Positions 1 to 64,000 of a DNA stretch of 64,000 bases are shown here, in pieces. Both the position numbers and the translations under genes were made by a program. The notes beneath the pieces were generated by a model, which worked only from the letters and a program-made list of their open reading frames with translations, had not been told where the DNA came from and searched no databases. Origin of the DNA: a bacterium (GTDB taxonomy: Bacteria > UBA8248 > JACPRG01 > G963555815). The stretch is from assembly GCA_965261595.1 (NCBI GenBank), contig CBDHDG010000006.1, positions 1,312,001-1,376,000 on the forward strand, written 5' to 3'. Each line of letters starts with the position of its first letter. Position 1 is the first letter of the stretch.

Positions 1-1
1 G

Positions 2-334
2 TGGCTGATCGGACTGAAGGGGGGCGCGCTGTTCGCCTTGGCCGGGCTGTGGGAACGCTGGACAGCCCCGAAGGAGAGCGCGCTCAAGGGGCCGGGCGAG
101 ACGATCGAAACCTGCGCCATTCTGACGACCGCCGCCAACAAGGCGGTAGCGCCGGTCCACGACCGGATGCCCGTGATCCTGCCCCCGGAGGCGTTCGAAC
201 CGTGGTTCGCGGGCGAGACCGTCGCGCTCGGCCCCTATCCTCCGGAGGGGATGACGGTCCACCCCGTGAGCACCCTGGTCAACAAGCCCTCGAACGACGA
301 TCCCCGCTGCGTCGAGCCCGTGACCGCACCGTAA
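2..334 (+). CDS. SOS response-associated peptidase (SRAP/YedK family), 5'-truncated by window edge
   Basis: FALAGLWERW...TCAILTTAAN...HDRMPVIL...VSTLVN motifs typical of SRAP. Confidence 0.9.
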   Translation, partial: WLIGLKGGALFALAGLWERWTAPKESALKGPGETIETCAILTTAANKAVAPVHDRMPVILPPEAFEPWFAGETVALGPYPPEGMTVHPVSTLVNKPSNDDPRCVEPVTAP

Positions 335-516
335 GGCCGGGAACCCCCACGCTCTCCCCCTCTCGACCCGACGCCCGTTTGGTCCCCATCGTTTCCTTCC
401 TCTCCCCGTAAGCGCTCCTCGCCGCCGAGAGCCGGAGTCGGGCCGGGTATCGGGCGAAGGCCGGACGCCCGAGGGGGTGTCCTCCCCTCGATCTCCCTAT
501 TCCTCCGGAGTTGCCC

Positions 517-614
517 ATGACCGACACCATCACCGCCGACTACACGCTCCGTCCGAGCGAACTCGCCCACACCCTGGCCCTGCTGGTCGAGGCCCGCCAG
601 CCGGCCATCGTCTG
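517..614 (+). pseudogene. N-terminal piece of MoxR/AAA ATPase interrupted by RIT element
   Basis: ATG at 517 after GGAG, MTDTITADYTLRPSELAPTLALLVEARQPAIV. Removing 615-5643 joins it in frame to WGPPRCAKSQ. Confidence 0.85.
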
Positions 615-699
615 TAATGGCGATTCCCGCGTAATGGAGAGTGGGTGTGCTCCGGCCCCGTGGACCGCGGATTAGGGGCCGAAGCAACTTCCCATTTCT
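609..699. repeat. RIT left inverted repeat (91 bp incl. 6-bp core CGTCTG)
   Basis: Exact reverse complement of 5527-5617. Confidence 0.95.
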
Positions 700-743
700 G
701 TACGGTGCTCCTCCGCTGTTTCATCAACGAGAGGAGCAAGGCG

Positions 744-1035
744 ATGCCGTCACGCAAGACAGGAAGGAAGGCTGGATATGTCGGGGGACCGTTCGGACCG
801 TTCATTCAGGAGTTCGTGACCTACCTCAAGGAGGCGGGGCTTGGTCAGAGTCAAATTTGGAAGCTTGGCCGTGTTGCCAAGGAGGTGCTGATTTGGCTGC
901 AGGCTGACGGTGCGGCGATCGAATCAGTCGATGACGCCGTACTACGCCGATTTCGGGATGAGTACTGCCAGGAGATTCTGAAGCGACGCGAACATTCGAG
1001 GCCGGCTCAGATACGTGTAACGCTGCTAATGAATT
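744..1035 (+). pseudogene. RitA N-terminal part, separated from rest by inserted cassette
   Basis: MPSRKTG...RVTLLMN joins in frame to MNCTRWLVRF when 1036-2358 is removed. RBS GAGGAG upstream. Confidence 0.8.
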
Positions 1036-1127
1036 CGTGATTATGCCTTTGACGCAGTAAGACACAAGATATAGGTGCGATTTTGAGACACTACATGTTG
1101 TGGTTATCCAACAGGAGGGGGTCACTT

Positions 1128-1343
1128 TTAGGGACCCGTGGAACCACATATCCTCCCATTGATGATGGCTGGTGGCCCGACGTAAGAGCCCCGAATTTCG
1201 AGTGGGATGCGTTTCTTCGGCGGTTTCTTATTCCTTATCCCCATCAAGTAGAAACCCGCATAGAAGAGAAGATCAATAACCCTAGAGGCTGCTTCGGAGA
1301 TGAACCATCCAAAAACGTCAAATCCTTCATATCTAAATTCCAT
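1128..1343 (-). CDS. Small hypothetical, possibly membrane protein (cassette passenger)
   Basis: 71-aa ORF with a hydrophobic stretch, co-oriented with the other passengers. Confidence 0.4.
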   Translation of the reverse strand: MEFRYEGFDVFGWFISEAASRVIDLLFYAGFYLMGIRNKKPPKKRIPLEIRGSYVGPPAIINGRICGSTGP

Positions 1344-1412
1344 TGCCTGGGCTCTCCAAGCTGCGGGTTAATGGAACGCCACGGCTGGGGCCGTATACCC
1401 CAGCCGTGGCAC

Positions 1413-1700
1413 TTATTCACACGCGATGTCCTGTTGCGCCGATGCAATCCTCACTTCAAATTCACCGGCAAACCTGAATATCACCTTCTCAAGTTTGGGA
1501 CTATTGAGATACCTATGTTGGGGCGGGTGTTTCCTGACAAAAAATACACGCCTCCGCTTTTTGTTGAATCTTCCTCCAAGTCTCTCTACGGCCAAGTAGT
1601 CTCTGTCCTGAAGAACCTGCACCAGCAGTTTAAGTTTTCTCGGGGAGACATAGGCGGGTCGGCTAAAAGCCTTTTCCTTAAGAAAGCATTTTGCTTCCAT
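1413..1700 (-). CDS. Hypothetical protein, paralog of 1794-2144
   Basis: Shares CF, PAYV, DRD, HP, YL, FRFxGEF and terminal Cys with neighbour. RBS AAGGAGG upstream. Confidence 0.75.
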   Translation of the reverse strand: MEAKCFLKEKAFSRPAYVSPRKLKLLVQVLQDRDYLAVERLGGRFNKKRRRVFFVRKHPPQHRYLNSPKLEKVIFRFAGEFEVRIASAQQDIACE

Positions 1701-1793
1701 TGCCCCAGTCCTCCTTCAAGGTTGGGTGGTGATGGAACCGCAGCGCCAGGGGCGGGATCCCCTGGCGCTGCACTTGTAAATCTTATTTTCCAC

Positions 1794-2144
1794 CTATTTG
1801 CACGAGATGAACTCGCACAACGTCTCAAAAACCTTGAATTCCCCTTCAAAACGGAAAGTCGTAGAGCCAGGGATGCTCTTCAGGTATTGGAATCCTTTTG
1901 GATGCTCACTCACCATGAAAATACGCCATTTCTCCTTTGCGTTTCGGTATCCAAGTTTATACAAAGCTACCAAATCGCGATCGTCCAACATGCGAAGTAT
2001 GAGTTTTCTTCGTTCCAAATCCACATAAGCGGGGCTGTACACCGCACCTTTTCCGATAAAACAGGCCTTGTTGGATTCTCCAGCCATGACGGCGGAAGAT
2101 GCGATGAGGGCAGTTGTAAGTATGCAACCGCCGATAGTACGCAT
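1794..2144 (-). CDS. Hypothetical secreted protein (signal peptide), paralog of 1413-1700
   Basis: MRTIGGCILTTALIASSAVMA signal-like N-terminus. Aligned motifs with downstream ORF. Confidence 0.75.
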   Translation of the reverse strand: MRTIGGCILTTALIASSAVMAGESNKACFIGKGAVYSPAYVDLERRKLILRMLDDRDLVALYKLGYRNAKEKWRIFMVSEHPKGFQYLKSIPGSTTFRFEGEFKVFETLCEFISCK

Positions 2145-2351
2145 GGGCAGACCCCCAGAAAATCGAGGTTGACACGGGCTTGGGGATTTGCTACAAGGAG
2201 GGTCTGTGAGGTCCTCTCTTGTAGCAACGCCCCGGGGTTCCCTCGGGGCTTCCACCCTTTGAAGTTCCATATACCACATGTAGTGGGTCGGATTCAATTT
2301 TCGAGGGACCACCATATCTTGTGTCTTACTGCGTCAAGGGCATAATCACGA

Positions 2352-3611
2352 ATGAATTGCACTCGCTGGCTCGTCCGGTTCGCCGAGCACACCGGTCGTG
2401 TCCGGCATCCTGGCGAGCTCGCCGACGGTTTATGCCTCCTCGATGAGTATCTCGCTGAGTTGGGCGGCGAAGGCTATAGGCCCCGGGCGCTCAAGTCCTA
2501 TCACTACAGATGCCACCACTTTCTGACCTGGCTCCACCAGTGCCGTATTCCTTTGGCGGAGGTGAACGCCAGCACCCTGGAACGGTTTGTCGACCATGAC
2601 TGTGTCTGCCCGTGGAGGATGCGCAACATAGAAAAACGGAAGTCTCGGCATATCGGCTCCATCAAGGCGTTTCTACGGTTCCTCTTCACCAGCGGGGTGA
2701 TGCCGGACGCTTTCCCTGTCGAAGATTCCGGCGCCGCAATGTCGGGGTTCCGTTCATGGCTCCGCCGGCATCGCGGCATCGGGGACGTCACCATTCGCAA
2801 GTATGTGAAGACCCTCTCTTTGTTCTTGCCCGAGCTGGGAGATGATTCTCGGCACTACGACGCGGCTCTCATCATGGATGTCATGTTGAGCCGTTTCACG
2901 AAGATCGCGCCGGAATACGCGCGGGAGATGACGAAAGCCCTGCGCATGTATCTGCGATTCCTCGCCTCGAATGGAGCGTGTCGACCGGAACTCGTCAACG
3001 CCGTGCCATCGGTGCCGCAATGGAGACTTGCGACCCTCCCCCGCTACATCCCAACCGATGATATCGAACGGGTGATCGCGTCGTGCAACGCCAGGACAGC
3101 GGCGGGAGTTCGCGACCGGGCGGTCTTGCTGCTTCTGGCCAGGCTGGCGCTTCGCGGAGGCGACATCTGCGAGCTGCGGTTGGACGACATCGATTGGACA
3201 AAGGCCCTCGTCAAGGTCAGCGGGAAGTCCAAGAGATCGGTTCAGTTGCCGCTTCCCCAGGATGCCGGAGACGCGATCCTCGACTACATCGAGAAGGCAC
3301 GGCCTCGAATCGATGAGAGCAAGTTGTTCCTGCGGGTGCTGGCGCCGCATGTGCCATTCCGTTCTTCCAGAGTTGTTACCCACATCGTGTGTCGAGCTCT
3401 GGATCGAGCAGGAATGCACGAGGCGAGTCCGAGGGGCGCCCAACTGTTCCGGCACTCCACGGCGACCGGTCTGCTGCGGTCCGGAGCCTCGCTGGAGACT
3501 GTCGGCACGTTGCTGAGGCACCGCTTGCCGAACACCACCGCGATCTACGCCAAGGTCAATGTCCCCATGCTCCAGGAAGTGGCGCAGCCCTGGATAGGAG
3601 ACGTCCAATGA
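2352..3611 (+). CDS. RitA tyrosine recombinase (C-terminal 419 aa)
   Basis: RDRAVLLLLARLALRGGDI, KVSGK, QLFRHSTAT, LRH...TTAIYAKV. Confidence 0.9.
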   Translation: MNCTRWLVRFAEHTGRVRHPGELADGLCLLDEYLAELGGEGYRPRALKSYHYRCHHFLTWLHQCRIPLAEVNASTLERFVDHDCVCPWRMRNIEKRKSRHIGSIKAFLRFLFTSGVMPDAFPVEDSGAAMSGFRSWLRRHRGIGDVTIRKYVKTLSLFLPELGDDSRHYDAALIMDVMLSRFTKIAPEYAREMTKALRMYLRFLASNGACRPELVNAVPSVPQWRLATLPRYIPTDDIERVIASCNARTAAGVRDRAVLLLLARLALRGGDICELRLDDIDWTKALVKVSGKSKRSVQLPLPQDAGDAILDYIEKARPRIDESKLFLRVLAPHVPFRSSRVVTHIVCRALDRAGMHEASPRGAQLFRHSTATGLLRSGASLETVGTLLRHRLPNTTAIYAKVNVPMLQEVAQPWIGDVQ

Positions 3612-4531
3612 ACATGATCGACAACGTGGAGCGGTACATCACCTTCAAGCGCCATCTGGGGTTCAAGTTCGTCGAGGACGCTCGGACACTGCGAGCTTTT
3701 GCGCATGAGGCCGTCGCCTGCAGCGATGGCTTCATCCGAGCCGCCTCGGTGATCGCTTGGGCCCGCAAGACATCGACAGCTGGCCAAGCACGCATCCGCC
3801 TGCGAATGGTTCGTGGCTTGGCCGTGTGGCTTCACGCTGAGGACCAACGCCACGAGGTTCCCTCGCCGGTTGCCCTCGGCCGAGTGCCGGTGAGGAGATC
3901 CTCCCCTCATCTCCTGAGCGCGGTCCAGGTCAAGGAGATCATGGACGCGGCGTTGTTAATGAGAAGCACAGGTCCGCTCAACGGTTATACGTACCACTAC
4001 ATGATCGGGCTGCTTGCCTCGACGGGATTGCGTCTCTCGGAAGGGCTCGCCTTGAAGCTGACCGACATCACCCCCGATGGGCTGGTGGTCAGACAATCCA
4101 AGCTCGGAAAATCGCGGTTGGTTCCCCTTCACGAGAGTACGAGCAACGCGCTGAGCGAGTATCTTGAGATCAGGATGCGCAAGGGCGGATGCCACGAACA
4201 CCTGTTCGTTCTCTCCAACGGCAAACCCCCTCATCACAGCACTCTCTCGAAGATCTTCCTCAGACTCGCCAGGCAACTCGGCTACCGCGGTAGTCCAGGG
4301 GAGCCGGGTACGCGACTGCACGATTTGCGACATGGATTCGCCACGCGTTCGCTTGAGAACGCAGTCGCGGTCGATCGCGACAGCGTCAGCCGACACGTCC
4401 TGGCGTTATCCACCTATCTCGGTCACGTCAGCATGGCCTCGACCTACTGGTATCTGGAAGCTACGCCCGTCCTGCTCCGGGAGATCGCCCGCGCTGCTGA
4501 AAACACACATGTGGGGAGGATCTTGAGATGA
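3608..4531 (+). CDS. RitB tyrosine recombinase
   Basis: TGLRLSE, SKLGKSRLVPLH, HDLRHGFA, LSTYLGH...TYWYL (RitB-type). ATGA overlap with ritA. Confidence 0.92.
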   Translation: MNMIDNVERYITFKRHLGFKFVEDARTLRAFAHEAVACSDGFIRAASVIAWARKTSTAGQARIRLRMVRGLAVWLHAEDQRHEVPSPVALGRVPVRRSSPHLLSAVQVKEIMDAALLMRSTGPLNGYTYHYMIGLLASTGLRLSEGLALKLTDITPDGLVVRQSKLGKSRLVPLHESTSNALSEYLEIRMRKGGCHEHLFVLSNGKPPHHSTLSKIFLRLARQLGYRGSPGEPGTRLHDLRHGFATRSLENAVAVDRDSVSRHVLALSTYLGHVSMASTYWYLEATPVLLREIARAAENTHVGRILR

Positions 4532-5528
4532 CCGCGCTTTCCCCCCATATCAGCAAGTTCCTGTACGAATATCTGCCGCGCGATCGTGGCGCGAGTCAGC
4601 ATACTATCGATAGTTACTCGGTGAGCTTCCTACAGCTCATTGACTTCGCCGAAAACAGGCTTCGCGTTCGGGCTTGTACGCTCACGATCGAGCAGTTGAC
4701 GGCCGAAGTCATCCTCGACTTCCTCGAACACCTGGAACGGGACCGCGGAAACACGATTGGAACACGCAATGTACGACTGGCCGCGATTAAATCCTTCTTC
4801 CGATTCCTTGAGCATCGGGCGCCGGCATGTCTTCACTTGGCAGCCCAAGTCCACGCGATTCCGCTTAAGCGCCGCAATCAACCATTGGTCGACTACCTCG
4901 ACCACAATGAAGTACAGGCCGTGCTTGAAGCACCGGATCCGTCGACGCGTGCGGGGATACGCGACCGCGCGATGCTCCACCTTGCCTATGCGGCTGGACT
5001 GCGAGTGTCGGAGTTGGTGGGCGTTACATGCCACGATCTCGAGCAACCCGGTCTCAACCTCGTCCGCATCCGCGGAAAGGGGCGCCGCGAACGCGTACTC
5101 CCACTGTGGGCGCAGACACGATCGGTGCTCCGGGACTGGCTCGCGATACGTCCTGAGGCGACCAGCCCCTACCTGTTCCTCAACGCCCGCGGGGTGGTCA
5201 TGACCCGCCACGGCTTCGCTCACCGTCTGAAGCGGCATGCGGACACTGCTCGGCGATCAGTACGTCGATTGCCACCAAGCGCATCACCCCCCACGTGCTT
5301 CGGCACAGCTGCGCCATGAATACCTACGAATCCGTCGGCGACATCCGCAAAGTCTCGACCTGGTTGGGTCATGCAAGCGTCCAAAGTACGGAGATCTATG
5401 TCCGGGCAGATACATTGGAAAAGCTCGACATACTTGCTGCACGACGGCCTCCGTCGATCCGCAAGGGGGTCTTCATCGATGCTAGGGACCGGTTGATGAG
5501 GATACTGAACGAAGACAAGCTGAAATAG
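4528..5528 (+). CDS. RitC tyrosine recombinase, 1-bp frameshift near 5263
   Basis: GLRVSEL, GKGRRER, then shifted frame gives ITPHVLRHSCAM, WLGHASVQSTEIY. Confidence 0.88.
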
Positions 5529-5617
5529 AAATGGGAAGTTGCTTCGGCCCCTAATCCGCGGTCCACGGGGCCGGAGCACACCCACTCTCCATTACGCGGG
5601 AATCGCCATTACAGACG
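5527..5617. repeat. RIT right inverted repeat (91 bp)
   Basis: Exact reverse complement of 609-699. Confidence 0.95.
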
Positions 5618-5643
5618 TAATGTTGAGCTCAACATTACGTCTG
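5612..5643. repeat. Perfect 32-bp palindrome (CAGACG-TAATGTTGAGCTCAACATTA-CGTCTG) at RIT right junction
   Basis: Read directly from sequence. Confidence 0.95.
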
Positions 5644-6565
5644 GGGGCCGCCCAGGTGCGCCAAGTCCCAAATCGCCCAACAGGTGGCCGCCGACGCAGG
5701 ACGCGAGTACATCGACGTCCGGGCCCTCCTGCTCGACCCCGTGGACCTGCGCGGCATACCCTGGCGCGACGGTTCGGACCGCACCCGCTGGGCCCCCCCG
5801 GCCTTCCTGCCGCCCTCGGATCGGGACGGCCGCTGGCTCGTCAACCTGGAGGAGCTGCCCTCGGCCGCGCCCATGGCCCAGGCGGCCCTGTACCAGCTCG
5901 TGCTCGACCGGCGCTGCGGCGAGTACGAGCTCCCCGACGGCGCCTCGCTCATCGCCTGCGGCAACCGGGAGACCGATCGGGGCGTCACCCACAGGATGCC
6001 GACTCCGCTGGCCTCCAGATTCGTTCACCTGGAGATCCGCGTGGACGTTCCGGACTGGTGCGCCTGGGGAGCGGCCCACGGCATCGCGCCCGAGGTGCTC
6101 TTCTTCATCCAGATGCGGCCCGAGCTGCTGCACCAGTTCGACCCGCAGTCGCGGGAGAAGGCCTTTCCCTGGTCGCCATATTGGGAGTTCGTCTCCAACA
6201 TCGTGCGCCAAAGGAACGGTCTCGATGCCGCCTCCGGGCGCGCCCTGTTCCGGGGGGCCGTGGGCGAGGCCGCCGCGGTGGAGTTTTCGGCCTTTCTCAA
6301 GGTCTGGCGGGAGCTGCCCCACCCCAAGGCCGTGATCGACGATCCCGAGAACGCGGCCATCCCCGACAACGCCAGCGCCCTGATCGCCCTCTGCGCCTCC
6401 CTCTACAGATTGGCCGACGACATCAACCTGGGGTCCATCGTCACCTACGCCAAGAGACTCAGGCGCGAGGTCGGCGAGTTCCTCGTGGGCTCCTGCATCC
6501 GCCGCAACCCGGACCTTCAGCACAGTCCCGCCTTCATCCAGTGGGCCGCCGCCAAAATCCGGTGA
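5638..6565 (+). pseudogene. MoxR/AAA ATPase, main part
   Basis: Walker A-like WGPPRCAKS, DPVDLRGIP, Walker B LVNLEEL, ACGNR, LASRFVHLE. Confidence 0.88.
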
Positions 6566-6590
6566 CACCCCATTTCGGAGATCAAACACC

Positions 6591-6711
6591 ATGAACCTCA
6601 CCCATGATGCGATGCTCGTGAGCCTCCGGATCAACGCCTGGTCCGGCAGGCTCTACGACCGCCAGGCCAGCCGTCACGTGGCCATCCATCACGACGCCAG
6701 CGCTAGCGCCG
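6591..6711 (+). pseudogene. N-terminus of DUF3150-like protein truncated by IS3
   Basis: MLVSLRINAWSGRLYD resembles the gene usually found after these AAA ATPases. Cut at IS end. Confidence 0.5.
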
Positions 6712-6757
6712 TGGATCGCCCCTGGGTTATTGGACACTCGGGTGAGGGTATTCGACC

Positions 6758-7666
6758 TCATGCGGCCTCCGCAACTTGAGCGAGTTTTTCCTGCCTTGCC
6801 TGGGCCGGCGTTCGGTAGCCGTAGCCCTCGAGAATCCAATGATGGTTGTACAGGTTCTTGAACTCAAGCAGCGCCCACCGCAGTTCCTCTACGGTGGCGA
6901 AAGAGCGCACCCACAGGAGATTCTCCTTCAAGATGCGGATGAACCACTCACAGTAGCCATTTCCCTCGGGCGCCCGCACGAAGCTGGGCGAACTGGTCAT
7001 GCCCAGGTAGGCGATCTCCCGCTGAAAGTCATCGGACAGATAGGCGGGTCCGTGGTCGTGACGAACTTTAAGCCCCTCGGCGACGTCCGCCTCCAAGCCG
7101 GCGAAGCGCTCGGCGACCCCCTGCCGGATCGGCTCCAGGGCCTCGAAGCGGTTGCCGCTCTTGGCCGCATGGATCCCCACGCAGTCCACCGAGCAGTGAT
7201 CCACCGCCACGAACACCGAGGCCATCCCCTCCTCGGTGGTCACCGTCGTCGTCATGTCCGTGCCCCACATTCGGTCGGGCCGCTCGGTGCGGATGGTCCC
7301 GTTGTGGGCCTTGGGACCTCGGGGTTTGCCCACCCGGTGGGGGGCCTGAAGCCCCGCCTCCCGCATCAGGCGACGCACCCGCTCCTTGCTGGTGCGGATG
7401 CCCGCGAAGCGCAGCCTCGCCCACACCTTGCGGTAGCCCTCGCCATGGAAGGGAGAGTCCTCCAGGACCTGCCGGATGTGGCCGAGGAGTTCCGCATCGG
7501 TGCACGGGCCCACAGGGCCGCGCTTATTGGGCGTGGGGCGTTCATGAACGGGGACCGCCTCTCGCCGCCGTTGCGCGTAGACCGTGGAGCGCGCCAAGCC
7601 TCAAAGGGCGCACACCCGCTTCAGGCCGTAGGCTCTGCCCGTGGAGGTGAAGCGGGCCTGACTCAT
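6758..7666 (-). CDS. IS3 OrfB transposase (DDE/rve)
   Basis: GYRKVWARL, WGTD, HDHG, PEGNG..E.FIRILKE. Start approximate (fusion with orfA). Confidence 0.9.
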
Positions 7667-8049
7667 CGCCTCCACCTCCTGCCGGCTAAAGGGCGGCCGG
7701 CCTCCAGGCGGTCGATCTTCTCCCGCAGGACCTCGCCCTCCATCGTGAGTTCGCCCACCTTGGCCTTGAGCCGGGCGTTCTCCTCGTCCCGCTCATCCGC
7801 CGGGCGGGCTTTGAGCGCCGCCTCGCCCCCGCGAAGGAACGCCTCGCGCCAGGCGGAAAGCCGAGCCGCTGTCGTGCCCAACTCGCGGCAGAGCGTCTCC
7901 AGGCTCTCGCCCCGCAAAAGACGCATGACCGCCTCCCGCTTGCGCTGGCAGGAGAACCGACTCCGCTCACTGCGATGCCCTGGGGCCTTGGCTCCGTTCG
8001 CCCTACGGGCGCCCTCCGCCAAAGCCCCCTCTTGCTTTTGTTCGTTCAT
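7663..8049 (-). CDS. IS3 OrfA (HTH)
   Basis: KREAVMRLLRGESLETLCRELG...WREAFLRGG, ENARLKAKVGELTM. Confidence 0.88.
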   Translation of the reverse strand: MNEQKQEGALAEGARRANGAKAPGHRSERSRFSCQRKREAVMRLLRGESLETLCRELGTTAARLSAWREAFLRGGEAALKARPADERDEENARLKAKVGELTMEGEVLREKIDRLEAGRPLAGRRWRR

Positions 8050-8115
8050 CGCGACACCCCTTTCTCCATGAATCATGGATCAATCGAGTGTCCAACAAAA
8101 CCCTAGAGCGGGGGA

Positions 8116-8150
8116 CCTGGGGCGAGCGCATCGACATCAAGATGGCGTGA
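8116..8150 (+). pseudogene. Extreme C-terminus of a probable DUF2201/VWA-like protein
   Basis: WGERIDIKMA-stop directly after the IS. Resembles the end of the VWA-like gene of AAA/DUF3150/VWA operons. Confidence 0.35.
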
Positions 8151-8341
8151 GTGTGGGACGGTGCACCGTTTCCCGCCCTGTCCCCCGCTTGGCCGGCGCG
8201 TCCATTCACCGGCCGGTTTCCCGAACACGCCGATCCCCGCCGCGAGACCGAGGCCGGGCGGCGGCCGGGCGAAGCGCGGGCGCTGAGGCGAGGCAGGCGC
8301 CATGCCCCGGCCCCGCGCGCCGTCCCAACGGAGGAACCGCC

Positions 8342-8584
8342 ATGACCGATACCAACATCACGGAGGAGCACCGACGGGCCTTCTCGGCCCTGACCAGTGG
8401 CGACTGCCGGAACTTCGCGCTTTTTTCCTGCTTCTGTGACGGCCGGCCCACGGCGGCCATCGCCGCGGTGACCGTCCACCCGCCTGCCCACGAAGACGGC
8501 GAGGCGGAATACCGCGTCAGCCCGCTGTTCATCAGCCTCACGCCGGACATGATATTAACCGACCATGACGGGCGCGAGGCATGA
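8342..8584 (+). CDS. Small hypothetical protein (DUF6117-like)
   Basis: GGAGG RBS. NFALFSCFCDGRPTAAIAAV...PLF. ATGA overlap with next gene. Confidence 0.7.
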   Translation: MTDTNITEEHRRAFSALTSGDCRNFALFSCFCDGRPTAAIAAVTVHPPAHEDGEAEYRVSPLFISLTPDMILTDHDGREA

Positions 8585-9432
8585 GCGCCGACGTCATGCG
8601 CCGCCGGTCTCCGGCCGATCCGGGCCGCATCCCGCACATTCCCTTGCCGCCGGAATGCCGGGAGATGATCCGGCGCGGCGCGCTCTTCGCCCTGAACCAC
8701 AGCGGCGGCAAGGACAGCCAGGCGATGACGATCCTTCTCGCCCGGATCGTCCCCCGGCAAAACCTTCTGGCGGTTCACGCCCCGCTCGGCGAGGTGGAAT
8801 GGCCTGGCACCATCGAGCACATCGAGGCAACGATCCCGGGCGGCGTGCCCCTCGTTTTCGCGCCCGTCGCTTCCGGCAAGACGCTTCTCGACAGGATCGA
8901 GGAACGGGGCCGGTTCCCCTCGGCGTCCGTTCGCTGGTGCACTTCCGATTTCAAGAGATCGCCCATCGAACGCGAGCTACGGCGTTATCTCAAGGCCCAT
9001 CCCCGCTTCGGCAGATGCGTCGTGAACTGCATGGGGCATCGCGCCGACGAAAGCGCCGCCCGCGCCGTGCGGGCCGCCTGGAGACGCAACGCCCGCAACA
9101 GCAAGGCGGGCCGGGAGTGGGTGGACTGGCTTCCGGTCCATGCCCTCTCGACCGCCGACGTGTTCCGGGTCATCCGCGACGCCGGCCAGTCGCCGCACTG
9201 GGCCTATGCGGCCGGCATGACGCGGCTCTCTTGCAGCTTCTGCATCCTCGCGTCCCGCCAAGACTTCCGCACCGCGGCGCGGCTCCGTCCGGCGCTTTAT
9301 CGCCGCTACGCCGCGCTCGAGCGGCGCATCGGCCACACGCTGTCGCCGTCGCGAATCCCCCTGCCCGAACTGACGGGCGTGCCGGCCGAGGCCGGGCAAA
9401 CCCCCTTCGAAGGAGTCCCGCATGTCCCTTGA
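8581..9432 (+). CDS. PAPS reductase family protein
   Basis: PP-loop SGGKDS, RWCTSDFKR, GHRADESAAR, RLSCSFC. Confidence 0.92.
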   Translation: MSADVMRRRSPADPGRIPHIPLPPECREMIRRGALFALNHSGGKDSQAMTILLARIVPRQNLLAVHAPLGEVEWPGTIEHIEATIPGGVPLVFAPVASGKTLLDRIEERGRFPSASVRWCTSDFKRSPIERELRRYLKAHPRFGRCVVNCMGHRADESAARAVRAAWRRNARNSKAGREWVDWLPVHALSTADVFRVIRDAGQSPHWAYAAGMTRLSCSFCILASRQDFRTAARLRPALYRRYAALERRIGHTLSPSRIPLPELTGVPAEAGQTPFEGVPHVP

Positions 9433-9922
9433 TACCGCCGTGACCGTGCGCGCCGCCCGCATCCTGATCGAACGCGATCCGGGTCCCGGTGACCGGCTCG
9501 ACGCCTTTCTGTTGCTCACCGGCCAGGAGTATCTGTGGCGTCGGGACCGCCCCGGCTCCGACTTCGGCGAGGCGGTCCGCATGTACGAGGCCGCGGCCGG
9601 CCGGCGCATCCCGAGGCCCGCGTCGCTCCCCTTCTTCGGCGCGGTCAAGCGGCGGCGCATCGAGCGTCGCCGGGAAGTCGCCGTCTGGCTCGCGGGCCGC
9701 TTCCTCGACTGGCTGTACAGCCCCGATGGCCGGGGCCGCGCTTCCGACACGGACTGGCGTCCGGGCCCCAGCCTGTCGATTGGCCTGGGGCTGCCGTACG
9801 AAACGGCCCTGAAGGAGCCTCCTCGTTCGCTTCCCCATGCCGAGCGTCGCGTGACCGAGCTCGCCCTCGCGAACGTCGTCGACCCCGGCGTTGAGGGTGT
9901 CGCCCGTGAGCCGCACGGTTGA
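9422..9922 (+). CDS. Hypothetical protein
   Basis: AAGGAG RBS, overlaps previous stop, high-GC3 codons. Confidence 0.65.
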   Translation: MSLDTAVTVRAARILIERDPGPGDRLDAFLLLTGQEYLWRRDRPGSDFGEAVRMYEAAAGRRIPRPASLPFFGAVKRRRIERRREVAVWLAGRFLDWLYSPDGRGRASDTDWRPGPSLSIGLGLPYETALKEPPRSLPHAERRVTELALANVVDPGVEGVAREPHG

Positions 9923-10106
9923 CGGCACACCGGCGCCGCCACCGCTTCCCCGCCGAGCGACCTGCCGCCCGGCATCCTTCCGCAATCCGCCTCGCGGTCC
10001 CGCGTGCGCGCCCCCGCGAGGCCGAGCCGGGCCGGGACCGGTCGCAGGACGGACGGCCGGAGCGGCCGTTCCCCGCGCCATCCACTTTCATCCATGGGAG
10101 ATACGC

Positions 10107-12425
10107 ATGAACCGCATCGCTTCCACGCCCGAACCCGTCATCCGAACCATCCCGCTGAGCCGGCTGGATCTGGCCCCGGAGAACGTGCGCAAGACCCCGG
10201 CCGATCCGGCTGCGCTGGCCGAGCTTAAGGCCTCCATCGCGGCCCACGGGCTGCTCGAGAACCTCGTCGTCCGGGCCCAAGGCTCAGGCGACCATGGTGC
10301 CGGCCGCTACGCGGTCATCGCCGGCGGCCGCCGTCTCGCCGCCATGAGAGCCCTCGTCAGCGAGGGCGTGCTGGATAAGGACCACCCCGTGCCCTGCCTG
10401 ATTGCCGTCAATGGCGATTGCGGAGAGCTGTCTCTCGCAGAGAACGTGGTCCGCATCGCCATGCACCCGGCCGACCAGGTGATCGCGTTCTACAGGCTCG
10501 CCGAATCCGGCGTGACGATATCCGCGATCGCCGCGCGCTTCGGCATCTCCGAGCGCCTGGTCGAACAGCGCCTGCGGCTGAGCCGTGCGGCCCCGGAACT
10601 GCTCGACGCCTACCGGGCCGAGGAGATCGACCTGGAGACCCTGAAGGTCTTCGCGGTCACGACCGACCACGGCCGCCAGAGGGCGGTCTGGGAGCAGGTG
10701 AAGGATCAGGGCTGCCGGCCCGGGGCCTGGCAGGTGAAGCGCATGCTGACCGAGGACAGCGTGCCGGGAGCCGCCGCCATCGCGCGCTTCGTCGGTATCG
10801 ACGCCTACGAGGCCGCGGGCGGGACCATCACCCGGGACCTCTTCGCACAGGAGGACGACCGCGGGATCTGGTTCGACGATCCCGTGCTCCTGAACAAGCT
10901 CGCCATGCAGAAGCTCCAGGACACGGCGGACGAGCTGGACACCCGCTGGAAGTGGGCCGAGGCGGCGCCGGAGTTGGACTGGAGCGCGACCGCGCGGTTC
11001 GGGCGCATCCGGCCCGAGCCCGCGGAGCCGACCGACGAGGAGCGGGCCGAGCTCCAGCGGCTGAGCGCCCGCCACGACGAGTTCGCCGACATGGACGACG
11101 AGGACTGGACCGGGGATCTCATAGAAGAGGCCGAAGGCATCGAAACGCGTCTCGATGAGATCCATGCGGCCGTGGATGCGCGGGCCACCTTCCGGCCCGA
11201 GGACATGGCCATGGCCGGGTGCATCGCGACCATCGGCCAGGACGGCGCGCTCCAGGTCATCCAGGGCCTGGTCAGGCCCGAGGACATGCCCAAAAAGGCC
11301 GGCAAGGGCGCAGACGGACTGGAAGCCGACACTGGGGACAGCGGCGCAGCCGAGCTTGGCCGCGTCGATGGCCCCGAGATCTCGGCCCCCATCGCTTCGC
11401 CTCCCGACCCGCGCGCCAAGGCCCGGGAGGAGGCCGGAGTGGGCATCGGCCTCGCCGACGACCTGCGGGCGGTCCGCACGGCCCTGGTCAAGGCGCATCT
11501 GGCCAAGGACTACGAGGCGGCGTTCGATCTCATGCTGTTCCAGCTCGCCCGGGCCGTGTTCACGAACGTCCACCGGGCCGACGCCCTCGACGTCGCCGTC
11601 AAGGAGACCGCCGACCGGCCCGCGTCGCGCATGAACGACGAGGCGTTCGCCGGATGGAGCCCGGGCGAGGCCATGCTCGCGGACCGCTCAGGCCTCTCCC
11701 TCGACTGGATGGAGCAGGAGGACGAGGGCGAGTCCTTCGCGGCCTTGCGGGCCCTTCCCCAGGCGGAGAAGCAGGCCCTGTTCTCAGCAGCGGTGGCGCG
11801 CACGGTCAAGGGCCAGCTCGCCTTCGAGCCGGACGCCCGGCCCGAGTTGGAAGCCACCATCGCCCGGCTCGACATCGACTTCACCGCCCATGTACGACCA
11901 AGCGCGGACATGCTGTGGTCGCGCATTCGCAAGGACCGGATCCTCGCCGTGGCGCGCGAGACCCTGGGCCCTGCCTGGGCCTCGGCGCGCTCGAAGTACA
12001 AGAAGGCCGACCTCGCCAAGGCGATGGAAGGGGCTTTCGCGGCCGGAGACCCGCCCGTCGGACTCACCGCCTCTGCCAGAGCCGCCGCCCTCGCCTGGAC
12101 GCCGCCCGGCTTCGCGCCCTTCGACACGGGCCGCGTGGAGGAGCCGGACAGGGACGTCCCGCCGGCTGGCGAACCCGAACCGGATCCCGCTCCGGTTCCG
12201 GACACCATGGAAGTCGTTGATGACGGCGTCCCCGATACGGTCGGCGGCGATGCGTCGGAAGCCTCGGGTCCCGGTGTGCCGGCAGACAGGGACCCCGGCC
12301 CGGAGACCGCCAATGGCGGCCCCAGCATCGACGTGTCCCAGGAGAACGTCCTCACCCCGCCACGGACCAACGGCCGCGACAGCGGCGACGGACTCGACAT
12401 TCCCGAGTTCCTGCGCCGGGCCTGA
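10107..12425 (+). CDS. ParB/RepB/Spo0J family protein (long plasmid type)
   Basis: ENVRKT, ELKASIAAHGLLENLVV, VIAGGRRL, SLAENVVRIAMHPADQ, HTH. Confidence 0.92.
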   Translation: MNRIASTPEPVIRTIPLSRLDLAPENVRKTPADPAALAELKASIAAHGLLENLVVRAQGSGDHGAGRYAVIAGGRRLAAMRALVSEGVLDKDHPVPCLIAVNGDCGELSLAENVVRIAMHPADQVIAFYRLAESGVTISAIAARFGISERLVEQRLRLSRAAPELLDAYRAEEIDLETLKVFAVTTDHGRQRAVWEQVKDQGCRPGAWQVKRMLTEDSVPGAAAIARFVGIDAYEAAGGTITRDLFAQEDDRGIWFDDPVLLNKLAMQKLQDTADELDTRWKWAEAAPELDWSATARFGRIRPEPAEPTDEERAELQRLSARHDEFADMDDEDWTGDLIEEAEGIETRLDEIHAAVDARATFRPEDMAMAGCIATIGQDGALQVIQGLVRPEDMPKKAGKGADGLEADTGDSGAAELGRVDGPEISAPIASPPDPRAKAREEAGVGIGLADDLRAVRTALVKAHLAKDYEAAFDLMLFQLARAVFTNVHRADALDVAVKETADRPASRMNDEAFAGWSPGEAMLADRSGLSLDWMEQEDEGESFAALRALPQAEKQALFSAAVARTVKGQLAFEPDARPELEATIARLDIDFTAHVRPSADMLWSRIRKDRILAVARETLGPAWASARSKYKKADLAKAMEGAFAAGDPPVGLTASARAAALAWTPPGFAPFDTGRVEEPDRDVPPAGEPEPDPAPVPDTMEVVDDGVPDTVGGDASEASGPGVPADRDPGPETANGGPSIDVSQENVLTPPRTNGRDSGDGLDIPEFLRRA

Positions 12426-12517
12426 ACCGTCCCCGCATTCCCATCCCTCATGCGCCCCGCCGGTCCCGCGCCGGCGGGGCGCTTTTCGTTTCGGCCGCTT
12501 CCACGGAGACTATCGCC

Positions 12518-14266
12518 ATGAACGACATTTCCGGCACGGGGCCCCGGCCCTGGCTTGGCCGCATCCGGGCGAAGATCCATGACAGCGCCCTCCAGCGCGT
12601 CACCCGGCTCTGGGCCGCCACAACCATCGACACCCTCGTGGAGAGTTTCCAGAATGGCAGAAGGGCCGGCGCGACGCGCGTGTCGGTGATCGTTACCGAT
12701 CCCGCCGGTGAGCCATCCGACAACAGCGCCCTGACCGTCACCGTCACCGATGACGGCATCGGCATCGCCGATCCTGCCGTGCTCCTGAGTCTTGGCGAGA
12801 CCGGATGGGACGGGGAGCTTGCCGGCCGAGAGGACGCGGCCGGGATGGGATTCGCCAGCCATGCCCGCCAAGGCTGCCGCATCGTCTCGCGTCCCCGCTC
12901 CGACAGTGGACAACCCGCCCCCGGCTGGCGCGTCGATCTCACGCCCGCGCATTTCCTGGGGGAGGAGGAGGCGACCGTCGTCCCGGAGGACGGCGGGCCT
13001 TGGCCCCACGGCACGGCCGTCAGCTTCACGGCCTCGGGCGACCGCGATTCGATCCGCCGGGCGGTCGAAGCCGCGGCCCGCCATTATCCGCTCCCGGTCA
13101 CACTTGACGGGGAGACCGTGCCCCGCCGGGCCTTTCTCGACGGGGCCGTTGACGCCGAGCCTTGGCGGGGACTCGTCTTCGGCGTGTTCGTGGGCCGCAG
13201 CCGCGGCTGCAGCGAGCCCGACCTCAACTTCCACGGCCTCACCCTGCCGGTGCGCCTGCCCACGGTCGATCCCGTGACCGGCCAGACCTGGTCGGTCCGC
13301 GCCGAGGTTGCGAGCTGTCCCGAACTGGAGCTCGTCCTGCCGGCCCGCAAGGAGGCCGTCGAGACCCCTTTCCTGAACGAGACGCGAGAGGCCGCGCGGC
13401 TCGCCGTCTACCGGGTCATGGCGTCGACCGAGGCGCCGCCGCGCATCGCCTTCGAGGACTGGACCCGGGCGCGGGAAGCCGGGATCGAGCTTCCGATACC
13501 GTCCCCCCAACTGCGTCCCTGGCGTCCCTGCATCGCCGATATCGACGATTGGCGCGAGGCGCCCGCTCTCGCATCCGTATCCAACGACGCGCTCGTGATG
13601 CACGTGGATCCCGAACCGCCCGAATCCCAGGCCCTCTGGCGCGCCGCCGAACATGGCGGGATAGCCCCACGGCTCTTCGAGGCCGACCGCCGGCTTGACG
13701 GCTACGGCTGGTACGACGCGCTTCCCCGCGTCACCGATGTCCGCACCGAGATCGTGACCGGCGGCGAGGCCCGTCCGCTGGAGGACTACCGGACTCCGTC
13801 AGAAGGATCCAGCCCCATCGAGCCGCCTCCACGGCCGGATTGGATCCGCATTTGCCTCGATGTCGAGGGCGTGAACGGCAAGACCAAGACCCTCGATCTC
13901 GACGCCGATCTCGCATTTTCCGGAGAAGCCTGGGTCTGGCTTCCCGATGCGAAGCCGCTGGTCACGGCCGAGAGCGCCCTTGAGCCCGCCGAACTGGCCG
14001 AGCTGCTGCGCGCCGCCTACTTCTCTCCGTCGGATGAAGCGGATTCGGACAGTTGGGAGACCCAGCGCCTGCGCTTCGACGAAGAGGCCATGCACATAGC
14101 CGTGAAGCTCCTTTGCTCGGCGGACGAGGCCCGCCGGACATCCATCGCCGAAGCGGTCAGGCGCGAGCTGTTCTGGCTCATCCCCCGGGACCGCGAGGTC
14201 ACCATTGCCGTGCGCGGGAGGGAGGTCAGCGTCGATCTCGGCGCCGCCAGGGAGACTGCGGGATGA
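12518..14266 (+). CDS. GHKL (HATPase_c) ATP-binding protein
   Basis: ESFQNGRRAGA, VTDDGIGI, EDAAGMG, GTAVSF. Confidence 0.85.
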   Translation: MNDISGTGPRPWLGRIRAKIHDSALQRVTRLWAATTIDTLVESFQNGRRAGATRVSVIVTDPAGEPSDNSALTVTVTDDGIGIADPAVLLSLGETGWDGELAGREDAAGMGFASHARQGCRIVSRPRSDSGQPAPGWRVDLTPAHFLGEEEATVVPEDGGPWPHGTAVSFTASGDRDSIRRAVEAAARHYPLPVTLDGETVPRRAFLDGAVDAEPWRGLVFGVFVGRSRGCSEPDLNFHGLTLPVRLPTVDPVTGQTWSVRAEVASCPELELVLPARKEAVETPFLNETREAARLAVYRVMASTEAPPRIAFEDWTRAREAGIELPIPSPQLRPWRPCIADIDDWREAPALASVSNDALVMHVDPEPPESQALWRAAEHGGIAPRLFEADRRLDGYGWYDALPRVTDVRTEIVTGGEARPLEDYRTPSEGSSPIEPPPRPDWIRICLDVEGVNGKTKTLDLDADLAFSGEAWVWLPDAKPLVTAESALEPAELAELLRAAYFSPSDEADSDSWETQRLRFDEEAMHIAVKLLCSADEARRTSIAEAVRRELFWLIPRDREVTIAVRGREVSVDLGAARETAG

Positions 14267-14742
14267 AGAAGCCATACACGGTCCAGTGCGCCCATGCGGC
14301 CTATTACGGCAACATCGTCACCGTCGAGGCCGACACCCTGGACAAGGCGATCCAGGAAGCCGACGGCGATGCGGACGGCTGGCGTTCCATGGACGATGCC
14401 GGCCCGACCTTCGTCGTCGAAGTCCGCGAGGGAACCCACCTCGATCCCCTGGATCGCGAGACCCCGGCGCTTCCCATCCCCGACCGATTCACCGAGCAGG
14501 GCGAGCCGCCGGTGGTCACCCTGATTGATCCCGGTCAGCCAGGCGGCGGCGCCATCGAGGTTTCCCGGGGCCGGGTTCTGCTTTGCTTCACGACCCGGAA
14601 CGGAACGGTCACGGGCGAGCTTTCCGATCCGCCCCATCCCCCGGCCAACCACCCCCTCGTCGTCATCCGGCGCCGCGCCGACGGCGCGCCCGACGTCACC
14701 GTGACCGAGGGCCGGGCCCGGGTCCGCATCCTCGACCCCTGA
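14263..14742 (+). CDS. Hypothetical protein
   Basis: ATGA overlap with previous gene, GGGAG RBS. Confidence 0.7.
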   Translation: MKKPYTVQCAHAAYYGNIVTVEADTLDKAIQEADGDADGWRSMDDAGPTFVVEVREGTHLDPLDRETPALPIPDRFTEQGEPPVVTLIDPGQPGGGAIEVSRGRVLLCFTTRNGTVTGELSDPPHPPANHPLVVIRRRADGAPDVTVTEGRARVRILDP

Positions 14743-14905
14743 CCCCGGCTTCCCGCCGCCGACCGGACCGCCCGTCCGCGCCGTCCTCCAACCATCGCCC
14801 ACAGTCCGTTTCGTACCGCCCGGAGCCGATTGCCGGCGGTGCGGAGCAACCAAGACGCGGAAGCGGCCTCCGCTTCCGCTCCCTCATCTCCGGGAGACAC
14901 GTTCC

Positions 14906-15295
14906 ATGGAACTCATGACCAAAAAGCAGCGCGAAAAACTGCTCGCCAACGGCGCCGACCGCGGGGCCGACCACGTGCCCGTGGTCAAGCTCTTCAACCC
15001 CTGCGGAGCGGGAACGTGGATCGTCACGGAGCTGGATCCCGAGGATCCCTCCGTGGCTTTCGGACTCGCGGATCTCGGCTTCGGCTTTCCCGAGCTGGGC
15101 AGTTTCAGTCTCGAAGAACTGGAAGCCTTCCGGGGCCCGTTCGGCCTCGGGATCGAGCGTGACCTTCATTTCGAGGGCAAGTACGCGATTTCCACCTATG
15201 CCGAAGCCGCCCGGGCCGCCGGCCATATCGTCGAGTACGGGCCTGAACTCGAGGCCGCCGCGTACCGCCGCACCCACGCGGCAGCCGGCGCCTGA
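14906..15295 (+). CDS. DUF2958 family protein
   Basis: PVVKLFNPCGAGTW..TELDP...FGLADLGFGFPELGSFSLEEL...IERDLHF. Confidence 0.92.
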   Translation: MELMTKKQREKLLANGADRGADHVPVVKLFNPCGAGTWIVTELDPEDPSVAFGLADLGFGFPELGSFSLEELEAFRGPFGLGIERDLHFEGKYAISTYAEAARAAGHIVEYGPELEAAAYRRTHAAAGA

Positions 15296-15453
15296 CCCTG
15301 GCCTCCCGTCGCCAGCCACACCGGGATTCAGCGGCGACGCGCCTTGCGTCTCTATGAGACGAGCCTGGCCCGGCCGGGTCGATCCGTGAGGCCCGGGGGC
15401 GTTTCCCCCCCGCCAGCCCCCGACTTCCAAGACTTCCGAGGAGAAGACCCCCC

Positions 15454-18400
15454 ATGCCCCACGCCCTGACGGCGGCGGAGGGCGAGCGTGCGAGTGCTCG
15501 TCCATACGTCCCCCGGTCCATCCCGTCCATACCCACGGCCGCGCTCTTCACCGCCGCCCAGGCCCTGTGGCCTGTACTGACAGCCGGCCGGCCTCTCGAC
15601 GCGGCCGCCCTTCGTGGGGCCATGACCCAGGCCTTCGGGGCCACCGACGCCGAGGGGGCCTGGGTCTGGAAGGACGCCTACGAGGCCGCCGAAGCGGCCG
15701 TCGTGCTCTTCCTGAAGTGCTACGGCCGGGCCATGCGCCGCCGGGCCGGAGCCGGCGGCCCGCCCGCCATGCTGGCCCTGCTGCAAAAGATCGCGGCCCT
15801 GGAGCCCTCCCACACGAAGCGATCCGAGTCCCAGGTCCGGCTCCAGCAGTTCTCCACGCCCCTGGGCCTCGCCTATGCGGCCTTGCAGGCGGCCGCCATC
15901 CGGCCCGGCGACATCGTGCTCGAACCCAGCGCCGGGACCGGGATCCTCGCCGTCATGGCCGAGTGCGCCCTCGGAACCGGCGGCGAAGGCGCGCTCCATC
16001 TGAACGAGATCGCCGGGACCCGGGCCGGCCTCCTGTCCCGGCTCTTCCCCAAGGCCTCGGTGACCGGGTTCAACGCCGAGGCCATCGCCGACCGTCTCCC
16101 GGACGTCCGGCCGACCGTGGTGCTCATGAACCCGCCGTTCTCCGCGAGTCCGGGGGTGCATCGCATCCGCCATGACGCTGACCTGCGCCACCTTCGCTCG
16201 GCCTTCGCCATGCTGGGGCTTGGGGGCCGGCTCGTGGCCGTCACCTCGGCGGGCTGCATGCCCGGGGACAGGGTCTGGAAGGACGCCTTCGAGCGTCTCG
16301 ATCCCCCGGCCCGCGTCGTCTTCTCCATGGCCATTGACGGCCGGGCCTATGCCAGACGCGGGACCACCTTCGACACCCGCCTGACCGTGCTCGACCGGAG
16401 CGGGGACCGCGAGCATGCCGCCATCGATCCCGCGGCCCGGGCAAACAGCTCCGCCGAGCTCCTCGAAGCCGTCATGGCGGGCGTGCCGGCGCGCCTCGCC
16501 ACTGGCGCTGTCGAGATCCCGGACACAGCCGCTCCGCTCCGGGACCTCTTCGGCGACACGGCCCCGGTCAAGTCAAAAGAGCGCAAGACCACGGCCAAGC
16601 CCGCCCACCGGCCGGCCGAAGACAAGGACCGCCGTCACGACTGGGGGCCTGTGTCCGAGCTCGCGTATGCGACGGCCCCGGTCTCCGTTGATGCCCCCGC
16701 CGGCTCCGAGACCGCTACCGGCCCCTATGCGCCCTGGAAGCCGGGCATTGTCCATGTCCCGGGCGCCGTCGTCCATCCCACGCCCCTGGTCCAGTCCGCG
16801 GCCATGGCCGCCGTACCGCATCCCGGCCCGTCCTACCGCCCGATGCTGCCGGAGCGCGTGGTGACGGACGGCCTGCTCTCCGACGCCCAGATCGAGAGCG
16901 TCGTCCTGGCCGGCGAGGCCCACAACCGCCATCTCTCGGCCCGCTACCGCATCGGCGCCCAATGGGAGACCGTCCACCGCTGCAACGACGATGATGCCGG
17001 GGTCCGTACCGCCGGCGCGACCGAGGACGGCGAGGCGCTCTCCGAGACGGTGCGCTTCCGCCGCGGCTGGATGCTGGGCGACGGCACGGGATGCGGCAAG
17101 GGCAGGCAGGTCGCCGGGATCCTCCTCGACAACCGGCTCCGCGGAAGGAAGCGGGCCCTGTGGCTCTCGCAGTCCGACAAGCTCGTGGAGGACGCCCGCC
17201 GGGACTGGGCCGCCCTCGGGGGGAACGAGGACGATGTGATCCCCTTGGGCAAGTTCCGCCAGGGAGCGGAGATCCCGCTCCCGGAGGGCGTCCTGTTCGC
17301 GACCTACGCCACGCTGCGCTCGCCGGCCCGCCAGGGCAAGGCCTCGAGGCTCGAGCAGATCGTCTCCTGGCTCGCGGGGGGAACGGAACAAGACCAGCGT
17401 CACGCCTTCGACGGCGTGATCGTGTTCGACGAGGCCCACGCCATGGCCAACGCGGCCGGCTCCAAGGGAGCGCGCGGGGAGGTCAAGCCCTCGGCCCAGG
17501 GACGGGCCGGACTCAGGCTTCAGAACGCGCTGCCCGACGCCCGTGTTCTCTACGTCTCGGCCACGGGCGCCAGCACCGTGCCCGGCCTCTCCTACGCCGG
17601 ACGCCTCGGCCTCTGGGGAGCGGAGGAGACGCCCTTCGAGACCCGGGGGGATTTCGTGTCGGCCATGGAGGCTGGAGGCGTCGCCGCCATGGAGGTGGTC
17701 GCCAGGGACTTGAAAGCCCTCGGGCTCTACCAGGCCAGGGCACTGGCCTATGACGGGGTGGAGATCGACATCCTGCAGCACGCGCTTACGCCCGAGCAGC
17801 GGCGCATCTACGACGCCTATGCAGGCGCCTTCAAGGTGATCCACGCCAACCTCCAGGACGCGCTCGAGGCCACCGGCGTCATGCAGGGAGACTCGACGCT
17901 GAACAGGAACGCCAAGTCCGCGGCCCTGAGCGCCTTCGAGGGGGCGAAACAACGCTTTTTCGGCCACCTGCTGACCGGCATGAAGTGCCCGTCCCTGATC
18001 CGCGCCGTCGAGGCCGATCTCGATGCCGGCCGGTCGGCCGTGATCCAGCTTGTCTCCACGGGCGAGGCCCTGATGGAGCGCCGCATCGCCGAGATCCCCG
18101 CGTCCGAATGGGACGACCTCTCCATCGACCTCACGCCGAGGGAATACGTTCTGGACTTCCTGGCCCACGCCTTCCCGGCGCAGCTCCAGGAGCCCTTCAC
18201 CGACGAGGAAGGGTACCTCATGAGCCGGCCCGTGTTCGACACCGACGGCAACCCCGTGCTCTGCCAGGAGGCCCTGGCCAAACGCGAGGCCCTGATCGGG
18301 AAACTGGCCTCCCTTCCGCCCGTGCAGTCGGCCCTGGACCGGATCCTCCACCACTTCGGCCACGAGGCCGTGGCCGAGGTCACGGGCCGGTCCCGCCGGG

Positions 18401-19944
18401 TGCTCAGGATCGCGGACGGCCGGGGCGAGCGCCTGGCGCTGCGCAGCCGGCCCGCCTCCGCAAGCCTGACCGAGACCGCCGCCTTCATGGACGGGGAGAA
18501 GAAGATACTCGTCTTCTCCATGGCCGGCGGCACGGGACGCAGCTACCACGCGGATCTTGCATGCGGCAACACCGTGCGCCGGGTCCACTACCTGCTCGAG
18601 CCCGGCTGGCGGGCCGATCAGGCCATACAGGGGCTGGGCCGTACCCACAGGACCCACCAGGCGTCGGCCCCCGTGTTCCGGCCCGTGACCACGGACGTGA
18701 AGGGCGAGAGGCGGTTCATCGCCACCATCGCGAGAAGGCTCGACTCCCTCGGGGCCATCACCCGGGGCCAGCGGGACTCCCAGACCGCCATGGCCGGCGA
18801 TGACGCGGCGCTGTTCCGCGAGAGCGACAACCTGGAGAGCGCCTACGCCAAGGCGGCGTTGAGACGGTTCTACATTGCGCTGTGGCGCGGCCGCATACCG
18901 GGCTGGTCCCTCGGCCGCTTCGAGGAGGCCACCGGCCTCGCCCTCACCTGGGAGGGAGCGCTCAAGGACGACCTGCCGCCCATGTCCAGGTTCCTGAACC
19001 GCCTGCTGGCCCTCCCCATCGACGAGCAGAACGCGCTCTTCGCCGAGCTGGAGTGCCTCATCGCGGAGAACGTCGAGCAGGCGATCGAGGCCGGCGCCCA
19101 TGACATCGGCGTGGAGACCCTGCAGGCCGACTCGCTCGCGGTGGCCGGCCGGGAGACCCTCTACACCCACCCCGGGACCGGGGCCGCGACCGATCTCGTC
19201 GAGATCCTCCTCCGCGACCGGCTGGAGCCGACCCCGGCGGACGCGGCGCTCGAGATCGGGACCCAGGGCGGGGACAGCCGGCCTGGGCTCGTCGTCAACA
19301 GCCGCTCGGGACGAGGGGCCGTTGTCCTGCCCGCGCCGTCCAGGATGCTCGACGACGGCGGGGTGCAGGAGCGGGTGCGCCTCCTGCGGCCCACGGCCCG
19401 GGAAGCCATGGCCAGGGCCGAGCTCGAGGCCTCGAACTGGCGCAGGGCCTCGGAGGGGGAGTGGCGTTCCCGCTGGGAGGAGGAGATCGCCGGCCTGCCA
19501 ACCCATACCGAGTCCCGCTTCTGGCTCGTCACCGGGCTGCTCCTGCCGATCTGGGACCGGCTCGGAATGGAGAACATGCGCGTGCGCCGGCTGTTGACCG
19601 ACGCCGGCGAGGCGATGATCGGCCGCGTGCTCGACGCCGAACAGGTACGGGCCGCGCGCACCTCTTTCGGCCTTGCCGGCGGTCCCGGCATGACCCCCCT
19701 CGAGACCTTCGAGGCGGTCATGGGGCGAGGCGCGTCGTTCGGCCTCGCGAACGGCTGGCGTCTTGCGCGCCGGCGCATCATGGGGGCCGACCGCGTCGAG
19801 ATAGAGGGTCCCGTTGACGGCGACATCGCCGCGCTCAAGCGCATGGGGTGCATCGTCGAGATCGTCTCCTGGCGCTCACGCCTCTTCGTCCCCGACGCCG
19901 GCGTGCTCGAACGCGTCATCGAGCGCTGGCCCATCGCGGCCTGA
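15454..19944 (+). CDS. Strawberry notch-like SF2 helicase fused to DNA methyltransferase domain
   Basis: QQFSTP, VLEPSAGTG, MNPPF. LGDGTGCGKGRQ, FDEAH, SATGA, QGLGRTHR. Confidence 0.95.
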   Translation: MPHALTAAEGERASARPYVPRSIPSIPTAALFTAAQALWPVLTAGRPLDAAALRGAMTQAFGATDAEGAWVWKDAYEAAEAAVVLFLKCYGRAMRRRAGAGGPPAMLALLQKIAALEPSHTKRSESQVRLQQFSTPLGLAYAALQAAAIRPGDIVLEPSAGTGILAVMAECALGTGGEGALHLNEIAGTRAGLLSRLFPKASVTGFNAEAIADRLPDVRPTVVLMNPPFSASPGVHRIRHDADLRHLRSAFAMLGLGGRLVAVTSAGCMPGDRVWKDAFERLDPPARVVFSMAIDGRAYARRGTTFDTRLTVLDRSGDREHAAIDPAARANSSAELLEAVMAGVPARLATGAVEIPDTAAPLRDLFGDTAPVKSKERKTTAKPAHRPAEDKDRRHDWGPVSELAYATAPVSVDAPAGSETATGPYAPWKPGIVHVPGAVVHPTPLVQSAAMAAVPHPGPSYRPMLPERVVTDGLLSDAQIESVVLAGEAHNRHLSARYRIGAQWETVHRCNDDDAGVRTAGATEDGEALSETVRFRRGWMLGDGTGCGKGRQVAGILLDNRLRGRKRALWLSQSDKLVEDARRDWAALGGNEDDVIPLGKFRQGAEIPLPEGVLFATYATLRSPARQGKASRLEQIVSWLAGGTEQDQRHAFDGVIVFDEAHAMANAAGSKGARGEVKPSAQGRAGLRLQNALPDARVLYVSATGASTVPGLSYAGRLGLWGAEETPFETRGDFVSAMEAGGVAAMEVVARDLKALGLYQARALAYDGVEIDILQHALTPEQRRIYDAYAGAFKVIHANLQDALEATGVMQGDSTLNRNAKSAALSAFEGAKQRFFGHLLTGMKCPSLIRAVEADLDAGRSAVIQLVSTGEALMERRIAEIPASEWDDLSIDLTPREYVLDFLAHAFPAQLQEPFTDEEGYLMSRPVFDTDGNPVLCQEALAKREALIGKLASLPPVQSALDRILHHFGHEAVAEVTGRSRRVLRIADGRGERLALRSRPASASLTETAAFMDGEKKILVFSMAGGTGRSYHADLACGNTVRRVHYLLEPGWRADQAIQGLGRTHRTHQASAPVFRPVTTDVKGERRFIATIARRLDSLGAITRGQRDSQTAMAGDDAALFRESDNLESAYAKAALRRFYIALWRGRIPGWSLGRFEEATGLALTWEGALKDDLPPMSRFLNRLLALPIDEQNALFAELECLIAENVEQAIEAGAHDIGVETLQADSLAVAGRETLYTHPGTGAATDLVEILLRDRLEPTPADAALEIGTQGGDSRPGLVVNSRSGRGAVVLPAPSRMLDDGGVQERVRLLRPTAREAMARAELEASNWRRASEGEWRSRWEEEIAGLPTHTESRFWLVTGLLLPIWDRLGMENMRVRRLLTDAGEAMIGRVLDAEQVRAARTSFGLAGGPGMTPLETFEAVMGRGASFGLANGWRLARRRIMGADRVEIEGPVDGDIAALKRMGCIVEIVSWRSRLFVPDAGVLERVIERWPIAA

Positions 19945-20124
19945 GCCTGTCCGTACAGCCGGCCCGCCGTCCGCCCGCGGGGGGGGCCGTTCCACCGCCT
20001 TCATCCGTATCGCCGTCCGCCCGGATACGTATCGGCCCGGAGCCGTCTGGAACCCGTATGGCCGGGGGGGGGCCATCACCCACGCCCCCCGGCGCACCGC
20101 CGACACCTCACGGGAGACCCGAAC

Positions 20125-20394
20125 ATGACCGCGCACACCCTGCCGGACAACCCCGACTACGCCTTCTGTCCCGCCTATGACCTCGCCGACGAGCCGCAGC
20201 AGATCCGAATCGTCATCGACGGCATGGCGGGCTACGTCCCCACCGCCCTGGTCGCCCTCACCCTCGAGGACGCCGAGCGCATCTGCGACCGATTGAACGC
20301 TCGCCTCGGACTCTCGCGAAAGGACTGGACCGAACTCGCCGCACGGTCCATGCGCGCCGAGAACGGTGCACCGGACAACGAGACCGTGCACTGA
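20125..20394 (+). CDS. Hypothetical protein
   Basis: GGGAG RBS, 89 aa, backbone-like codon use. Confidence 0.7.
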   Translation: MTAHTLPDNPDYAFCPAYDLADEPQQIRIVIDGMAGYVPTALVALTLEDAERICDRLNARLGLSRKDWTELAARSMRAENGAPDNETVH

Positions 20395-20436
20395 GTCGCC
20401 CGCCATGCTGCGCAGCCGGCCCGACGTCCTCCGGCC

Positions 20437-20817
20437 TCAACCCCGCCGCTTGAGCCACCACCACGCCGCCCAGACCGGAAGGCTGAGCACCGCCGCGTAG
20501 ACGGCGATGGCGACCGGGCCGAGCAGTCCCGCCACCAGCGACGCCGCCACCGTGACGGCGCCGAGCCCGATCCCCGCCGTCCAGGCGGCGCGCCGGTAGC
20601 CCAGCCGCCACAGTCGCCGGCATCCCAGCGCCAGCGGCAGGCCGCACGGCGCCACCGGCACCAGCGACCCCGCCCACATCAGCGCCATCCACAGCCACAT
20701 CCCGGGCTCCATCTCCGGCGCGAAGCGCACCGCCGCCGTCGCGACCACTCCGGCGGGCAGCCACAGGAGCGCCAGCAGCCAGAAGCCGCGCCGCTTGATG
20801 AGGCCCTGGTCGTCCAT
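20437..20817 (-). CDS. Small multi-pass membrane protein
   Basis: About four hydrophobic Trp/Leu-rich segments. Confidence 0.65.
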   Translation of the reverse strand: MDDQGLIKRRGFWLLALLWLPAGVVATAAVRFAPEMEPGMWLWMALMWAGSLVPVAPCGLPLALGCRRLWRLGYRRAAWTAGIGLGAVTVAASLVAGLLGPVAIAVYAAVLSLPVWAAWWWLKRRG

Positions 20818-21078
20818 GCGCCTTATCCGACTCGAAACTCGCACCGCACGCAAGCCCGAGCGGGTCCGTGTTCGACAACAGCCGGGCGAGGGCGAAGACC
20901 GCGCAAGGTCGGCGAGCGGCTGCCGGCGTCCGTCGCGCCCTCTGAGCTCGCCCCGGGTCCCGTCACCGTCCTTCGAGTCAGAGGGAAGCAAGGGCCGGGC
21001 GAAGACCCGGCAGGGGAGAGGGAGACGGTCTCCCGGTCCCGATGCCGGGAACGGCAATCCCGGACAGGAGGCTAACCC

Positions 21079-21219
21079 ATGCTCGACCGTGACTTCGAAC
21101 CCGACATCCCGACCCATGACGAACTGCTCGCCGAGATCGGCCTCGACTCTTACACCATCCGCAGGATCCTCACCGAAGCGGTCCATGCCGACACCGGCGA
21201 AGGAGAGGCGCTTTCATAG
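21079..21219 (+). CDS. Small acidic protein (46 aa)
   Basis: AGGAGG RBS. MLDRDFEPDIPTHDELLAEIGLDSYTIRRILTEAV... Confidence 0.55.
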   Translation: MLDRDFEPDIPTHDELLAEIGLDSYTIRRILTEAVHADTGEGEALS

Positions 21220-21307
21220 GGTGAACCGAAGGGGCCGGAGAGAGAGGCTCTCCCCCCTTTTCCGTCACCCGTTGTCATCCACACCCTCACGCAGAAGGAG
21301 AACCGTC

Positions 21308-21733
21308 ATGGCATTCGGACTCAATCGCGCTGAAGTGATCGGCCGCCTCGGCGCCGACGTCACCGTCAACCACCTCACCAGCGGCGGACGCGTGGCCAAC
21401 CTGTCGATCGCCACCGACGAGGGCTACATCGACAAGCAGACCGGCGATCGGGTCGACAAGACCGAGTGGCACCGGGTCGTGACCTTCCAGCCCGGACTGG
21501 TCGACATGTTCGAAAAGCACGCGACGAAGGGCCGGCTGGTCTATGTGGCGGGCAAGCTCCAGACCCGTCGCTGGAAGAAGGACGACGAGGACTCCGACCG
21601 GTTCTCCACCGAGATCCTGTTGGTTCCGGGCGGGCGCGTGCAGTTCCTCGACAAGCCCAACGGCAACGGCGCGCCGGTCGCGGAGGCGGAGACGCCGTCC
21701 GCCGAAGCGCCCATCGACGACATCCCGTTCTGA
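21308..21733 (+). CDS. ssb: Single-stranded DNA-binding protein
   Basis: LNRAEVIGRLGAD, TEWHRVV, KGRLVYVAGKLQTRRW, C-terminal DDIPF. Confidence 0.97.
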   Translation: MAFGLNRAEVIGRLGADVTVNHLTSGGRVANLSIATDEGYIDKQTGDRVDKTEWHRVVTFQPGLVDMFEKHATKGRLVYVAGKLQTRRWKKDDEDSDRFSTEILLVPGGRVQFLDKPNGNGAPVAEAETPSAEAPIDDIPF

Positions 21734-21927
21734 GCGCGCATTCCGTTTCCTCCCTCTACCCGGGCCGGCGCTTCGCGCGTCGGCCCTTTTTCTTGCTGCC
21801 CGTTCCGAGACAGCGCCCGTTCGGGCCTCGCGCCAGCGCTACGCGCGGCGCTTCGTCCTCCGGCGCCGGCCGGAGGCGGAGGCCGGCCGGTATCGGGCCT
21901 TCCCCGTCCGTCCAGAGGAGGCCCGTT

Positions 21928-22959
21928 ATGCCGCCCCCATCGTCCCGTTCCGTATCTCCCGCCGCCGACATCGCCGCCGCGCTCGGCGCGTGCGCCGAGG
22001 CCGTTTGCCGGCGTTACCTGCCCCAGGGCCGCAAGCAGGGCCGGTACTGGGCCGCCGGCGATCTCGAAGGCGCTCGCGGCCGCTCGCTCTTCGTCCGCCT
22101 GCACGGTCCCGGCGTCCCCGGCAAGTGGACCGACGCGGCCACCGGAGAGCACGGGGACCTGCTCGATCTCGTCCGGCATCGCTCGGGCGCGCCGACGCTT
22201 CGCGCGGCGCTCGCCGAGGCCCGCGCCTTCCTCGCCCTGCCGGCTCCGCCGGCGTCGGGCGGGAGCTACGACGCAACAGAAGCGGCCCGCCGCCTCTGGC
22301 GGCGTTGCCGCGCCATCGACGGCACCCATGCCGAGGCCTACCTCCACGCCCGCGGACTCGCGCGCTGCCGGTTCCCGGCATTGCGCTTCCATCCCGAGCT
22401 TCGCTATCGCGAAGGCTCTTCCCTGCGCCGTTTTCCGGCGCTGGTCGCCGCCGTGACCGGCGACGACGGCGCCATCCACGGCGTGCAGCGCACCTGGCTC
22501 GATTCGCGCTTGCCCGCCAAGGCGGACGTCGCGGCCCCGCGCAAGGCGCTCGGCCGCATCCACGGACGCGCCGTGTGCTTCGGCAGGCCCGCCGACGGCG
22601 CTTCGCTGCTCGTCGGCGAAGGCATCGAGACGGTGCTGTCGATCGTCACCGCGGCGCCCGGGGTCATTTCGGCGGCCGCGCTCTCGGCCGGAAGCCTCGG
22701 CGCCTTCGCTCCGCCTGGCGGGCTCAAACGGCTCGTCATCGCCCGCGACAACGATTCCGAGGGCGAACGGGCCGCCCAACGCCTCGCCCGGCGCTGCGCG
22801 CGGGCGGGCGTCGCCGCCCACGTCATCGTCTCCGAATACGGCGACTTCAACAACGACCTCGTTACCCTCGGACCCCGGGCCCTGGCCCTTCGGCTCGCCG
22901 CCCTGTTCCCCGCGCCGCAGCGGGTCGGAGAGAGGGAGGGAAGAGCGGGGGAGGGATGA
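21928..22959 (+). CDS. Toprim-domain primase-like protein (DUF7146 type)
   Basis: WTDAATGEHGDLLDL, AEAYLHARG, GEGIETVLS, IARDND. Confidence 0.9.
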   Translation: MPPPSSRSVSPAADIAAALGACAEAVCRRYLPQGRKQGRYWAAGDLEGARGRSLFVRLHGPGVPGKWTDAATGEHGDLLDLVRHRSGAPTLRAALAEARAFLALPAPPASGGSYDATEAARRLWRRCRAIDGTHAEAYLHARGLARCRFPALRFHPELRYREGSSLRRFPALVAAVTGDDGAIHGVQRTWLDSRLPAKADVAAPRKALGRIHGRAVCFGRPADGASLLVGEGIETVLSIVTAAPGVISAAALSAGSLGAFAPPGGLKRLVIARDNDSEGERAAQRLARRCARAGVAAHVIVSEYGDFNNDLVTLGPRALALRLAALFPAPQRVGEREGRAGEG

Positions 22960-22983
22960 ACGGCTCCAAAGGAGAAAGAGAGC

Positions 22984-23664
22984 ATGGCGCACATCGTCAA
23001 TCTCAGGCATGCGCCCGCCCTGCGGGCGGCGCTCGACGGCAAGGCGGAGCACGGCGGGACCGTGCGGATCGACCGCCGCTCTCAATGGGGAAACCGGTTC
23101 CGCATCGGCCCGGACGGACCGCGCGATGAAGTGATCGCGCGCTATCGCGCCGATCTCTGGCGCCGCGTTCGCGCCGCCGAGGTCGGGTTCGACGAACTCG
23201 CCGCCCTTCACGGAAAGCCGCTGGCCTGCCGGTGCGCGCCGCTGCCCTGCCATGGGCAGGTCCTCGCCCGCGCCGCGCGGCATGGGCGGCCTCCGTTCTG
23301 GCGGAACGGAGGGGAGAGTGAAGCGGGAGAGAGGGCGAACGCCGCGAGGAGGGAGAGAGAGGGCCCCGGGCATCGGCAACACGGAAGGAGAACCGAAATG
23401 CAATCCGTTACCTCGAGGAGCATCGCCCGTACGAGTCGAGGCTCTACCACGATGGCAATCTCGCCTGCGAGGTTGCGGAGCGACTCGTCGATACGCGTCC
23501 GTTGCGGTGACGGGCCATGCCGTCTTCGGGCGATCCCTTCGGGCCGGGCTCCCCGCTGCAATCTCCGCTCCGCTCCGATTTGCGCTTCTATCCCTATCGC
23601 CTCCGCTCGCTGGCGCTCGCTGCGCGCTCCTGTACCTCTTATAAGTGACTCTGCGCTTCAATAG
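22984..23664 (+). CDS. DUF4326 domain protein (C-terminal half probably read-through)
   Basis: IDRRSQWGNRF, LHGKPLACRCAPLPCHGQVL. Recognisable domain ends near 23290. Confidence 0.75.
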   Translation: MAHIVNLRHAPALRAALDGKAEHGGTVRIDRRSQWGNRFRIGPDGPRDEVIARYRADLWRRVRAAEVGFDELAALHGKPLACRCAPLPCHGQVLARAARHGRPPFWRNGGESEAGERANAARREREGPGHRQHGRRTEMQSVTSRSIARTSRGSTTMAISPARLRSDSSIRVRCGDGPCRLRAIPSGRAPRCNLRSAPICASIPIASARWRSLRAPVPLISDSALQ

Positions 23665-23830
23665 CACGGAATTGGGCAGGCCGCCGGGAGCAACCCTTGC
23701 GCGCTCAGTGCCATCAGCACCTCAAGCGGACAGGTGCCCCGGCGGTCCTGCCACGACGGATGCCCCGTGAGGAGTTAGCGCCTTGAGCGCCAAGTACAGG
23801 AGTCGGCAGGCGTCGCGGCAGGCCCAGCCA
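23665..23830 (+). ncRNA. IS110 bridge RNA (target-binding and donor-binding loops); ends approximate
   Basis: Two stem/internal-loop modules. Guides TGCGCGCTC (23698-706), CAAGCGGA (23723-30), GTGAGGAGT (23767-75) and GTACAGGA (23794-801) match the target and donor half-sites. Confidence 0.85.
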
Positions 23831-23859
23831 CCATCGCACAGATTAGGGAGGGAGACGAA

Positions 23860-25230
23860 TTGGCAGATCTCAAGTGGTTTGTCGGAATCGATTGGGGGTC
23901 CCGAATCCACCAGGCCTGCATCCTCGACGCGAACGGCGACGTTCGAGCCGAGCATGCGTTCGCCCACGGCGGCGCCGGTTTCGCCGCGTTGACGGACTGG
24001 ATTCTGTCCGGCACCGAGGAGGCGCCGGCGGACCAGGTCGGCGTGGCCATCGAGACGCCTCGCGGACCCGTGGTCGAAACGCTCCTCGGATGCGGCTTCG
24101 CCGTTCACTCCATCAACCCCAGGCAACTGGACCGCTTCCGCGACCGTTACTCGCACGCCGGGGCGAAGGACGATCGTCGCGACGCCCTGGTGCTGGCGTC
24201 GGCGCTACGCACCGACCCGCACCGGCTGCTGCGGGTCAAACCAACGGCTCCCGCAATCGTCGAGCTGCGCGAGTGGTCCCGCATCGTCGAGAGCCTGACG
24301 CGCGAGCGGGTGCGCCTGTCCAATCGCATGTGCGACCAGCTCTGGCGTTACTATCCCGAGTTCATCAATGTCGTGGAGGACTTCAATGTTCACTGGGCAC
24401 TGGCCCTTTGGAACCGCGTGCCGACGCCCGCGGCCGTGCGCGGCGTCCGGCTTTCCACGCTCGAGAAGCTTCTGAAAAAGCACCGCGTTCGACGTATCAC
24501 CGCCGAGGAGCTCCGCGACCAGCTTACCGCGCGCGCCATCGACATCGACCCCAGCGCAATACGCGCCGCCGAGACCCACGCCCGCATCATTGCGAAGCAG
24601 CTTGCGCTCGTGAACCAGCAGTTGACAGAGGCCAACTCACGTCTCGAGGCGCTCGTCACCCAGCTCGCCGAAGCCGCCCCCGATCCGGACGAAAGTTCCG
24701 AACCGGGGCAACACAAAGAACAGCGTGACGTGGCTATCCTGCGTTCTCTGCCCGGAGTCGGCACGGTTGTCCTCGCCACGCTGTTCGCAGAGGCCGATGA
24801 CGCTCTGCAGCGCCGAGACTACCACGCGCTGCGCTGCTTGTGCGGCGTGGCGCCCGTCACCAAGCGCTCCGGCAAGAGCATGCGCGTCTCCCTCAGACGC
24901 GCCGCGCATCGTCGCCTGCGCAATGCCACCTACCATTGGGCACGCGTGGCCATGCAGAAGGACCCCGTCTGCAAAGCCAAGTACCAGGTGCTTCGCTCCC
25001 GAGGCCACGGCCACGCCCGTTCGCTGCGCTCCGTCGCAGACCGCCTCCTCAATGTCGCCTGCGCCATGCTTCGCGACCAGACACTGTTCGACCCGCAGCA
25101 CGCCAGCGCTGCAGCAGGTTCACACCGCGAAGCGGTCAATGGAATCTCAATTGAATCATCTGTTGTTGGTCCTGTGGAGCTTGTGGGCGAGAGGGGCGAG
25201 AGTGTGGGCAACGCGGTGGGCAACGCGTAA
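23860..25230 (+). CDS. IS110 recombinase/transposase
   Basis: FVGIDWG, AIETPRG, AKDDRRDA (DEDD), SLPGVG, APVTKRSGKS. Confidence 0.96.
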   Translation: MADLKWFVGIDWGSRIHQACILDANGDVRAEHAFAHGGAGFAALTDWILSGTEEAPADQVGVAIETPRGPVVETLLGCGFAVHSINPRQLDRFRDRYSHAGAKDDRRDALVLASALRTDPHRLLRVKPTAPAIVELREWSRIVESLTRERVRLSNRMCDQLWRYYPEFINVVEDFNVHWALALWNRVPTPAAVRGVRLSTLEKLLKKHRVRRITAEELRDQLTARAIDIDPSAIRAAETHARIIAKQLALVNQQLTEANSRLEALVTQLAEAAPDPDESSEPGQHKEQRDVAILRSLPGVGTVVLATLFAEADDALQRRDYHALRCLCGVAPVTKRSGKSMRVSLRRAAHRRLRNATYHWARVAMQKDPVCKAKYQVLRSRGHGHARSLRSVADRLLNVACAMLRDQTLFDPQHASAAAGSHREAVNGISIESSVVGPVELVGERGESVGNAVGNA

Positions 25231-25305
25231 GCGTTGTCCACGGACTTGTCCATACGGCCCGCAGGGCTCGCGCCGGTCCTCAGGACTCGTCCACAAATCC
25301 ATAGG
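25171..25305. repeat. Nested palindromic element in IS110 3' end
   Basis: CCTGTGGAGCTTGTGG...CCACAAATCCATAGG arms. Inner GTGGGCAACGC-GTAA-GCGTTGTCCAC. Confidence 0.7.
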
Positions 25306-25735
25306 ACTACCCCCTTGCAAGTTGGTGAGGAGTCCGCTTGCCGGGCCGGCGCCCGAGACCCGCGTCTCAATCCCGGAACCGCACAGGGCGTCCGGGACAG
25401 TGACAAACAATATCCCTCTCGACGTGATGGCCCATTGTCCCACACGTGCTCGCTGCGCCAACCCCGCCTCCGGCGGGGTCCTCCTCTTCGTTCCGGCCCT
25501 GGCTCGCAAGGCTACGGCGCTGAAGCGCCTAGGCGCGGCAAGAACCGCGACCGAGGCTCCGCGCTCCCTGCGGTCGCTTGTGCGCCCGCACCACTCGCGC
25601 TTCTCGCCGCGCCAAGCCTTGCGGCCACGGTGGCTTTGCAGCGCGCGCGTGGGCCACTCAACCATCACGTTCGGAGACTCTCTCCGCACAACGAACCATA
25701 ACGGTTCTCTACACTCAATCCATAAGGAGAGCATC

Positions 25736-26659
25736 ATGCACGATATCGACAACATCTCAGAACAGAACCAGTCCGTCACCGCCACCGTCTGCGAGCAGGC
25801 GGCTCTCTTCGGCGCGACTCCAGAGCGCGACGAATTCGACAACCGGGAGGTCTGGGACCCGGAGAACGCCCTCTCCGCCGTCACGGAAGCCTTCCGCATC
25901 ATGGCACACGGCGTCGCCCCCGACGGAACGCAACTCGCCGACGAGCGCGAGAGCCTGCTCTGGGGATTCGTCAACATGCTCGACGCCCAGACCCAACGCC
26001 TCGACCGCGCGGCCGACAGGCTCCTCCCCGACATGCGCGACCTCCAGCGAGAGCAGGACGGCTCGGAGATCCGGTCCCGAGAGCTCGAACTCGTCACCGA
26101 CCGAACCAAGAACCTCACGGACCGGCGGGACGCCTTCGAGCAACTCAGAGATGCAGCGGCCGAGGCCTACCGGGTCGAGACCGGAGACCTCTGGCGGCCC
26201 CGGCGCGGGTCCCACACCTCCCAGACCGGCAAGCTCACTTCGGCCATGATCGACGCCCGAGACTTCCAGCGTGCCCGCAGGGACCGCGAGAACAAGGCGC
26301 TCCTGCCCCAGGGAACGCTCGTCGCGGTGGCAGGCGGCAAGCACGCCGGCGACGCAGGCGCCATCATCCGCACCCTCGAGAAGCTCAAGGCCAAGTACGA
26401 CGACGTGGTCCTGGTCCACGGCGGCGGCCCCGGCGTCGAGAAGATCGCGGCCAAGTGGGCGGACCGCAACGGCGTCCATCAGATCGTCTGCAAGCCCAAC
26501 TGGGACGCACACGGACGCGCGGCGCCCTTCCGGCGCAATGACGAACTGCTCGATCTCCTCCCCAAGGGCGTCATCGCGTTCCCGGGTTCCGGCATCACCG
26601 ACAATCTGGTCGACAAGGCGCGCAAGCTCGGTATCCCGGTCCAGTGCGTCGCCGCCTGA
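25736..26659 (+). CDS. DUF2493 (SLOG/YspA-like) domain protein
   Basis: AAGGAG RBS. LLWGFVN, WRPRRGS, LVHGGGPGVEKIAAKWA, AAPFRRND, FPGSGITDNL. Confidence 0.9.
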   Translation: MHDIDNISEQNQSVTATVCEQAALFGATPERDEFDNREVWDPENALSAVTEAFRIMAHGVAPDGTQLADERESLLWGFVNMLDAQTQRLDRAADRLLPDMRDLQREQDGSEIRSRELELVTDRTKNLTDRRDAFEQLRDAAAEAYRVETGDLWRPRRGSHTSQTGKLTSAMIDARDFQRARRDRENKALLPQGTLVAVAGGKHAGDAGAIIRTLEKLKAKYDDVVLVHGGGPGVEKIAAKWADRNGVHQIVCKPNWDAHGRAAPFRRNDELLDLLPKGVIAFPGSGITDNLVDKARKLGIPVQCVAA

Positions 26660-26728
26660 TCCGAACGACCTCGCGGGTCGCGTCGCCACCCGGCGGCGCG
26701 GCCCGTTCTTCCTTCCTTCAGGTCCCAT

Positions 26729-26803
26729 TGCACTGTGCTCCGCACCGGTGCAAACCCCACTGCTCAATCCGTCCTGCACCGCTCCATGCACTGTGCTCCG
26801 CAC
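26729..26803. repeat. 17-bp direct repeat TGCACTGTGCTCCGCAC x2
   Basis: 26729-26745 and 26787-26803. Confidence 0.85.
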
Positions 26804-27030
26804 GGCCACCCGCTCAATCGCCGCGGCGGCTCCCCAGCGCGTCACGCGCCCGCGGAGATCCCCTCTTCGCTCGTTCCTCGCATTTTGGTCTGTCGGACGC
26901 CGGTCGGCGCTTTTACTCTCACACCCCACGCACCGATGGTGCCCTCACAACCGGGCGCGCGCTTGTCATGCGGTTTGCTGCGCCAATACCGACACAAGCT
27001 GCCTGGCGGTTGTTGGATCGAGCGTATACC

Positions 27031-27146
27031 GCACCGATATACGAGGCTAAGATATTGATATTGCGAAGTTTTAATTCGGGCTGATATACGACCGGCATAC
27101 GTCCCTGTCGCGGCTGCGACGGCCGTGTATGCTGCACCGATATACG
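27031..27146. promoter_or_regulatory. GCACCGATATACG repeats around an AT-rich core upstream of RHH gene
   Basis: 27031-43, 27134-46, partial copy at 27081-90. Function inferred. Confidence 0.5.
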
Positions 27147-27239
27147 GGGAATCGACGCCGCCGAGGACGGAACTGCTTCCGTTCCCTGAGGAAGCCTGTG
27201 CATTCTCGAACGAAGACCACGACCCGGAGAGACAAAACC

Positions 27240-27623
27240 ATGAGCAAAAACGAGCAAATCGGCGCCGAAATCGGCGCGACTCCAGACGAAAAACAGACCG
27301 ACACGCGCACGCCGCGGGCGATCCGGTTCTCGGATTCCGAGTGGAAACGGGTCAAGACAGCCGCTGCGGAGTATGATCTTTCAGTGGCTGAGTTCGTGCG
27401 CGACGCCGCCTTGGCTTTCGCCGGAGGCAGAACCGGCGCGGAGTCCGCCGCGATGCCGGCCGGGGTCGTCGGGCTGATCGAGCGCATCTATCGAGGCGTT
27501 TACCTTCTTTCGACGCTGAAGCGGGACGAAATGATCCGCGAAGGACGCCAAGATGAGCTCGACCGGATCAGAAAGGACGCCCGCGACTCCCAGGCATCGT
27601 TGCTCGACGGCACCTCGGAATGA
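27240..27623 (+). CDS. Ribbon-helix-helix (CopG/MobC-like) protein
   Basis: PRAIRFSDSEWKRVKTAAAEYDLSVAEFVRDAAL. Confidence 0.8.
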   Translation: MSKNEQIGAEIGATPDEKQTDTRTPRAIRFSDSEWKRVKTAAAEYDLSVAEFVRDAALAFAGGRTGAESAAMPAGVVGLIERIYRGVYLLSTLKRDEMIREGRQDELDRIRKDARDSQASLLDGTSE

Positions 27624-27976
27624 AGCTTCCATTGTCGGTCTCGCGCGACCTGCCTCACCCATTCTGTCGGCACCAGCCCCTGCCGCCGCCCACAATCCCA
27701 CGCCCGGCTGTTGCCATACGCCGGTTCGGCGAATGGATTTTCGCCCTCCATGAGCATATACAACCGGGAAGTCATTCAAGAATCCGTAGATGAGTTTCTC
27801 GGTTTCTACCGAATTCATCAACCATGTGCGCCTTGCCGCAGCCATCGACACCCTTCAAGACAAGAGGGGAGATTGATGATATGGAAGAAAATTAGACGCC
27901 GATACGCGAGGCGTCGGGCATCCGTCATCGTGGCGGACTTGTTCCACGGGCTCGCTGGACGGTAGAGCGTACCGAC

Positions 27977-28767
27977 ATGCCAATCTGCTACCTTTGCGGG
28001 CAACCCGTCGATAGTTCCCTACGCACCGGAGACCATGCTATCCCGCGCACCTTGCTCGATAACAAGAAGCCGAAAGTGCGAGGATTCGACTATGGAGGCA
28101 AGCTCGATACACATGCCGAGTGCAACAATCGGTTTGGAGAAGAGACGTTCGTGCGGAAGGCTCTCGACCTGTTGGGCGCCCTCCATGACCCCGATACAAC
28201 GCTGAAGCGGTCGCTTCCCAATAACCCATCCATCCGATTCCTGGCGCTTAACGCAGAAAAACTTCCACGTTTCGGAAAGAGAGACTTTCTGTTTTTCTGC
28301 ATTCATGACGCCAAAGGCGACGACGTTGCGAATTTTCGGACCGAGGGTACTTTGAGAACAAGCCGCGCGTCGATCCTGTGAAACGACCGCTCTTCACAGC
28401 GCTCTCGGTACTTGCAAAAAGCGCAGCCACACTTCTAGTAGACCGAAAGCTGGAAACTCTGCCGTGCCGCTGGAACATAGTTGCGATTCCTTACGTCGAC
28501 GACTTTACTCAGGCGGATTTTGCCACTGTTTTCGGAGACACGAAGCCTTTTGGCCCCGGCGTGCGGGTCTGGACCAAGGAAGTCGAGCCCGATCTGTGGC
28601 TCTCCCTGTACGTTACCAGGACCGCGATGGTGTACTTCTTCTTTATCTTGGACGACGAATCGAAGGCAATCGAAGCGATTCGGAGCAAATTCCAGGATGC
28701 ACAGTGCTTCCAATTCCAGGGAAGTTCTCTTATGTATCTGGTAGGCTATAATTGGAGAATTGTTTGA
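27977..28767 (+). pseudogene. HNH-type endonuclease-like protein, frameshifted near 28345
   Basis: CYLCG...DHAIP...HAECNNRF. Continues in the 28378-28767 frame. Confidence 0.7.
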
Positions 28768-28963
28768 GAAGCGCGTCAAGACGTACTGCCCGGAACATTG
28801 CGCGTCCCAGATGCCGGCGGTGGAGCGGAATCAATCCATCTCATCTAATGACCTGCCTCCTTCTAGAATCCAGGAATACTCATTTATCAACTGGACTCGC
28901 TTGAAGGGGGCAGGTCAGTTGCCGTCGCCCCATAGCTTGCCGCGGAATGGTTGGGGACCGCGT

Positions 28964-29401
28964 CTACCGCCGCTGATATATCCCGACGCAGGCCGAATCC
29001 GACATTCGAAACACCGCATCCTGCTTGAACCGAGTCTGGTACTCGGCAGAAATCTCGTCAACAAGTTTCATGCTCTGGTTCGCGTCGGACGCGACCGCGC
29101 CGATCACGACCTTGACCGGCTCCCGCTGCAGGGTGCCCGACGGAGCTAGCCACTGTCCCTGTCCGTCCAGGACGGTCAGGCCCGCCCGGAAGCGTGGAGT
29201 GATGGTATCAGCGAGGAACCGCTGCCACTCATCCTCGGTGACGATTTCGCCGGCGGCATCAGTCAGCCCGAAGAAGATCCGGAATTCGGTTACCGGCTTC
29301 AGTCCCTTCGGACATTCCCGGCCGGTACCGGCCGAACCGGCCGTTCCCCCCATCGCAAGGATGAGAAGGGCAGACAACCAAACCCTGACATTCACCATCA
29401 T
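28964..29401 (-). CDS. DUF3574 family exported protein
   Basis: Signal peptide. FFGL...VTEDEWQRFLADTITPRF.AGLTVLDGQGQW...FKQDAV. Confidence 0.9.
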   Translation of the reverse strand: MMVNVRVWLSALLILAMGGTAGSAGTGRECPKGLKPVTEFRIFFGLTDAAGEIVTEDEWQRFLADTITPRFRAGLTVLDGQGQWLAPSGTLQREPVKVVIGAVASDANQSMKLVDEISAEYQTRFKQDAVFRMSDSACVGIYQRR

Positions 29402-29491
29402 GTATTTCGTCCCCCTTGGTTGGAGTCGTCAAAAATCGCATTCTACCAGAAATCTGGCGGTTCCACGTGCTTGGCTGGTCAACGTCAACTA

Positions 29492-29987
29492 TGTTTTCCG
29501 TTGGCGACAATTAAAAGTTCCGTTTTGGAGCTCTGGACGCAGGGTCTGAGAATTTGAATGCTCCTGTTGTTGTTGGGCCAGTGGGTATGTGGGGAACGGC
29601 ATAGCAGGTGTCCACCCATCCACAGGCTGTACGACTCGAGAGAGAACATCTCGTGTCCCCTGCGGTCTCCACCGGATCGCGCGCACAGGGCATCGGCGAC
29701 GGCCAGACGCCGCGGGCGTTGCGGTCTTCACTCGTCCCGTCGTGCGGTCAAGACGCATCGGGCTTGGCGTCCTTCTTGCCGCGTCCGGACCGGGTGCGCT
29801 GGTGCGCCGCCTCGGCTCGATAGCTCTTGACGTTGAGTTCGAGGATCACCGAGTGGTGTACGACCCGGTCGATCGTGGCGGCGGTGGTCATCGGGTCCTG
29901 GACGATCTGGTCCCACTTTGAGAACAGCAGGTTGGAGGTGATCGCGCCGCTGCGCCGCTCGTAACGTTCGACGAGCAGAGAACACAA
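29492..29987 (-). mobile_element. istB: IS21 remnant (istB 3' part and right end)
   Basis: ERYERRS.AITSNL.FSKW...TAATIDRVVHHS. Terminal TGTTTTCCGTTGGCGACAATTA. Confidence 0.85.
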
Positions 29988-30170
29988 ATCCCATGGAAGG
30001 CACTTCGCCGAGACGAAGGGCGGTCAATGCTTGGGTCATCCTCGCGACTGCGGTGTCCAGCGTATGTGCCGCTCTCATACGAGACCAGCGATGGCTACTG
30101 ATTCTCTACAGTAACTCCACGTCTCACGATATGATCGCACCGCCTCGTGCCAATAGCTGGAGATGATACG

Positions 30171-30668
30171 ATGGAATTGTTTCTTATCGTATTCGTCATT
30201 TCGTTGGGTGCCTACACCGTAAGGTGCGTGTTGCGGACCCGACAGGACGATCGCACAGCGGCCAATATCGAGAAGCGGATCCGTCGCATGGATCGCTTCG
30301 AACCGGCGGATGTCTATGTCAGCCCTGACAATTTTGCAGGCATCGCGATTGATGTGGGTCGTCAAGAACTTCTGCTGGCAGACGAAAGCGGGCTACGGCG
30401 ATTCACGGCGTCATCAATCGTCTCGTGCGAGATTCTTGAGGACGAAATTCAGCTTGATAACGTGAGCATGGTGGTTCTGTGTTTGTGACCGACGATTTCG
30501 ACAAGCCGAAGCATGACATAGTGCTTGCTTGATTGGAGCTTCCGCAGAAAGGGCCTGAGACGAGACAATGCGCTCTACCGTGAGGCTCGGCAAATAGCGG
30601 AGTTATGGCACAGCAGAGTCATGGCGATGATGAAGGCTGACGAGCCACGCGCGGGGGGCACGGCTTGA
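30171..30668 (+). pseudogene. Membrane-anchored hypothetical protein, degraded
   Basis: GGAG RBS, N-terminal TM, frame breaks after about 30460. Confidence 0.45.
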
Positions 30669-30822
30669 AGTAAACGTCTCGACCGTGGAATCGGCAGCGA
30701 AACACGGGCTCGCAACGCATGAGCAGTTCGACGGCTGGCACCGCATGCTCGACGCGTGGAAGGACACCCCCGGTTCGCTTGCCGCTTTGGCCTTTGGAGA
30801 GGCGATAGGACGCAAACCGTAG

Positions 30823-31010
30823 TGGAGCCGACCAGTTTTCGGCGTACACCTTCACACACCGTGCGCGGGAGGAGGTGTCAGATGTCGAACACCCATCCGC
30901 CCTACGCGCCGGCGTCAGATGGTCGAGTTGGTTCGAGCGGGGCGGACGCCCGGAGAGCCGGCTCGCGCGTTTGAATGCTCCGCTTCGTCGATTCGCAACT
31001 GGGAGCGACA
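30823..31010 (+). mobile_element. Degraded IS3 left end/orfA related to the IS at 32313
   Basis: GGGAGGAGGTGTCAGATG...MVELVRAGRTPGE matches orfA at 32368. Confidence 0.8.
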
Positions 31011-31040
31011 GTCCAAACATGTCCACCAAAATGGATCAAT

Positions 31041-31198
31041 CCAGTACTTCCCGAAGGGGACTGACCTATCCCTCCACGCCCAGGACGAGCTCGACGCCGT
31101 TGCTCGAGAGTTCAACTCCCGCCCTCGACAAACGCTCGGCTGGATGAAACCATGTGAGGTCTTCGCCAAGTCCGTTGCGTTGACCGCTTGAGACCGCC
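31041..31198 (+). mobile_element. IS30 transposase 3' remnant and right end
   Basis: QYFPKGTDLS...NSRPRQTLGWMKP..VALTA-stop, TGAGACCGCC end. Confidence 0.88.
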
Positions 31199-31220
31199 CC
31201 CGCTTCAGTGGACACCTTCA

Positions 31221-32312
31221 TTACTGAAGGAAAAACCTAACCGGGACGAGGAATTCGATCCGGCTTTCGCGCATCTCAAGGGGTATCTTCGGTAGCGGCT
31301 GCGCCCGCTAGATCATCTTCCTTGCCTCCTCATCCAAACGCGAGTGACCCGAACTCTTTTCAATGCCGAAGGCGCTCACCTCGCCTCTGCGCGTCACCAC
31401 GAAGCGTAGAAGGACGACACCTTGCTCGCCGCGAAGCCTCGCGCGGCGCGGGTAGCGCTTGTGTTTCTCCAGCCATGCCTGGAGCCGTGTGTAGTACCCG
31501 GCCGCTGCTTCCGGCGCGCCGCCGTGGGGGGCGTATTCGCCGCTGCCAGCGTCGATTCGCGCAAGGGCTCCGATCCTGCCCCCGGCGCTTAGCATCGTCG
31601 GTGCCAGTGTGGCGACCTGTTCCACAATTGGGCGATCGTTTTTCGCCGCAGTCGGCCCAGGCTGTTGGTGCGCCGTATCGGTGAGCATTGGCGCCGATGC
31701 CGGCTTGGTCTGGGCCCGGGTGGACTCTGGCCGCGTGGGCAGTTCGGGCTGCGGCCTCGGTGTCGGCGGAACAACGATCTGGCGCGCCGTAACCTCTTCG
31801 CGCGGCTTTGCATAGACGAATTCCGTGCGCGGCGGCGGGGTGACCGTCTGGGTGAACGTTACCTTGCGGATCACCTGTTGTTCCTTCGTATTCGCGTCCG
31901 CAGCTTCGCAATTCTGCGACCGTCATCAAGAGTTGTACTTGCCGAGCGATCGTCACCGCCGACACGGTCTCGATCAACTCGGCAGGCACAGTTCGGTCCG
32001 GCTCAGCCAACACCGCCGTCAGCGGCCCGGCCTCGGGCGCGTTCGCGGCCGCTACATCTGCGGGTGTCTCGCTCAATGCCTCATCCGGCGCGACGGTCTG
32101 AGTTTCCGCTGGCCTGCGCACCGTCACGGCCGAGGCGGACTCGACCGACACGGCGGGCGCAGTCCGGACCGGCTCAGCCGACACCGCTGTCAGCGGCCTG
32201 GCCTCGTGCATGCGTGCGGCCGCTACATCTGCGGGTGTCTCGCTCAATGGCTCATCCGGCGCAACGGGCTGGGTTTCCACTGGCCTGCGCACCGTCACGG
32301 CCGAGGCGGACT
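31221..32312 (-). pseudogene. tonB: TonB-family energy transducer, truncated by IS3, with frameshift and internal TAG
   Basis: KRYPRRARLRGEQGVVLLRFVV...SSGHSRLDEEARKMI*RAQPLP...VPVRF. Confidence 0.85.
31960..32312. repeat. 171-bp (57-codon) tandem repeat in TonB linker
   Basis: GCTACATCTGCGGGTGTCTCGCTCAATG at 32051 and 32222. Confidence 0.85.
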
Positions 32313-32367
32313 TGGAGTTACCCCGTTTCAGTGGACACCTTCAGACTGTGGGGAGGAGGTGTTCAGA

Positions 32368-32681
32368 TGCCGAAAACTCATTCACCCTACGCGCCGGAGT
32401 ACCGGCGCCAGATGGTTGAGCTGGTTCGCTCGGGCCGTACGCCCGGGGAGCTGGCCCGGGAGTTCGAGTGTTCCGCTTCGGCGATTCGCAACTGGGTGCG
32501 CCAGGCCGACCGCGACGAGGGCCGTCGTGAGGACGGTCTGACAAGCTCAGAGCTCGAGGAGCTACGGCGGCTTCGTCGGGACAATCGTCAGCTTCACGAA
32601 GAACGCGAGATACTGGCAAAAGCTACGGCTTGGTTCGCTCGGGAGACCGGCTCGGTCCGGGCGAAGTCCTCGAGCTCGTGA
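32368..32681 (+). CDS. IS3 OrfA
   Basis: MPKTHSPYAPEYRRQMVELVRSG...EREILAKA. Confidence 0.9.
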
Positions 32682-33718
32682 AGGCGAATCAGGCCCATCA
32701 TCGGGTGGCCACGATGTGCCGGGTGCTGGGCGTCTCCCCCAGCGGGTACTACGCGTGGCGAGGCCGTGGGCGTTCTCCTCGTGCGAAGCGCGACGAGGTG
32801 TTGGGGGGCACGATACGGGCCATCCACGAGGCATCTGGTGGCACCTACGGGGCGCCTCGGGTTCATGCCGAGCTGATGGCCGGCGGCTGCCGGGTGAGCC
32901 GCAATCGGGTGGCTCGTCTGATGCGCGAGGCAGGGTTGGCCGGGGTGAGCCGACGCCGAGGCATGCGCACTACGCGCGTGGACCAGAGCCATTGTGTGGT
33001 CCCGGACCGGGTCGAACGCCAGTTCCAGGCCGATGGGCCGGACCGAATCTGGGTGGCCGACATCACCTACGTGCCGACCTGGGCGGGGTTCGTGTACCTG
33101 GCCATCGTGCTCGACGTGTTCAGCCGCCGGGTGGTGGGATGGTCCATGGCCCATCATCTTCGCACCGAACTGGTGCTCGGGGCGCTGAACATGGCGTTGG
33201 GACAGCGCCGCCCCCAAGGGGTCGTACATCACTCCGACCAGGGCTCGCAGTACACCTCGCTTGCCTTTGGGAAGCGGTGCCGGGAGATGGGGGTGGTTCC
33301 GTCGACCGGGTCGGCCGGGGATTGCTTCGACAACGCCATGGCCGAGAGCTTGTTCGCCACGCTGGAGTGCGAGCTCATCGACCGGCGTTCGTTCCGTACC
33401 CAGGCCGAAGCGCGCATGGCGATCTTCCAATTCATCGAAGGCTGGTACAACCCACGCCGTCGTCATTCGGCCCTGGGTTACCTCAGCCCCAACGACTTCG
33501 AACGCGCCGTGGCGAAGGAAACGCCACGTGCAGTGCGCAACGCTCATCGTCCGGCTCGAGCCGTCCCCGGTGCTTCCCGGAGCAGCGAGCCAAAGGTCAA
33601 GACATACCCCCCGGGGGCACCCTATCCATCGGATAGGGAGAAGACTTTACGTCCACCGGCTGTCGCCCACCTCAGGGCTGAGGACGACAGCCCTAAACTG
33701 TCCACTGAAACGGGGTAA
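32678..33718 (+). CDS. IS3 OrfB transposase
   Basis: YGAPRVHAEL, WVADITY, HHSDQGSQY, DNAMAES, WYNPRRRHSALGYLSP. Confidence 0.93.
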   Translation: MKANQAHHRVATMCRVLGVSPSGYYAWRGRGRSPRAKRDEVLGGTIRAIHEASGGTYGAPRVHAELMAGGCRVSRNRVARLMREAGLAGVSRRRGMRTTRVDQSHCVVPDRVERQFQADGPDRIWVADITYVPTWAGFVYLAIVLDVFSRRVVGWSMAHHLRTELVLGALNMALGQRRPQGVVHHSDQGSQYTSLAFGKRCREMGVVPSTGSAGDCFDNAMAESLFATLECELIDRRSFRTQAEARMAIFQFIEGWYNPRRRHSALGYLSPNDFERAVAKETPRAVRNAHRPARAVPGASRSSEPKVKTYPPGAPYPSDREKTLRPPAVAHLRAEDDSPKLSTETG

Positions 33719-33723
33719 CTCCA

Positions 33724-34673
33724 CCCGAGGGCCGGGCTCGTCTTCGCGCCCTGAGCCTTTGGCGGGAGAGCGGGAATGCGAAATGGGTTTGCAGCACATT
33801 TGGGGTGAGCCGGGCCACGCTGTACCGCTGGGGGAAGCGGTTTGACCCCCGAGACCTGCCGACCCTGCAGGAGCGCCCGCGCCGGCCGCGCCGGGTGAGG
33901 CCGCCCACGTGGTCGCCAGAGCTGGTGAAGGCGGTCTTGCAGCTTCGGGAGCAGTGCCCCCGGTGGGGAAAGGCCAAGCTGGCGGTCCTGCTTCGACGCG
34001 AGGGGTTGGTGACCTCGGTCTCGACGGTGGGCCGCATCCTGGCCGATCTCAAGCGCCGGCGACTGCTGGTCGAGCCGAGGGGCAAGGTGGTGAGCGCGAA
34101 GCGGCGTCGGGCTCGGCGGCCTTACGCCACGCGCAAGCCCAAGGGCTATGTGCCCGGCCTTCCCGGAGACTTGGTCCAGGTGGACACCCTCGAGCTTTCC
34201 CCCCTTGCCGGGGTGAGGTTGAAGCAATTCACCGCCCGGGACATGGTCTCGCGCTGGGACGTGATGGAGGTCTTCTCGTGCGCCACGGCCCTTTGCGCCC
34301 GGCGGTTTTTGGACACCCTTCAGGCGCGCGCTCCGTTCCCGCTGCGGGCGATTCAGGTGGACGGGGGCTCGGAGTTCCGGGCGGTGTTCGAGGCGCGTGC
34401 GCGGAGCGGGAGATTTTGCTCTTTGAGCTGCCGCCCCGCTCGCCCAAGCTCAACGGCCGTGTGGAGCGAGCCAACAGGACCCATACGGAGGAGTTCTACG
34501 AGGTGTACGAACTCCCCTGGACGGTGGCCTCGCTCAACGTCCGCCTTCGCGAGTGGGAGCAAGTCCATAACCACATTCGACCCCACTGGGCCCTGGACTA
34601 CCTGACGCCCGCCCAGGTCCTGGAGACATTCAAAAAAACGGCCCCGGTGTCTCATATGCCTTGAACCCATACA
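33724..34673 (+). mobile_element. IS481-like element, 5'-truncated by IS3, frameshift near 34395
   Basis: Near-identical to 45151-46239. Right end TGTCTCATATGCCTTGAACCCATACA. Confidence 0.88.
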
Positions 34674-34751
34674 AGCCCTAGACCCGCGCAGACCCGGCCT
34701 GTACACTCCGGCCAGGCGTTCCCGAAAACCCGATCGTTCCGAGACGCAGGC

Positions 34752-35395
34752 ATGAAGGTCTCTGAGAAATCTCTTGAACTCAACGTCGGCGCGGAATTGC
34801 TCACCCGGATGCGCGGTCCGTTGAACATGCCGAAGGCGTACTTGCGCGGCCTCACGCAGCGGGAGGAACACAGGACCGTAGTGGACTTCTTCGCTCGGCT
34901 GCCGGACGGCACCCGAATATTTGCGTTTCAGTTCAAGGCCCCCAGAGGCCCCTCGGAGACCTGCCTTACACATTCACCCTCGGCCGAGACCAGCACAGCT
35001 CGCTGCACAACCTCGCCGTACAGGATCCCGGCGCGGTCTACTATGTCTTCCCTTTCTATGTTTCCACGCACAAACTGGTGCGAGACGTTCCCAACCTGGC
35101 TCGCGACACGTGGTTGCTTCCCGCCGCTCCCTTGGACGGTCCCACCGTATTCGCCGGTCAGAAGACAAAGCGCGTGCAATGCTACCCCGGCACAGCCGTC
35201 GTGAATCCCGACTACCCAATGAAGAACCTCGCCGAGCTTGCGCTGTCCTGGGAGGACGGGATCCGACCCGACCGGTTCGCAGACTGGTATCGCGAACCGC
35301 GCCACCACGCATCCGAGCTCGTGGACCGCCCACCCCGGATGAACCCGCACATCGTCCGTGGCTTGAGGGTAATGATCGTTGCACGCCGCGATTAG
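34752..35395 (+). pseudogene. Putative PD-(D/E)XK nuclease, frameshift near 34960
   Basis: SEKSLE...TQREE..VD...FQFK, continued by QHSSL...VYYVFP in the next frame. Confidence 0.55.
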
Positions 35396-35425
35396 TTTCC
35401 CGCATCCAGCTACGGCAGACAGAAC

Positions 35426-36199
35426 ATGACTATCTCGGCACGTAGCCGCAAGCTGCTGTGGGGACACTCTGGCAGTCGGTGCGCCATGTGCCGGCGCGAG
35501 CTGATCATGGCCGGTACACCCGTCGACGACGAATCGATCGTCGGCGACGAATGTCACATCGTATCCGCGGTCTCCAGCAGTCTCCGCCACGATCCCGAAT
35601 TCCCCCGCGAGAAGCTGAACGACCACGCCAACTTGCTGCTGCTATGCAAAGTTCACCACAAGCTGATCGACGACCAGCAGTCGGAATACACCGCGTCTCA
35701 CCTTGCCAAGATAAAGACCGATCACGAGAAGTGGGTTTCCGAACAATTAGATTCGTCCCGCTCACGAACACGACCTTTGCGCGTCCGCCGGGTTGCGGAA
35801 AACACGCCTGCGTTCCTCCGGCGCATCCGACTCGGGCAAGGAACTCCTCGACATCGTCACGAACGCCTGTGCTTTCGCTCCTCACTACGACGACCTCCGC
35901 AATGAAGCCGAAGACGAACTCGTTGCCGGTTTCCTCCAGGATGCCCAGGATTGGGGTGAGCTGGGACTGGAATCCGTGCGCGACGAATGCGCGCGGCCCG
36001 TTCCCTCGACGAGCACATCGAAGAACTCGAACGAGAGGGATTCTGGGTCCTCGGATGTCGTGAGGAACAGATCCTCGAAGGCGGAACCGGTCCCGACACC
36101 GACTGGCCCATCGCGCACATTCAGGTGCTGCGCGACACCAATCCCGAGATCATTGTCCTCGGCGAATCCTTGAAGAAGGACGAGGCGGATGCGCCATGA
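35426..36199 (+). pseudogene. HNH endonuclease with C-terminal extension, two frameshifts
   Basis: KLLWGHSGSRCAMC, ECHIVS, NLLLLCKVHHKLIDD. Confidence 0.8.
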
Positions 36200-36446
36200 G
36201 CCGGTCCTGCCGACGCGGTGCAATCCCATCTCTGAGATCCACGACATCCATTGAAAAGCGCCCTGGCCATTTCATACCAACCGGGCCCCGAACCACGCTT
36301 CAGTTTCCCGAATCTATGTCGCAAGCGCGAAGGCCGGCAGGCGGCCTTCAACTCACGTAACACCTTGCGCGCACGGGGGCACGTGCAGCGACTCATCGTT
36401 CAAGTTCGTGCCGTCCACGCAATCCGATCCGCAATCCTCGCATCAC

Positions 36447-37310
36447 TCACGTTTCCTTGTTTCTTACCTTGTCTAAGCCTCGAGAAATCTCCAGCCAAAC
36501 CTGCTTCCTCACATCCTGCACCGCGTCCTTCATCTCTCCCTTGTGCATCCTTTCCAGAATCTTCGCGTTCGCCACCGCCCGCAGCTCGTTCGCGGACTTC
36601 TCGAGGGCATGCGCTACGAGCTCATTGACGTATTCCTGCTTGATTGCAAAGCCGTAATCATCGGCAACCAGACTCGTCGCCTGCATGACTCCAAGCAAAC
36701 GATACTTGTCGTCGTAGGACACGAACACCGGCCCGCCGCTGTTGCCTTCCAGCACCGTTCCGTCGATCGCGATCAGACCTTTTACATCGCAATCCAGCTC
36801 AGGAATCGACGCGATCGATCCCTTGCGCATCAACGCTAACCCGTTCTGCGCGTCCTTCATTCCATTCGGATAGCCGGCATACAACACGTCGCTCCCGACG
36901 CCGAATCTCTCGTAATCCAGCTTTTCCAGAAAGCCACTCGCCAGTACCGGAACATCATGGCCCGCCGTGCCCATCCCCCTCAAATCCAGACAGGCCAAGT
37001 CTATGCTCTCGTCCCTGTACCCGGTATAGCGGTGTACCGCGCGATCGATCCCTATCCAGTCCTGCTGCCCGTACAGTACCTTCCCGTTCCCGTCTTTCCT
37101 GTTAAGCGAAATGCCTTGCGTTCCCACGCCCTGGGCAAGCACGTGCTTGTTCGAAATCAATAGCAGACAGTCTATCGTCGGTCCTTCTTCAAGGCGTCCA
37201 GATACCTGCACAAAAAAACCCGTTCCCGTCCATTGCGTTTCCTCGTCCAGCTCCACGGACATTTCGATAGCAACCCGCGTCGCGTGATGATTGAAATACT
37301 CTCGTGCCAT
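36447..37310 (-). CDS. Trypsin-like serine protease
   Basis: GTGFFV, SNKHVL, DLA, GYP, GNSGGPVF catalytic triad motifs. Confidence 0.9.
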   Translation of the reverse strand: MAREYFNHHATRVAIEMSVELDEETQWTGTGFFVQVSGRLEEGPTIDCLLLISNKHVLAQGVGTQGISLNRKDGNGKVLYGQQDWIGIDRAVHRYTGYRDESIDLACLDLRGMGTAGHDVPVLASGFLEKLDYERFGVGSDVLYAGYPNGMKDAQNGLALMRKGSIASIPELDCDVKGLIAIDGTVLEGNSGGPVFVSYDDKYRLLGVMQATSLVADDYGFAIKQEYVNELVAHALEKSANELRAVANAKILERMHKGEMKDAVQDVRKQVWLEISRGLDKVRNKET

Positions 37311-37533
37311 GCTTCCCTACGCTCCTTCCCCGGTCTCGACTGCGCCTCTGTTTCCTATACTCCAGGGCGTGCATTTTGACACAGATCCCCGTTGCCGAAG
37401 AGCTCCGGTCGACGCGTTCCCAGACAACGCACTCGACAAGACCCGACAAGGAAGCTCTCCCTGCAAAACCCCTGTCCGGTCACTGCAACGCGCGCCAGAC
37501 TCCGGCGCGCGGCAAGCGAAAACCCCCCTAAGA

Positions 37534-37681
37534 TCACGCGGCGGCCGAAAGCTCCGGAAGAAAGTCCAGGTTGGCCGCAAGGCTGTCCGAGACCCGCTCG
37601 CCGGCCGCCTTGACCGAATCCCGCGCAAGATGAGCGTAGCGGGCGGTCGTCTGGGTCTTACGGTGCCCGAGCAGCTTGCCG
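37534..37681 (-). pseudogene. Tyrosine integrase C-terminal remnant
   Basis: GKLLGHRKTQTTARYAHLARDSVKAA...stop. Confidence 0.85.
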
Positions 37682-38336
37682 AGTAGCATTGGACGATCTC
37701 CCCTTCGGGAGTGTCAAAAGTATTTTCTCATTCTATATCAATGCGTTACAATTCCCGTGCTCGCTTCGACCGCTTGTCCGTTTTGAGCCGGGTACCGTAT
37801 GGGTACCTTTTCAATTCCAAATTTCGTCTGTTCGTGGCGGCTTTTGCGCCATTTCAGCTCCCGTCTTTCTTCCGCCATCTTGTATCTGTCCCGTCGCTCT
37901 GCGAAATCGTCCAGCCAGCCGGAGAGGTCAGTCCGCCCCGTCGACCCGATTCCCCCAACACGGGGGCATTCACTACGTTCGCCTGTCCGGGCCATTGCGG
38001 CCTAGTGGAACGCACACCTCTTTCCGCACCCCCGGAGTTGGGCGTTTTCAGGCGCCCGTCGTCTTGCACTCCGTCATCGCATCCGAAAACCGCGTTTGCA
38101 GCCTGCCCCCATTGGGGCGTATTCACCCTGAAGCAGGCTGGCCCGATTCTGGTACGCTGCGTTGCAGTCGGCGAGCCCATCATCGGATTCCCCCTACCTT
38201 CCCCCGGTCCCTGGCCGTTCGCTGCCGAGCGACACCGCGACTGGCATGCCATTCTAGTCGCCTCGTCGCTGTGCTGAAATACGATCCAATGCTCTGCGCG
38301 GCTGTCGTTCCATCGCAACCGGCAATTCCCGTCCTG

Positions 38337-38600
38337 TCATCCCCGCGATTCCAGCGGCTCCGTCAGCGCGATATCGTAGTCGTCCAGAGCGTCCAGGAAA
38401 TCGACATGGCGGACAAGGTCGGCGATGTCGAGCACCGCAAGCCCGCTGAAGGCACGGACGAACATGGCCAGACAGGTGCGACCGATGAACCGCGACGGGA
38501 ACAGGAACCCGTCCGCCTCCGGCAGGTTGGCATGGACCGTTGCCGACAAGGCGCGGCCTGCCGCATGGCTACCTCTGTTGTCTTCGCGCGTCCGTACATA
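38337..38600 (-). pseudogene. RES-domain protein C-terminal remnant
   Basis: HAAGRALSATVH...ADGFLFPSRF.GRTCLAMF.RA. Confidence 0.65.
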
Positions 38601-38896
38601 GTCGCAGGGCTGCGCAATCCCATGTTCTGCCGTTGGACTCGAACACCGTGGCATCGATGTCGGCCGGAAACGGCTTGTCCCACCGCCCTGAGCGTATTCC
38701 TTCTGAGGTGAAATCTATACCTAGTTGTAATATCAAAGGAAATTCTGCATCGACTACGTCGTTCTCCAAGGTTTCGCGAGATCCGTCATCAAACCAAATA
38801 CAGATTTTTTCAACAATCTGACTGCATTTGGCTCCGATTGGCGCCGTTTGGCGATACCGGACCGAGCCGCGGGTAATCGTTCGGCCAAGCCGGGGG

Positions 38897-39009
38897 ACCC
38901 TCAAAGCCATCGCCGCAGGTCATCCCAATGACCGCATTGACGAGCTGCTCCCCTGGAACTTCGAACGCCCGTCAAGCTGAAATCCGGGTGCCCCGCTCGC
39001 AGTGGTTAC
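38897..39009 (+). mobile_element. IS66 3' remnant (TnpC tail and right end)
   Basis: TLKAIAAGHPNDRIDELLPWNF-stop, end ...GTGGTTAC. Confidence 0.85.
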
Positions 39010-39051
39010 AGAGAGACGGCGAGCGAAGCGAGAGGTACGGTCCAAAGGGGC

Positions 39052-39880
39052 TCAGGCTTGGAGATCCGGGCTGGCTGGTGCCGTCTCAGGATCGGGGCAA
39101 ACTGCGTATGCGCTTAGGTTCATCGGTCCGGTGGCGCTCGACGCGATCAATATCTGATTCTCCTCGGACCGTCCGACTCGATAGATGACGAATCGGCCAT
39201 GGTCGTCGGTACGGATCATGGCGATCGAGTTGCCAGGGGCGGTCTTCTCTCCGGGAAGCGCCGGCTCGAGCTCGCGAAATGCACTCGCGGACATCATGAA
39301 TCCGCCTTCAATTGGACCGGCGACTTCCGGAAACAGCGTGCGTTGAACGGCGGTGTTGAGTTCCTGAACAATGCCCGTTCCAAGCGGGATGACGGCTTCC
39401 CCCTCGACGCTGTCGGTGTGCTCGATGAGGTTCCGCATCTGGCGCACTTTCAGGAAATGCGCCGCGCGGAATTCCTCCCAGAACCCGTGCTGCATGCGTT
39501 CGACCTTGTTGATGAGCTCTCCGGCCTTCAGGAGGCCGAGGCATGCTGCATCCAGGAGGGTTTCCTCCTCGACGGCGTCCGTGCAGTCCTCGGCACGGCG
39601 GCAGTAGCGGGTAGTCTTGGCCGTCCATTGCTTCAGATCGCGAAGGCGTCCTGCAGGCGCTTCAGGGAGTCGCCGCTTTCTCTTTCGCGCCAACGACGCG
39701 TGTGAATTCTCTCGGCTACAGTCCTGAGACTTGCCGCGACCGCCTTGTCGATTTCGACGAAGCGCTGCGTCATCCACGGTCGGCTTGCGCCTTTGCCCTG
39801 CAGCTTGGCGAACAGCTTCTGCTGCGCCAGGTAGCCCTTCCTGACCGAGTCGAGTAGACCACGGTTCTTGTCCCAGTCGG
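39052..39880 (-). pseudogene. HEPN (DUF86-like) domain protein lacking its own 5' end, frameshift near 39640
   Basis: DAACLGLLKAGELINKV...MRNLIEH (RxxxxH motif). Confidence 0.6.
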
Positions 39881-41429
39881 AGAGCCAATTCACAGAAAGG
39901 CCGTTGGAGACATCTCCAGCGGCCTTTCTTTTTGCTTCGATGGCCGTGGTTTCTGCAATCAAGTCAAAGGGTTGCCGCAATGTGACGGTCAACTTTCCGT
40001 CCCTCCAGGACGAGTTCGAAACAAGATAATTGAGAAGCCGCCGTTTTTCGCGGGAATCCTGCTTTTCGAAAAGCCGCTGGGCGTTCTGTGCCAGTTCGAT
40101 AAGGCGCACGCCGTCTTCAAGGTAGGACTGGTCCGCGCCCTGATGCCGTTCGATGTCTTGAAGACAGCGATTCTGCTCGGTCCGCCACTCCTCCGACATC
40201 TTCTCAAAGAACGCCGCGTCGATGGTGCCGTCGAGCTTATCGACATAGGCGTCGTGAATACGGTTCTGGAGCCGGTCGTATTCCGCGCACAGCCGTTTGA
40301 TGGCTTCCTCATGCTCGCGCCGTTCGTCGGCGTGGCTGTCAAGAAGGGCGTCGCGCACCCAGTCCAGCACCTCGTCGTCAAACACCAATTGGCCGAGGAG
40401 CGCGCCGAACTTCTCTTCGAGAACCTCTTCCCGGACATAGGGCTCGTCGCATTTCCCCTTGTAGCCGGTGCAGTGGTAGTAGATGTAGCGCTGCTTCTTG
40501 ATCTCGCCGACCACCGAGCAGCCGCAATGGCCGCACGCAATCAGGCCCGAGAACGCGAAATCGTGCTTCACGCGGCGATGCTTGCTGGCGTTGCGCCCGT
40601 CCATCATATCCTGCACCCGCTCCCACAGGTCCCGCGTGACCAGGGCTTGATGGCTGCCCTGGTAGAGACGGCCATTCCATTCGAACTCGCCCATGTAGAG
40701 CCGATTGCGCAGGATATTGTGCACCGTACTGGTCGGTACCGACTTGCCGCTCTTGCGATAGCTGAAACCGGCTGCGCGCGCCTTCTTCACCACATCGCGC
40801 AATGCCAGTCCACCGGCCGCGTACCACTCGAACATCTTGGTCACATGCGGCGCGACTTTCGGATCGGGCTCGATCACCCGTTTACCGTTAACGCCGTCCA
40901 CATTGAGGTAGCCCAGCGGCGCGGCCGAGGGCCAGATGCCCTGCTCGGCCTTTTCCAGCATGCCCTTCTTGGTCTCTTCCGAAAGGTTGTCGATGTAGTT
41001 CTTCGCCATCAACACCTTGATGCCATGCATGAACTTATCCGACGACTTGGAATCGCGCGACAGGATCGCCCCTTCCTTGACAAGATGGATCTCGACATCA
41101 AGCTCGTCGAGCATCACCCAGTCCTTGAGGTTGCGATAAAGCCGGTCGGTCTTCTCTACAAGGATGGTCCGGACCCGAGGATTAGCCCTCAGAAAAGCGA
41201 CCATCTCGGAAAAGCTGGTCCGGCCCGTCTGTTTGGCCGTCTCCACGTCAACGTATTCCTGGACGGCGGATAGACCTTCGCGCGCGGCGTAGTCCTTCAG
41301 CAGCTTCAGCTGTGCCGGGATCGAGAACCCTTCCTTCTCCTGTTCCTTGGAGGAGACGCGGGCGTAGAGCACCGCCCGGCTGACATCGCCGGCGGCCTCG
41401 CTTTTGGATTTGCTTGTCCTGTTCATCAT
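39633..41429 (-). CDS. Large serine recombinase (resolvase, recombinase and Zn-ribbon domains)
   Basis: AVLYARVSS, KTDRLYRN, PLGY, ILRNRLYMG, CGHCG...YYHC. Confidence 0.95.
   Translation of the reverse strand: MMNRTSKSKSEAAGDVSRAVLYARVSSKEQEKEGFSIPAQLKLLKDYAAREGLSAVQEYVDVETAKQTGRTSFSEMVAFLRANPRVRTILVEKTDRLYRNLKDWVMLDELDVEIHLVKEGAILSRDSKSSDKFMHGIKVLMAKNYIDNLSEETKKGMLEKAEQGIWPSAAPLGYLNVDGVNGKRVIEPDPKVAPHVTKMFEWYAAGGLALRDVVKKARAAGFSYRKSGKSVPTSTVHNILRNRLYMGEFEWNGRLYQGSHQALVTRDLWERVQDMMDGRNASKHRRVKHDFAFSGLIACGHCGCSVVGEIKKQRYIYYHCTGYKGKCDEPYVREEVLEEKFGALLGQLVFDDEVLDWVRDALLDSHADERREHEEAIKRLCAEYDRLQNRIHDAYVDKLDGTIDAAFFEKMSEEWRTEQNRCLQDIERHQGADQSYLEDGVRLIELAQNAQRLFEKQDSREKRRLLNYLVSNSSWRDGKLTVTLRQPFDLIAETTAIEAKRKAAGDVSNGLSVNWLSDWDKNRGLLDSVRKGYLAQQKLFAKLQGKGASRPWMTQRFVEIDKAVAASLRTVAERIHTRRWRERESGDSLKRLQDAFAI
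39863..39887 (+). other. Putative att site resembling a tRNA 3' half
   Basis: GGTTCTTGTCCCAGTCGGAGAGCCA at the NWL codons where the recombinase domain ends. Confidence 0.5.
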
Positions 41430-41480
41430 AATGTTGAGTGTAACCTCAACATACCTCCAATTCAAATCGCGACGATCAAT

Positions 41481-42284
41481 TCAGCTTGATCCCGCGATCA
41501 AGCCAGGTACGCCGAGAATCCAGCCTTCCACCCTTGCCACACTGCGCTCGGGCGGTGTCAGGTTCGGATCGAGAAACCCGGCGAGGCTGCCGTCCCAGTC
41601 GGCGCGCGACAGCCAGGCGGCGATGGACCAGGCGTCGTGCTGATCGCCCGTGCGGCTCTCGCGGGCGAAACTGCGGGACCAGAGCGCCGGATAGACCTCG
41701 GCGATGGCGGACCGCCCATGCGGAATGTTCCAGCCATCGAAAGGCCAGAAGTGGACCCGGTCGCCGAGTTCGCGGCGGATGAAGCGCAGCCACGGAATCC
41801 CGGCATGGGTGGACTTGGCCACCTGCCCCTGCACGTCGAAATGAAATACCGACTTGGCGCCGCCGGCCCGCTCCTCGGTCAGCCGTCGCCAGCGGGCATT
41901 GCCGGTCCGCCCCGCACCATTGCCGGCCGATCCCTCGCGCACGAAATCGACGTACGTGTGATCCGCGTCGGTCGGCCAGTGGCGCTGGAAGTCGTCGAGA
42001 AACGACGGCCAGTCGGGTTCCAGCTCGTGGACCTCGAAATAGCGCAGCGGAAAGGAAAACCCGTGATCGATACCGACCAGTGTCGGCGCATCCTCCGCAA
42101 GGCGCTCGATCAGCCAATGAGCAACGCCCTTGCGGGTCCAATATTTCCGGGGGCTGGGTGGCGGAAACACCTCCTCGGGCGGGCTGTCGCCCTCGGCCAG
42201 ATAGACCCGCAAACACTTGAGGCTGGCGGTCGGCGTCTGTGCCCCGGAATAGTCGATGCCGATGGTCCGGGCGAAGATGGCCAT
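41481..42284 (-). CDS. DUF429-like predicted RNase H-fold nuclease
   Basis: IGIDYSGA, VGIDHGFSFP, FWPFDG, AEVYPAL, DQHDA, EGWI. Confidence 0.8.
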   Translation of the reverse strand: MAIFARTIGIDYSGAQTPTASLKCLRVYLAEGDSPPEEVFPPPSPRKYWTRKGVAHWLIERLAEDAPTLVGIDHGFSFPLRYFEVHELEPDWPSFLDDFQRHWPTDADHTYVDFVREGSAGNGAGRTGNARWRRLTEERAGGAKSVFHFDVQGQVAKSTHAGIPWLRFIRRELGDRVHFWPFDGWNIPHGRSAIAEVYPALWSRSFARESRTGDQHDAWSIAAWLSRADWDGSLAGFLDPNLTPPERSVARVEGWILGVPGLIAGSS

Positions 42285-42285
42285 C

Positions 42286-43212
42286 CTACGCCACCGCCTT
42301 GAACCGCTCTAAGCGAATCGCAAGCCGGTCCCGATCTGGCCGGTCCTTAACCCGGTTTGGCAGATGGAGGGCTTCGCCATTTAGCTGCTTGAGGGCTTCG
42401 AGCATCGGGCCGTCGTTCTGGTCGAGCAATCGGTCCGAGACATGCAATCGATAGTCGGGATCGATGCCGATCAAATGGGCATCGAAGGCGGCATGATGGC
42501 TTTTAGAGAGCGGCAGGCCGTTCGGGACGATAGGCTGTCCCAGCCTTTCATTCTTGTCGGAAATGATATGCGCTGCGTCGAGCAGCCGCTGTTCGGGCAA
42601 TCCGGACAAGGCGCAACGCCCGTCATAGGCCGCAATAACGGCTTCGCGGAATGACGCCTGATGAAGCCGCTGCTTTACCGAACGCAACGCATATCGCCGT
42701 TCCAGAGCGTTTTCCGGCGGGACCAATACATCTTGCTCCGGCACGCCGAACGCGACACACGCCTTCAGGGCATTGGCGTCCCATCCTGAAATGAATGCCG
42801 GGAGCATAGCCTGGTAGCGGCCAGGCGCGATGCCGAGAAAATAAACTACCGGTATCCCGTTCTCAAATGCCTCGCGCAGCCAGCGATTGTCCGCTGCCTC
42901 CGGATTCCGCCCCATGAAGGCATAATCCACCGTCTCGTCGCCCTCAAAGATCTGGCGGTGTACGTCTCGCTGATCGTCGTACCAGACCCGCGCGCCGGGT
43001 CGCGGAAATACGGTCTTGATGGAGAGCAGATACCGCATCTGTCGCGGCTTGAAGATTCCCCGCTGGGGATTGACGAGCGGGATGCGCTCGCCTTCGAAAA
43101 CAAACCCCGGTTTAAATTCGTCGGCGGTCAAATGGTCATGCACCTCACCCAGCCTTCGAACATGCTCGAAAGCCGCCATCCGCATCAGGGTGTCCCGTTC
43201 GTTGTCGCTCAT
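42286..43212 (-). CDS. HNH endonuclease with N-terminal putative recognition domain
   Basis: RLHQASFREAVIAAYDGRCALSG, LDAAHI, NGLPLSKSHHAAFD. Confidence 0.9.
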   Translation of the reverse strand: MSDNERDTLMRMAAFEHVRRLGEVHDHLTADEFKPGFVFEGERIPLVNPQRGIFKPRQMRYLLSIKTVFPRPGARVWYDDQRDVHRQIFEGDETVDYAFMGRNPEAADNRWLREAFENGIPVVYFLGIAPGRYQAMLPAFISGWDANALKACVAFGVPEQDVLVPPENALERRYALRSVKQRLHQASFREAVIAAYDGRCALSGLPEQRLLDAAHIISDKNERLGQPIVPNGLPLSKSHHAAFDAHLIGIDPDYRLHVSDRLLDQNDGPMLEALKQLNGEALHLPNRVKDRPDRDRLAIRLERFKAVA

Positions 43213-43388
43213 CGAGACATCCCTCACCCCCTGAAACAATGCTCATTGTGCCAGGTCAGCACCTTGTTGCATGGATCATCGCGACGAAGTCTTATCATTG
43301 GCTTCATTCACCGCTGGGGCCAGTTTAACTGCCACATAAGTTCAACGCCGCCCGACGGCGCAAGTTTGATAAGGCGCGGTACCGGGTG

Positions 43389-43470
43389 ATCAGCATCGGT
43401 AGTCCCGCGTCCAATACTGAATCGAATCGACGATTCAGCTTCATCGCTTGAAAGCCCGGTGGCTCTTAGA
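43389..43470 (-). pseudogene. Cysteine desulfurase C-terminal remnant
   Basis: LRATGLSSDEAESSIRFSIGRGTT. Cut by IS1380 end. Confidence 0.8.
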
Positions 43471-45150
43471 CCGGAATTTCCCATATCCAATCCGGACAGG
43501 CCTGTACCGACCCCTCGTTGCTGTTTAAGTCAATTAGACCCCTCTCTCCCGGACCTGTCCATCCCATTTCAGGTGCCTGAAACCCTAATCGGAGCGTTAT
43601 CCACCATTGAAAATCATGCCACCCCTCCGGGTAGGCGAGCCTTCCCAGCAGGTCATCTGGAAGGGACAGAACATTCACCATTTTGTCCTCGGGTGGACTG
43701 CGCTGAGAGCGGTTAGACAGGTACGGGCCGCAATCGGTTGATCCGGTCCAGGATGAGAGCGAACACCTCCCTGGATACGGCTACCTCGGCCAACTGAAAG
43801 ATGATGTGCCGGACATGGCGCACAATCCGGCCGCCCATTTTGATGCGCTTGACCTGGAGGCTTCGCAGCGACCAGTGCTTGAGCTCCCTAGGCAAGGCTA
43901 GCCTCCGCAGGAAATTGCCCAGGTTGTACCCCAGGACGAAGAGAAGGAGCCGCACCTGGTTGCACACGAACCGGTGACAGGAAAGGCGTGTCCAGTTCAG
44001 GGCCTACTTGCCTTCCTTGATCCATGGCTCGGCTGTGCCTCGCTGGTTGTAGAAGTGCACGACCCCCTCGGGTCGAGCCGTCAGGTTCGTGACAATGAAT
44101 CCGACGCGAGGGAAGCGTTCGCCTGAGTGCCATTCCACCTTCGCCACCACCCCTCGGGGGTGGTCCCAGCTTCCAGCCTGATACAGGAAGTCGTGATAGA
44201 AGATGATGGGTCTCTTGGGCGGGCGACCGACCGGGCGAGTCAGCAGGAAGTCGATCCGTGGGTAGAGCACTTCGTTCGCAGGGAGCCGGATGGCGTAGAG
44301 GAAGCCACGCTCTTCCAAGTACTCATAGACCTCGGGGCTCGTAAAGGCGGCATCGGCCCGAAAGGAACGGCGAACATCAGCGTGCTCATAGCGGGCCGTG
44401 ATGGGCTCCAACAACTTTCGCCACCCATCGGCGCTGTGAACGTTGCCCGGACGCAACTCCGCCCCCTCGCAGTCCCCAAACTGGTTGAAGCAGAATAAGG
44501 GATGGTAGCAGAGGGAACCGAAGTGACCGTTATAGGCAGTCCCTTCCTGCTGTCCGTGCACCCGGCTTTCCGAGCTATCCATGTCCAGGATGACCCGCTG
44601 ATGCGGCGTGCGGCTCATGGCCCGCTCTACCCATTCCGCGTTCAGTTGCCTCAGCCTACTCAGGTTCTCCTCGTTGCAGAGAACTTCAGTCTCGAACCGG
44701 CTCCATGTGTTGGTACTGGCCGCCTGCTTCTCAAGTGCCCGCCGGCCAACTACGGCTTGCATAGCAGGGTCTCTCGCCAATCGCTCGGCATCGTTGGTGT
44801 CCTCGTACCCGGCCAGGCGACTATAGACTGACTGGCGCAATAGCGGCACCAACTCATGCTGGACGTTCCGGCCATGACGGATCTCTTGCAAGTGGGCTGG
44901 CGCTCTCACCGTCAAACCCAGCGCATCATCCAACTCCCGGCAGGCCAGCAATCCTGCATCTGAAGTGATTCTGGCTCCGTGAAAGTCAAGCCTCAGCCTA
45001 CGGTTAAAATGGACCCTCAATGCCGCCTTTTTCGCTTCACCCATAGGGTTCCCCCGCGAGAACGTGGCAGGGGGAAGCCAATACGCTGATTTTACATGAG
45101 AAAGCGCCTTTCGGTCTGTCGAATCTTATGACACAAATGGGAAATGCGGG
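43471..45150 (-). mobile_element. IS1380-family element; transposase 43713-45044 has an in-frame TAG at 44004
   Basis: ITSDAGL, LDMDSS, CYHPL, FRADAAF, FYNQRGTAE. IRs CCGGAATTTCCCAT / CCCGCATTTCCCAT. Confidence 0.92.
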
Positions 45151-46239
45151 ATGAGACACCGGGGCCGTTTTTTTGAATGTCTCCAGGACCTGGGCGGGCG
45201 TCAGGTAGTCCAGGGCCCAGTGGGGTCGAATGTGGTTATAGACTTGCTCCCACTCGCGAAGGCGGACGTTGAGCGAGGCCACCGTCCAGGGGAGTTCGTA
45301 CACCTCGTAGAACTCCTCCGTATGGGTCCTGTTGGCCCGCTCCACACGGCCGTTGAACTTGGGCGAGCGGGGCGGCAGCTCAAAGAGCAAAATCTCCCGC
45401 TCCGCGCACGCCGCCTCGAACACCGCCCGGAACTCCGAGCCTCCGTCTACCTGAATCGCCCGCAGCGGGAACGGAGCGCGCGCCTGAAGGGTGTCCAAAA
45501 ACCGCCGGGCGTAAAGGGCCGTGGCGCACGAGAAGACCTCCATCACGTCCCAGCGCGAGACCATGTCCCGGGCGGTGAATTGCTTCAACCTCACCCCGGC
45601 AAGGGGGGAAAGCTCGAGGGTGTCCACCTGGACCAGGTCTCCGGGACAATCGGACACATAGCCCTTGGGCTTGCGCGTGGCGTAAGGCCGCCGCGCCCGA
45701 CGCCGCTTCGCGCTCACCACCTTGCCCCTCGGCTCGACCAGCAGTCGCCGGCGCTTGAGATCGGCCAGGATGCGGCCCACCGTCGAGACCGAGGTCACCA
45801 ACCCCTCGCGTTGAAGCAGGACCGCCAGCTTGGCCTCTCCCCACCGGGGGTACTGCTCCCGAAGCTGCAAGACCGCCTTCACCAGCTCTGGCGACCACGT
45901 GGGCTGCCTCACCCGGCGCGGCCGGCGCGGCCGGCGCGTGCGCTCCTGCAGGGTCGGCAGGTCTCGGGGGTCAAACCGCTTCCGCCAGCGGTACAGCGTG
46001 GCCCGGCTCAGACCAAATGTGCTGCAAACCAATTTCGCATTCCCGCTCTCCCGCCAAAGGCTCAGGGCGCGAAGACGAGCCCGGCCCTCGGGGGACAACT
46101 CCACCGCCCCGTAGCCTCCTGCGCGCAGGGAGGCTACGGGGCCACCCAAACACTTGCATCCAGGGACCTCCTCTCTCGTGGCCCCTGGCACTCTACTCCC
46201 TAACCAAGGAGATGTCTCACATCTATCTGAACCTATACA
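45151..46239 (-). mobile_element. IS481-like element, right end cut by IS1380
   Basis: Left end TGTATAGGTTCAGATAGATGTGAGACA. VQVDT, IQVDGGSEF, NGRVERANRT. Confidence 0.9.
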
Positions 46240-46433
46240 CTGTCGGCCAGATCGTGCCTCCTATCGGTTCTCAAGCCGCCCGCGATGGCATCACCAAGGC
46301 TTATGGAGAACTGGATCGTTGGATGGGCGCACAAGGCCGTCTCTTCGTCTTTACGGCGGGCTTTTGATCGCCGGGCTAAAGGAGATTTGAGGAACGACGG
46401 TGAAAGCCGGAGGGATCGGGACAGGCCGCCTTA

Positions 46434-46661
46434 TCACACCGGCCGCGCGTCCGGCAGGTACTTTTCCAGGCCGATGCGGATGGCGTCCACCGGACAGACG
46501 TCCTCACAATTCAGGCAGACGATGCAGGGGGCCTCTTCCAGGACCAGGAGCCGTTTTTCCTTCTGGGCGAATCCCAGACAGTCCACCGGGCAAGCTAGCA
46601 CGCACAGGGCGCAATCCACGCAGCTCGGAAGGACGCTGATCCGGACGGATTTAATCGGCAT
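46434..46661 (-). CDS. 2x[4Fe-4S] ferredoxin
   Basis: CVDCALCVLACP, CIVCLNCEDVCP. Confidence 0.93.
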   Translation of the reverse strand: MPIKSVRISVLPSCVDCALCVLACPVDCLGFAQKEKRLLVLEEAPCIVCLNCEDVCPVDAIRIGLEKYLPDARPV

Positions 46662-48423
46662 GGGCGCTCCGAATCGGCACGGGAAGGGAGACCCGGGTGA
46701 CGTCTACCTCTCTTTTGAAAGGCTCTTGACCCCGGAGGATGACGTCGTGGCAGATCCAGTTTTCCTGGTCGGTATTCGGATAATCCGTTCGAAAATGGCA
46801 TCCTCGGCTCTCCGTTCGAAAACAGGCCGAGCGGACGACCACCTCGCCCACTTCAACCAGTGTCTCGGCCTCCAACGCGGCTTTGACCTCGAACGGCGTC
46901 CGGGCGTGTAAACTCGGAAGGCGATCGCGCTTGATCGCTTGCAAATCCTCAAGGGAAGCCTCCAGGCGTTCTCCGGACCGGAGCGGCCCGGCGTTCTCCC
47001 ACATGGTTCTCTGAAGTTCCGAGCGGATCCCGGCGGGATCGCCCTCTTCGCTTGGCGGCCGGTCCCACCCCCGGATATTCGCCAGACGCTCTTGCACGGC
47101 TTCCCTGTCCCAGTCCGCATCGGACACGAGGAGAGGGTTGTCGCGGGCGCGTTCGGCGGCGGCCCTTCCCGCCCGCGATCCGAAGACCAGGCAGTCCGAG
47201 AAGGCGTTCCCCCCCCTGCGGCGGGCGCCGTGGACGGGCGCGGCCGATTCACCGGCGGCGTAGAGTCCCGGCAGATTGGTCTCGCACCACGGTTTGATCC
47301 CGATCCCCCCCAGGTGAGTGATGGCCCCGGGAGAGATCCGGAGCGTACGGTTCTTCCAGTCGAACCCCCTCAACAGGCAGCGCAGGTCGTATCTGCCTGG
47401 AAGGTCGGATTCCCAAAGCTCTTCGGGAACACCCCGAAGATCGAGCCAGATGGAGTCCCCGTCGCCCCTCCCTTCAAAGATTTCGATGGCAATGGCCCGG
47501 GAGATGATCTCGCGCACGTCGGTGGAGAGCTCCCCATATCGCTTCTGGAAATGGACGGTGGGCTCCCCCGTTGGAGTCAGAGCACTATCGAGAAACGCCT
47601 CGCCTTTCCCGTTCCGATAGACGGCGTGAAGCCTGGCGGTGCAGGGAAGCAGATACCACATCGGCAGTCCGGGCTCCATCATGGTGTGAGGAGAGAACAT
47701 GGCGAAGGACATATCCACCAACTCTGCCCCGGCCCGGTAGGCGGCGGCGTACCCGTCTCCCGTCGTGACATTGGTGGTGTAGTTGATCCGGTAAAGCTCG
47801 CCCGCGCCTCCGGTCGCCAGGATGGTCGAAGCGGCCCGGCAGACGATGAAATCCCCCTGGTAGATGCGATAGAGCAGCGCGCCCGCCACCCCGTCTTCGC
47901 CTGTCAGGAGGTCGACCAGGACGCAACCTGGCATCATATGGACGCCCAGGCGCTTGCATTCTTCGGCCATCCCTCGGGTGACAACCTGTCCGCCCCGGGA
48001 AGGGTTTGCGTCAACTTTCGTCGATCCGTCGGCCAGCTCGATGGACTCGGGAAGACCGTACGTGCACAAGGCCTCGTAGTGGGGGATGTTGAATTCCTGG
48101 AGCTCGAGGATCCGCCCGGGCGCTTCCAGGGCCATGATCTCCACCAGGGTCTGGTCTGCCAGATACTCCCCGTATTCCACGGTGTCCCGGAAGTGCTCGT
48201 CCGGTGTGTCGTATTGCTTTTCGACGCTCGTATCCAGATTCGGGAGCGCCGCCTTGAAGCCTCCCCCTGCCAGGGCCGTGTTGTTGTTGACGCCGATGAG
48301 GGCCTTGTCGATGAGAAGGACTTTTTGCCCGAACCGGCGGGCCTCGATGGCCGCCCGCAGGCCGGCCAGCCCGGTCCCGATGATCAGGACGTCCGTCTCG
48401 CGTTGAACCCAGGTTTTCTTCAT
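46651..48423 (-). CDS. FAD-dependent oxidoreductase, SdhA/FrdA/NadB/AprA family
   Basis: IIGTGLAGL, ATGGAG, TGDG, GLYAAGE, HGARRRGGN, RTESRGCHFR. Confidence 0.92.
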   Translation of the reverse strand: MKKTWVQRETDVLIIGTGLAGLRAAIEARRFGQKVLLIDKALIGVNNNTALAGGGFKAALPNLDTSVEKQYDTPDEHFRDTVEYGEYLADQTLVEIMALEAPGRILELQEFNIPHYEALCTYGLPESIELADGSTKVDANPSRGGQVVTRGMAEECKRLGVHMMPGCVLVDLLTGEDGVAGALLYRIYQGDFIVCRAASTILATGGAGELYRINYTTNVTTGDGYAAAYRAGAELVDMSFAMFSPHTMMEPGLPMWYLLPCTARLHAVYRNGKGEAFLDSALTPTGEPTVHFQKRYGELSTDVREIISRAIAIEIFEGRGDGDSIWLDLRGVPEELWESDLPGRYDLRCLLRGFDWKNRTLRISPGAITHLGGIGIKPWCETNLPGLYAAGESAAPVHGARRRGGNAFSDCLVFGSRAGRAAAERARDNPLLVSDADWDREAVQERLANIRGWDRPPSEEGDPAGIRSELQRTMWENAGPLRSGERLEASLEDLQAIKRDRLPSLHARTPFEVKAALEAETLVEVGEVVVRSACFRTESRGCHFRTDYPNTDQENWICHDVILRGQEPFKREVDVTRVSLPVPIRSAHAD

Positions 48424-48540
48424 GCCTTTATCAAGCCTTTGTCATGCCGGGTGATTCGTGAGTGCATTATTTGGAGTTTGCAGCGGGAGGCGCTTTTTGA
48501 AAGGCGCCCCCCCGCACCCCTCAGAACACATGTCAAGCAT

Positions 48541-49125
48541 TCATTCCTCCCGTGAATGGCTCTCCTTCAGGGCTCGCTGGAACCGGTAGCGGCATTCGAG
48601 CTTGTCCTCGATCATCGAGGGAACGGGGTCGCCGGTGGTGACCTTGAGATCGACCAGAACATGACTTGTCGTTCCGAGCAGTCCGGGAAGCACCTCCTTC
48701 CACGCCTGGAGGTCGGCTACTTCGCGCGTATCGCCGATTCCGGCTTCCCGAGCGATGGCATCGAACCGAATATTTTCGGGCCCGGGAAGCGGGAACCCCC
48801 CGGATGATTCGTAAGTCCCGTTGTTGAACACCAAATGGAGGAGATTCGATGGATTCTGTTGCCCCGCCGTCGCCAGCGATCCCAGATTCATCAGGAGTGC
48901 GCCGTCTCCATCCAGGACAATCACCTTGCGGTCCGGATTTGACAGGCTGAGTCCCAGGCCGATGGAAGAGGCGAGGCCCATGCCTCCGGAGTAGTAATTC
49001 AGATCGCGGGGCCGCAGATGATGCCACTCGTCGATCAGCCCTCCCACGGTGGCGACCACCAATTCGTCGGTCACGCGCTCGGCCAGGGCTGCCAGGCAAT
49101 CCGTTCGTTTCATCCCGCGACTCAT
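48541..49125 (-). CDS. TPP-dependent decarboxylase beta subunit (ComE-like)
   Basis: GMGLASSIGLG, DGDGALLMNLG...NNG.YES. Confidence 0.9.
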   Translation of the reverse strand: MSRGMKRTDCLAALAERVTDELVVATVGGLIDEWHHLRPRDLNYYSGGMGLASSIGLGLSLSNPDRKVIVLDGDGALLMNLGSLATAGQQNPSNLLHLVFNNGTYESSGGFPLPGPENIRFDAIAREAGIGDTREVADLQAWKEVLPGLLGTTSHVLVDLKVTTGDPVPSMIEDKLECRYRFQRALKESHSREE

Positions 49126-49631
49126 TCGATCAGCGCTTCCTGCCCCAGCAGCACGGCCACGGGCTGTTTGCCGAGCATCGCCCGCTCCCGGGCCGTCTCG
49201 ATGCGGTCCGCCTCTCCCGGCCGGTACACCTCGTATATCGGGATCCGCAGGGCTTCCAGGACCGGGCGGGTGACCTCTCCCTCCAGCAGATGGTAGTCGC
49301 GGTTGTCCGCAAGCCCGGGTCCCCCCCGGTAACTGACCAGCATCAGAAGGGGAATCCGGTGCTTCAGGGGCAGGGTTGCCAGCGCGTTGGCCGAGGCCAG
49401 AAAGCCCGTATTCTGAATCAACAGGGCTGCGCCCTCGCCCCCGAGTTCCAACCCCGCGCAAACCCCGATGCCTTCATCTTCTCTGGCAACGGGAACATCG
49501 ATGAATTCGGGGTCCTCCTTCAAGAGTCGCAAAAGCGGGACGAGCCATGTTTCCGGCAGGCCCACGATGTATTTGACCCCCGCTTTCCGCAAGGATTCGG
49601 CAATGCGGGCGGGGCCGGATTGCCGAATCAT
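49122..49631 (-). CDS. TPP-dependent decarboxylase alpha subunit (ComD-like)
   Basis: GLPET, REDEGIGVCAG, IQNTG, PLLMLVSYRG. Confidence 0.9.
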   Translation of the reverse strand: MIRQSGPARIAESLRKAGVKYIVGLPETWLVPLLRLLKEDPEFIDVPVAREDEGIGVCAGLELGGEGAALLIQNTGFLASANALATLPLKHRIPLLMLVSYRGGPGLADNRDYHLLEGEVTRPVLEALRIPIYEVYRPGEADRIETARERAMLGKQPVAVLLGQEALIE

Positions 49632-50464
49632 GGATTCCCGCCGCGCGCGGCTTGGGGCCTTCCGAAGAGGAGCGTTTTCCCGAGCTGGGGACGGCCGGCG
49701 GTTTGAGTGGTCTCGAGTTGTCCCCGAATGTGAGTGACGAGACGGCCGAACCGGACGTCCGTCTCGATGCCAATCTCCCGCGGCCGCGGCAAGTCCACGG
49801 TGACGACATCCCGAATCGTTCCCGGGCGGGCGGAAAACACCACCACCCGATCAGAAAGGAAGACCGCCTCGGAAATGCTGTGGGTCACGAAGAGGACGGT
49901 CTTCCCGCTTTGCATCCAGATGTCCTGGAGCTCCAGATGCATCTGCTCCCGGGTCAAGGCGTCCAACGCCCCGAACGGCTCGTCCATGAGAAGGAGCGGG
50001 GGGTCATGGATGAGGGCCCGGCAGATCGCGGTCCGTTGCTGCATGCCTCCGGAAAGCTGGTAGGGATACTTGTCCTCAAAGCCTTCCAGTCCCACCAAGT
50101 CCAGGAGCGCGCGGGCGCGGCGGGTGTAATCCCTCTTGTCGAGCTTCCGGACCTCGACCTGAAGCAGGATGTTTCGAAGGATCGTTCTCCAGCGGAGCAG
50201 GACCGGGTTTTGGAAGACAAACCCCACATCCTGGGTGGGCCCCCGGACGGACTGTCCCCGGATCCGCACCTCTCCCCCGGTCGGGTGCAGGAGTCCGGCG
50301 GTGATTTTCAACAGGGTGGTCTTCCCGCAGCCGCTCGGGCCGACGAAAGAGACAAACTCTCCGTCCAACGCCTGAAAGTCGATGTCCTTCAGGGCGCAGA
50401 GGGTCTCTCCCTCGTCTACATAGTCCATTCGCAATCCTGCGAACTCAATGGTTGAATCCATCAT
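49628..50464 (-). CDS. ABC transporter ATP-binding protein (TauB/SsuB type)
   Basis: GPSGCGKT, LSGGMQQR, LMDEPFGALDALTRE. Confidence 0.95.
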   Translation of the reverse strand: MMDSTIEFAGLRMDYVDEGETLCALKDIDFQALDGEFVSFVGPSGCGKTTLLKITAGLLHPTGGEVRIRGQSVRGPTQDVGFVFQNPVLLRWRTILRNILLQVEVRKLDKRDYTRRARALLDLVGLEGFEDKYPYQLSGGMQQRTAICRALIHDPPLLLMDEPFGALDALTREQMHLELQDIWMQSGKTVLFVTHSISEAVFLSDRVVVFSARPGTIRDVVTVDLPRPREIGIETDVRFGRLVTHIRGQLETTQTAGRPQLGKTLLFGRPQAARGGNP

Positions 50465-50582
50465 CCCTTTTCCCGAGACTGCCCCAAACCGGCCTTCCCG
50501 GCTTTCAAGCGTTCAGAAAAAGATCTAGGGAGAGGAGGGATCGGCCCTCCTCTCCCTTCGCCCGATCGTGACCGGGCCGCCC

Positions 50583-51587
50583 TTAGGGAATAAAGGCGTT
50601 GCTGAAGTAGTTGTTGGGCGGCATGGTCTTCTTGATGAGCTTGTTCTTCTCGAGAACATTCTGGGTCCTGGCCCAGTCGGCATCGGCCTGCCAGCCCAGG
50701 GGCTTGCCTTTCGTGGCTTCACTCACCAGGAGATTGAAGGTCCACCGGAGCTCCTTGCCCAAGACCGCCCGCTTCTTGTGAGGAAAGCGCTCTTTCACAT
50801 AATCCGCGGACTCATCGGGATGGGCCTTGGAATACACGATCCCTTTTTTGACGGCCCGCAGGAAACGGCGGATGAGCCTGGGATTCCCTTTCTCGGTCGC
50901 GGTGTTGATGATAATGCCGTTGGCCACCACATTCATTCCCCAGTCGCCCAAATGCATCGCGCTCACCTTCGCCCCCTTCCCTTCCAGGCTGGGGACCTCG
51001 GTGACGCTGTAACCGATCATCCCGATCACCTTCCCGGCGAGCAGGGCGCGGGATTTTCCGGACCGTCCCAGCGCGGCCAGCCCGACCTGGCAGGGATTGA
51101 TGTTATTGGTCTTAAGGAATGCCGCGAAAAGCGCAGTTCCCGAGCCCTTTCCGCTTGTGCTCACCGTCTTCCCCAAGAGGTCTTTCGGAGATCTGACGTT
51201 CGACTTTTTCAATGACACGATGGCCAAGGGGCTTTTCTGCATGATCCCGAAGACGGATTTTACGGGGATTCCGCGGGTGACCCCTTGGAGGGTGCTCACG
51301 CCGGCGGCGAAGGCGAACGTATCGTTCTTCGCGCCCATGAGTTTGACCACCGTGCTTGATCCCGTGCCCTCTCCGATCTTCACGGACATTTCTTCGGCCT
51401 TGTAAAAGCCCTTTTTTTCTCCGATGAAGAAGACGGCATGGGTCCCGTAGATCTTCCAGTCCAGCCTCAGGGAAACGTCATCGGCCGCCACCGACGGTGC
51501 GACCCATCCGGTGGTGATCGCAAAGACCCCCGCGAGGAGCGAAAACCCCATTTTGAATAACCACTGCCGGCATGCTCTTGCTCTCAT
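50583..51587 (-). CDS. ABC substrate-binding protein (NMT1/THI5/SsuA-like)
   Basis: Signal peptide. LRLDW, KGFY, GTGSS, PKDLLGKT. Confidence 0.9.
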   Translation of the reverse strand: MRARACRQWLFKMGFSLLAGVFAITTGWVAPSVAADDVSLRLDWKIYGTHAVFFIGEKKGFYKAEEMSVKIGEGTGSSTVVKLMGAKNDTFAFAAGVSTLQGVTRGIPVKSVFGIMQKSPLAIVSLKKSNVRSPKDLLGKTVSTSGKGSGTALFAAFLKTNNINPCQVGLAALGRSGKSRALLAGKVIGMIGYSVTEVPSLEGKGAKVSAMHLGDWGMNVVANGIIINTATEKGNPRLIRRFLRAVKKGIVYSKAHPDESADYVKERFPHKKRAVLGKELRWTFNLLVSEATKGKPLGWQADADWARTQNVLEKNKLIKKTMPPNNYFSNAFIP

Positions 51588-51631
51588 CTTCTCTCCCTCC
51601 CGTTTGAAAACTTCCTTTTGGAAAACAACCC

Positions 51632-52495
51632 TCACGCAGTATTCTCCGCACCCTCTTTCGAGACACGGACCCCTTGCTGCTTCTCTCCCCGGACGACCAC
51701 ATGCCAGGGCAGCAGCCACTTCTCAAGCTGGATCACCACGAAAAACAGGCCCCCCCCCAGAATCATCAAGAGGATCAACGTGGAGAACAGAAGCTCGGTG
51801 TCGAGCTCGGTGTTCGCGTATTGCAGAAGATAACCGAGACCGCGATCGGAGCCGATGAATTCTCCTACGATGGCTCCGATGAGCGAGAGGGTCACGGCCA
51901 CTTTTAGGCCCCCGAAAAAATACGGGAGCGCGTTTGGAATCCGAATCTTGGAGAAAACCTGAAAATCACTTGGGGACATAATCCGGATCAGGTCCAATTC
52001 GTCGTTCTCGACCGATTTCAAGCCCAGGGCGGTCTGAATCACAATGGGGAAGAAGGCGATGATGAAGCTGATCAGAACTTTCGGGAGGATCCCCCACCCG
52101 AACCAGATAATGAGCAATGGACCGATGGCAATCTTGGGGAAACATTGCGAGAACACCAGAAGGGGCATGATGGCCCGTTCGAGGGTCTGGGACCAGACCA
52201 ACATCATGGCGAAAGGAACGCCGATCACGATGCTCAACGCCAATCCCCCAATGGTCGCGTTGACGGTCGCCACACTGTGGCGCATGAGCAGATGAATCTT
52301 CTCCACCAGGGTGATAAAGACCGATTCCGGAGGCGGCAGAATATAATCCGGGACCTTGAAGCCGTGGACGATGAGCGCCCAGAGACCGATCGCCACGATG
52401 ACGGCGGCCGCCGGGTACAGGACCCGGATGAAGGCGGGAGGTTGTACAGCCCGGATCTGGACCGGTTTTCCCCGGGCGGAGTCCTTTTCGTTCAC
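51632..52495 (-). CDS. ABC permease (TauC/SsuC type)
   Basis: YILPPP, PKIAIGPLLIIWFG, GAIVGEFIGSDRGLG. GTGA overlap. Confidence 0.93.
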   Translation of the reverse strand: MNEKDSARGKPVQIRAVQPPAFIRVLYPAAAVIVAIGLWALIVHGFKVPDYILPPPESVFITLVEKIHLLMRHSVATVNATIGGLALSIVIGVPFAMMLVWSQTLERAIMPLLVFSQCFPKIAIGPLLIIWFGWGILPKVLISFIIAFFPIVIQTALGLKSVENDELDLIRIMSPSDFQVFSKIRIPNALPYFFGGLKVAVTLSLIGAIVGEFIGSDRGLGYLLQYANTELDTELLFSTLILLMILGGGLFFVVIQLEKWLLPWHVVVRGEKQQGVRVSKEGAENTA

Positions 52496-52782
52496 GGGTG
52501 GGCCTCCCCCGTCTCCAGATAGACGTGGAGACAATCCGGTTTGCAGACCTCTTCGCAGCTGTAGCAAAGGATGCAGGCATCGAGTCGCAGGATGTAGGCC
52601 ACCTTGACGTCGGTATCCAGCTCCAGGCAGTCCGTTGGGCAGGCCAATACGCAGAGGTCGCAGCCCGTGCACGCCTCCTTATCGATTTCGAGGGAAAGCC
52701 CCGGAGAGGGGATGAACGGAGGCGGCTCCCACGCCGACCGGTCCGGTTTTCGTTTGAGACTGGCGACACCTGTCGATCTCAT
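52492..52782 (-). CDS. 2x[4Fe-4S] ferredoxin
   Basis: CTGCDLCVLACP, CILCYSCEEVCKP. Confidence 0.93.
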   Translation of the reverse strand: MRSTGVASLKRKPDRSAWEPPPFIPSPGLSLEIDKEACTGCDLCVLACPTDCLELDTDVKVAYILRLDACILCYSCEEVCKPDCLHVYLETGEAHP

Positions 52783-54581
52783 TCCACCTGCACCTCTTCC
52801 TTTTCCCAGATCAGCTCATCCTCGCTCCCCATGCTCTTGGGACGGCCGGCCTGGGCCGCGGGATCCGAAAAAGAACGATGCCGTTCGGTCGGGAGCCGCA
52901 CCCGGGTGACCGGGACGTCGATTTCGGACCTTTCCATCCCGTCGGCCGTCTTTAGGATACAAAAATTCTTCAGGAACCGGTCGTTGTCGATCTCCGGACA
53001 ATCCTCCCGATAATGTGTTCCACGGCTTTCGGCCCGGGCGAGTGCGGACCGGGCGGTGATCTCGTGCGAAAGGAGCATGTATTCCGCCTCCAGGGCGGTG
53101 CGAAGCTTCCGGGCTCCGGGGGCGAACAGTTTCGGCATCCGGTTCTTCCGGACGTCTTCCAGCGCCTCCAGGCAGCGCGTCAATCCTTCCTCCGAGCGGA
53201 TGACGCCGACCCCCTCCCAGCCGATCCGCTTCAAGTCCCGGGCCAGTTCGTCCGGATCCCCTTCCGGTGTCGGCTTCCGCTCCAAAAGCTCCGCGATGCG
53301 GCTGAGGGATCCCTGCAACCGCTCCTCGGGGTAGGACCGCGTGGAGATGCCGGCCGCGCGCTGCGCCGCCTCACGGCCCGCCCGGGCCCCGAATACGAGG
53401 CAGTCGGTGAGCGCGTTTCCTCCGAGCCGTCTGGCCCCGTGAATCAGGCCCGCCGCCTCTCCGGCGGCATACAGACCGGGGACCGTGCTCTCACAGACAT
53501 CATTGATGTGGATGCCCCCGAGATTCGTGATGGCGCCGGGAATCACCCGCATCATTTTCTCCTGGATCGGAAAATCCCTGAGAATGGCGTCCCGGTTATG
53601 TCTGCCCGGAATGTCCTTGTCCCAATACTCCGGGGGAACGTGGCGGCAATCCAGAAACACGGCACCATCCTCGTCGCGGCCTTCGTGGATCTCTGTGGCG
53701 ATGGCCAGGGAGATGGTCTCGCGGACATCAGGCGGAAGCGCCCCATAGCGGACGGGGAAGGGATCATCCATCGTTCCGACGACCTTCAGGTATTTCGGCA
53801 GGAAGGCCTCGCCCTCGGAGTTGACCAGCTTCCCATAAAACCTGGCGAAGCAGGGGAGGACGTACCACATCGGGAGACCGGGTTCGTCCAGGATGTACGG
53901 GTCGAACATGACGAACTCCATCCCGATCAGCTCCGCTCCCGCTTCATAGGCCATGGCGTAGCCGTCGCCGACAATGGCCAGGGAGACGTTGTTGCGGGCA
54001 AAGGAGGCCCCCGCGCCCCCGGTGGTCAGGATGACCGCCCCCGCCCGGATCTCGATAAACTTCTCGTTGAAAAAGCTGAAGAACAGCCCTCCGACGACCT
54101 CGCCCTCCTCCACCAAAAGCTCGATGAGGATGGTATTGACGCGGGTCTTCACCCCCTGGGACTTGATGTTGGAAGCGAAGGCCTTCGTCACGTCGTAGCC
54201 TCCGTGCTCCGAAGTGCCCTGGGTGCAGAGAGACATGAAGTTCTTGATCCCGACGTCCTCCAGCTCCAGGACACGGGCCGGGGCCTCGATGGTCAGGGCC
54301 TCGACCAGGGGCTGCTCGCTCATGTAGTCGCCGTAGTAGATGGTGTCCTGAAAATGTCCTTCGGGCGTCAGGTATTGTTTCTCGATCAGGGTGTCCATCC
54401 CCGGGAGACAGGTCTTGAAGCCTCCCCCCGCGAAGGCGCTGTTGCCGGTGAGGCCGATCAGCCCCTTGTCTACCAGAAGAACATTCGCCCCGAACCGGTG
54501 GGCCTCGGCCGCGGCGCGCAGCCCCGCAAGACCCGCTCCCACGACCAGCACGTCCACCGAATGACTGAAGTGCGGGATCAT
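52779..54581 (-). CDS. Second SdhA/AprA-family FAD oxidoreductase (paralog)
   Basis: VVGAGLAGL, GLYAAGE, HGARRLGGNAL, RAESRGTHYR. Confidence 0.92.
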   Translation of the reverse strand: MIPHFSHSVDVLVVGAGLAGLRAAAEAHRFGANVLLVDKGLIGLTGNSAFAGGGFKTCLPGMDTLIEKQYLTPEGHFQDTIYYGDYMSEQPLVEALTIEAPARVLELEDVGIKNFMSLCTQGTSEHGGYDVTKAFASNIKSQGVKTRVNTILIELLVEEGEVVGGLFFSFFNEKFIEIRAGAVILTTGGAGASFARNNVSLAIVGDGYAMAYEAGAELIGMEFVMFDPYILDEPGLPMWYVLPCFARFYGKLVNSEGEAFLPKYLKVVGTMDDPFPVRYGALPPDVRETISLAIATEIHEGRDEDGAVFLDCRHVPPEYWDKDIPGRHNRDAILRDFPIQEKMMRVIPGAITNLGGIHINDVCESTVPGLYAAGEAAGLIHGARRLGGNALTDCLVFGARAGREAAQRAAGISTRSYPEERLQGSLSRIAELLERKPTPEGDPDELARDLKRIGWEGVGVIRSEEGLTRCLEALEDVRKNRMPKLFAPGARKLRTALEAEYMLLSHEITARSALARAESRGTHYREDCPEIDNDRFLKNFCILKTADGMERSEIDVPVTRVRLPTERHRSFSDPAAQAGRPKSMGSEDELIWEKEEVQVE

Positions 54582-55297
54582 GAGACCGTCTCCGCCAAAC
54601 CCGCTTCCGGCGCGGCGCCCTGACTCTTTTCTCCCCAGAAGGCGCCCAGGAGCCGCTGGCGAGTCAACTGGAGATGGCGCTCCATGACCCCCCGGGCCTG
54701 TTCCGCGTCCCGGCGGCGCAAGGCTTCGATCAATTCGACGTGGTCTCCGCCGGTTTCCTCGAGCTGGGGTAGGGAATAGCTGATGAAGATCACCCTCAGG
54801 AGGTCTTCGAGGACTTTCGTGATGGCCCGGGCCATGGACCGGTTGCCGGAGGCGGCCGCCAATTTCCGATGAAACAGGATGTTGGCTCCTGCATACGCCT
54901 CCAGCTCGTTCTGTCCACCCAGGCGGTTCCCGGCCGGCGGCTGCGGAAGGATGAGCCCCTCCAATTCATCGAGCTCGGCCGCCGATATCCGACTTGCGGC
55001 CAACTCGATGGAGACGCATTCCAGAATCTCGCGGAGCTCGAGATTTTCCACCACTTCCTGAGGATCAACGGGCGCCACGAGATATCCTTTGCGCGGAAGC
55101 AGCCTGATGAAGCGGTCCTTCACCAATTCCGAGAGGGCCTCGCGGACAGGGGTCTTGCTTACGCCGAAGGTACGGGCCAGATCCTTTTCCTGGAGAAATT
55201 CTCCGGGAGGGAGGACTCCGGTGATGAGATCGTTTTTCAGGCTTGCGTAGATCCGGTCCTTGATGGATGCCTTGTTTTCCGAGATTTCCGGCAGCAT
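54578..55297 (-). CDS. GntR/FCD transcriptional regulator
   Basis: LARTFGVSKTPVREAL, FH, H..L. Confidence 0.95.
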   Translation of the reverse strand: MLPEISENKASIKDRIYASLKNDLITGVLPPGEFLQEKDLARTFGVSKTPVREALSELVKDRFIRLLPRKGYLVAPVDPQEVVENLELREILECVSIELAASRISAAELDELEGLILPQPPAGNRLGGQNELEAYAGANILFHRKLAAASGNRSMARAITKVLEDLLRVIFISYSLPQLEETGGDHVELIEALRRRDAEQARGVMERHLQLTRQRLLGAFWGEKSQGAAPEAGLAETVS

Positions 55298-55350
55298 TCA
55301 GACACCCCTGGATTGATGTCGAGGACCAGATACTCTACTGATATTTCTTG

Positions 55351-55379
55351 ACGATATCAAAAGTATTTCTTTTTGTCAA
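55351..55379 (-). promoter_or_regulatory. Sigma70-type promoter of gntR operon
   Basis: TTGACA (55379-74), 17-bp spacer, TATCGT (55356-51). Overlapping GATA..TATTTC repeats may be operators. Confidence 0.7.
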
Positions 55380-55728
55380 CCATCATTTTCCAATTTTTAG
55401 AGGTCGCCGAATCATCCTTCAGAATGAGGGGGTGGAAGGCCCTTTGGCTCTTTCGATTCAGCCGATCTCCTCGATTTACCCAGGATTCTGAAAATGCGCG
55501 TACGAGCGGACCGAGCCTGTCGCGAGTCCTTTCGGAAGTCTCGGACTCGCAAAATGGTAGTGCCTTGCTCGAGGTTTCATCCTCCCGGAAACCATGCCGG
55601 GGTGCATGAAACGTCAGCGTTGATCCGGCCAGGAGCTTTGTGTTAGCCTTCTCTCAAAGACAAAATCCCGAAATTTGTCTTTGGGGCCGCATCATTCCGG
55701 AAAGCGGCGCCGGGTGAAATTCCCCCGG

Positions 55729-55801
55729 GGCGCGATCGAGCAGGTCGTCCTGGCGGAAGAATTGGGGTTCGAATCGGTCTTCATCAGCGAATGCCATCTG
55801 A
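55729..55801 (+). pseudogene. LLM flavin-dependent oxidoreductase N-terminal remnant
   Basis: AIEQVVLAEELGFESVFISECH. Confidence 0.6.
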
Positions 55802-55811
55802 GGAAGGAGAT

Positions 55812-57176
55812 ATGGCTGACACAACCTTGATCAAGGGCCGCTTTGTTCTGACGGTGGACCCCGAGGACCGAGTGATTGAGCGTGGAGGCGTGGTGATTCA
55901 GGGGGATCGGATCGCGGCGGTTGGAAGCGCGGAAGAGCTGAAGAAGGAATACCCCGGCTGCGAGGTTGTGGACGGCGCCCGTCACGCCGTGATTCCCGGG
56001 CTCGTCAACCTCCACATGCACTCCGGGCTCCTCCGAGGAACCGCGGAGGACCTGCCGGTTTTCGAGTGGCTCTACAAGTACATCGATCCCATGCACAAGG
56101 CGCTGAACGAGGAGGAAGCGGCGGCGGCGTCCATGCTCTCCTATGCCGAGAACCTGAAGGCCGGCGCCACGTGTGTCCTGGACATGTACCGGTATATGCA
56201 CCGGGCGGCGGCGGCGGCCGAGCGCCTCGGCCTCCGGGCGAACCTCGCCCCGTACGTGGCCGATCGGCCCGGTTACGAGTATTTCGAGAGCCCGGAAGAC
56301 AACCGGCGCCTGATCGAGAGCCACCATGGCTGCGCGGACGGCCGGGTCCGGGTCTGGGTCGGCCTGGAGCATTTGACCTATTCCACGGACGCCGCCTTCA
56401 AGAAGGCGGTGGAATGGGCCGACAAATATGGCGTGGGAATCCACATTCACGCGGATGAATCATTGAGCATGGCCCAGACCGTTGAGCGCAATGAGGGCAA
56501 ACGGGAAGTGGAAATCCTTCACGACAAGGGCCTGTTGGGGGAGCGCACCATCCTTGCGCACTGTGTCTGGCTGAGCCAGCCGGAGATGGCTCTGGTGGCC
56601 GAGTCGGGCACCCGCGTGGCCCACTGTCCCGTCTCGAACCTCAAGCTCGCCTCCGGTGTCGCTCCGGTTCCGGAGATGCATCGTCAGGGCATCATCGTGG
56701 GAATCGGCAGCGACGGGGTGAAGGAGAACAACAGCCTCGAGCTCTGGGATGAGATGAAGGTGGCGTCGATCGTGCAGAAGGGATACCGGATGGACCCCAC
56801 CCTGGCGACGGCCCCGACTGTCTTCCGAATGGCCACCATCGACGGAGCGCGGGCCCTTGGGCTGGGGGAGGAGATCGGCTCCCTGGAGCCGGGCAAGAAG
56901 GCGGACCTCGTCCTGGTGAACCTCCATACGCTGCACATGGCGCCGGTGCTGGGCGGCGAGTTCTACAACGTGACGCATAACCTGGTGTACGCCACCCAGG
57001 GCAGCGACGTGGAACACGTCATGGTCGATGGGAAATGGGTCGTCCGCGATGGCGGACTTGTCAACGGGGACGAGGGCGAGATCATTGATCGGGCGACGGC
57101 CGCCGCCGTGTCTCTGCTGGAGCGGCGGAAGCAGTTCGTCCCGCATGACATCAAGAGCCCTTTGGAGATTTTCTGA
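55812..57176 (+). CDS. Amidohydrolase (MTA/SAH deaminase-like)
   Basis: PGLVNLHMH, HIHADE, AHCVW, HCPVSNLKLASG, GSDG, GKKADLV. Confidence 0.93.
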   Translation: MADTTLIKGRFVLTVDPEDRVIERGGVVIQGDRIAAVGSAEELKKEYPGCEVVDGARHAVIPGLVNLHMHSGLLRGTAEDLPVFEWLYKYIDPMHKALNEEEAAAASMLSYAENLKAGATCVLDMYRYMHRAAAAAERLGLRANLAPYVADRPGYEYFESPEDNRRLIESHHGCADGRVRVWVGLEHLTYSTDAAFKKAVEWADKYGVGIHIHADESLSMAQTVERNEGKREVEILHDKGLLGERTILAHCVWLSQPEMALVAESGTRVAHCPVSNLKLASGVAPVPEMHRQGIIVGIGSDGVKENNSLELWDEMKVASIVQKGYRMDPTLATAPTVFRMATIDGARALGLGEEIGSLEPGKKADLVLVNLHTLHMAPVLGGEFYNVTHNLVYATQGSDVEHVMVDGKWVVRDGGLVNGDEGEIIDRATAAAVSLLERRKQFVPHDIKSPLEIF

Positions 57177-57220
57177 GGCTTGGCGGCGAGGAGCGACACC
57201 TCGCGTGCGCGCCCTCGGCC

Positions 57221-57445
57221 TTACGACTCTTCCCGCCGGAAGGGGAGGGTGAAGGCCGCGGGAAATTCGGCTCTGCGGGAAACACCGACCATCGCGGCGA
57301 TCCTCACCACATACGGCAGGACCTGGAACAGCTGATAGGGAACCGGAGTGTTCATCCCCTGAAGACGGAGCTGGAGCGCGTCGGTTGCGCCGAACAGCAA
57401 GGCGATCGCGAAGGCCGCCCAGGGTTTCCACTTGCTAAACAGGAC
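57221..57445 (-). pseudogene. Nucleoside/sugar ABC permease C-terminal remnant cut by IS3
   Basis: FSKWKP...LLFGATDALQLRLQ...LPYVV. Confidence 0.8.
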
Positions 57446-58857
57446 TGGAGTTACCCCGTTTCAGTGGACAGTTTAGGGCTGTCGTCCCCAGCCCTGAGGT
57501 GGGCGACAGCCGGTGGACGTAAAGTCTTCTCCCGATCCGATAGATAGGGTGCCCCCGGGGGGTATGTCTTGACCTTTGGCTCGCTGCTCCGGGAAGCACC
57601 GGGGACGGCTCGAGCCGGACGATGAGCGTTGCGCACTGCACGTGGCGTTTCCTTCGCCGCGGACCGCTCGAAGTCGTTGGGGCTGAGGTAACCCAGGGCC
57701 GAATGACGACGGCGTGGGTTGTACCAGCCTTCGATGAATTGGAAGATCGCCAGGCGCGCTTCGGCCTGGGTACGGAACGAGCGCCGGTCGATGAGCTCGC
57801 ACTCCAGCGTGGCAAAGAAGCTCTCGGCCATGGCGTTGTCGAAGCAATCCCCGGCCGACCCGGTCGAGGGAACCACCCCCATCTCCCGGCACCGCTTGCC
57901 GAAGGCGAGCGAAGTGTACTGTGATCCCCTGTCGGAGTGATGCACGACCCCGTCGGGGCGGCGCTGTCCCAACGCCATGTTCAGCGCCCCGAGCACCAGT
58001 TCGGTGCGAAGATGGTGGGTCATGGGACCATCCCACCACCCGGCGGCTGAACACGTCGAGCACGATGGCCAGGTACACGAACCCCGTCCAGGTCGGCACG
58101 TAGGTCACGTCGGCCACCCAAAGCCGATCCGGCGCATCGGCCTGGAACTGGCGTTCGACCCGGTCCGGGACCACACAATGGCTCTGGTCCACGCGCGTAG
58201 TGCGCATGCCTCGGCGTCGGCTCACCCCGGCCAACCCTGCCTCGCGCATCAGCCGAGCCACCCGTTTGCGGCTCACCCGGCAGCCGCCGGCCATCAGCTC
58301 GGCATGGACCCGAGGCGCCCCGTAGGTGCCACCAGATACCTCGTGGATGGCCCGGATCGTGCCACGCAACGCCTCCTCGCGCTTCGCACGATTCGAACGC
58401 CCACGGCTTCGCCACGCGTAGTATCCGCTGGGGGAGACACCCAGCCGACGGCACATCGTGGCCACCCGATGGCAGGCCTGATTCGCCTTCACGAGCTCGA
58501 AGACTTCGCCCGGACCGAGCCGGTCTCCCGAGCGAACCAAGCCGTAGCTTTTGCCAGTATCTCGCGTTCTTCGCGAAGCTGACGATTGTCCCGACGAAGC
58601 CGCCGTAGCTCCTCGAGCTCTGAGCTTGTCAGACCGTCCTCACGACGGCCCTCGTCGCGGTCGGCCTGGCGCACCCAGTTGCGAATCGCCGAAGCGGAAC
58701 ACTCGAACTCCCGGGCCAGCTCCCCGGGCGTACGGCCCGAGCGAACCAGCTCAACCATCTGGCGCCGGTATTCCGGCGCGTAGGGTGAATGAGTTTTCGG
58801 CATCTGAACACCTCCTCCCCACAGTCTGAAGGTGTCCACAAAAACGGGTCAACTCCA
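57446..58857 (-). mobile_element. IS3-family element, copy 2 (orfB frameshift near 58026)
   Basis: Near-identical to 32313-33723, IRs at both ends, orfA 58489-58803. Confidence 0.95.
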
Positions 58858-58974
58858 TGGCCGGAGTTGCGGGCTTGGCGGGCTCGATCACCGGATTCTG
58901 GTTTGGTTCAAGGCGTCTTTCGCAGGCGCCGGGACAGCCGGTTCCGCCAGCTGGGGGCGCGGATGCGGGTTGAA

Positions 58975-59495
58975 TACACTCGGCCACAAGACCCTCGTCG
59001 GCGCCCAGATGCGCTACGCCGTCCACGACCGCAGCGGTTGGCCCGTCGCCATGCTCGGCTTCAGCACCGCCGCGTGGAAGCTCGCCCCTCGAGACCGCTT
59101 CATCGGTTGGACGCCGCAACTGCGCGAGAAGAACCTCCCCCTCGTGGTCGACAACCCGAGGTTCCTCATCCTGCCCTGGATCAAGATCCCCAACCTGGGC
59201 TCGCACATCCTCGCCATCGTCCGCCGGCGCCTGCCCGGGGACTGGACCGGGCGCTACGACACAACCCCCGTGCTCATCGAGACCTTCGTCCAGACACCGC
59301 GCTACACCGGCGCCGTCTACAGGGCATCGGGCTGGATCCATGTCGGAACCACCCAGGGACGCGGACGCTACGACAGGCACACGAAACGCGCCCAACCGAA
59401 AAAGGACATCTGGCTTCGCCCCCTCAGAAAAAATTGGAAACGAACCCTCAACAGCTAAAGTCAGACCACCCATCACGGCCCGGCCGAACGATTAC
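58975..59495 (+). mobile_element. DUF4338-encoding element remnant (3' CDS to 59458 and right end)
   Basis: GAQMRY, AAWKLAPRDRFIGW, RFLILPW, IETFV, YRASGW..VG.TQGRG. End ...GGCCGAACGATTAC. Confidence 0.8.
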
Positions 59496-59503
59496 CAACA
59501 GGG

Positions 59504-59738
59504 GTAAGCATTCAGTCGTGGGGTGATAGAGCGGACTACAGCACCGGCTGGGTCTAGCTTGACAGCGGGTGCACGGACATGATGACCAAGTAGAGAATTT
59601 TGGCCGTGTACCGCAACCGCTTGATTCTCCTGCCGCCATCGAATTGCGAAAGCACTGGGTCGGGGCGACCACGTTCGGACAGGACAACGGACCGCTGCTG
59701 GCCCCGGCGCCATCATCACCCCACGAGCGAACGGTTAT
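59504..59738. mobile_element. 235-bp MITE with GTAA-type ends
   Basis: 24-bp imperfect IRs sharing TCGTGGGGTGAT. Flanks CAACAGGG / CGACAGGG (7 of 8 identical). Confidence 0.75.
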
Positions 59739-59906
59739 CGACAGGGACTCGCCGAGATGCGCAGGAGTTTTAACGAATCCGCTTTCATTTTGATTACGGA
59801 CTGCAGAAGGCAGGTTCCGAATGAGATTGGAAATTATGTATATTCTCAATAATATCAATAGTATAATAGGATCTCACGGCTGGAAAGAACGGCTTTACGG
59901 CTGAAT

Positions 59907-60313
59907 CAAGATGCAAAACGTCGTGAAGAAGGTCCGAAAGCGCAACCAGGAGGCGGTGGTCTCGGGCGCACAAAGGATCTACGAGGCCCACAGCCGCCGG
60001 GCGGCCATCGCCGCCTTTTGGCGATGTGCCAAGCAGTGGCGAGGGCGGGAGCCCAAGGCGGTGGCGTGCATCGAGAGCGACCTCGAGACGTTGTTGGCCC
60101 ACTTCCAAGAGCCCCCCGCCCTTCGGGTCACCCTGCGCACGATAAACCCCATTGAGCGGGTCTTTCGGGAGGTGAGACGAAGAACCAGACCCATGACCGT
60201 CATGAACAACAACGAGTCCCTGGAACGCGTCGCCTACAGCGTGTTCCACCGCATTAACACCTAGTGGGAGACAAACCCTCTCTGCACTTCTACACAAAAC
60301 TCGTGACATTACC
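59907..60313 (+). mobile_element. IS256 3' remnant
   Basis: PKAVAC, LRTINPIERVFREVRRRT, end CTACACAAAACTCGTGACATTACC. Confidence 0.85.
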
Positions 60314-60449
60314 CGAATGCCCCGCCGCCGTCCCGGCCACCGGCCCGCGGATTCTCTTTCCCTTGTCTCGCAATCATTGTAAGATTGGGGTGCCGGTGAA
60401 AGATTGATGGAGGCCCGTAAGGGTGATTTCCTCATGAGGAGAGAGTCCA

Positions 60450-61485
60450 ATGCGAAAAGGGAAGTTTGCAGGCGCCATGGCGGGATTGAGCCTTTTCGCC
60501 TTTCTGATGGGGTCTTGGGCGAGCCCCCGGGGGGCGGCTGGCGCGGAGAAGGTCCGTTTTGTTTTCAACTGGATCCCATACGCCCTGCACACTGGGTTCT
60601 ATGCCGCCAAAGAGCAAGGTTACTATAAAGCGGCCGGTTTCGATGTAACCCTCGACAGGGGCTTCGGATCTTCAAAAACCGCAAGAATGATCGCCGCCGG
60701 CGTAGCCGATCTCGGGCTCGCTGATTTTCCGGCGGTCATCCGCGGCCGCGCGACCGCGGGCATGGAAATCAAGGCGGTCGGCATCCTTCTGGACAGAAGC
60801 GTCAACGTGATATACGCCCGGGATGACAGGGGGATCAGGAAACCTTCCGACCTGATCGGCAAGACCATCGGGGCCCCGAAAGTCTCGGCGCTGCGATCGA
60901 CCTTTCCCGCGCTCGCAAAGATAAACGGAATCGATCCCAACAGTGTGAAGTGGATCAACATACCTCCAGCCGGCCTCCATGCGGCCGTCCTCAGTGGAAA
61001 GGTCGATTCCATTGCGACCTTCTCCACAAATCGGACCAAAACTTCTGCCCAAAGCCAAGAAGAACAACGTGACGATCATCCCCGTTCTGTTCAGCGACTT
61101 CGGATTGGATCTCTATTCGGTCGCAATGATCGCCCACGATAAGTCCATTAAGGGAAATCCCAACCAGCTTCGAAGATTCGTGGAAGCCTCTTGGAGGGGG
61201 GTCGCCTACGCGGTTGAGAACCCTGGCCAGGGTGTCAAGGACTTGCTCAAGAACCAGAAAACCCTCAGCGAAGCCACCGAAAGAAGGGTGTGGCGGATTG
61301 TCGTCAACCACATGCTCACCCCGTACCAAAGAACGCACGGCCTGGGCCAGATGAGCGCCGCGAAAACAAAACTGACCCGGGATATCACGTTCCAAGCCCA
61401 TAACATCACCAAGGACATCCCAATAGAGGACCTTTACACGAACGCCTTCCTTCCCAAGCTCTTCCCCAGCCGAACCTCCTGGTAA
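60450..61485 (+). CDS. ABC substrate-binding protein (NMT1/THI5-like), 1-bp frameshift near 61030
   Basis: Signal peptide. FNWIP, GFGSS, PSDLIGKT, then LYS...LYTNAFLP in shifted frame. Confidence 0.88.
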
Positions 61486-61559
61486 TCACGAAGGGAGGGC
61501 TTGGCGCTATTCGGCCTGGGATGAAGGAAAGGCCGGGCCCACAATCGGCGAATTCGTGA

Positions 61560-61597
61560 GATGCGGCCTCCGGACCCCGGAGGCCGCATCCTTTTTC
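61560..61597 (+). terminator. Probable intrinsic terminator
   Basis: GATGCGGCCTCCGG-acc-CCGGAGGCCGCATC followed by a T-run. Confidence 0.65.
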
Positions 61598-61732
61598 CGC
61601 GCATCTTCGATGGGGAGGGGGAGGAGGGGGGGGACGCGGCCCCTGTCGCCTCCGGCGCCGGCCCTCTTCCATCGCCCTTGATTTTCCTCATGCGCCGAAT
61701 GGGAAAACGATGAACGCAAGGATGCGCATACC

Positions 61733-62491
61733 GTGAGCGGGGAAGAAAAAACCGGCCCCACGGCGCGGATCTACCGCGACGCCTGGGCCTTTGTCCGCGA
61801 GGCCGAGGCCCGCGCCGAGGAGGGGAAGGACCGGACCGCCCGCGCCTACGCCCGGGCGGCCGTCCTGCACGCCTCGTCGGCCGCCGAGGAGTTCCTCGAT
61901 GGGGTCATCCGGCACATCGAGGTCGACCCCGACATCGACGCCAAGACCGACGGAGCGCTCACCGGGCTCCGCGACGGCGTATCCCGAAACCGCCGCCTGG
62001 GCGATGAGTGGAACAAGCTGCTCGCCGTGGTGAAGGCCGTCGGGGACATCCCGGATTCGGAGAACCGCGAAGCGGCGGCCGGACCGCTCAAAGATGAGGT
62101 CCGCAAGAGATTGCTGGACCTGGCCATCACGCACTGCCGCGAGCACCTTCACGACGCGAGGCTCGCGAAGACGTTGGAAAGGCTCACGGACCTCCGATTG
62201 GAGATGGGAAAGCGGACCTTGAAAAACGTTTCACTTGCCAAGCGCTGGTTCGAGGGGGCGACCGGCCTGCCCGGAAGCGGGGCCGGCTCGCGGGAGGCGG
62301 CGGTCCGGGACTTTCAGCGAATTGTCGGGAAGGCCCGCGGGGAATCGGACGCAAGCGGGGCGCCCGACATCACCGTCGAGGAAGCCCGCCTGGCCTGCGG
62401 CGCCGTCCGGTCGATGATCGCGAGCGTCTGCGGCGCGGCGGGCCGGAAGGTCCCCCAATGGGTCCGGGAGATCCACGACCGGCTGCCCTGA
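61733..62491 (+). CDS. Hypothetical helical protein
   Basis: 252-aa ORF with high-GC3 codons. Confidence 0.65.
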   Translation: MSGEEKTGPTARIYRDAWAFVREAEARAEEGKDRTARAYARAAVLHASSAAEEFLDGVIRHIEVDPDIDAKTDGALTGLRDGVSRNRRLGDEWNKLLAVVKAVGDIPDSENREAAAGPLKDEVRKRLLDLAITHCREHLHDARLAKTLERLTDLRLEMGKRTLKNVSLAKRWFEGATGLPGSGAGSREAAVRDFQRIVGKARGESDASGAPDITVEEARLACGAVRSMIASVCGAAGRKVPQWVREIHDRLP

Positions 62492-62587
62492 GCGGCCCGT
62501 CGCGGCATATCTCCGGGACAGGAATGACAACGGCGATTCGAGGGGACTGCCATCCTCTCATCCGGACGCAAATGGCAACTTCGGGCT

Positions 62588-63223
62588 TCAGCGCTTGCGG
62601 CCGCGGCGCGGCTGGCCGGCCTCGCCCGTCCTGATCGGCAGGACAACGACGTTTTCCGACTCTTCGAGGTAGCGCACGAACAGGTACTTGTCTTCGATCC
62701 CGTCGGTCAGCTTGTTGGGGAGGCCCTCCTCCGTCCCCGGCTCGATCTTGGCCACGATGAAGTGGTGACGCCCGCTCGTCAGGACCTCGTCCACCGCCTC
62801 GCGCATCTCACCCTCGCTGAAAACGCTGCGCGCGTCCGGTATCCCCGCCCCGTGGGCCATCCCGGCCAGGTCCAACACCCCCGACGTATGGCTCGGCATC
62901 CCCCCGTTGCACTCGTACATCTCGTTGTCGAAGACGAATACGCTCAGGTTCTTCGGCTGACGGTTCGCCAGCGTCGCCAACACCCCCATGTTCATCAATG
63001 CGCTGCCATCCGTCTCCAGGCACAGGACCTGCCGGTGGGGAAGCGCCAGGGCCACGCCCAGGGCCACCGGAATGTGGCACCCCAGCGCCATCATGTAGAG
63101 GCTCGCCCCCCGAGGCGCCGGCCGCGCGTTGAACCATTCATTCTGAATCCCCCCAAGCGACACGACGCAAAGCTCGTCCTTCAAGCTCGCGGCCAGAACC
63201 TTCAGGGCCTGGTACCGGGTCAT
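62588..63223 (-). CDS. Second ComE-like TPP decarboxylase beta subunit
   Basis: ETDGSALMNMG...DNEMYE. ATGA overlap. Confidence 0.88.
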   Translation of the reverse strand: MTRYQALKVLAASLKDELCVVSLGGIQNEWFNARPAPRGASLYMMALGCHIPVALGVALALPHRQVLCLETDGSALMNMGVLATLANRQPKNLSVFVFDNEMYECNGGMPSHTSGVLDLAGMAHGAGIPDARSVFSEGEMREAVDEVLTSGRHHFIVAKIEPGTEEGLPNKLTDGIEDKYLFVRYLEESENVVVLPIRTGEAGQPRRGRKR

Positions 63224-63720
63224 TGCACGATCTCCCCGCTGAACACCACCGCTACGTGATACTTCGAGCTGTCGGCCGTCTTGTACGCGTTGCCGATGGC
63301 CCGCTTGATCTCTTCCGCTTTGCGGACGATGACGTAAGGAATGCGCAGCGTCTGAAGCAGCGGCTCCATCGTGATCCCGTGCGGGATGCCGTACCACTGC
63401 TCCTCGCCCACGTCCCCCCGGTAGCTCATCAACATCACGACCGGAATGCCGTGCGTCATACCGAGACGGGCCAGGGACTCGGTGGCGACGCGAAGCCCCG
63501 AGTTCTCCATGATCAGCGCCGCCCGCTTGCCGGTCAGCCACACCCCGGCCGCGATCGACGCCCCCTCCCCCTCGTTGGTCACGGGGACGTGCTCGAATTC
63601 GGGATCCCGGGAAACCTTCACGAACACCTGCTTGAGATAGGACTCCGGCAGGGTGCAGACGATGCTCACCCCCGCCTCCTTCAATCCCTCAATCACCAGG
63701 TCCGCGCAACCCTCTTTCAC
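63220..63720 (-). CDS. Second ComD-like TPP decarboxylase alpha subunit
   Basis: LPES, NEGEGASIAAG, MENSG, MSYRGD. GTG start after GAGGT. Confidence 0.88.
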   Translation of the reverse strand: MKEGCADLVIEGLKEAGVSIVCTLPESYLKQVFVKVSRDPEFEHVPVTNEGEGASIAAGVWLTGKRAALIMENSGLRVATESLARLGMTHGIPVVMLMSYRGDVGEEQWYGIPHGITMEPLLQTLRIPYVIVRKAEEIKRAIGNAYKTADSSKYHVAVVFSGEIVQ

Positions 63721-63827
63721 TTCGCACCTCGCATGGAGAATGAACCCGCCTTTCGCACGAAATTCCAACTCCCCTGGCATGGTTTAACAGGCGGGTCCGC
63801 TGGTCCGCAAACTTGGCCGTCAGGGAA

Positions 63828-64000
63828 TCATTCGACGGGCACCGGCGTCACCAGCTCGTTCGTATAATACGAATCGAGGGGCAACGGGTTCTTCAGGCCG
63901 CCGAATTCCTTCAGGATGTCGATCGTTTGCTTCCAGTCCTCTCTCGCCATCCAGCCCAAGGGTTTTGATTTCGTGTTCTCGGTGTGCAAGAGGGTCATGG
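63828..64000 (-). CDS. C-terminus of NMT1/THI5-like substrate-binding protein (window edge)
   Basis: KPLGWMAREDWKQT...YYTNELV, similar to the end of 50583-51587. Confidence 0.8.
   Translation of the reverse strand, partial: MTLLHTENTKSKPLGWMAREDWKQTIDILKEFGGLKNPLPLDSYYTNELVTPVPVE

Follow-up and report, generated by a model that had tools for sequence, protein, structure and literature searches.

An IS110-group insertion sequence with a predicted left-end bridge RNA whose guides match its own target and donor

Does an IS110-group element that has not been characterised carry, in its own left end, an RNA that specifies both the site it enters and the ends it joins, and can that RNA be read from the DNA? 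The question is raised by an insertion sequence in a bacterial contig (GCA_965261595.1, CBDHDG010000006.1:1312001-1376000), for which an initial annotation had claimed a left-end bridge RNA with guides matching target and donor. We followed up this claim in the window, the whole stretch of 64,000 nucleotides to which all coordinates refer, and in 79 related loci (L001-L079). With a probability of about 0.9, window positions 23631-25335 constitute an intact IS110-group insertion sequence with predicted bridge-RNA-guided movement. The central claim was supported by the protein, the RNA scaffold and tests of the guides, the role of the RNA being assigned by analogy. The overall mechanism is the published bridge-RNA mechanism (Durrant 2024; Hiraizumi 2024), and the window element is an uncharacterised, ordinary member of this group.

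The element and the sites at its two junctions are as follows.

23631-25335, + strand: whole IS110-group insertion sequence, 1705 bp (junction sequences and homology of both ends to relatives)
23621-23630, + strand: left target half TGCGCGCT with a copy of the CC core, at the left junction (direct read; 23621-23629 recurs as the left target guide, 23698-23706)
25336-25340, + strand: right target half GCTTG (direct read, k-mer location)
23631-23635, + strand: right donor half TGTAC, with which the left end begins (complementary to GTACA, 23794-23798, in the right donor guide)
25325-25335, + strand: left donor half GTGAGGAGT with a copy of the CC core, at the right junction (direct read, homologous ends, k-mer location)

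The left junction (23621-23635) reads TGCGCGCT-CC/TGTAC and the right junction (25325-25340) GTGAGGAGT-CC/GCTTG, where the slash marks an end of the element and the two core copies occupy 23629-23630 and 25334-25335. It follows from these two reads that TGCGCGCTCC+GCTTG remains when 23631-25335 is taken out, and that joining the ends of the element gives GTGAGGAGTCC+TGTAC. Every string quoted in the initial annotation was present at the position given for it. The element comprises a left end of 229 nt (23631-23859), the recombinase gene (23860-25230) and a right end of 105 nt (25231-25335), with no terminal inverted repeat reported. Ends of the form CC/TGTAC and AGT-CC/ are common to 69 related loci by homology of both ends, and the ends of relatives were confirmed independently by multi-copy comparison in seven genomes. 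No second copy was present within the 64-kb window, and a near-identity search of the element against plasmids returned 0 matches. Distant searches of both flanks against plasmids revealed no empty allele and gave only toprim genes (60-90% identical) and DUF2493 genes (60-80% identical). Since the element is single-copy in the window and no empty allele was found, its boundaries rest on junction logic and homology. Insertion at the present site, in the spacer between DUF4326 and DUF2493, was probably recent, and the proposed setting in an MGE backbone was supported.

The gene that fills most of the element was identified by profile matches, together with its ribosome-binding site.

23860-25230, + strand: recombinase gene, 456 aa, TTG start (PF01548, PF02371, NF033542, IS621 alignment)
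23846-23854, + strand: ribosome-binding site GGGAGGGAG, preceding the TTG start (direct read)

The protein is made up of a RuvC-like DEDD domain (D11, E65, D105, D108), a coiled-coil region, a Tnp domain containing S337-G338 and, at the C-terminus, a tail of ~40 aa, which is found in some relatives only (the L001 group and the proteins that are 77-85% identical). It matched PF01548 (2.4e-33, residues 8-166), PF02371 (2.4e-18) and the NCBIfam equivalog NF033542, "IS110 family RNA-guided transposase" (169.3 bits, cut-off 140). Profile matches were also obtained to IS621 (8wt6, E 8.7e-16) and to ISCro4 (9t56), with IS621 D11, D102, D105 and S241-G242, whose roles were described by Hiraizumi 2024, aligned opposite D11, D105, D108 and S337-G338 of the window protein. 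E65 was not set opposite IS621 E60 by HMMER, and the equivalence of the two comes from the motif (IE-T/A) only. The reading frame is open and all of these residues, E65 included, are invariant among 22 relatives, in keeping with the earlier description of the DEDD and Ser residues as intact. The start codon is placed as in the related loci, which share TTG or GTG starts behind an AGGAGG-like site; such sequences lie at equal distance before TTG, GTG or ATG starts. A longer reading of the protein, extended at the N-terminus to 471 aa, was considered and dropped, as the window has no start codon there and the extension would cross the donor-binding stem. Apart from a near-identical copy, the nearest protein is 85% identical; the best among the genome representatives listed has 65% protein identity, and IS621 is matched by sequence alone at only E 1.6e-7. 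"Distinct ortholog", as the protein had been called, is a fair description.

The left end upstream of this gene is predicted to fold into three structural units.

23650-23670, + strand: RNA 5' stem-loop (RNAfold minimum-energy and centroid structures)
23675-23752, + strand: target-binding stem-loop (loop 1), with outer stem, internal loop and inner hairpin 23708-23720 (fold, covariation, covariance model)
23754-23816, + strand: donor-binding stem-loop (loop 2), with outer stems, internal loop and inner hairpin 23778-23790 (fold, covariation, covariance model)

The outer stem of loop 1 pairs GGCAGGCCGCCGGG (23675-23688) with CCCCGGCGG-T-CCTGCC (23737-23752), and its inner stem is GTGC/GCAC (23708-23711/23717-23720). 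Loop 2 has the stems CGACG/CGTCG (23754-23758/23811-23815) and TGCC/GGCA (23761-23764/23805-23808), and an inner stem GCGC/GCGC (23778-23781/23787-23790). All stems previously named for the left end were present, and both large internal loops were recovered by RNAfold. The RNA region has a GC content of 70%, and the energy of the single-sequence fold is unexceptional (z = -1.63), 12 of 200 shuffles folding equally well. A 5' stem-loop preceding both loops belongs to the published bridge-RNA consensus (Durrant 2024).

Comparison of homologous left ends, which had been suggested as a check on the fold, revealed a conserved scaffold. It is kept upstream of the gene in 78 of the 79 related loci, in which 96.9% of cells are paired over 31 pairs, compared to 31.6-41.7% for slid partners. 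Compensatory changes occur at 21 of the 31 pairs, compared to 2-8 for slid partners, and the observed pairing and compensation values were reached by 0 of 500 shuffles. The changes are found at 12 of 12 pairs in helix 1, where 96.7% of cells are paired, and at 7 of 9 pairs in helix 4. A covariance model built from 32 relatives, with the window excluded, matched 23678-23818 over its full length (115.7 bits, E 4.3e-23). A second match of the model at 17194-17296 (16 bits, E 0.075), which lies inside a strawberry-notch-like gene and is without the loops, was rejected. Scanning 23400-25600 against Rfam 15 at E <= 1 gave no family at gathering score; sub-threshold hits to snoU82P, ncS037 and mir-138, all on the minus strand, were taken as noise.

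Four segments within the two internal loops correspond to the target and donor halves.

23698-23706, + strand: left target guide TGCGCGCTC, 8 nt plus the first core C (direct read, k-mer location; equivalents in relatives track their own left flanks)
23723-23729, + strand: right target guide CAAGC+GG, complementary to top-strand core CC + GCTTG (direct read, k-mer location)
23767-23775, + strand: left donor guide GTGAGGAGT, same sense as the right end of the element at 25325-25333 (direct read, k-mer location)
23794-23800, + strand: right donor guide GTACA+GG, complementary to core CC + TGTAC (direct read, ends of relatives, k-mer location)

The left target guide has the sense of the target top strand and so would pair with the bottom strand. 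The right guides had earlier been given in 8-nt forms, CAAGCGGA (23723-23730) and GTACAGGA (23794-23801). Singly, the four k-mers arise by chance 85 (TGCGCGCTC), 343 (CAAGCGGA), 33 (GTGAGGAGT) and 164 (GTACAGGA) times when the left end (229 nt) is mononucleotide-shuffled 50,000 times; jointly, in the correct order and loop positions, they are far beyond chance. The absence of covariation between guides and targets had been named in advance as grounds for refutation, and the outcome was positive. Over 29 distinct guide pairs, the longest run shared with the element's own target averaged 7.8 nt on the left and 6.6 nt on the right, compared to 4.5 and 4.6 nt for the targets of other elements, and the match total was reached by 0 of 20,000 permutations. 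The window target shares 9 and 8 contiguous bases with its own guides and at most 6 with those of 28 other elements, and the right flanks of relatives match their own 7-mers at the position of the right target guide. This guide was located via an anchor on the inner hairpin; L029 and L036, missed by the anchor, were excluded from the guide-target statistics, as were loci without both boundaries (L029 and L033, at contig ends, and 8 without a right end within 500 nt). The suggestion that the target is a repeated GC-rich CGCTCCGCT-type motif did not hold in the window, where the 15-mer has no further match at 2 or fewer mismatches and the 2 target-like sites at 3 mismatches fall below the 5.5 expected by chance.

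The donor-loop segments, by comparison, are nearly constant among relatives. TGTAC was found at the left end in 76 of 77 related copies, the exception being L079, which has TGTAT with a matching ATACA guide. Likewise, the left donor guide variants GTGAACAGT and GTGGAGAGT, in two groups of relatives, accompany matching right ends that were bounded independently. An exact right-end match within 500 nt was absent in 8 of 79 copies. Of these, 5 have it at a greater distance downstream, one has it with a mismatch, and none was found for the other two. Of the two bases that follow the left donor guide and face the core, the first is C or U in all 39 RNAs and the second in 34 of 39, and only in pairing of the RNA type can both C and U pair with G; since the two bases are mostly pyrimidines, G-U wobble pairing to the core is possible.

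Near-constancy of the donor-loop segments is expected of protein-binding sites, and all four segments could in principle be such sites, or subterminal repeats acting at the DNA level, with the protein choosing the target. We consider this extremely improbable. The loop-1 segments vary with each element's flanks, and a protein that is 54-65% identical could hardly be respecified base by base to follow them. Moreover, the segments lie in the loops of a structure kept through compensatory changes, and the interchange of C and U opposite G suits RNA pairing. Lastly, the same arrangement acts as RNA in IS621 (Durrant 2024) and in the IS1111/IS110 seekRNAs (PMC11187229).

If the four segments are RNA guides, the bases that adjoin them bear on the extent of the crossover core, given earlier as CC/TCC. 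Two further features are placed here, following the handshake guide concept of Hiraizumi 2024.

23730-23731, + strand: putative target-loop handshake guide AC, complementary to donor GT just before the core (conservation across RNAs)
23801, + strand: putative donor-loop handshake guide A, complementary to target T just before the core (complementarity across RNA/left-flank pairs)

Judged from the sequences of the relatives, the predicted crossover core is the dinucleotide CC, which is present at the right junction in 70 of 71 copies with a located junction. The T of TCC is placed outside it because among the targets of relatives this position is C, A, G or T (47, 4, 2 and 1 of 54 distinct pairs, respectively) while the donor keeps T throughout. 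Both window junctions do have TCC and both 3' guides are complementary to it, as a trinucleotide core would have it, but across the 54 pairs the junction identity ends at CC. In addition, the loop-1 A that follows GG is scaffold-constant and matches the donor T, and the corresponding base of loop 2 varies with the target, which is the pattern of a handshake and not of core pairing. A TCC core is therefore very unlikely, and of the earlier proposal the CC part stands. The 8-nt right guides were similarly retained as 5 nt plus 2 core bases, with the eighth base reassigned as the putative handshake guide.

The two handshake positions differ in how they are conserved. In loop 1, all of the 39 distinct RNAs but one (L048) retain GGA, and GG is followed by AC in 32 of 39 and by AT or AG in the others; the donor end AGT-CC is constant among relatives, as is the target-loop A opposite the donor T. 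In loop 2, of 54 distinct RNA/left-flank pairs, 53 have a base complementary to target position -1, G:C, T:A, C:G and A:T all occurring, and the second donor-loop base is complementary in only 17 of 54.

A promoter scan found no sigma-70-like promoter in the integrated copy, and a scan of the joined ends gave two candidate hexamer pairs.

25315-25327, + strand: candidate -35 elements TTGCAA (25315-25320) and, alternatively, TTGGTG (25322-25327) (scan of joined ends)
23633-23645, + strand: candidate -10 elements TACCTC (23633-23638) and, alternatively, TATAAG (23640-23645) (scan of joined ends)

The hexamers at the window junction are weak, with 4/6 and 2/6 matches for the pair homologous to relatives and 3/6 and 5/6 for the alternative pair. 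TTGCAA occupies the position homologous to that of the TTGACA-like hexamers in relatives, and such a hexamer (4-6/6) stands 21 nt before the end of the element in 31 of 34 distinct related end pairs. Most relatives have a -35-like hexamer at a fixed place in the right end, then 17 nt and TACCYT.

By extension from IS621, the element would be excised in circular form, its right and left ends joined at one CC. The circle junction would be the donor site and would probably complete the promoter of the RNA. A tetramer of RNA-bound recombinase would then bring the donor into pairing with loop 2 and the 15-bp target TGCGCGCT-CC-GCTTG into pairing with loop 1, and the top strands would be cut beside CC by Ser337 and the DEDD site. 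Strand exchange would follow, with the handshake bases pairing with the swapped strands, and resolution of the Holliday junction on the bottom strands would leave the element with CC on both sides, as observed here.

Whether the window copy can still complete this cycle is a separate matter. Its left target guide meets the first core base only, with A opposite the second, and its left donor guide has U then A, so that two of the four core pairings preferred by IS621 are incomplete. Position -1 is T in both target and donor, and a shared -1 base is reported to interfere with handshake pairing in IS622 in a preprint (Perry 2025), whose designs avoid it. The element could be a genuine bridge-RNA IS110 that has lost all or nearly all activity after a single insertion, as might result from incomplete core pairing of both 5' guides at the second base and a T/T handshake without drive in either direction. 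Its single copy per 64 kb, the lack of a detected promoter in the integrated state and the inefficient excision reported for IS621 (PMC13626964) would suit a dead end. Even so, we regard this outcome as unlikely: the reading frame is open with all catalytic residues, the four guides match perfectly, and the scaffold, at 115.7 bits against its relatives, has no sign of decay. The incomplete donor pairing is also not peculiar to this copy, as the base of the left donor guide that faces the second core position is A in four other distinct RNAs and G in one, and at least two such lineages, including the L067 group, are multi-copy.

An intact element of this kind can be set beside the known systems. 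Several features are shared with IS621 and IS622 (ISCro4). First, the protein has a DEDD RuvC-like domain and a Tnp domain with Ser-Gly. Second, the RNA lies in the longer left end, in the order 5' stem-loop, target-binding loop, donor-binding loop. Third, the 5' guides (9 nt) have the sense of the top strand, to which the 3' guides are complementary over the core and 5 further nt, with a handshake base after the 3' guides and a 2-nt core at both junctions. Lastly, a candidate promoter-like hexamer pair may likewise be divided between the right and left ends. The layout also agrees with the published model (Durrant 2024), in which the RNA is in the left end, the 5' side pairs with the bottom strand over 8-9 nt and the 3' side with the top strand over 4-7 nt, and the core lies within the pairings. 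The similarity to IS621 is nonetheless remote: the window recombinase has 456 aa compared to 326 aa, the core is CC instead of CT, and the left guides comprise 8 nt plus one core base instead of 7 plus 2. Unlike in IS621 and IS622, the left donor guide of the window element has U or A opposite the core in place of a full match, the base before the core is equal in target and donor, and the host element is GC-rich.

IS1111 elements with seekRNAs (Siddiquee 2024) resemble the window element in transposase type and in a predicted RNA with target-matching segments from a non-coding end. In IS1111, however, the RNA is encoded in a long right end, downstream of the gene, and the ends have subterminal inverted repeats of 7-17 bp (PMC11187229; Durrant 2024), whereas the window element has its RNA upstream, a left end (229 nt) longer than the right (105 nt) and no subterminal repeat reported. 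Membership in the IS1111 group was rejected on the upstream RNA and the short right end.

The closest comparison is with the 79 related loci, which come from Vicinamibacterales, Alphaproteobacteria, Longimicrobiales, Candidatus Multivorans and others, with proteins 53-65% identical to that of the window. They share with the window element the RNA scaffold, the CC core, the TGTAC left end and a right end of the form (G)GTGrrrAGT-CC. The window element has target guides of its own, a left donor guide, GTGAGGAGT, found otherwise only in L079, and the sole A at the donor-loop handshake position.

The window element and these relatives may be a bridge-recombinase lineage of their own that was reprogrammed in nature, with proteins of 410-490 aa, a CC core, a single-base handshake and 5' guides that need only wobble or partial core pairing. 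We offer this tentatively, at rather less than even odds. If true, the lineage would be orthogonal to IS621 and IS622 and would act on GC-rich CC-core sites that those enzymes do not prefer, and the window copy would indicate that natural systems tolerate the same base ahead of the core in target and donor. For annotation, the RNA, the four guides, the core and the handshake bases can be read from the sequence of an uncharacterised IS110 element, and its landing site, TGCGCGCT-CC-GCTTG, is predictable. The understanding of the mechanism is unchanged, the bridge-RNA mechanism having been in print since 2024. What the bridge-recombinase field gains is a well-documented clade that has CC as its core, relaxed pairing between the core and the 5' guides, and 29 guide pairs occurring in nature, and the range of addressable sites could widen if the enzyme is active.

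The element spans 1705 bp between its junctions, which read TGCGCGCT-CC then TGTAC at 23621-23635 on the left and GTGAGGAGT-CC then GCTTG at 25325-25340 on the right. A direct read of the window placed every string quoted in the initial annotation at its reported position. The layout is as follows:

Left end, 229 nt
23860-25230, recombinase ORF, 456 aa, with a TTG start preceded by GGGAGGGAG
Right end, 105 nt

The ORF carries both Pfam domains of IS110 transposases, PF01548 (2.4e-33) and PF02371 (2.4e-18), and with a score of 169.3 bits it exceeds the 140-bit cut-off of NF033542, the NCBI curated model named "IS110 family RNA-guided transposase". A profile of 22 relatives matched the structures of the IS621 (8wt6, E 8.7e-16) and ISCro4 (9t56, E 2.2e-13) recombinases. 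In that alignment, D11, D105, D108 and S337-G338 correspond to IS621 D11, D102, D105 and S241-G242, which have been shown to be catalytic (Hiraizumi 2024). E65 lies in an I-E-T/A strand motif common with IS621 E60; because the HMMER alignment is offset by three residues here, this equivalence is drawn from the motif only. D11, E65, D105, D108 and S337-G338 are all invariant across the 22 sequences, in agreement with the earlier impression that the DEDD and Ser catalytic residues are intact.

The initial annotation had proposed that the left end encodes a bridge RNA whose guides match the element's own target and donor. The four segments were found as claimed:

23698-23706, TGCGCGCTC, left target guide, equal to the left flank
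23723-23730, CAAGCGGA, right target guide plus the next base, complement of TCC+GCTTG
23767-23775, GTGAGGAGT, left donor guide, equal to the right IS end
23794-23801, GTACAGGA, right donor guide plus the next base, complement of TCC+TGTAC

When the left end was shuffled 50,000 times, these k-mers occurred 85, 343, 33 and 164 times, respectively. RNAfold placed the first two segments facing each other across one internal loop and the last two across a second, with a small 5' hairpin preceding both. Since the fold energy of the single sequence is unremarkable (z = -1.63), this fold would be unconvincing as sole evidence of structure.

Relatives were collected at the protein and genome levels. 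Among the 8000 scored protein candidates, chosen as those with the most words in common, 7806 matched at E ≤ 0.001, the top match being a near-identical 471-aa form and the second 85% identical. A scan of one genome per species yielded 79 loci with 53-65% identical proteins in Vicinamibacterales, several Alphaproteobacteria, Longimicrobiales, Candidatus Multivorans and others, many hosts carrying several copies per genome. Upstream of the gene, 78 of these 79 loci can be aligned with the window left end, and together they contain 39 distinct RNA sequences. The exception, locus L039 (upstream of 3001), is the sole one of the 79 with so reduced a scaffold: the target loop is missing together with most of the donor loop, just the final part of the scaffold aligns, and its left end is possibly truncated or rearranged. 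The consensus RNA structure comprises 31 pairs, with standard pairing in 96.9% of cells (31.6-41.7% when partners were slid by 1-3 columns) and compensatory changes at 21 pairs (2-8 with partners slid); none of 500 shuffles reached the observed pairing and compensation values. Nearly all of the covariation signal comes from the two outer stems, and a 2-bp helix predicted within the right target guide is probably an artefact. A covariance model trained on 32 relatives but not on the window gave a full-length match at 23678-23818 (115.7 bits, E 4.3e-23). A search of Rfam 15 with the IS region returned no matching family.

Element boundaries in the 78 alignable loci and the window were placed using the complement of the right donor guide for the left end and the left donor guide for the right end. 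Left ends were located in 77 of these 79 copies, the remaining two being cut by contig ends, and right ends within 500 nt in 71; of the eight misses, five lay further downstream, one had a single mismatch and two were not found. All but one of the 71 copies have CC as junction core. The exception, locus L049, has TC after the right end, which may reflect sequence variation or a boundary set in the wrong place. Because this search used the guides themselves, an independent recheck of the boundaries was made in seven multi-copy groups. Within the boundaries, identity between copies is 99.5% or higher, and in the most divergent pairs identity ends 3-15 nt outside the left boundary (core included) and 1-6 nt outside the right; some pairs are embedded in longer shared repeats. 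In four Vicinamibacterales loci (L024, L026, L028 and L030; about 2770-6570 per locus), the right end, GTGGGGAGT-CC followed by a TTTTCA flank matching their guide, lies ~2.3 kb past the recombinase gene, so these elements seem to carry extra DNA, resembling the cargo-bearing IS110 elements described in the consulted part of a 2026 preprint.

The donor-loop guides are near-constant in relatives (GTGGGGAGT and GTACAGG), and variant left donor guides go with like-changed, independently bounded right ends, namely GTGAACAGT (L041 group) and GTGGAGAGT (L067 group). Target-loop segments vary greatly between elements, each tracking the flanks of its own element. We quantified this with a register-free measure, the longest run common to a loop segment and the rebuilt target, leaving out L029 and L036, in which the anchor was not located, as well as copies without one boundary. 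Against their own targets, 29 distinct guide pairs average 7.8 (left) and 6.6 (right) nt, compared with 4.5 and 4.6 nt against the targets of other elements. The observed run total of 416 was reached by none of 20,000 permutations, the best of which gave 321. The window guides match the window target over 9 and 8 nt, and the guides of any other element match it over at most 6. Guide-target covariation, which the initial annotation had named as a check on its reading, was thus positive. Nine copies in one alphaproteobacterial genome (L050-L058) all have the right target TCACC, matching their right target guide, while the agreement of their left flanks with the left target guide is limited to a run of C's; they look like natural insertions recognised mainly via one target half.

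The relatives also refine the core, initially described as CC/TCC. CC is all that the two junctions of one relative's element have in common: the donor base before CC is T in relatives, while across 54 distinct RNA/left-flank pairs the target base is C in 47, A in 4, G in 2 and T in 1, the window. Because the target base varies while the donor keeps T, the core is CC; TCC does not hold, and the T common to both window junctions is a coincidence of the window's target. In 53 of 54 pairs (36 of 37 distinct RNAs), the donor-loop base after GG complements the target base that precedes the core, with all four pair types seen, and the second base after GG has no such relation (17/54). In the target loop, A follows GG in 38 of 39 RNAs, facing the donor's constant T. 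The bases after GG in both loops follow the handshake arrangement of IS621, in which covariation is limited to the position adjoining the core (Hiraizumi 2024). The "8-nt right guides" proposed earlier are accordingly better described as 5 nt, two core bases and one handshake base. On the 5' side, the left donor guide bases facing the core are C or U (first, 39/39; second, 34/39 RNAs), both able to pair with the bottom-strand G, which fits RNA pairing. The window has U then A in the left donor guide and C then A in the left target guide; with A in each, neither 5' guide pairs with the second core base.

A promoter scan of the integrated copy found no sigma-70-like promoter. When the IS ends were joined by script and the sequence was scanned across the join, 31 of 34 distinct end pairs of relatives showed a hexamer that agrees with TTGACA at 4-6 of 6 positions and begins 21 nt ahead of the IS end. 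In most relatives, 17 nt and then TACCYT (left-end bases 3-8) come next. The window equivalents are TTGCAA (25315-20) and TACCTC (23633-38), with TTGGTG-17-TATAAG as an alternative pair. By analogy with the published proposal that a promoter driving the RNA is reassembled on excision (Durrant 2024), the circle junction would complete a putative promoter in the window element.

The IS is flanked by a YspA/DUF2493 gene and, from 22984 onward, a DUF4326 gene, whose domain stops at residue 95. The DUF4326 frame (22984-23664) stays open for 130 codons more and extends over the first 34 nt of the IS, which may have truncated a genuine gene or may lie in noncoding sequence of a GC-rich genome. Upstream, a run typical of integrative/conjugative elements (2352-21733) encodes a tyrosine integrase, an IS3-type transposase pair, PAPS-reductase-like, ParB_N/ParB-like and DUF2958 proteins, a strawberry-notch-like helicase (1496 aa) and SSB. 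DUF7146-Toprim also belongs to the upstream genes. The strawberry-notch, toprim, DUF2493 order recurs on a conjugative Methylorubrum plasmid, and the suggested mobile-element backbone is supported. The window holds no second close copy of the target 15-mer. Several repeats were also observed. A perfect 91-nt inverted repeat (609-699 and 5527-5617) brackets the integrase region. Inverted repeats of 839, 580, 522, 261 and 171 nt with 95-99% complementarity link 32307-34655 to 45151-58863 and overlap genes (32630-33718, 44004-46191) for transposases bearing rve and DDE domains; they probably represent copies of other insertion sequences on either side of a segment that encodes, among others, an HNH protein and a large serine recombinase (39633-41465). 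A 208-aa ORF (58832-59458) matching part of the Druantia DruA profile (PF14236, 9.8e-31) may be a defence-gene fragment beside an insertion-sequence repeat.

We compared the element with the consulted parts of Durrant 2024, Hiraizumi 2024, the Perry 2025 preprint, PMC13626964, half-match and large-element preprints and Siddiquee 2024. It shares with the bridge-RNA model of the first two its strand logic, guide lengths, core within the pairings, left-end location, poorly conserved loop 1 and highly conserved loop 2, and handshake; a putative split promoter would agree with the model as well. Unlike IS621, its recombinase is longer and remotely related, its core is CC rather than CT, its left guide is 8+1 rather than 7+2, and its 5' guides have relaxed core pairing. 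In the window copy, target and donor also have identical bases next to the core on its left side, a design that Perry 2025 avoid. Neither the clade nor a CC core is named in those parts of the literature. These differences from published systems are of degree. At the level of sequence, the analysis confirms the original observation and supports its reading as an IS110 element with a putative bridge RNA, with core and right guides refined as above; the element is an uncharacterised IS110 member.

Follow-up and report, generated by a model that had tools for sequence, protein, structure and literature searches.

In Sdh and Frd, two substrate histidines bind carboxylates; TfrA, a thiol:fumarate reductase subunit, is of the non-covalent flavin type; and AprAB combines a soluble flavoprotein with a 2x[4Fe-4S] subunit. 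Among two-subunit TPP enzymes, ComDE acts on sulfopyruvate and RhiEF (9iz3) on phosphonopyruvate. A two-subunit TPP enzyme decarboxylating a heterocyclic acid has now been published as well: LumK and LumL (20 and 23 kDa, 1:1) act in the breakdown of riboflavin, where they decarboxylate a quinoxaline carboxylate downstream of amidase reactions (PMC12746152). The conversion of sulfolactate into sulfopyruvate, and from there via ComDE, is an established catabolic route in which the 2-hydroxy acid is oxidised first, by SlcD, SlcC or ComC (PMC11382572).

The locus described here resembles several of these systems in part. It lies in a window of 64,000 nucleotides (the whole stretch of DNA that was analysed), where the minus strand carries ten real, co-oriented genes between positions 46434 and 55297 (gene positions and junctions checked):

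54578–55297, minus: GntR-family regulator with FCD effector domain, first gene (Pfam GntR 61.9 bits, FCD 81.6 bits, both above the gathering score)
52779–54581, minus: flavoprotein FP2, 600 aa, Sdh/Frd/NadB superfamily, new clade (FAD_binding_2 and Succ_DH_flav_C)
52492–52782, minus: ferredoxin Fd2, 96 aa, two CxxCxxCxxxC motifs (Fer4 families; 4-nt overlap with FP2)
51632–52495, minus: ABC permease, NitT/TauT-type (BPD_transp_1, 99 bits; GTGA start/stop overlap with Fd2)
50583–51587, minus: periplasmic substrate-binding protein, NMT1/THI5-like, with a signal-peptide-like N-terminus (NMT1, 151 bits)
49628–50464, minus: ABC ATPase (ABC_tran, 112.7 bits)
49122–49631, minus: TPP enzyme alpha subunit, PYR domain, ComD/RhiE-like (TPP_enzyme_N, 28.5 bits)
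48541–49125, minus: TPP enzyme beta subunit, PP domain, ComE/RhiF-like (TPP_enzyme_C, 58 bits; ATGA overlap with alpha)
46651–48423, minus: flavoprotein FP1, 590 aa, same clade as FP2 (FAD_binding_2 and Succ_DH_flav_C; TfrA 332.5 against 718)
46434–46661, minus: ferredoxin Fd1, 75 aa, 2x[4Fe-4S] motifs (Fer4 families; 11-nt overlap with FP1)

Operon layout and flanking elements

As the original prediction had it, most of the ten genes overlap, i.e., at six of the nine junctions (five by 4 nt and one by 11 nt), the other three being gaps of 44, 118 and 117 nt. The predicted lack of membrane anchor subunits was borne out as well, since several membrane-helix-like windows occur only in the permease (six); the binding protein has one such window at its N-terminus and Fd1 has one over its Cys-rich motif. 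The operon and its surroundings further contain the following elements:

55351–55379, minus: promoter-like site, TTGACA-17-TATCGT with TG extension, 54 nt 5′ of the GntR start
55328–55370, unstranded: imperfect AT-rich palindrome that overlaps the –10 element and is a candidate operator for GntR (17-nt arms, 71% complementary)
50527–50557, minus: G+C-rich hairpin of 13 bp with a T tail, in the gap separating the binding-protein gene from the ATPase gene, putative attenuator or stabiliser
55791–57176, plus: divergently transcribed TRZ/ATZ/MtaD-type amidohydrolase, deaminase family (Amidohydro_1, 234.7 bits)
45151–46092, unstranded: IS copy at the 3′ side of the operon, integrase-core domains (97–99% to 33724–34655, inverted)
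57446–58863, unstranded: IS3-family copy beyond the amidohydrolase, HTH_21 and rve (95–96% to 32307–33723, inverted)

Only one promoter-like site has an operon placement, upstream of the regulator gene, and with it the operon extends up to 55379 on the minus strand; three such sites occur in the region vs. 1.6 ± 1.3 in shuffles, and of these only the position of 55351–55379 is suggestive. The overlapping palindrome may serve as the operator for GntR. Terminator-like sites number 10 vs. a shuffle mean of 10.0, and the hairpin is notable only by its size and place. The layout supports co-transcription as an operon for uptake and catabolism led by its regulator gene, with the breakdown of a small acid as its most likely role. 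Because its 3′ end adjoins an IS copy, genes may have been lost from the operon. The amidohydrolase gene lies within the same IS-bounded segment and is possibly linked to the operon (5′-deoxyadenosine deaminase model, 380 vs. 522; MtaD 4f0r, 3e-64).

Flavoproteins and their ferredoxin partners

FP1 and FP2 are 46% identical, and FP1 has an 18-residue insert (about residues 126–143) that is absent from FP2. Like SdhA and FrdA, both contain the two Pfam domains at full length (best solved match E. coli SdhA, 1nek_A, 7e-60), and they retain the HGA-R-GGN stretch and the equivalents of R286 and R399, as R304 (within ‘DVRE’) and R402. In contrast, alignment to 1nek indicated that the covalent-FAD H45 is replaced by N48, H242 by S244 in FP1 (D in FP2), and H354 by I368, where residue roles were transferred from SdhA/FrdA via this one pairwise alignment and the literature, and the alignment is poor around T254/E255. 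Moreover, the capping-domain TEGxRGEGG stretch has become EPGLPMW...C.AR, a partner ferredoxin of the 8Fe type (75–96 aa) takes the place of SdhB, no anchor is present, and the SdhA/FrdA model scores 298 and 256 bits vs. a cut-off of 567. The His replacements of the original prediction thus match the alignment, but many neighbours likewise lack the covalent His (it is present in just 3 of 147 neighbour rows), and the supposedly private motif EPGLPMWYxLPCxAR is only partly so, as EPGLP also occurs in relatives outside the clade (e.g., P0377 and P0391). Across the wider clade the motif reads EPGLPMMDRHECEAEF. The hallmark of the clade is loss of the H354 equivalent, not of the covalent His.

In a tree of the 147 nearest rows, all those with I or M at the H354 position fall into one group of 15 (support 100). 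In another tree, the window flavoproteins and 28 relatives are split by one branch (SH-aLRT 100, length 0.76) from 24 proteins of ordinary Sdh/Frd-type loci, drawn from 30 labelled ones (26 of the 30 score above an Sdh/Frd cut-off, and the 24 include all four that pass none); the outgroups of both trees are without proven NadB, AprA or TfrA. TfrA (NCBIfam NF004900) is the best-scoring named model for FP1 and FP2 (332 and 312 bits vs. a cut-off of 718, no curated cut-off being reached) and for 18 of 18 aligned clade members (best E 2.8e-110, well below the 718-bit cut-off), but the operon is without a TfrB-like partner. Two of the 67 nearest outside representatives score above any curated cut-off and none reaches that of TfrA, so the whole neighbourhood is unnamed. 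AprAB and archaeal PAPS reductase (2fja, 1jnr, 8a8o) share the soluble flavoprotein with 2x[4Fe-4S] subunit and no membrane anchor; however, the flavoproteins are only distantly related to them in sequence (AprA 1e-13 and PAPS reductase alpha 2.5e-16 vs. SdhA 7e-60), the aprB model yields 28.6 vs. 135.65, and the operon has no sat or qmo genes. Together with the missed cut-offs, the phylogeny supports the new flavoenzyme clade that had been predicted: on sequence grounds, FP1 and FP2 form a separate, unnamed clade of the Sdh/Frd/NadB superfamily, outside the named Sdh/Frd/NadB/TfrA/Apr models. The neighbourhood survey that had been suggested alongside it yielded ordinary Sdh/Frd loci only.

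FP2 has an orthologue lineage of its own (P0023 96%, P0018 83%, P0012 76%). FP1-type (67–74%) and FP2-type (68–76%) relatives occur on contigs of equal size in three cases (37200, 37403 and 10981), with a ComE-like protein (58%) likewise on a contig of size 37403, where this co-occurrence is read from equal contig sizes among protein clusters, not from DNA. These data support both paralogues being old and retained together.

Each flavoprotein gene overlaps its 2x[4Fe-4S] ferredoxin gene, confirming the two predicted flavoprotein–ferredoxin pairs and supporting a dedicated partner for each flavoprotein; Fd1 and Fd2 share 44% identity over 54 aa. A complex model, covering the FP1–Fd1 pair only and with Fd1 folded without an alignment, gave ipSAE values of 0.90, 0.90 and 0.90 (3 of 3 runs) vs. 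0.00 for the best of three controls, with a partner pLDDT of 89; the runs had at least 98% of their contacts in common. Of 157 solved complexes 116 attained the score mark used, as did 2 of 215 mismatched pairs. The modelled contacts include the EPGLPMW stretch (250–256) and loop 40–46 just before N48, placing the iron-sulfur partner beside the loop that bears the flavin-linking His in SdhA. The model thus supports predicted binding of the ferredoxin by the flavoprotein, and its score may reflect likeness to solved SdhAB/AprAB complexes.

Importer and two-subunit TPP enzyme

The permease and ATPase are NitT/TauT-type, with SaoP (112 vs. a cut-off of 295) and TauC (76 vs. 342), and SaoA (232 vs. 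360) and TauB (216 vs. 357), as their respective best NCBIfam matches. The binding protein belongs to the NMT1 fold family, as do ThiY, THI5, SsuA and TauA, but it scores 60.5 vs. 163.5 with SsuA_fam; its closest solved structures are 4nmy (4e-20), THI5 (4e-12) and ThiY (6e-11), i.e., the latter two match only at 1e-11 to 1e-12, and neither SsuA nor TauA came up among solved structures at E<=0.01. The predicted ‘sulfonate-type ABC’ therefore holds at the level of the NitT/TauT family, but every curated cut-off is missed and the binding protein is NMT1/THI5/ThiY-like, a likeness from which its ligand would not be readable.

The TPP enzyme, of a rare two-subunit type, shares with ComDE, RhiEF and (by description only) LumKL the split PYR/PP subunits of about 170–195 aa, the overlapping genes and the TPP-binding motif. 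The alpha subunit has the conserved Glu (sulfopyru_alph, 110.2 vs. a cut-off of 147.95; RhiE 9iz3_A, 5.7e-13), and the beta subunit has the GDG...NN motif and a 194-aa start consistent with P0121 (Ppd, 127 vs. 312.5; ComE, 125.7 vs. 221.5; RhiF 9iz3_B, 1.7e-20). ‘ComDE-like decarboxylase’ thus stands as a family-level label, closest to ComDE/RhiEF with RhiEF as the closest structure, but both subunits remain under the ComD, ComE and Ppd cut-offs, and the enzyme differs from these systems in lying in an importer operon with flavoproteins. A second ComDE-like pair, 35–38% identical and with an NMT1 binding protein of its own, is located 13 kb away; no flavoprotein gene is in view beside it, suggesting that the decarboxylase is not always in need of one.

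Proposed pathway and alternative readings

Starting from what was observed (the genes and their domains, the altered residues, the separate clade and the structure of the operon), we infer the direction of electron flow, the order of steps and the substrate class as follows. The first-gene GntR/FCD regulator would control a NitT/TauT-family ABC importer with an NMT1/ThiY-like periplasmic binding protein, two paralogous soluble flavoprotein–ferredoxin heterodimers and the two-subunit TPP enzyme. FP1–Fd1 and FP2–Fd2, carrying non-covalent FAD, would use Sdh/NadB-type chemistry (hydride to flavin N5, proton to a conserved Arg) to dehydrogenate the C2–C3 or C2–N bond of a 2-hydroxy or 2-amino acid, yielding an enol or imine and then a 2-oxo acid, with the two paralogues possibly serving two related substrates or two enantiomers. 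The bound ferredoxin would pass the electrons on, through its two [4Fe-4S] clusters, to an acceptor encoded outside the operon, and the ComDE/RhiEF-type TPP enzyme would decarboxylate the 2-oxo acid to an aldehyde; neither an acceptor for the ferredoxins nor an enzyme for the aldehyde product is encoded within the operon. Substrate-inducible catabolism of a small carboxylic acid other than a C4 dicarboxylate, by this scheme, is our preferred but tentative reading and quite possibly correct. Its order of 2-hydroxy to 2-oxo acid oxidation and ComDE-type decarboxylation parallels the Xsc route by which sulfolactate is degraded (SlcD/ComC, ComDE, Xsc; PMC11382572), whereas the oxidiser there is SlcD, SlcC or ComC and not a member of the FP clade.

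More specifically, the substrate could be a C3 compound with a sulfonate or phosphonate group (sulfolactate, cysteate or the phospholactate/phosphonoalanine analogues), with the flavoproteins replacing SlcD/ComC or an aminotransferase to give sulfo- or phosphonopyruvate and a true ComDE or Ppd giving sulfo- or phosphonoacetaldehyde, which we consider possible but rather unlikely. The best NCBIfam matches of the TPP subunits (ComD, ComE and Ppd), their structural likeness to RhiEF, the importer family that holds TauABC/SsuABC, the phosphonate-associated GntR model phnR_burk as best match of the regulator (88 vs. a cut-off of 271.5), the established sulfolactate path and the loss of two carboxylate-binding His, fitting another distal acid group, all point this way. 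All of these model matches fall below curated cut-offs, however, and best matches to ComDE/Ppd would be expected for any substrate since these were the only two-subunit TPP decarboxylase models retrieved. The THI5/ThiY and 4nmy likeness of the binding protein argues against it too, no Xsc-type or other full-length TPP enzyme was seen among the proteins scanned from the window, and the existence of a second, nearby pair with a binding protein of its own speaks for several substrates within this enzyme family. That LumKL, likewise a two-subunit TPP enzyme, decarboxylates a heterocyclic acid (PMC12746152) tells against it as well; in the literature on sulfonate and phosphonate pathways, no flavoprotein of the FP1/FP2 kind was found. 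From the original prediction of a pathway for a sulfonated or phosphonated 2-oxo acid, the operon, clade and 2x[4Fe-4S] partners stand, but the substrate step rests on sub-cut-off best matches and the NitT/TauT family. Breakdown of a carboxylic acid with a pyrimidine- or purine-like N-heterocycle, in which a TRZ/ATZ deaminase would strip an amino group after ThiY-like import, the FP–Fd pairs would reduce or oxidise ring C–C/C–N bonds and the TPP enzyme would remove the ring carboxylate as LumKL does, seems doubtful. THI5 and the formylaminopyrimidine-binding ThiY are the named ligand binders among solved relatives of the binding protein, the deaminase-family gene is divergent from the regulator inside the shared IS-bounded segment, and LumK/LumL provide a precedent. 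Yet the amidohydrolase, which shares 53–57% identity with MtaD-like proteins of wide occurrence, may have a housekeeping role, and its close relatives lie on other-sized contigs than FP relatives, the one match (17548, P0301 with P0070) being about chance. No TPP or other riboswitch was found, and we know of no flavoprotein of the superfamily that acts on such rings.

The reaction direction of the flavoproteins is not readable from sequence, and they could equally be ferredoxin-driven reductases. A fuller version, in which ferredoxin brings low-potential electrons for reducing an unsaturated acid (enoate type, like fumarate/urocanate reductases) in an anaerobic or microoxic host, with the TPP enzyme before or beside this step, appears improbable. 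Superfamily members run in either direction, the partners are 2x[4Fe-4S] proteins without a quinone-linked anchor, and the top model match is a reductase, TfrA; but the importer, GntR/FCD regulator and decarboxylase better suit carbon-source catabolism, and the window shows no source of reduced ferredoxin. That FP1 and FP2 are an ordinary fumarate reductase/succinate dehydrogenase, L-aspartate oxidase or APS reductase is very improbable in spite of the identical domain architecture and both retained catalytic Arg, as they score less than half of every curated cut-off, have lost both substrate His, lack SdhB/C/D, NadA or Sat/Qmo partners among the operon genes, match AprA far more remotely than SdhA, and sit on a branch apart from Sdh/Frd with support 100.

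Gene order and candidate signals of the operon

As originally predicted, ten co-oriented genes were present, all on the minus strand, and the expected Pfam domains were found in all ten products. The operon comprises two paralogous flavoproteins (FP1 and FP2), each with a ferredoxin encoded by an overlapping gene (Fd1 and Fd2), an ABC transporter, a two-subunit TPP enzyme and a regulator.

Operon genes in order of transcription
54578–55297, minus strand: GntR/FCD regulator
52779–54581, minus strand: flavoprotein FP2 (600 aa)
52492–52782, minus strand: ferredoxin Fd2 (96 aa)
51632–52495, minus strand: ABC permease
50583–51587, minus strand: NMT1-type binding protein
49628–50464, minus strand: ABC ATPase
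49122–49631, minus strand: TPP_N subunit (alpha)
48541–49125, minus strand: TPP_C subunit (beta)
46651–48423, minus strand: flavoprotein FP1 (590 aa)
46434–46661, minus strand: ferredoxin Fd1 (75 aa)

Of the nine junctions between genes, six are overlaps (five of 4 nt, ATGA/GTGA type, and one of 11 nt) and the other three are gaps of 44, 118 and 117 nt. Only in the permease did several windows (six) resemble membrane helices, while the binding protein starts with a signal-peptide-like N-terminus; the claim that membrane anchors are lacking thus held for all ten products.

Candidate signals of the operon
55379–55351, minus strand: promoter-like site TTGACA-17-TATCGT, TG-extended, upstream of the GntR gene
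55328–55370: AT-rich imperfect palindrome overlapping the promoter-like site
50557–50527, minus strand: hairpin with a 13-bp G+C-rich stem followed by a T tail, 3′ of the binding-protein gene

Promoter-like sites were not above chance in this region (three vs. 1.6 ± 1.3 in shuffled sequences), and only the position of the 55379–55351 site carries weight. An Rfam scan of the window revealed no riboswitch or other RNA family, and tRNA was likewise not found. By eye, a hairpin-like sequence that is rich in G+C but lacks a T tail was seen at 48487–48513 (minus strand), in the 117 nt separating the TPP beta gene from FP1, and might serve in RNA processing or stabilisation.

The flavoprotein clade and its ferredoxins

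FP1 and FP2 are 46% identical across 585 residues, and both display the SdhA/FrdA architecture (i.e., FAD_binding_2 plus Succ_DH_flav_C, each above its gathering score). Nevertheless, neither reached a curated NCBIfam cut-off, whereas 26 of 30 control locus proteins passed one for Sdh/Frd.

Scores of the flavoproteins against curated models (bits)
TfrA: FP1 332.5; FP2 312; cut-off 718
sdhA_frdA_Gneg: FP1 298; FP2 256; cut-off 567.3
PRK07803: FP1 277; FP2 277; cut-off 819
nadB (TIGR00551): FP1 237.2; FP2 192.7; cut-off 452.75

The TfrA/SdhA part of the superfamily was closest by sequence, with E. coli SdhA as the nearest solved structure (1nek_A, 7e-60), and the archaeal PAPS reductase alpha subunit (2.5e-16) and AprA (1e-13) as remoter matches. 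AprAB comes closest in subunit make-up, with the same composition of a soluble flavoprotein and a 2x[4Fe-4S] subunit, with binding of the two being a model prediction in the present case; its sequence families, however, did not fit (AprA structures at 1e-13; aprB model at 28.6 vs. a cut-off of 135.65). Moreover, no SdhB-type three-cluster subunit was present among the operon products, whose iron-sulfur partners are exclusively Fer4 proteins of 75–96 aa, and no TfrB-like gene was found in the operon. Since defining features of each were absent when tested, the flavoproteins fall outside both the TfrA/SdhA and the AprAB families.

Alignment to SdhA bore out the residue replacements described in the original prediction. 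H45 (1nek numbering), which we take from the Sdh/Frd literature to carry the covalent flavin, corresponds to N48 of FP1 and is N in both flavoproteins, while the presumed substrate-binding histidines H242 and H354 are replaced by S244 (D in FP2) and I368, respectively. The arginines R286 and R399, presumably catalytic/substrate residues, are kept as R304 and R402, and are invariant in the clade alignments A1 and A2. Judging from this alignment, the retention of both arginines together with the loss of both histidines argues for a substrate with one carboxylate and an altered distal group. The capping-domain stretch around SdhA T254/E255 reads EPGLPMWY.LPC.AR in the flavoproteins (with a weak alignment at this point); this motif had been regarded as private and is indeed present in both, but EPGLP also occurs in relatives outside the clade. 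Its wider-clade version is EPGLPMMDRHECEAEF.

A word-index search yielded at least 120 relatives (E ≤ 2.5e-115), and whatever names were attached to those listed did not go beyond "FAD-binding protein" or automatically assigned Sdh/Frd/TfrA labels; Protein Atlas likewise returned generic names only. Among 1.84 billion representatives, an exhaustive phmmer search retrieved 16066 proteins with E ≤ 0.001, of which 1678 had E ≤ 1e-30. Of the top 150, the 145 that were full-length were aligned with FP1 and FP2. Across these 147 rows, the H354-equivalent was His in 120, I or M in 11 and another residue in 16. Only three rows had His at the covalent-FAD position, making its absence the rule among neighbours. 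FastTree gathered all 11 I/M rows and four L/D rows in a 15-row group (support 100), with FP1 and FP2 in an inner group of eight (support 98). A further tree (IQ-TREE quick, LG+G4, 54 rows) set FP1, FP2 and 28 relatives apart from 24 proteins of ordinary Sdh/Frd-type loci by a branch of length 0.76 (SH-aLRT 100); this outgroup was drawn from 30 labelled locus proteins, six being omitted for size, and retains all four that fell below every cut-off (L001, L003, L004 and L018). The proposal of a separate flavoprotein clade was therefore upheld by two trees, both built without proven NadB, AprA or TfrA sequences. All 18 members of A1 scored best to TfrA (best E 2.8e-110). Although Sdh/Frd/NadB/AprA is a textbook flavoenzyme superfamily, the space beside TfrA is thus almost unnamed: when the 67 closest representatives from outside the clade were scored, two passed a curated cut-off and the TfrA threshold was reached by none.

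Orthologues of the FP1 type (P0002, 84%; P0007, 74%; P0008/P0009, 67%) and of the FP2 type (P0023, 96%; P0018, 83%; P0012, 76%; P0016, 71%; P0021, 68%) form separate lines, and clusters of both types share the longest-contig sizes 37200, 37403 and 10981, used here as a stand-in for synteny. This indicates that the duplication is old and that both copies were retained together, and the conservation of both paralogues hints at a pair of substrates or of enantiomers. The ComE-like protein gave one size match with the flavoprotein clusters and two further short ones at chance level (1923 and 2458), and the single match of the amidohydrolase relatives (17548) was also counted as chance. No fused flavoprotein-ferredoxin form longer than 611 aa occurred among the best 150 representatives. 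A neighbourhood survey with A2, whose derived patterns were generic, matched 593 stretches and kept 80 loci, all of them ordinary Sdh/Frd loci at 29–35% identity. A tblastn search of plasmids returned 357 records, mostly sdhA and all below 60% identity (ca. 30–33% for the best listed), and no clade member. No description of such an operon type or of the clade was found in the open literature.

Six representatives within the 15-row clade but not in the window (P0368, P0369, P0386, P0397, P0403 and P0438) keep an EP.LP-type motif and Asp at 244, yet lack the R304 and R402 equivalents and the HGA-R stretch. They may constitute a sister group that is non-catalytic or works in another way.

The ferredoxins (44% identical across 54 residues) each contain two CxxCxxCxxxC(P) motifs and matched generic Fer4 families only. 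Complex modelling of FP1 with Fd1 gave an ipSAE of 0.90 in three of three runs, compared with 0.00 for the best of three controls, with a partner pLDDT of 89 and no fewer than 98% of contacts common to the runs; 116 of 157 solved complexes attain this ipSAE mark, compared with 2 of 215 mismatched pairs (approximate counts, own alignment used). Modelled contacts on Fd1 include residues 18–27 and 44–51, and those on FP1 involve residues 40–46 (the loop right before N48), 126–143 (an insert of the FP1 lineage that is absent from FP2), 250–256 (EPGLPMW) and 349–355. In the model, part of the supposedly private motif thus resembles a surface on which the ferredoxin docks. Since complexes of SdhAB and AprAB have been solved, the model may pass through its likeness to them; it supports FP1–Fd1 binding as a prediction.

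Partner genes and a candidate catabolic route

The PYR and PP domains of the TPP enzyme reside on separate subunits (TPP_enzyme_N and TPP_enzyme_C) encoded by adjacent overlapping genes, and the GDG...NN motif and the conserved Glu can be recognised when the subunits are aligned to RhiEF (9iz3), whose structure is the nearest (5.7e-13 for alpha and 1.7e-20 for beta). The description "ComDE-like decarboxylase" was therefore apt for the two-subunit build with its TPP motif, but the curated scores fell short of membership: the alpha subunit scored 110.2 bits with ComD (cut-off 147.95) and the beta subunit 125.7 bits with ComE (cut-off 221.5). The phosphonopyruvate decarboxylase (Ppd) model, with a cut-off of 312.5, gave 127 bits for beta and 67 for alpha. 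The enzyme is predicted to act like ComDE/RhiEF.

Similarly, the term "sulfonate-type ABC" held at family level only. The permease and ATPase are of the NitT/TauT type (best matches SaoP/SaoA, next TauC/TauB, all below cut-off). The binding protein is an NMT1 protein (151 bits) that scored 60.5 with SsuA_fam (cut-off 163.5), and none of the eight solved sequences it matched at E ≤ 0.01 was named SsuA or TauA (best 4nmy at 4e-20, THI5 at 4e-12 and the formylaminopyrimidine-binding ThiY at 6e-11). The regulator combines an N-terminal GntR wHTH (61.9 bits) with a C-terminal FCD domain (81.6 bits), both above gathering, and so belongs to GntR/FCD; the FCD domain suggests an acid effector.

From the genes, their domains and layout, the residue changes and the clade, we infer a route in which an acid would be imported and then sensed by the FCD regulator, the flavoprotein-ferredoxin pairs would oxidise a 2-hydroxy or 2-amino acid by dehydrogenation at C2–C3 or C2–N, and the TPP enzyme would decarboxylate the resulting 2-oxo acid. 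SDH acts on malate as a side reaction and NadB on aspartate, providing a chemical model for the flavoprotein step. The chances of this succession of import, oxidation and decarboxylation seem to fall slightly below even. More tentatively, the clade could represent new soluble flavoprotein:ferredoxin dehydrogenases that apply SDH/aspartate-oxidase chemistry to 2-hydroxy or 2-amino acids with a non-carboxylate distal group (sulfolactate/cysteate, phosphono analogues or a heteroaryl acid) and feed a catabolic two-subunit TPP decarboxylase, in an undescribed ferredoxin-linked route recurring in the genome as modules of an NMT1 binding protein and a ComDE-like pair. The operon probably performs a variation of known chemistry.

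A sulfonate or phosphonate substrate, which we consider rather unlikely, is in line with the catabolic role of ComDE following sulfolactate oxidation (PMC11382572) and with the regulator's best named match, a phosphonate-associated GntR (88 vs. a cut-off of 271.5); no Xsc-type (the enzyme of the sulfolactate route) or other full-length TPP enzyme was seen among the proteins scanned from the window. According to PMC12746152, the sole two-subunit TPP decarboxylases described before LumK/LumL were those of rhizocticin and coenzyme M biosynthesis; LumK/LumL decarboxylate a quinoxaline carboxylic acid, bringing the activities in print to three. Because of this LumKL activity, a best match to ComDE or Ppd leaves the substrate unfixed, and a heterocycle version of the pathway fits the THI5 and ThiY matches of the binding protein; it appears improbable.

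The operon encodes neither a ferredoxin acceptor nor an enzyme for the aldehyde's fate, and the insertion sequence (IS) at its 3′ end may have cut genes off. The flavoprotein-ferredoxin pairs could also work in the reductive direction, as members of the superfamily run either way, although we doubt this given the importer, regulator and decarboxylase encoded alongside. That the flavoproteins are ordinary Frd/Sdh, NadB or Apr enzymes is very hard to maintain: they share the domain architecture, but family scores were all below cut-off (sdhA_frdA_Gneg, nadB, aprB) and both substrate histidines are lost.

Whichever substrate applies, the operon is a well-defined, experimentally approachable case in a famous enzyme family. 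It offers a tractable entry through a pair of paralogues, each with its own ferredoxin, whose active sites are altered in a defined way (loss of the H354-equivalent, retention of both arginines) and which are adjoined by a screenable binding protein and regulator and by a rare two-subunit TPP decarboxylase. The substrate, if found, would assign a function to a clade present in several phyla, and could reveal a new turnover route for organosulfonates, phosphonates or heterocycles.

Surroundings of the operon

Features around the operon
55791–57176, plus strand: TRZ/ATZ/MtaD-type amidohydrolase, divergent from the GntR gene
62588–63223, minus strand: beta subunit of a second ComDE-like TPP pair, 13 kb to the right
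63220–63780, minus strand: alpha subunit of the same pair
63831–63998, minus strand: C-terminus of another NMT1-type binding protein, directly upstream of the second pair and leaving the window

The amidohydrolase scored 380 with its best model (cut-off 522) and matched MtaD 4f0r at 3e-64; a relative at 82% identity is labelled Nitrospinota bacterium. The second TPP pair is 38% (alpha) and 35% (beta) identical to the first, and scored 115.6 bits with ComD (cut-off 147.95) and 108.4 bits with ComE (cut-off 221.5). Its NMT1 neighbour is 40% identical to the operon's binding protein, and no flavoprotein gene is in view at this locus (62588–63998). A further NMT1-type gene at 60450–61485 (plus strand) is split across two frames (overlapping ORFs 60450–61142 and 60979–61485, which share 27% and 24% of residues, respectively, with the binding protein of the operon) and is probably a frameshifted pseudogene.

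The operon and amidohydrolase gene exactly fill the space 46092–57446, between an IS copy (45151–46092) and an IS3 copy (57446–58863). These belong to two nested inverted pairs, i.e., IS3-family 32307–33723 / 57446–58863 (95–96%) and a second IS 33724–34655 / 45151–46092 (97–99%). A composite transposon was considered and rejected, as no matching target duplication was seen next to the inverted IS3 copies on their outer sides.

The left 45 kb of the window is mobile-element DNA with many large ORFs without a Pfam match, and PADLOC returned nothing relevant to the operon from this neighbouring region.

Features of the mobile-element DNA
2352–5319: three consecutive tyrosine recombinase genes
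8–24 kb: block of ca. 70% G+C
15454–19944: Strawberry-notch-type helicase (1496 aa), within the G+C block
20795–21733: SSB-domain protein, within the G+C block
24725–26659: YspA/SLOG-domain protein
39633–41465: large serine recombinase
42286–43239: HNH nuclease
43713–45044: split DDE transposase

Just left of the IS3 copy, a 171-nt tandem direct repeat was observed at 31951–32292, its two copies being 85% identical.
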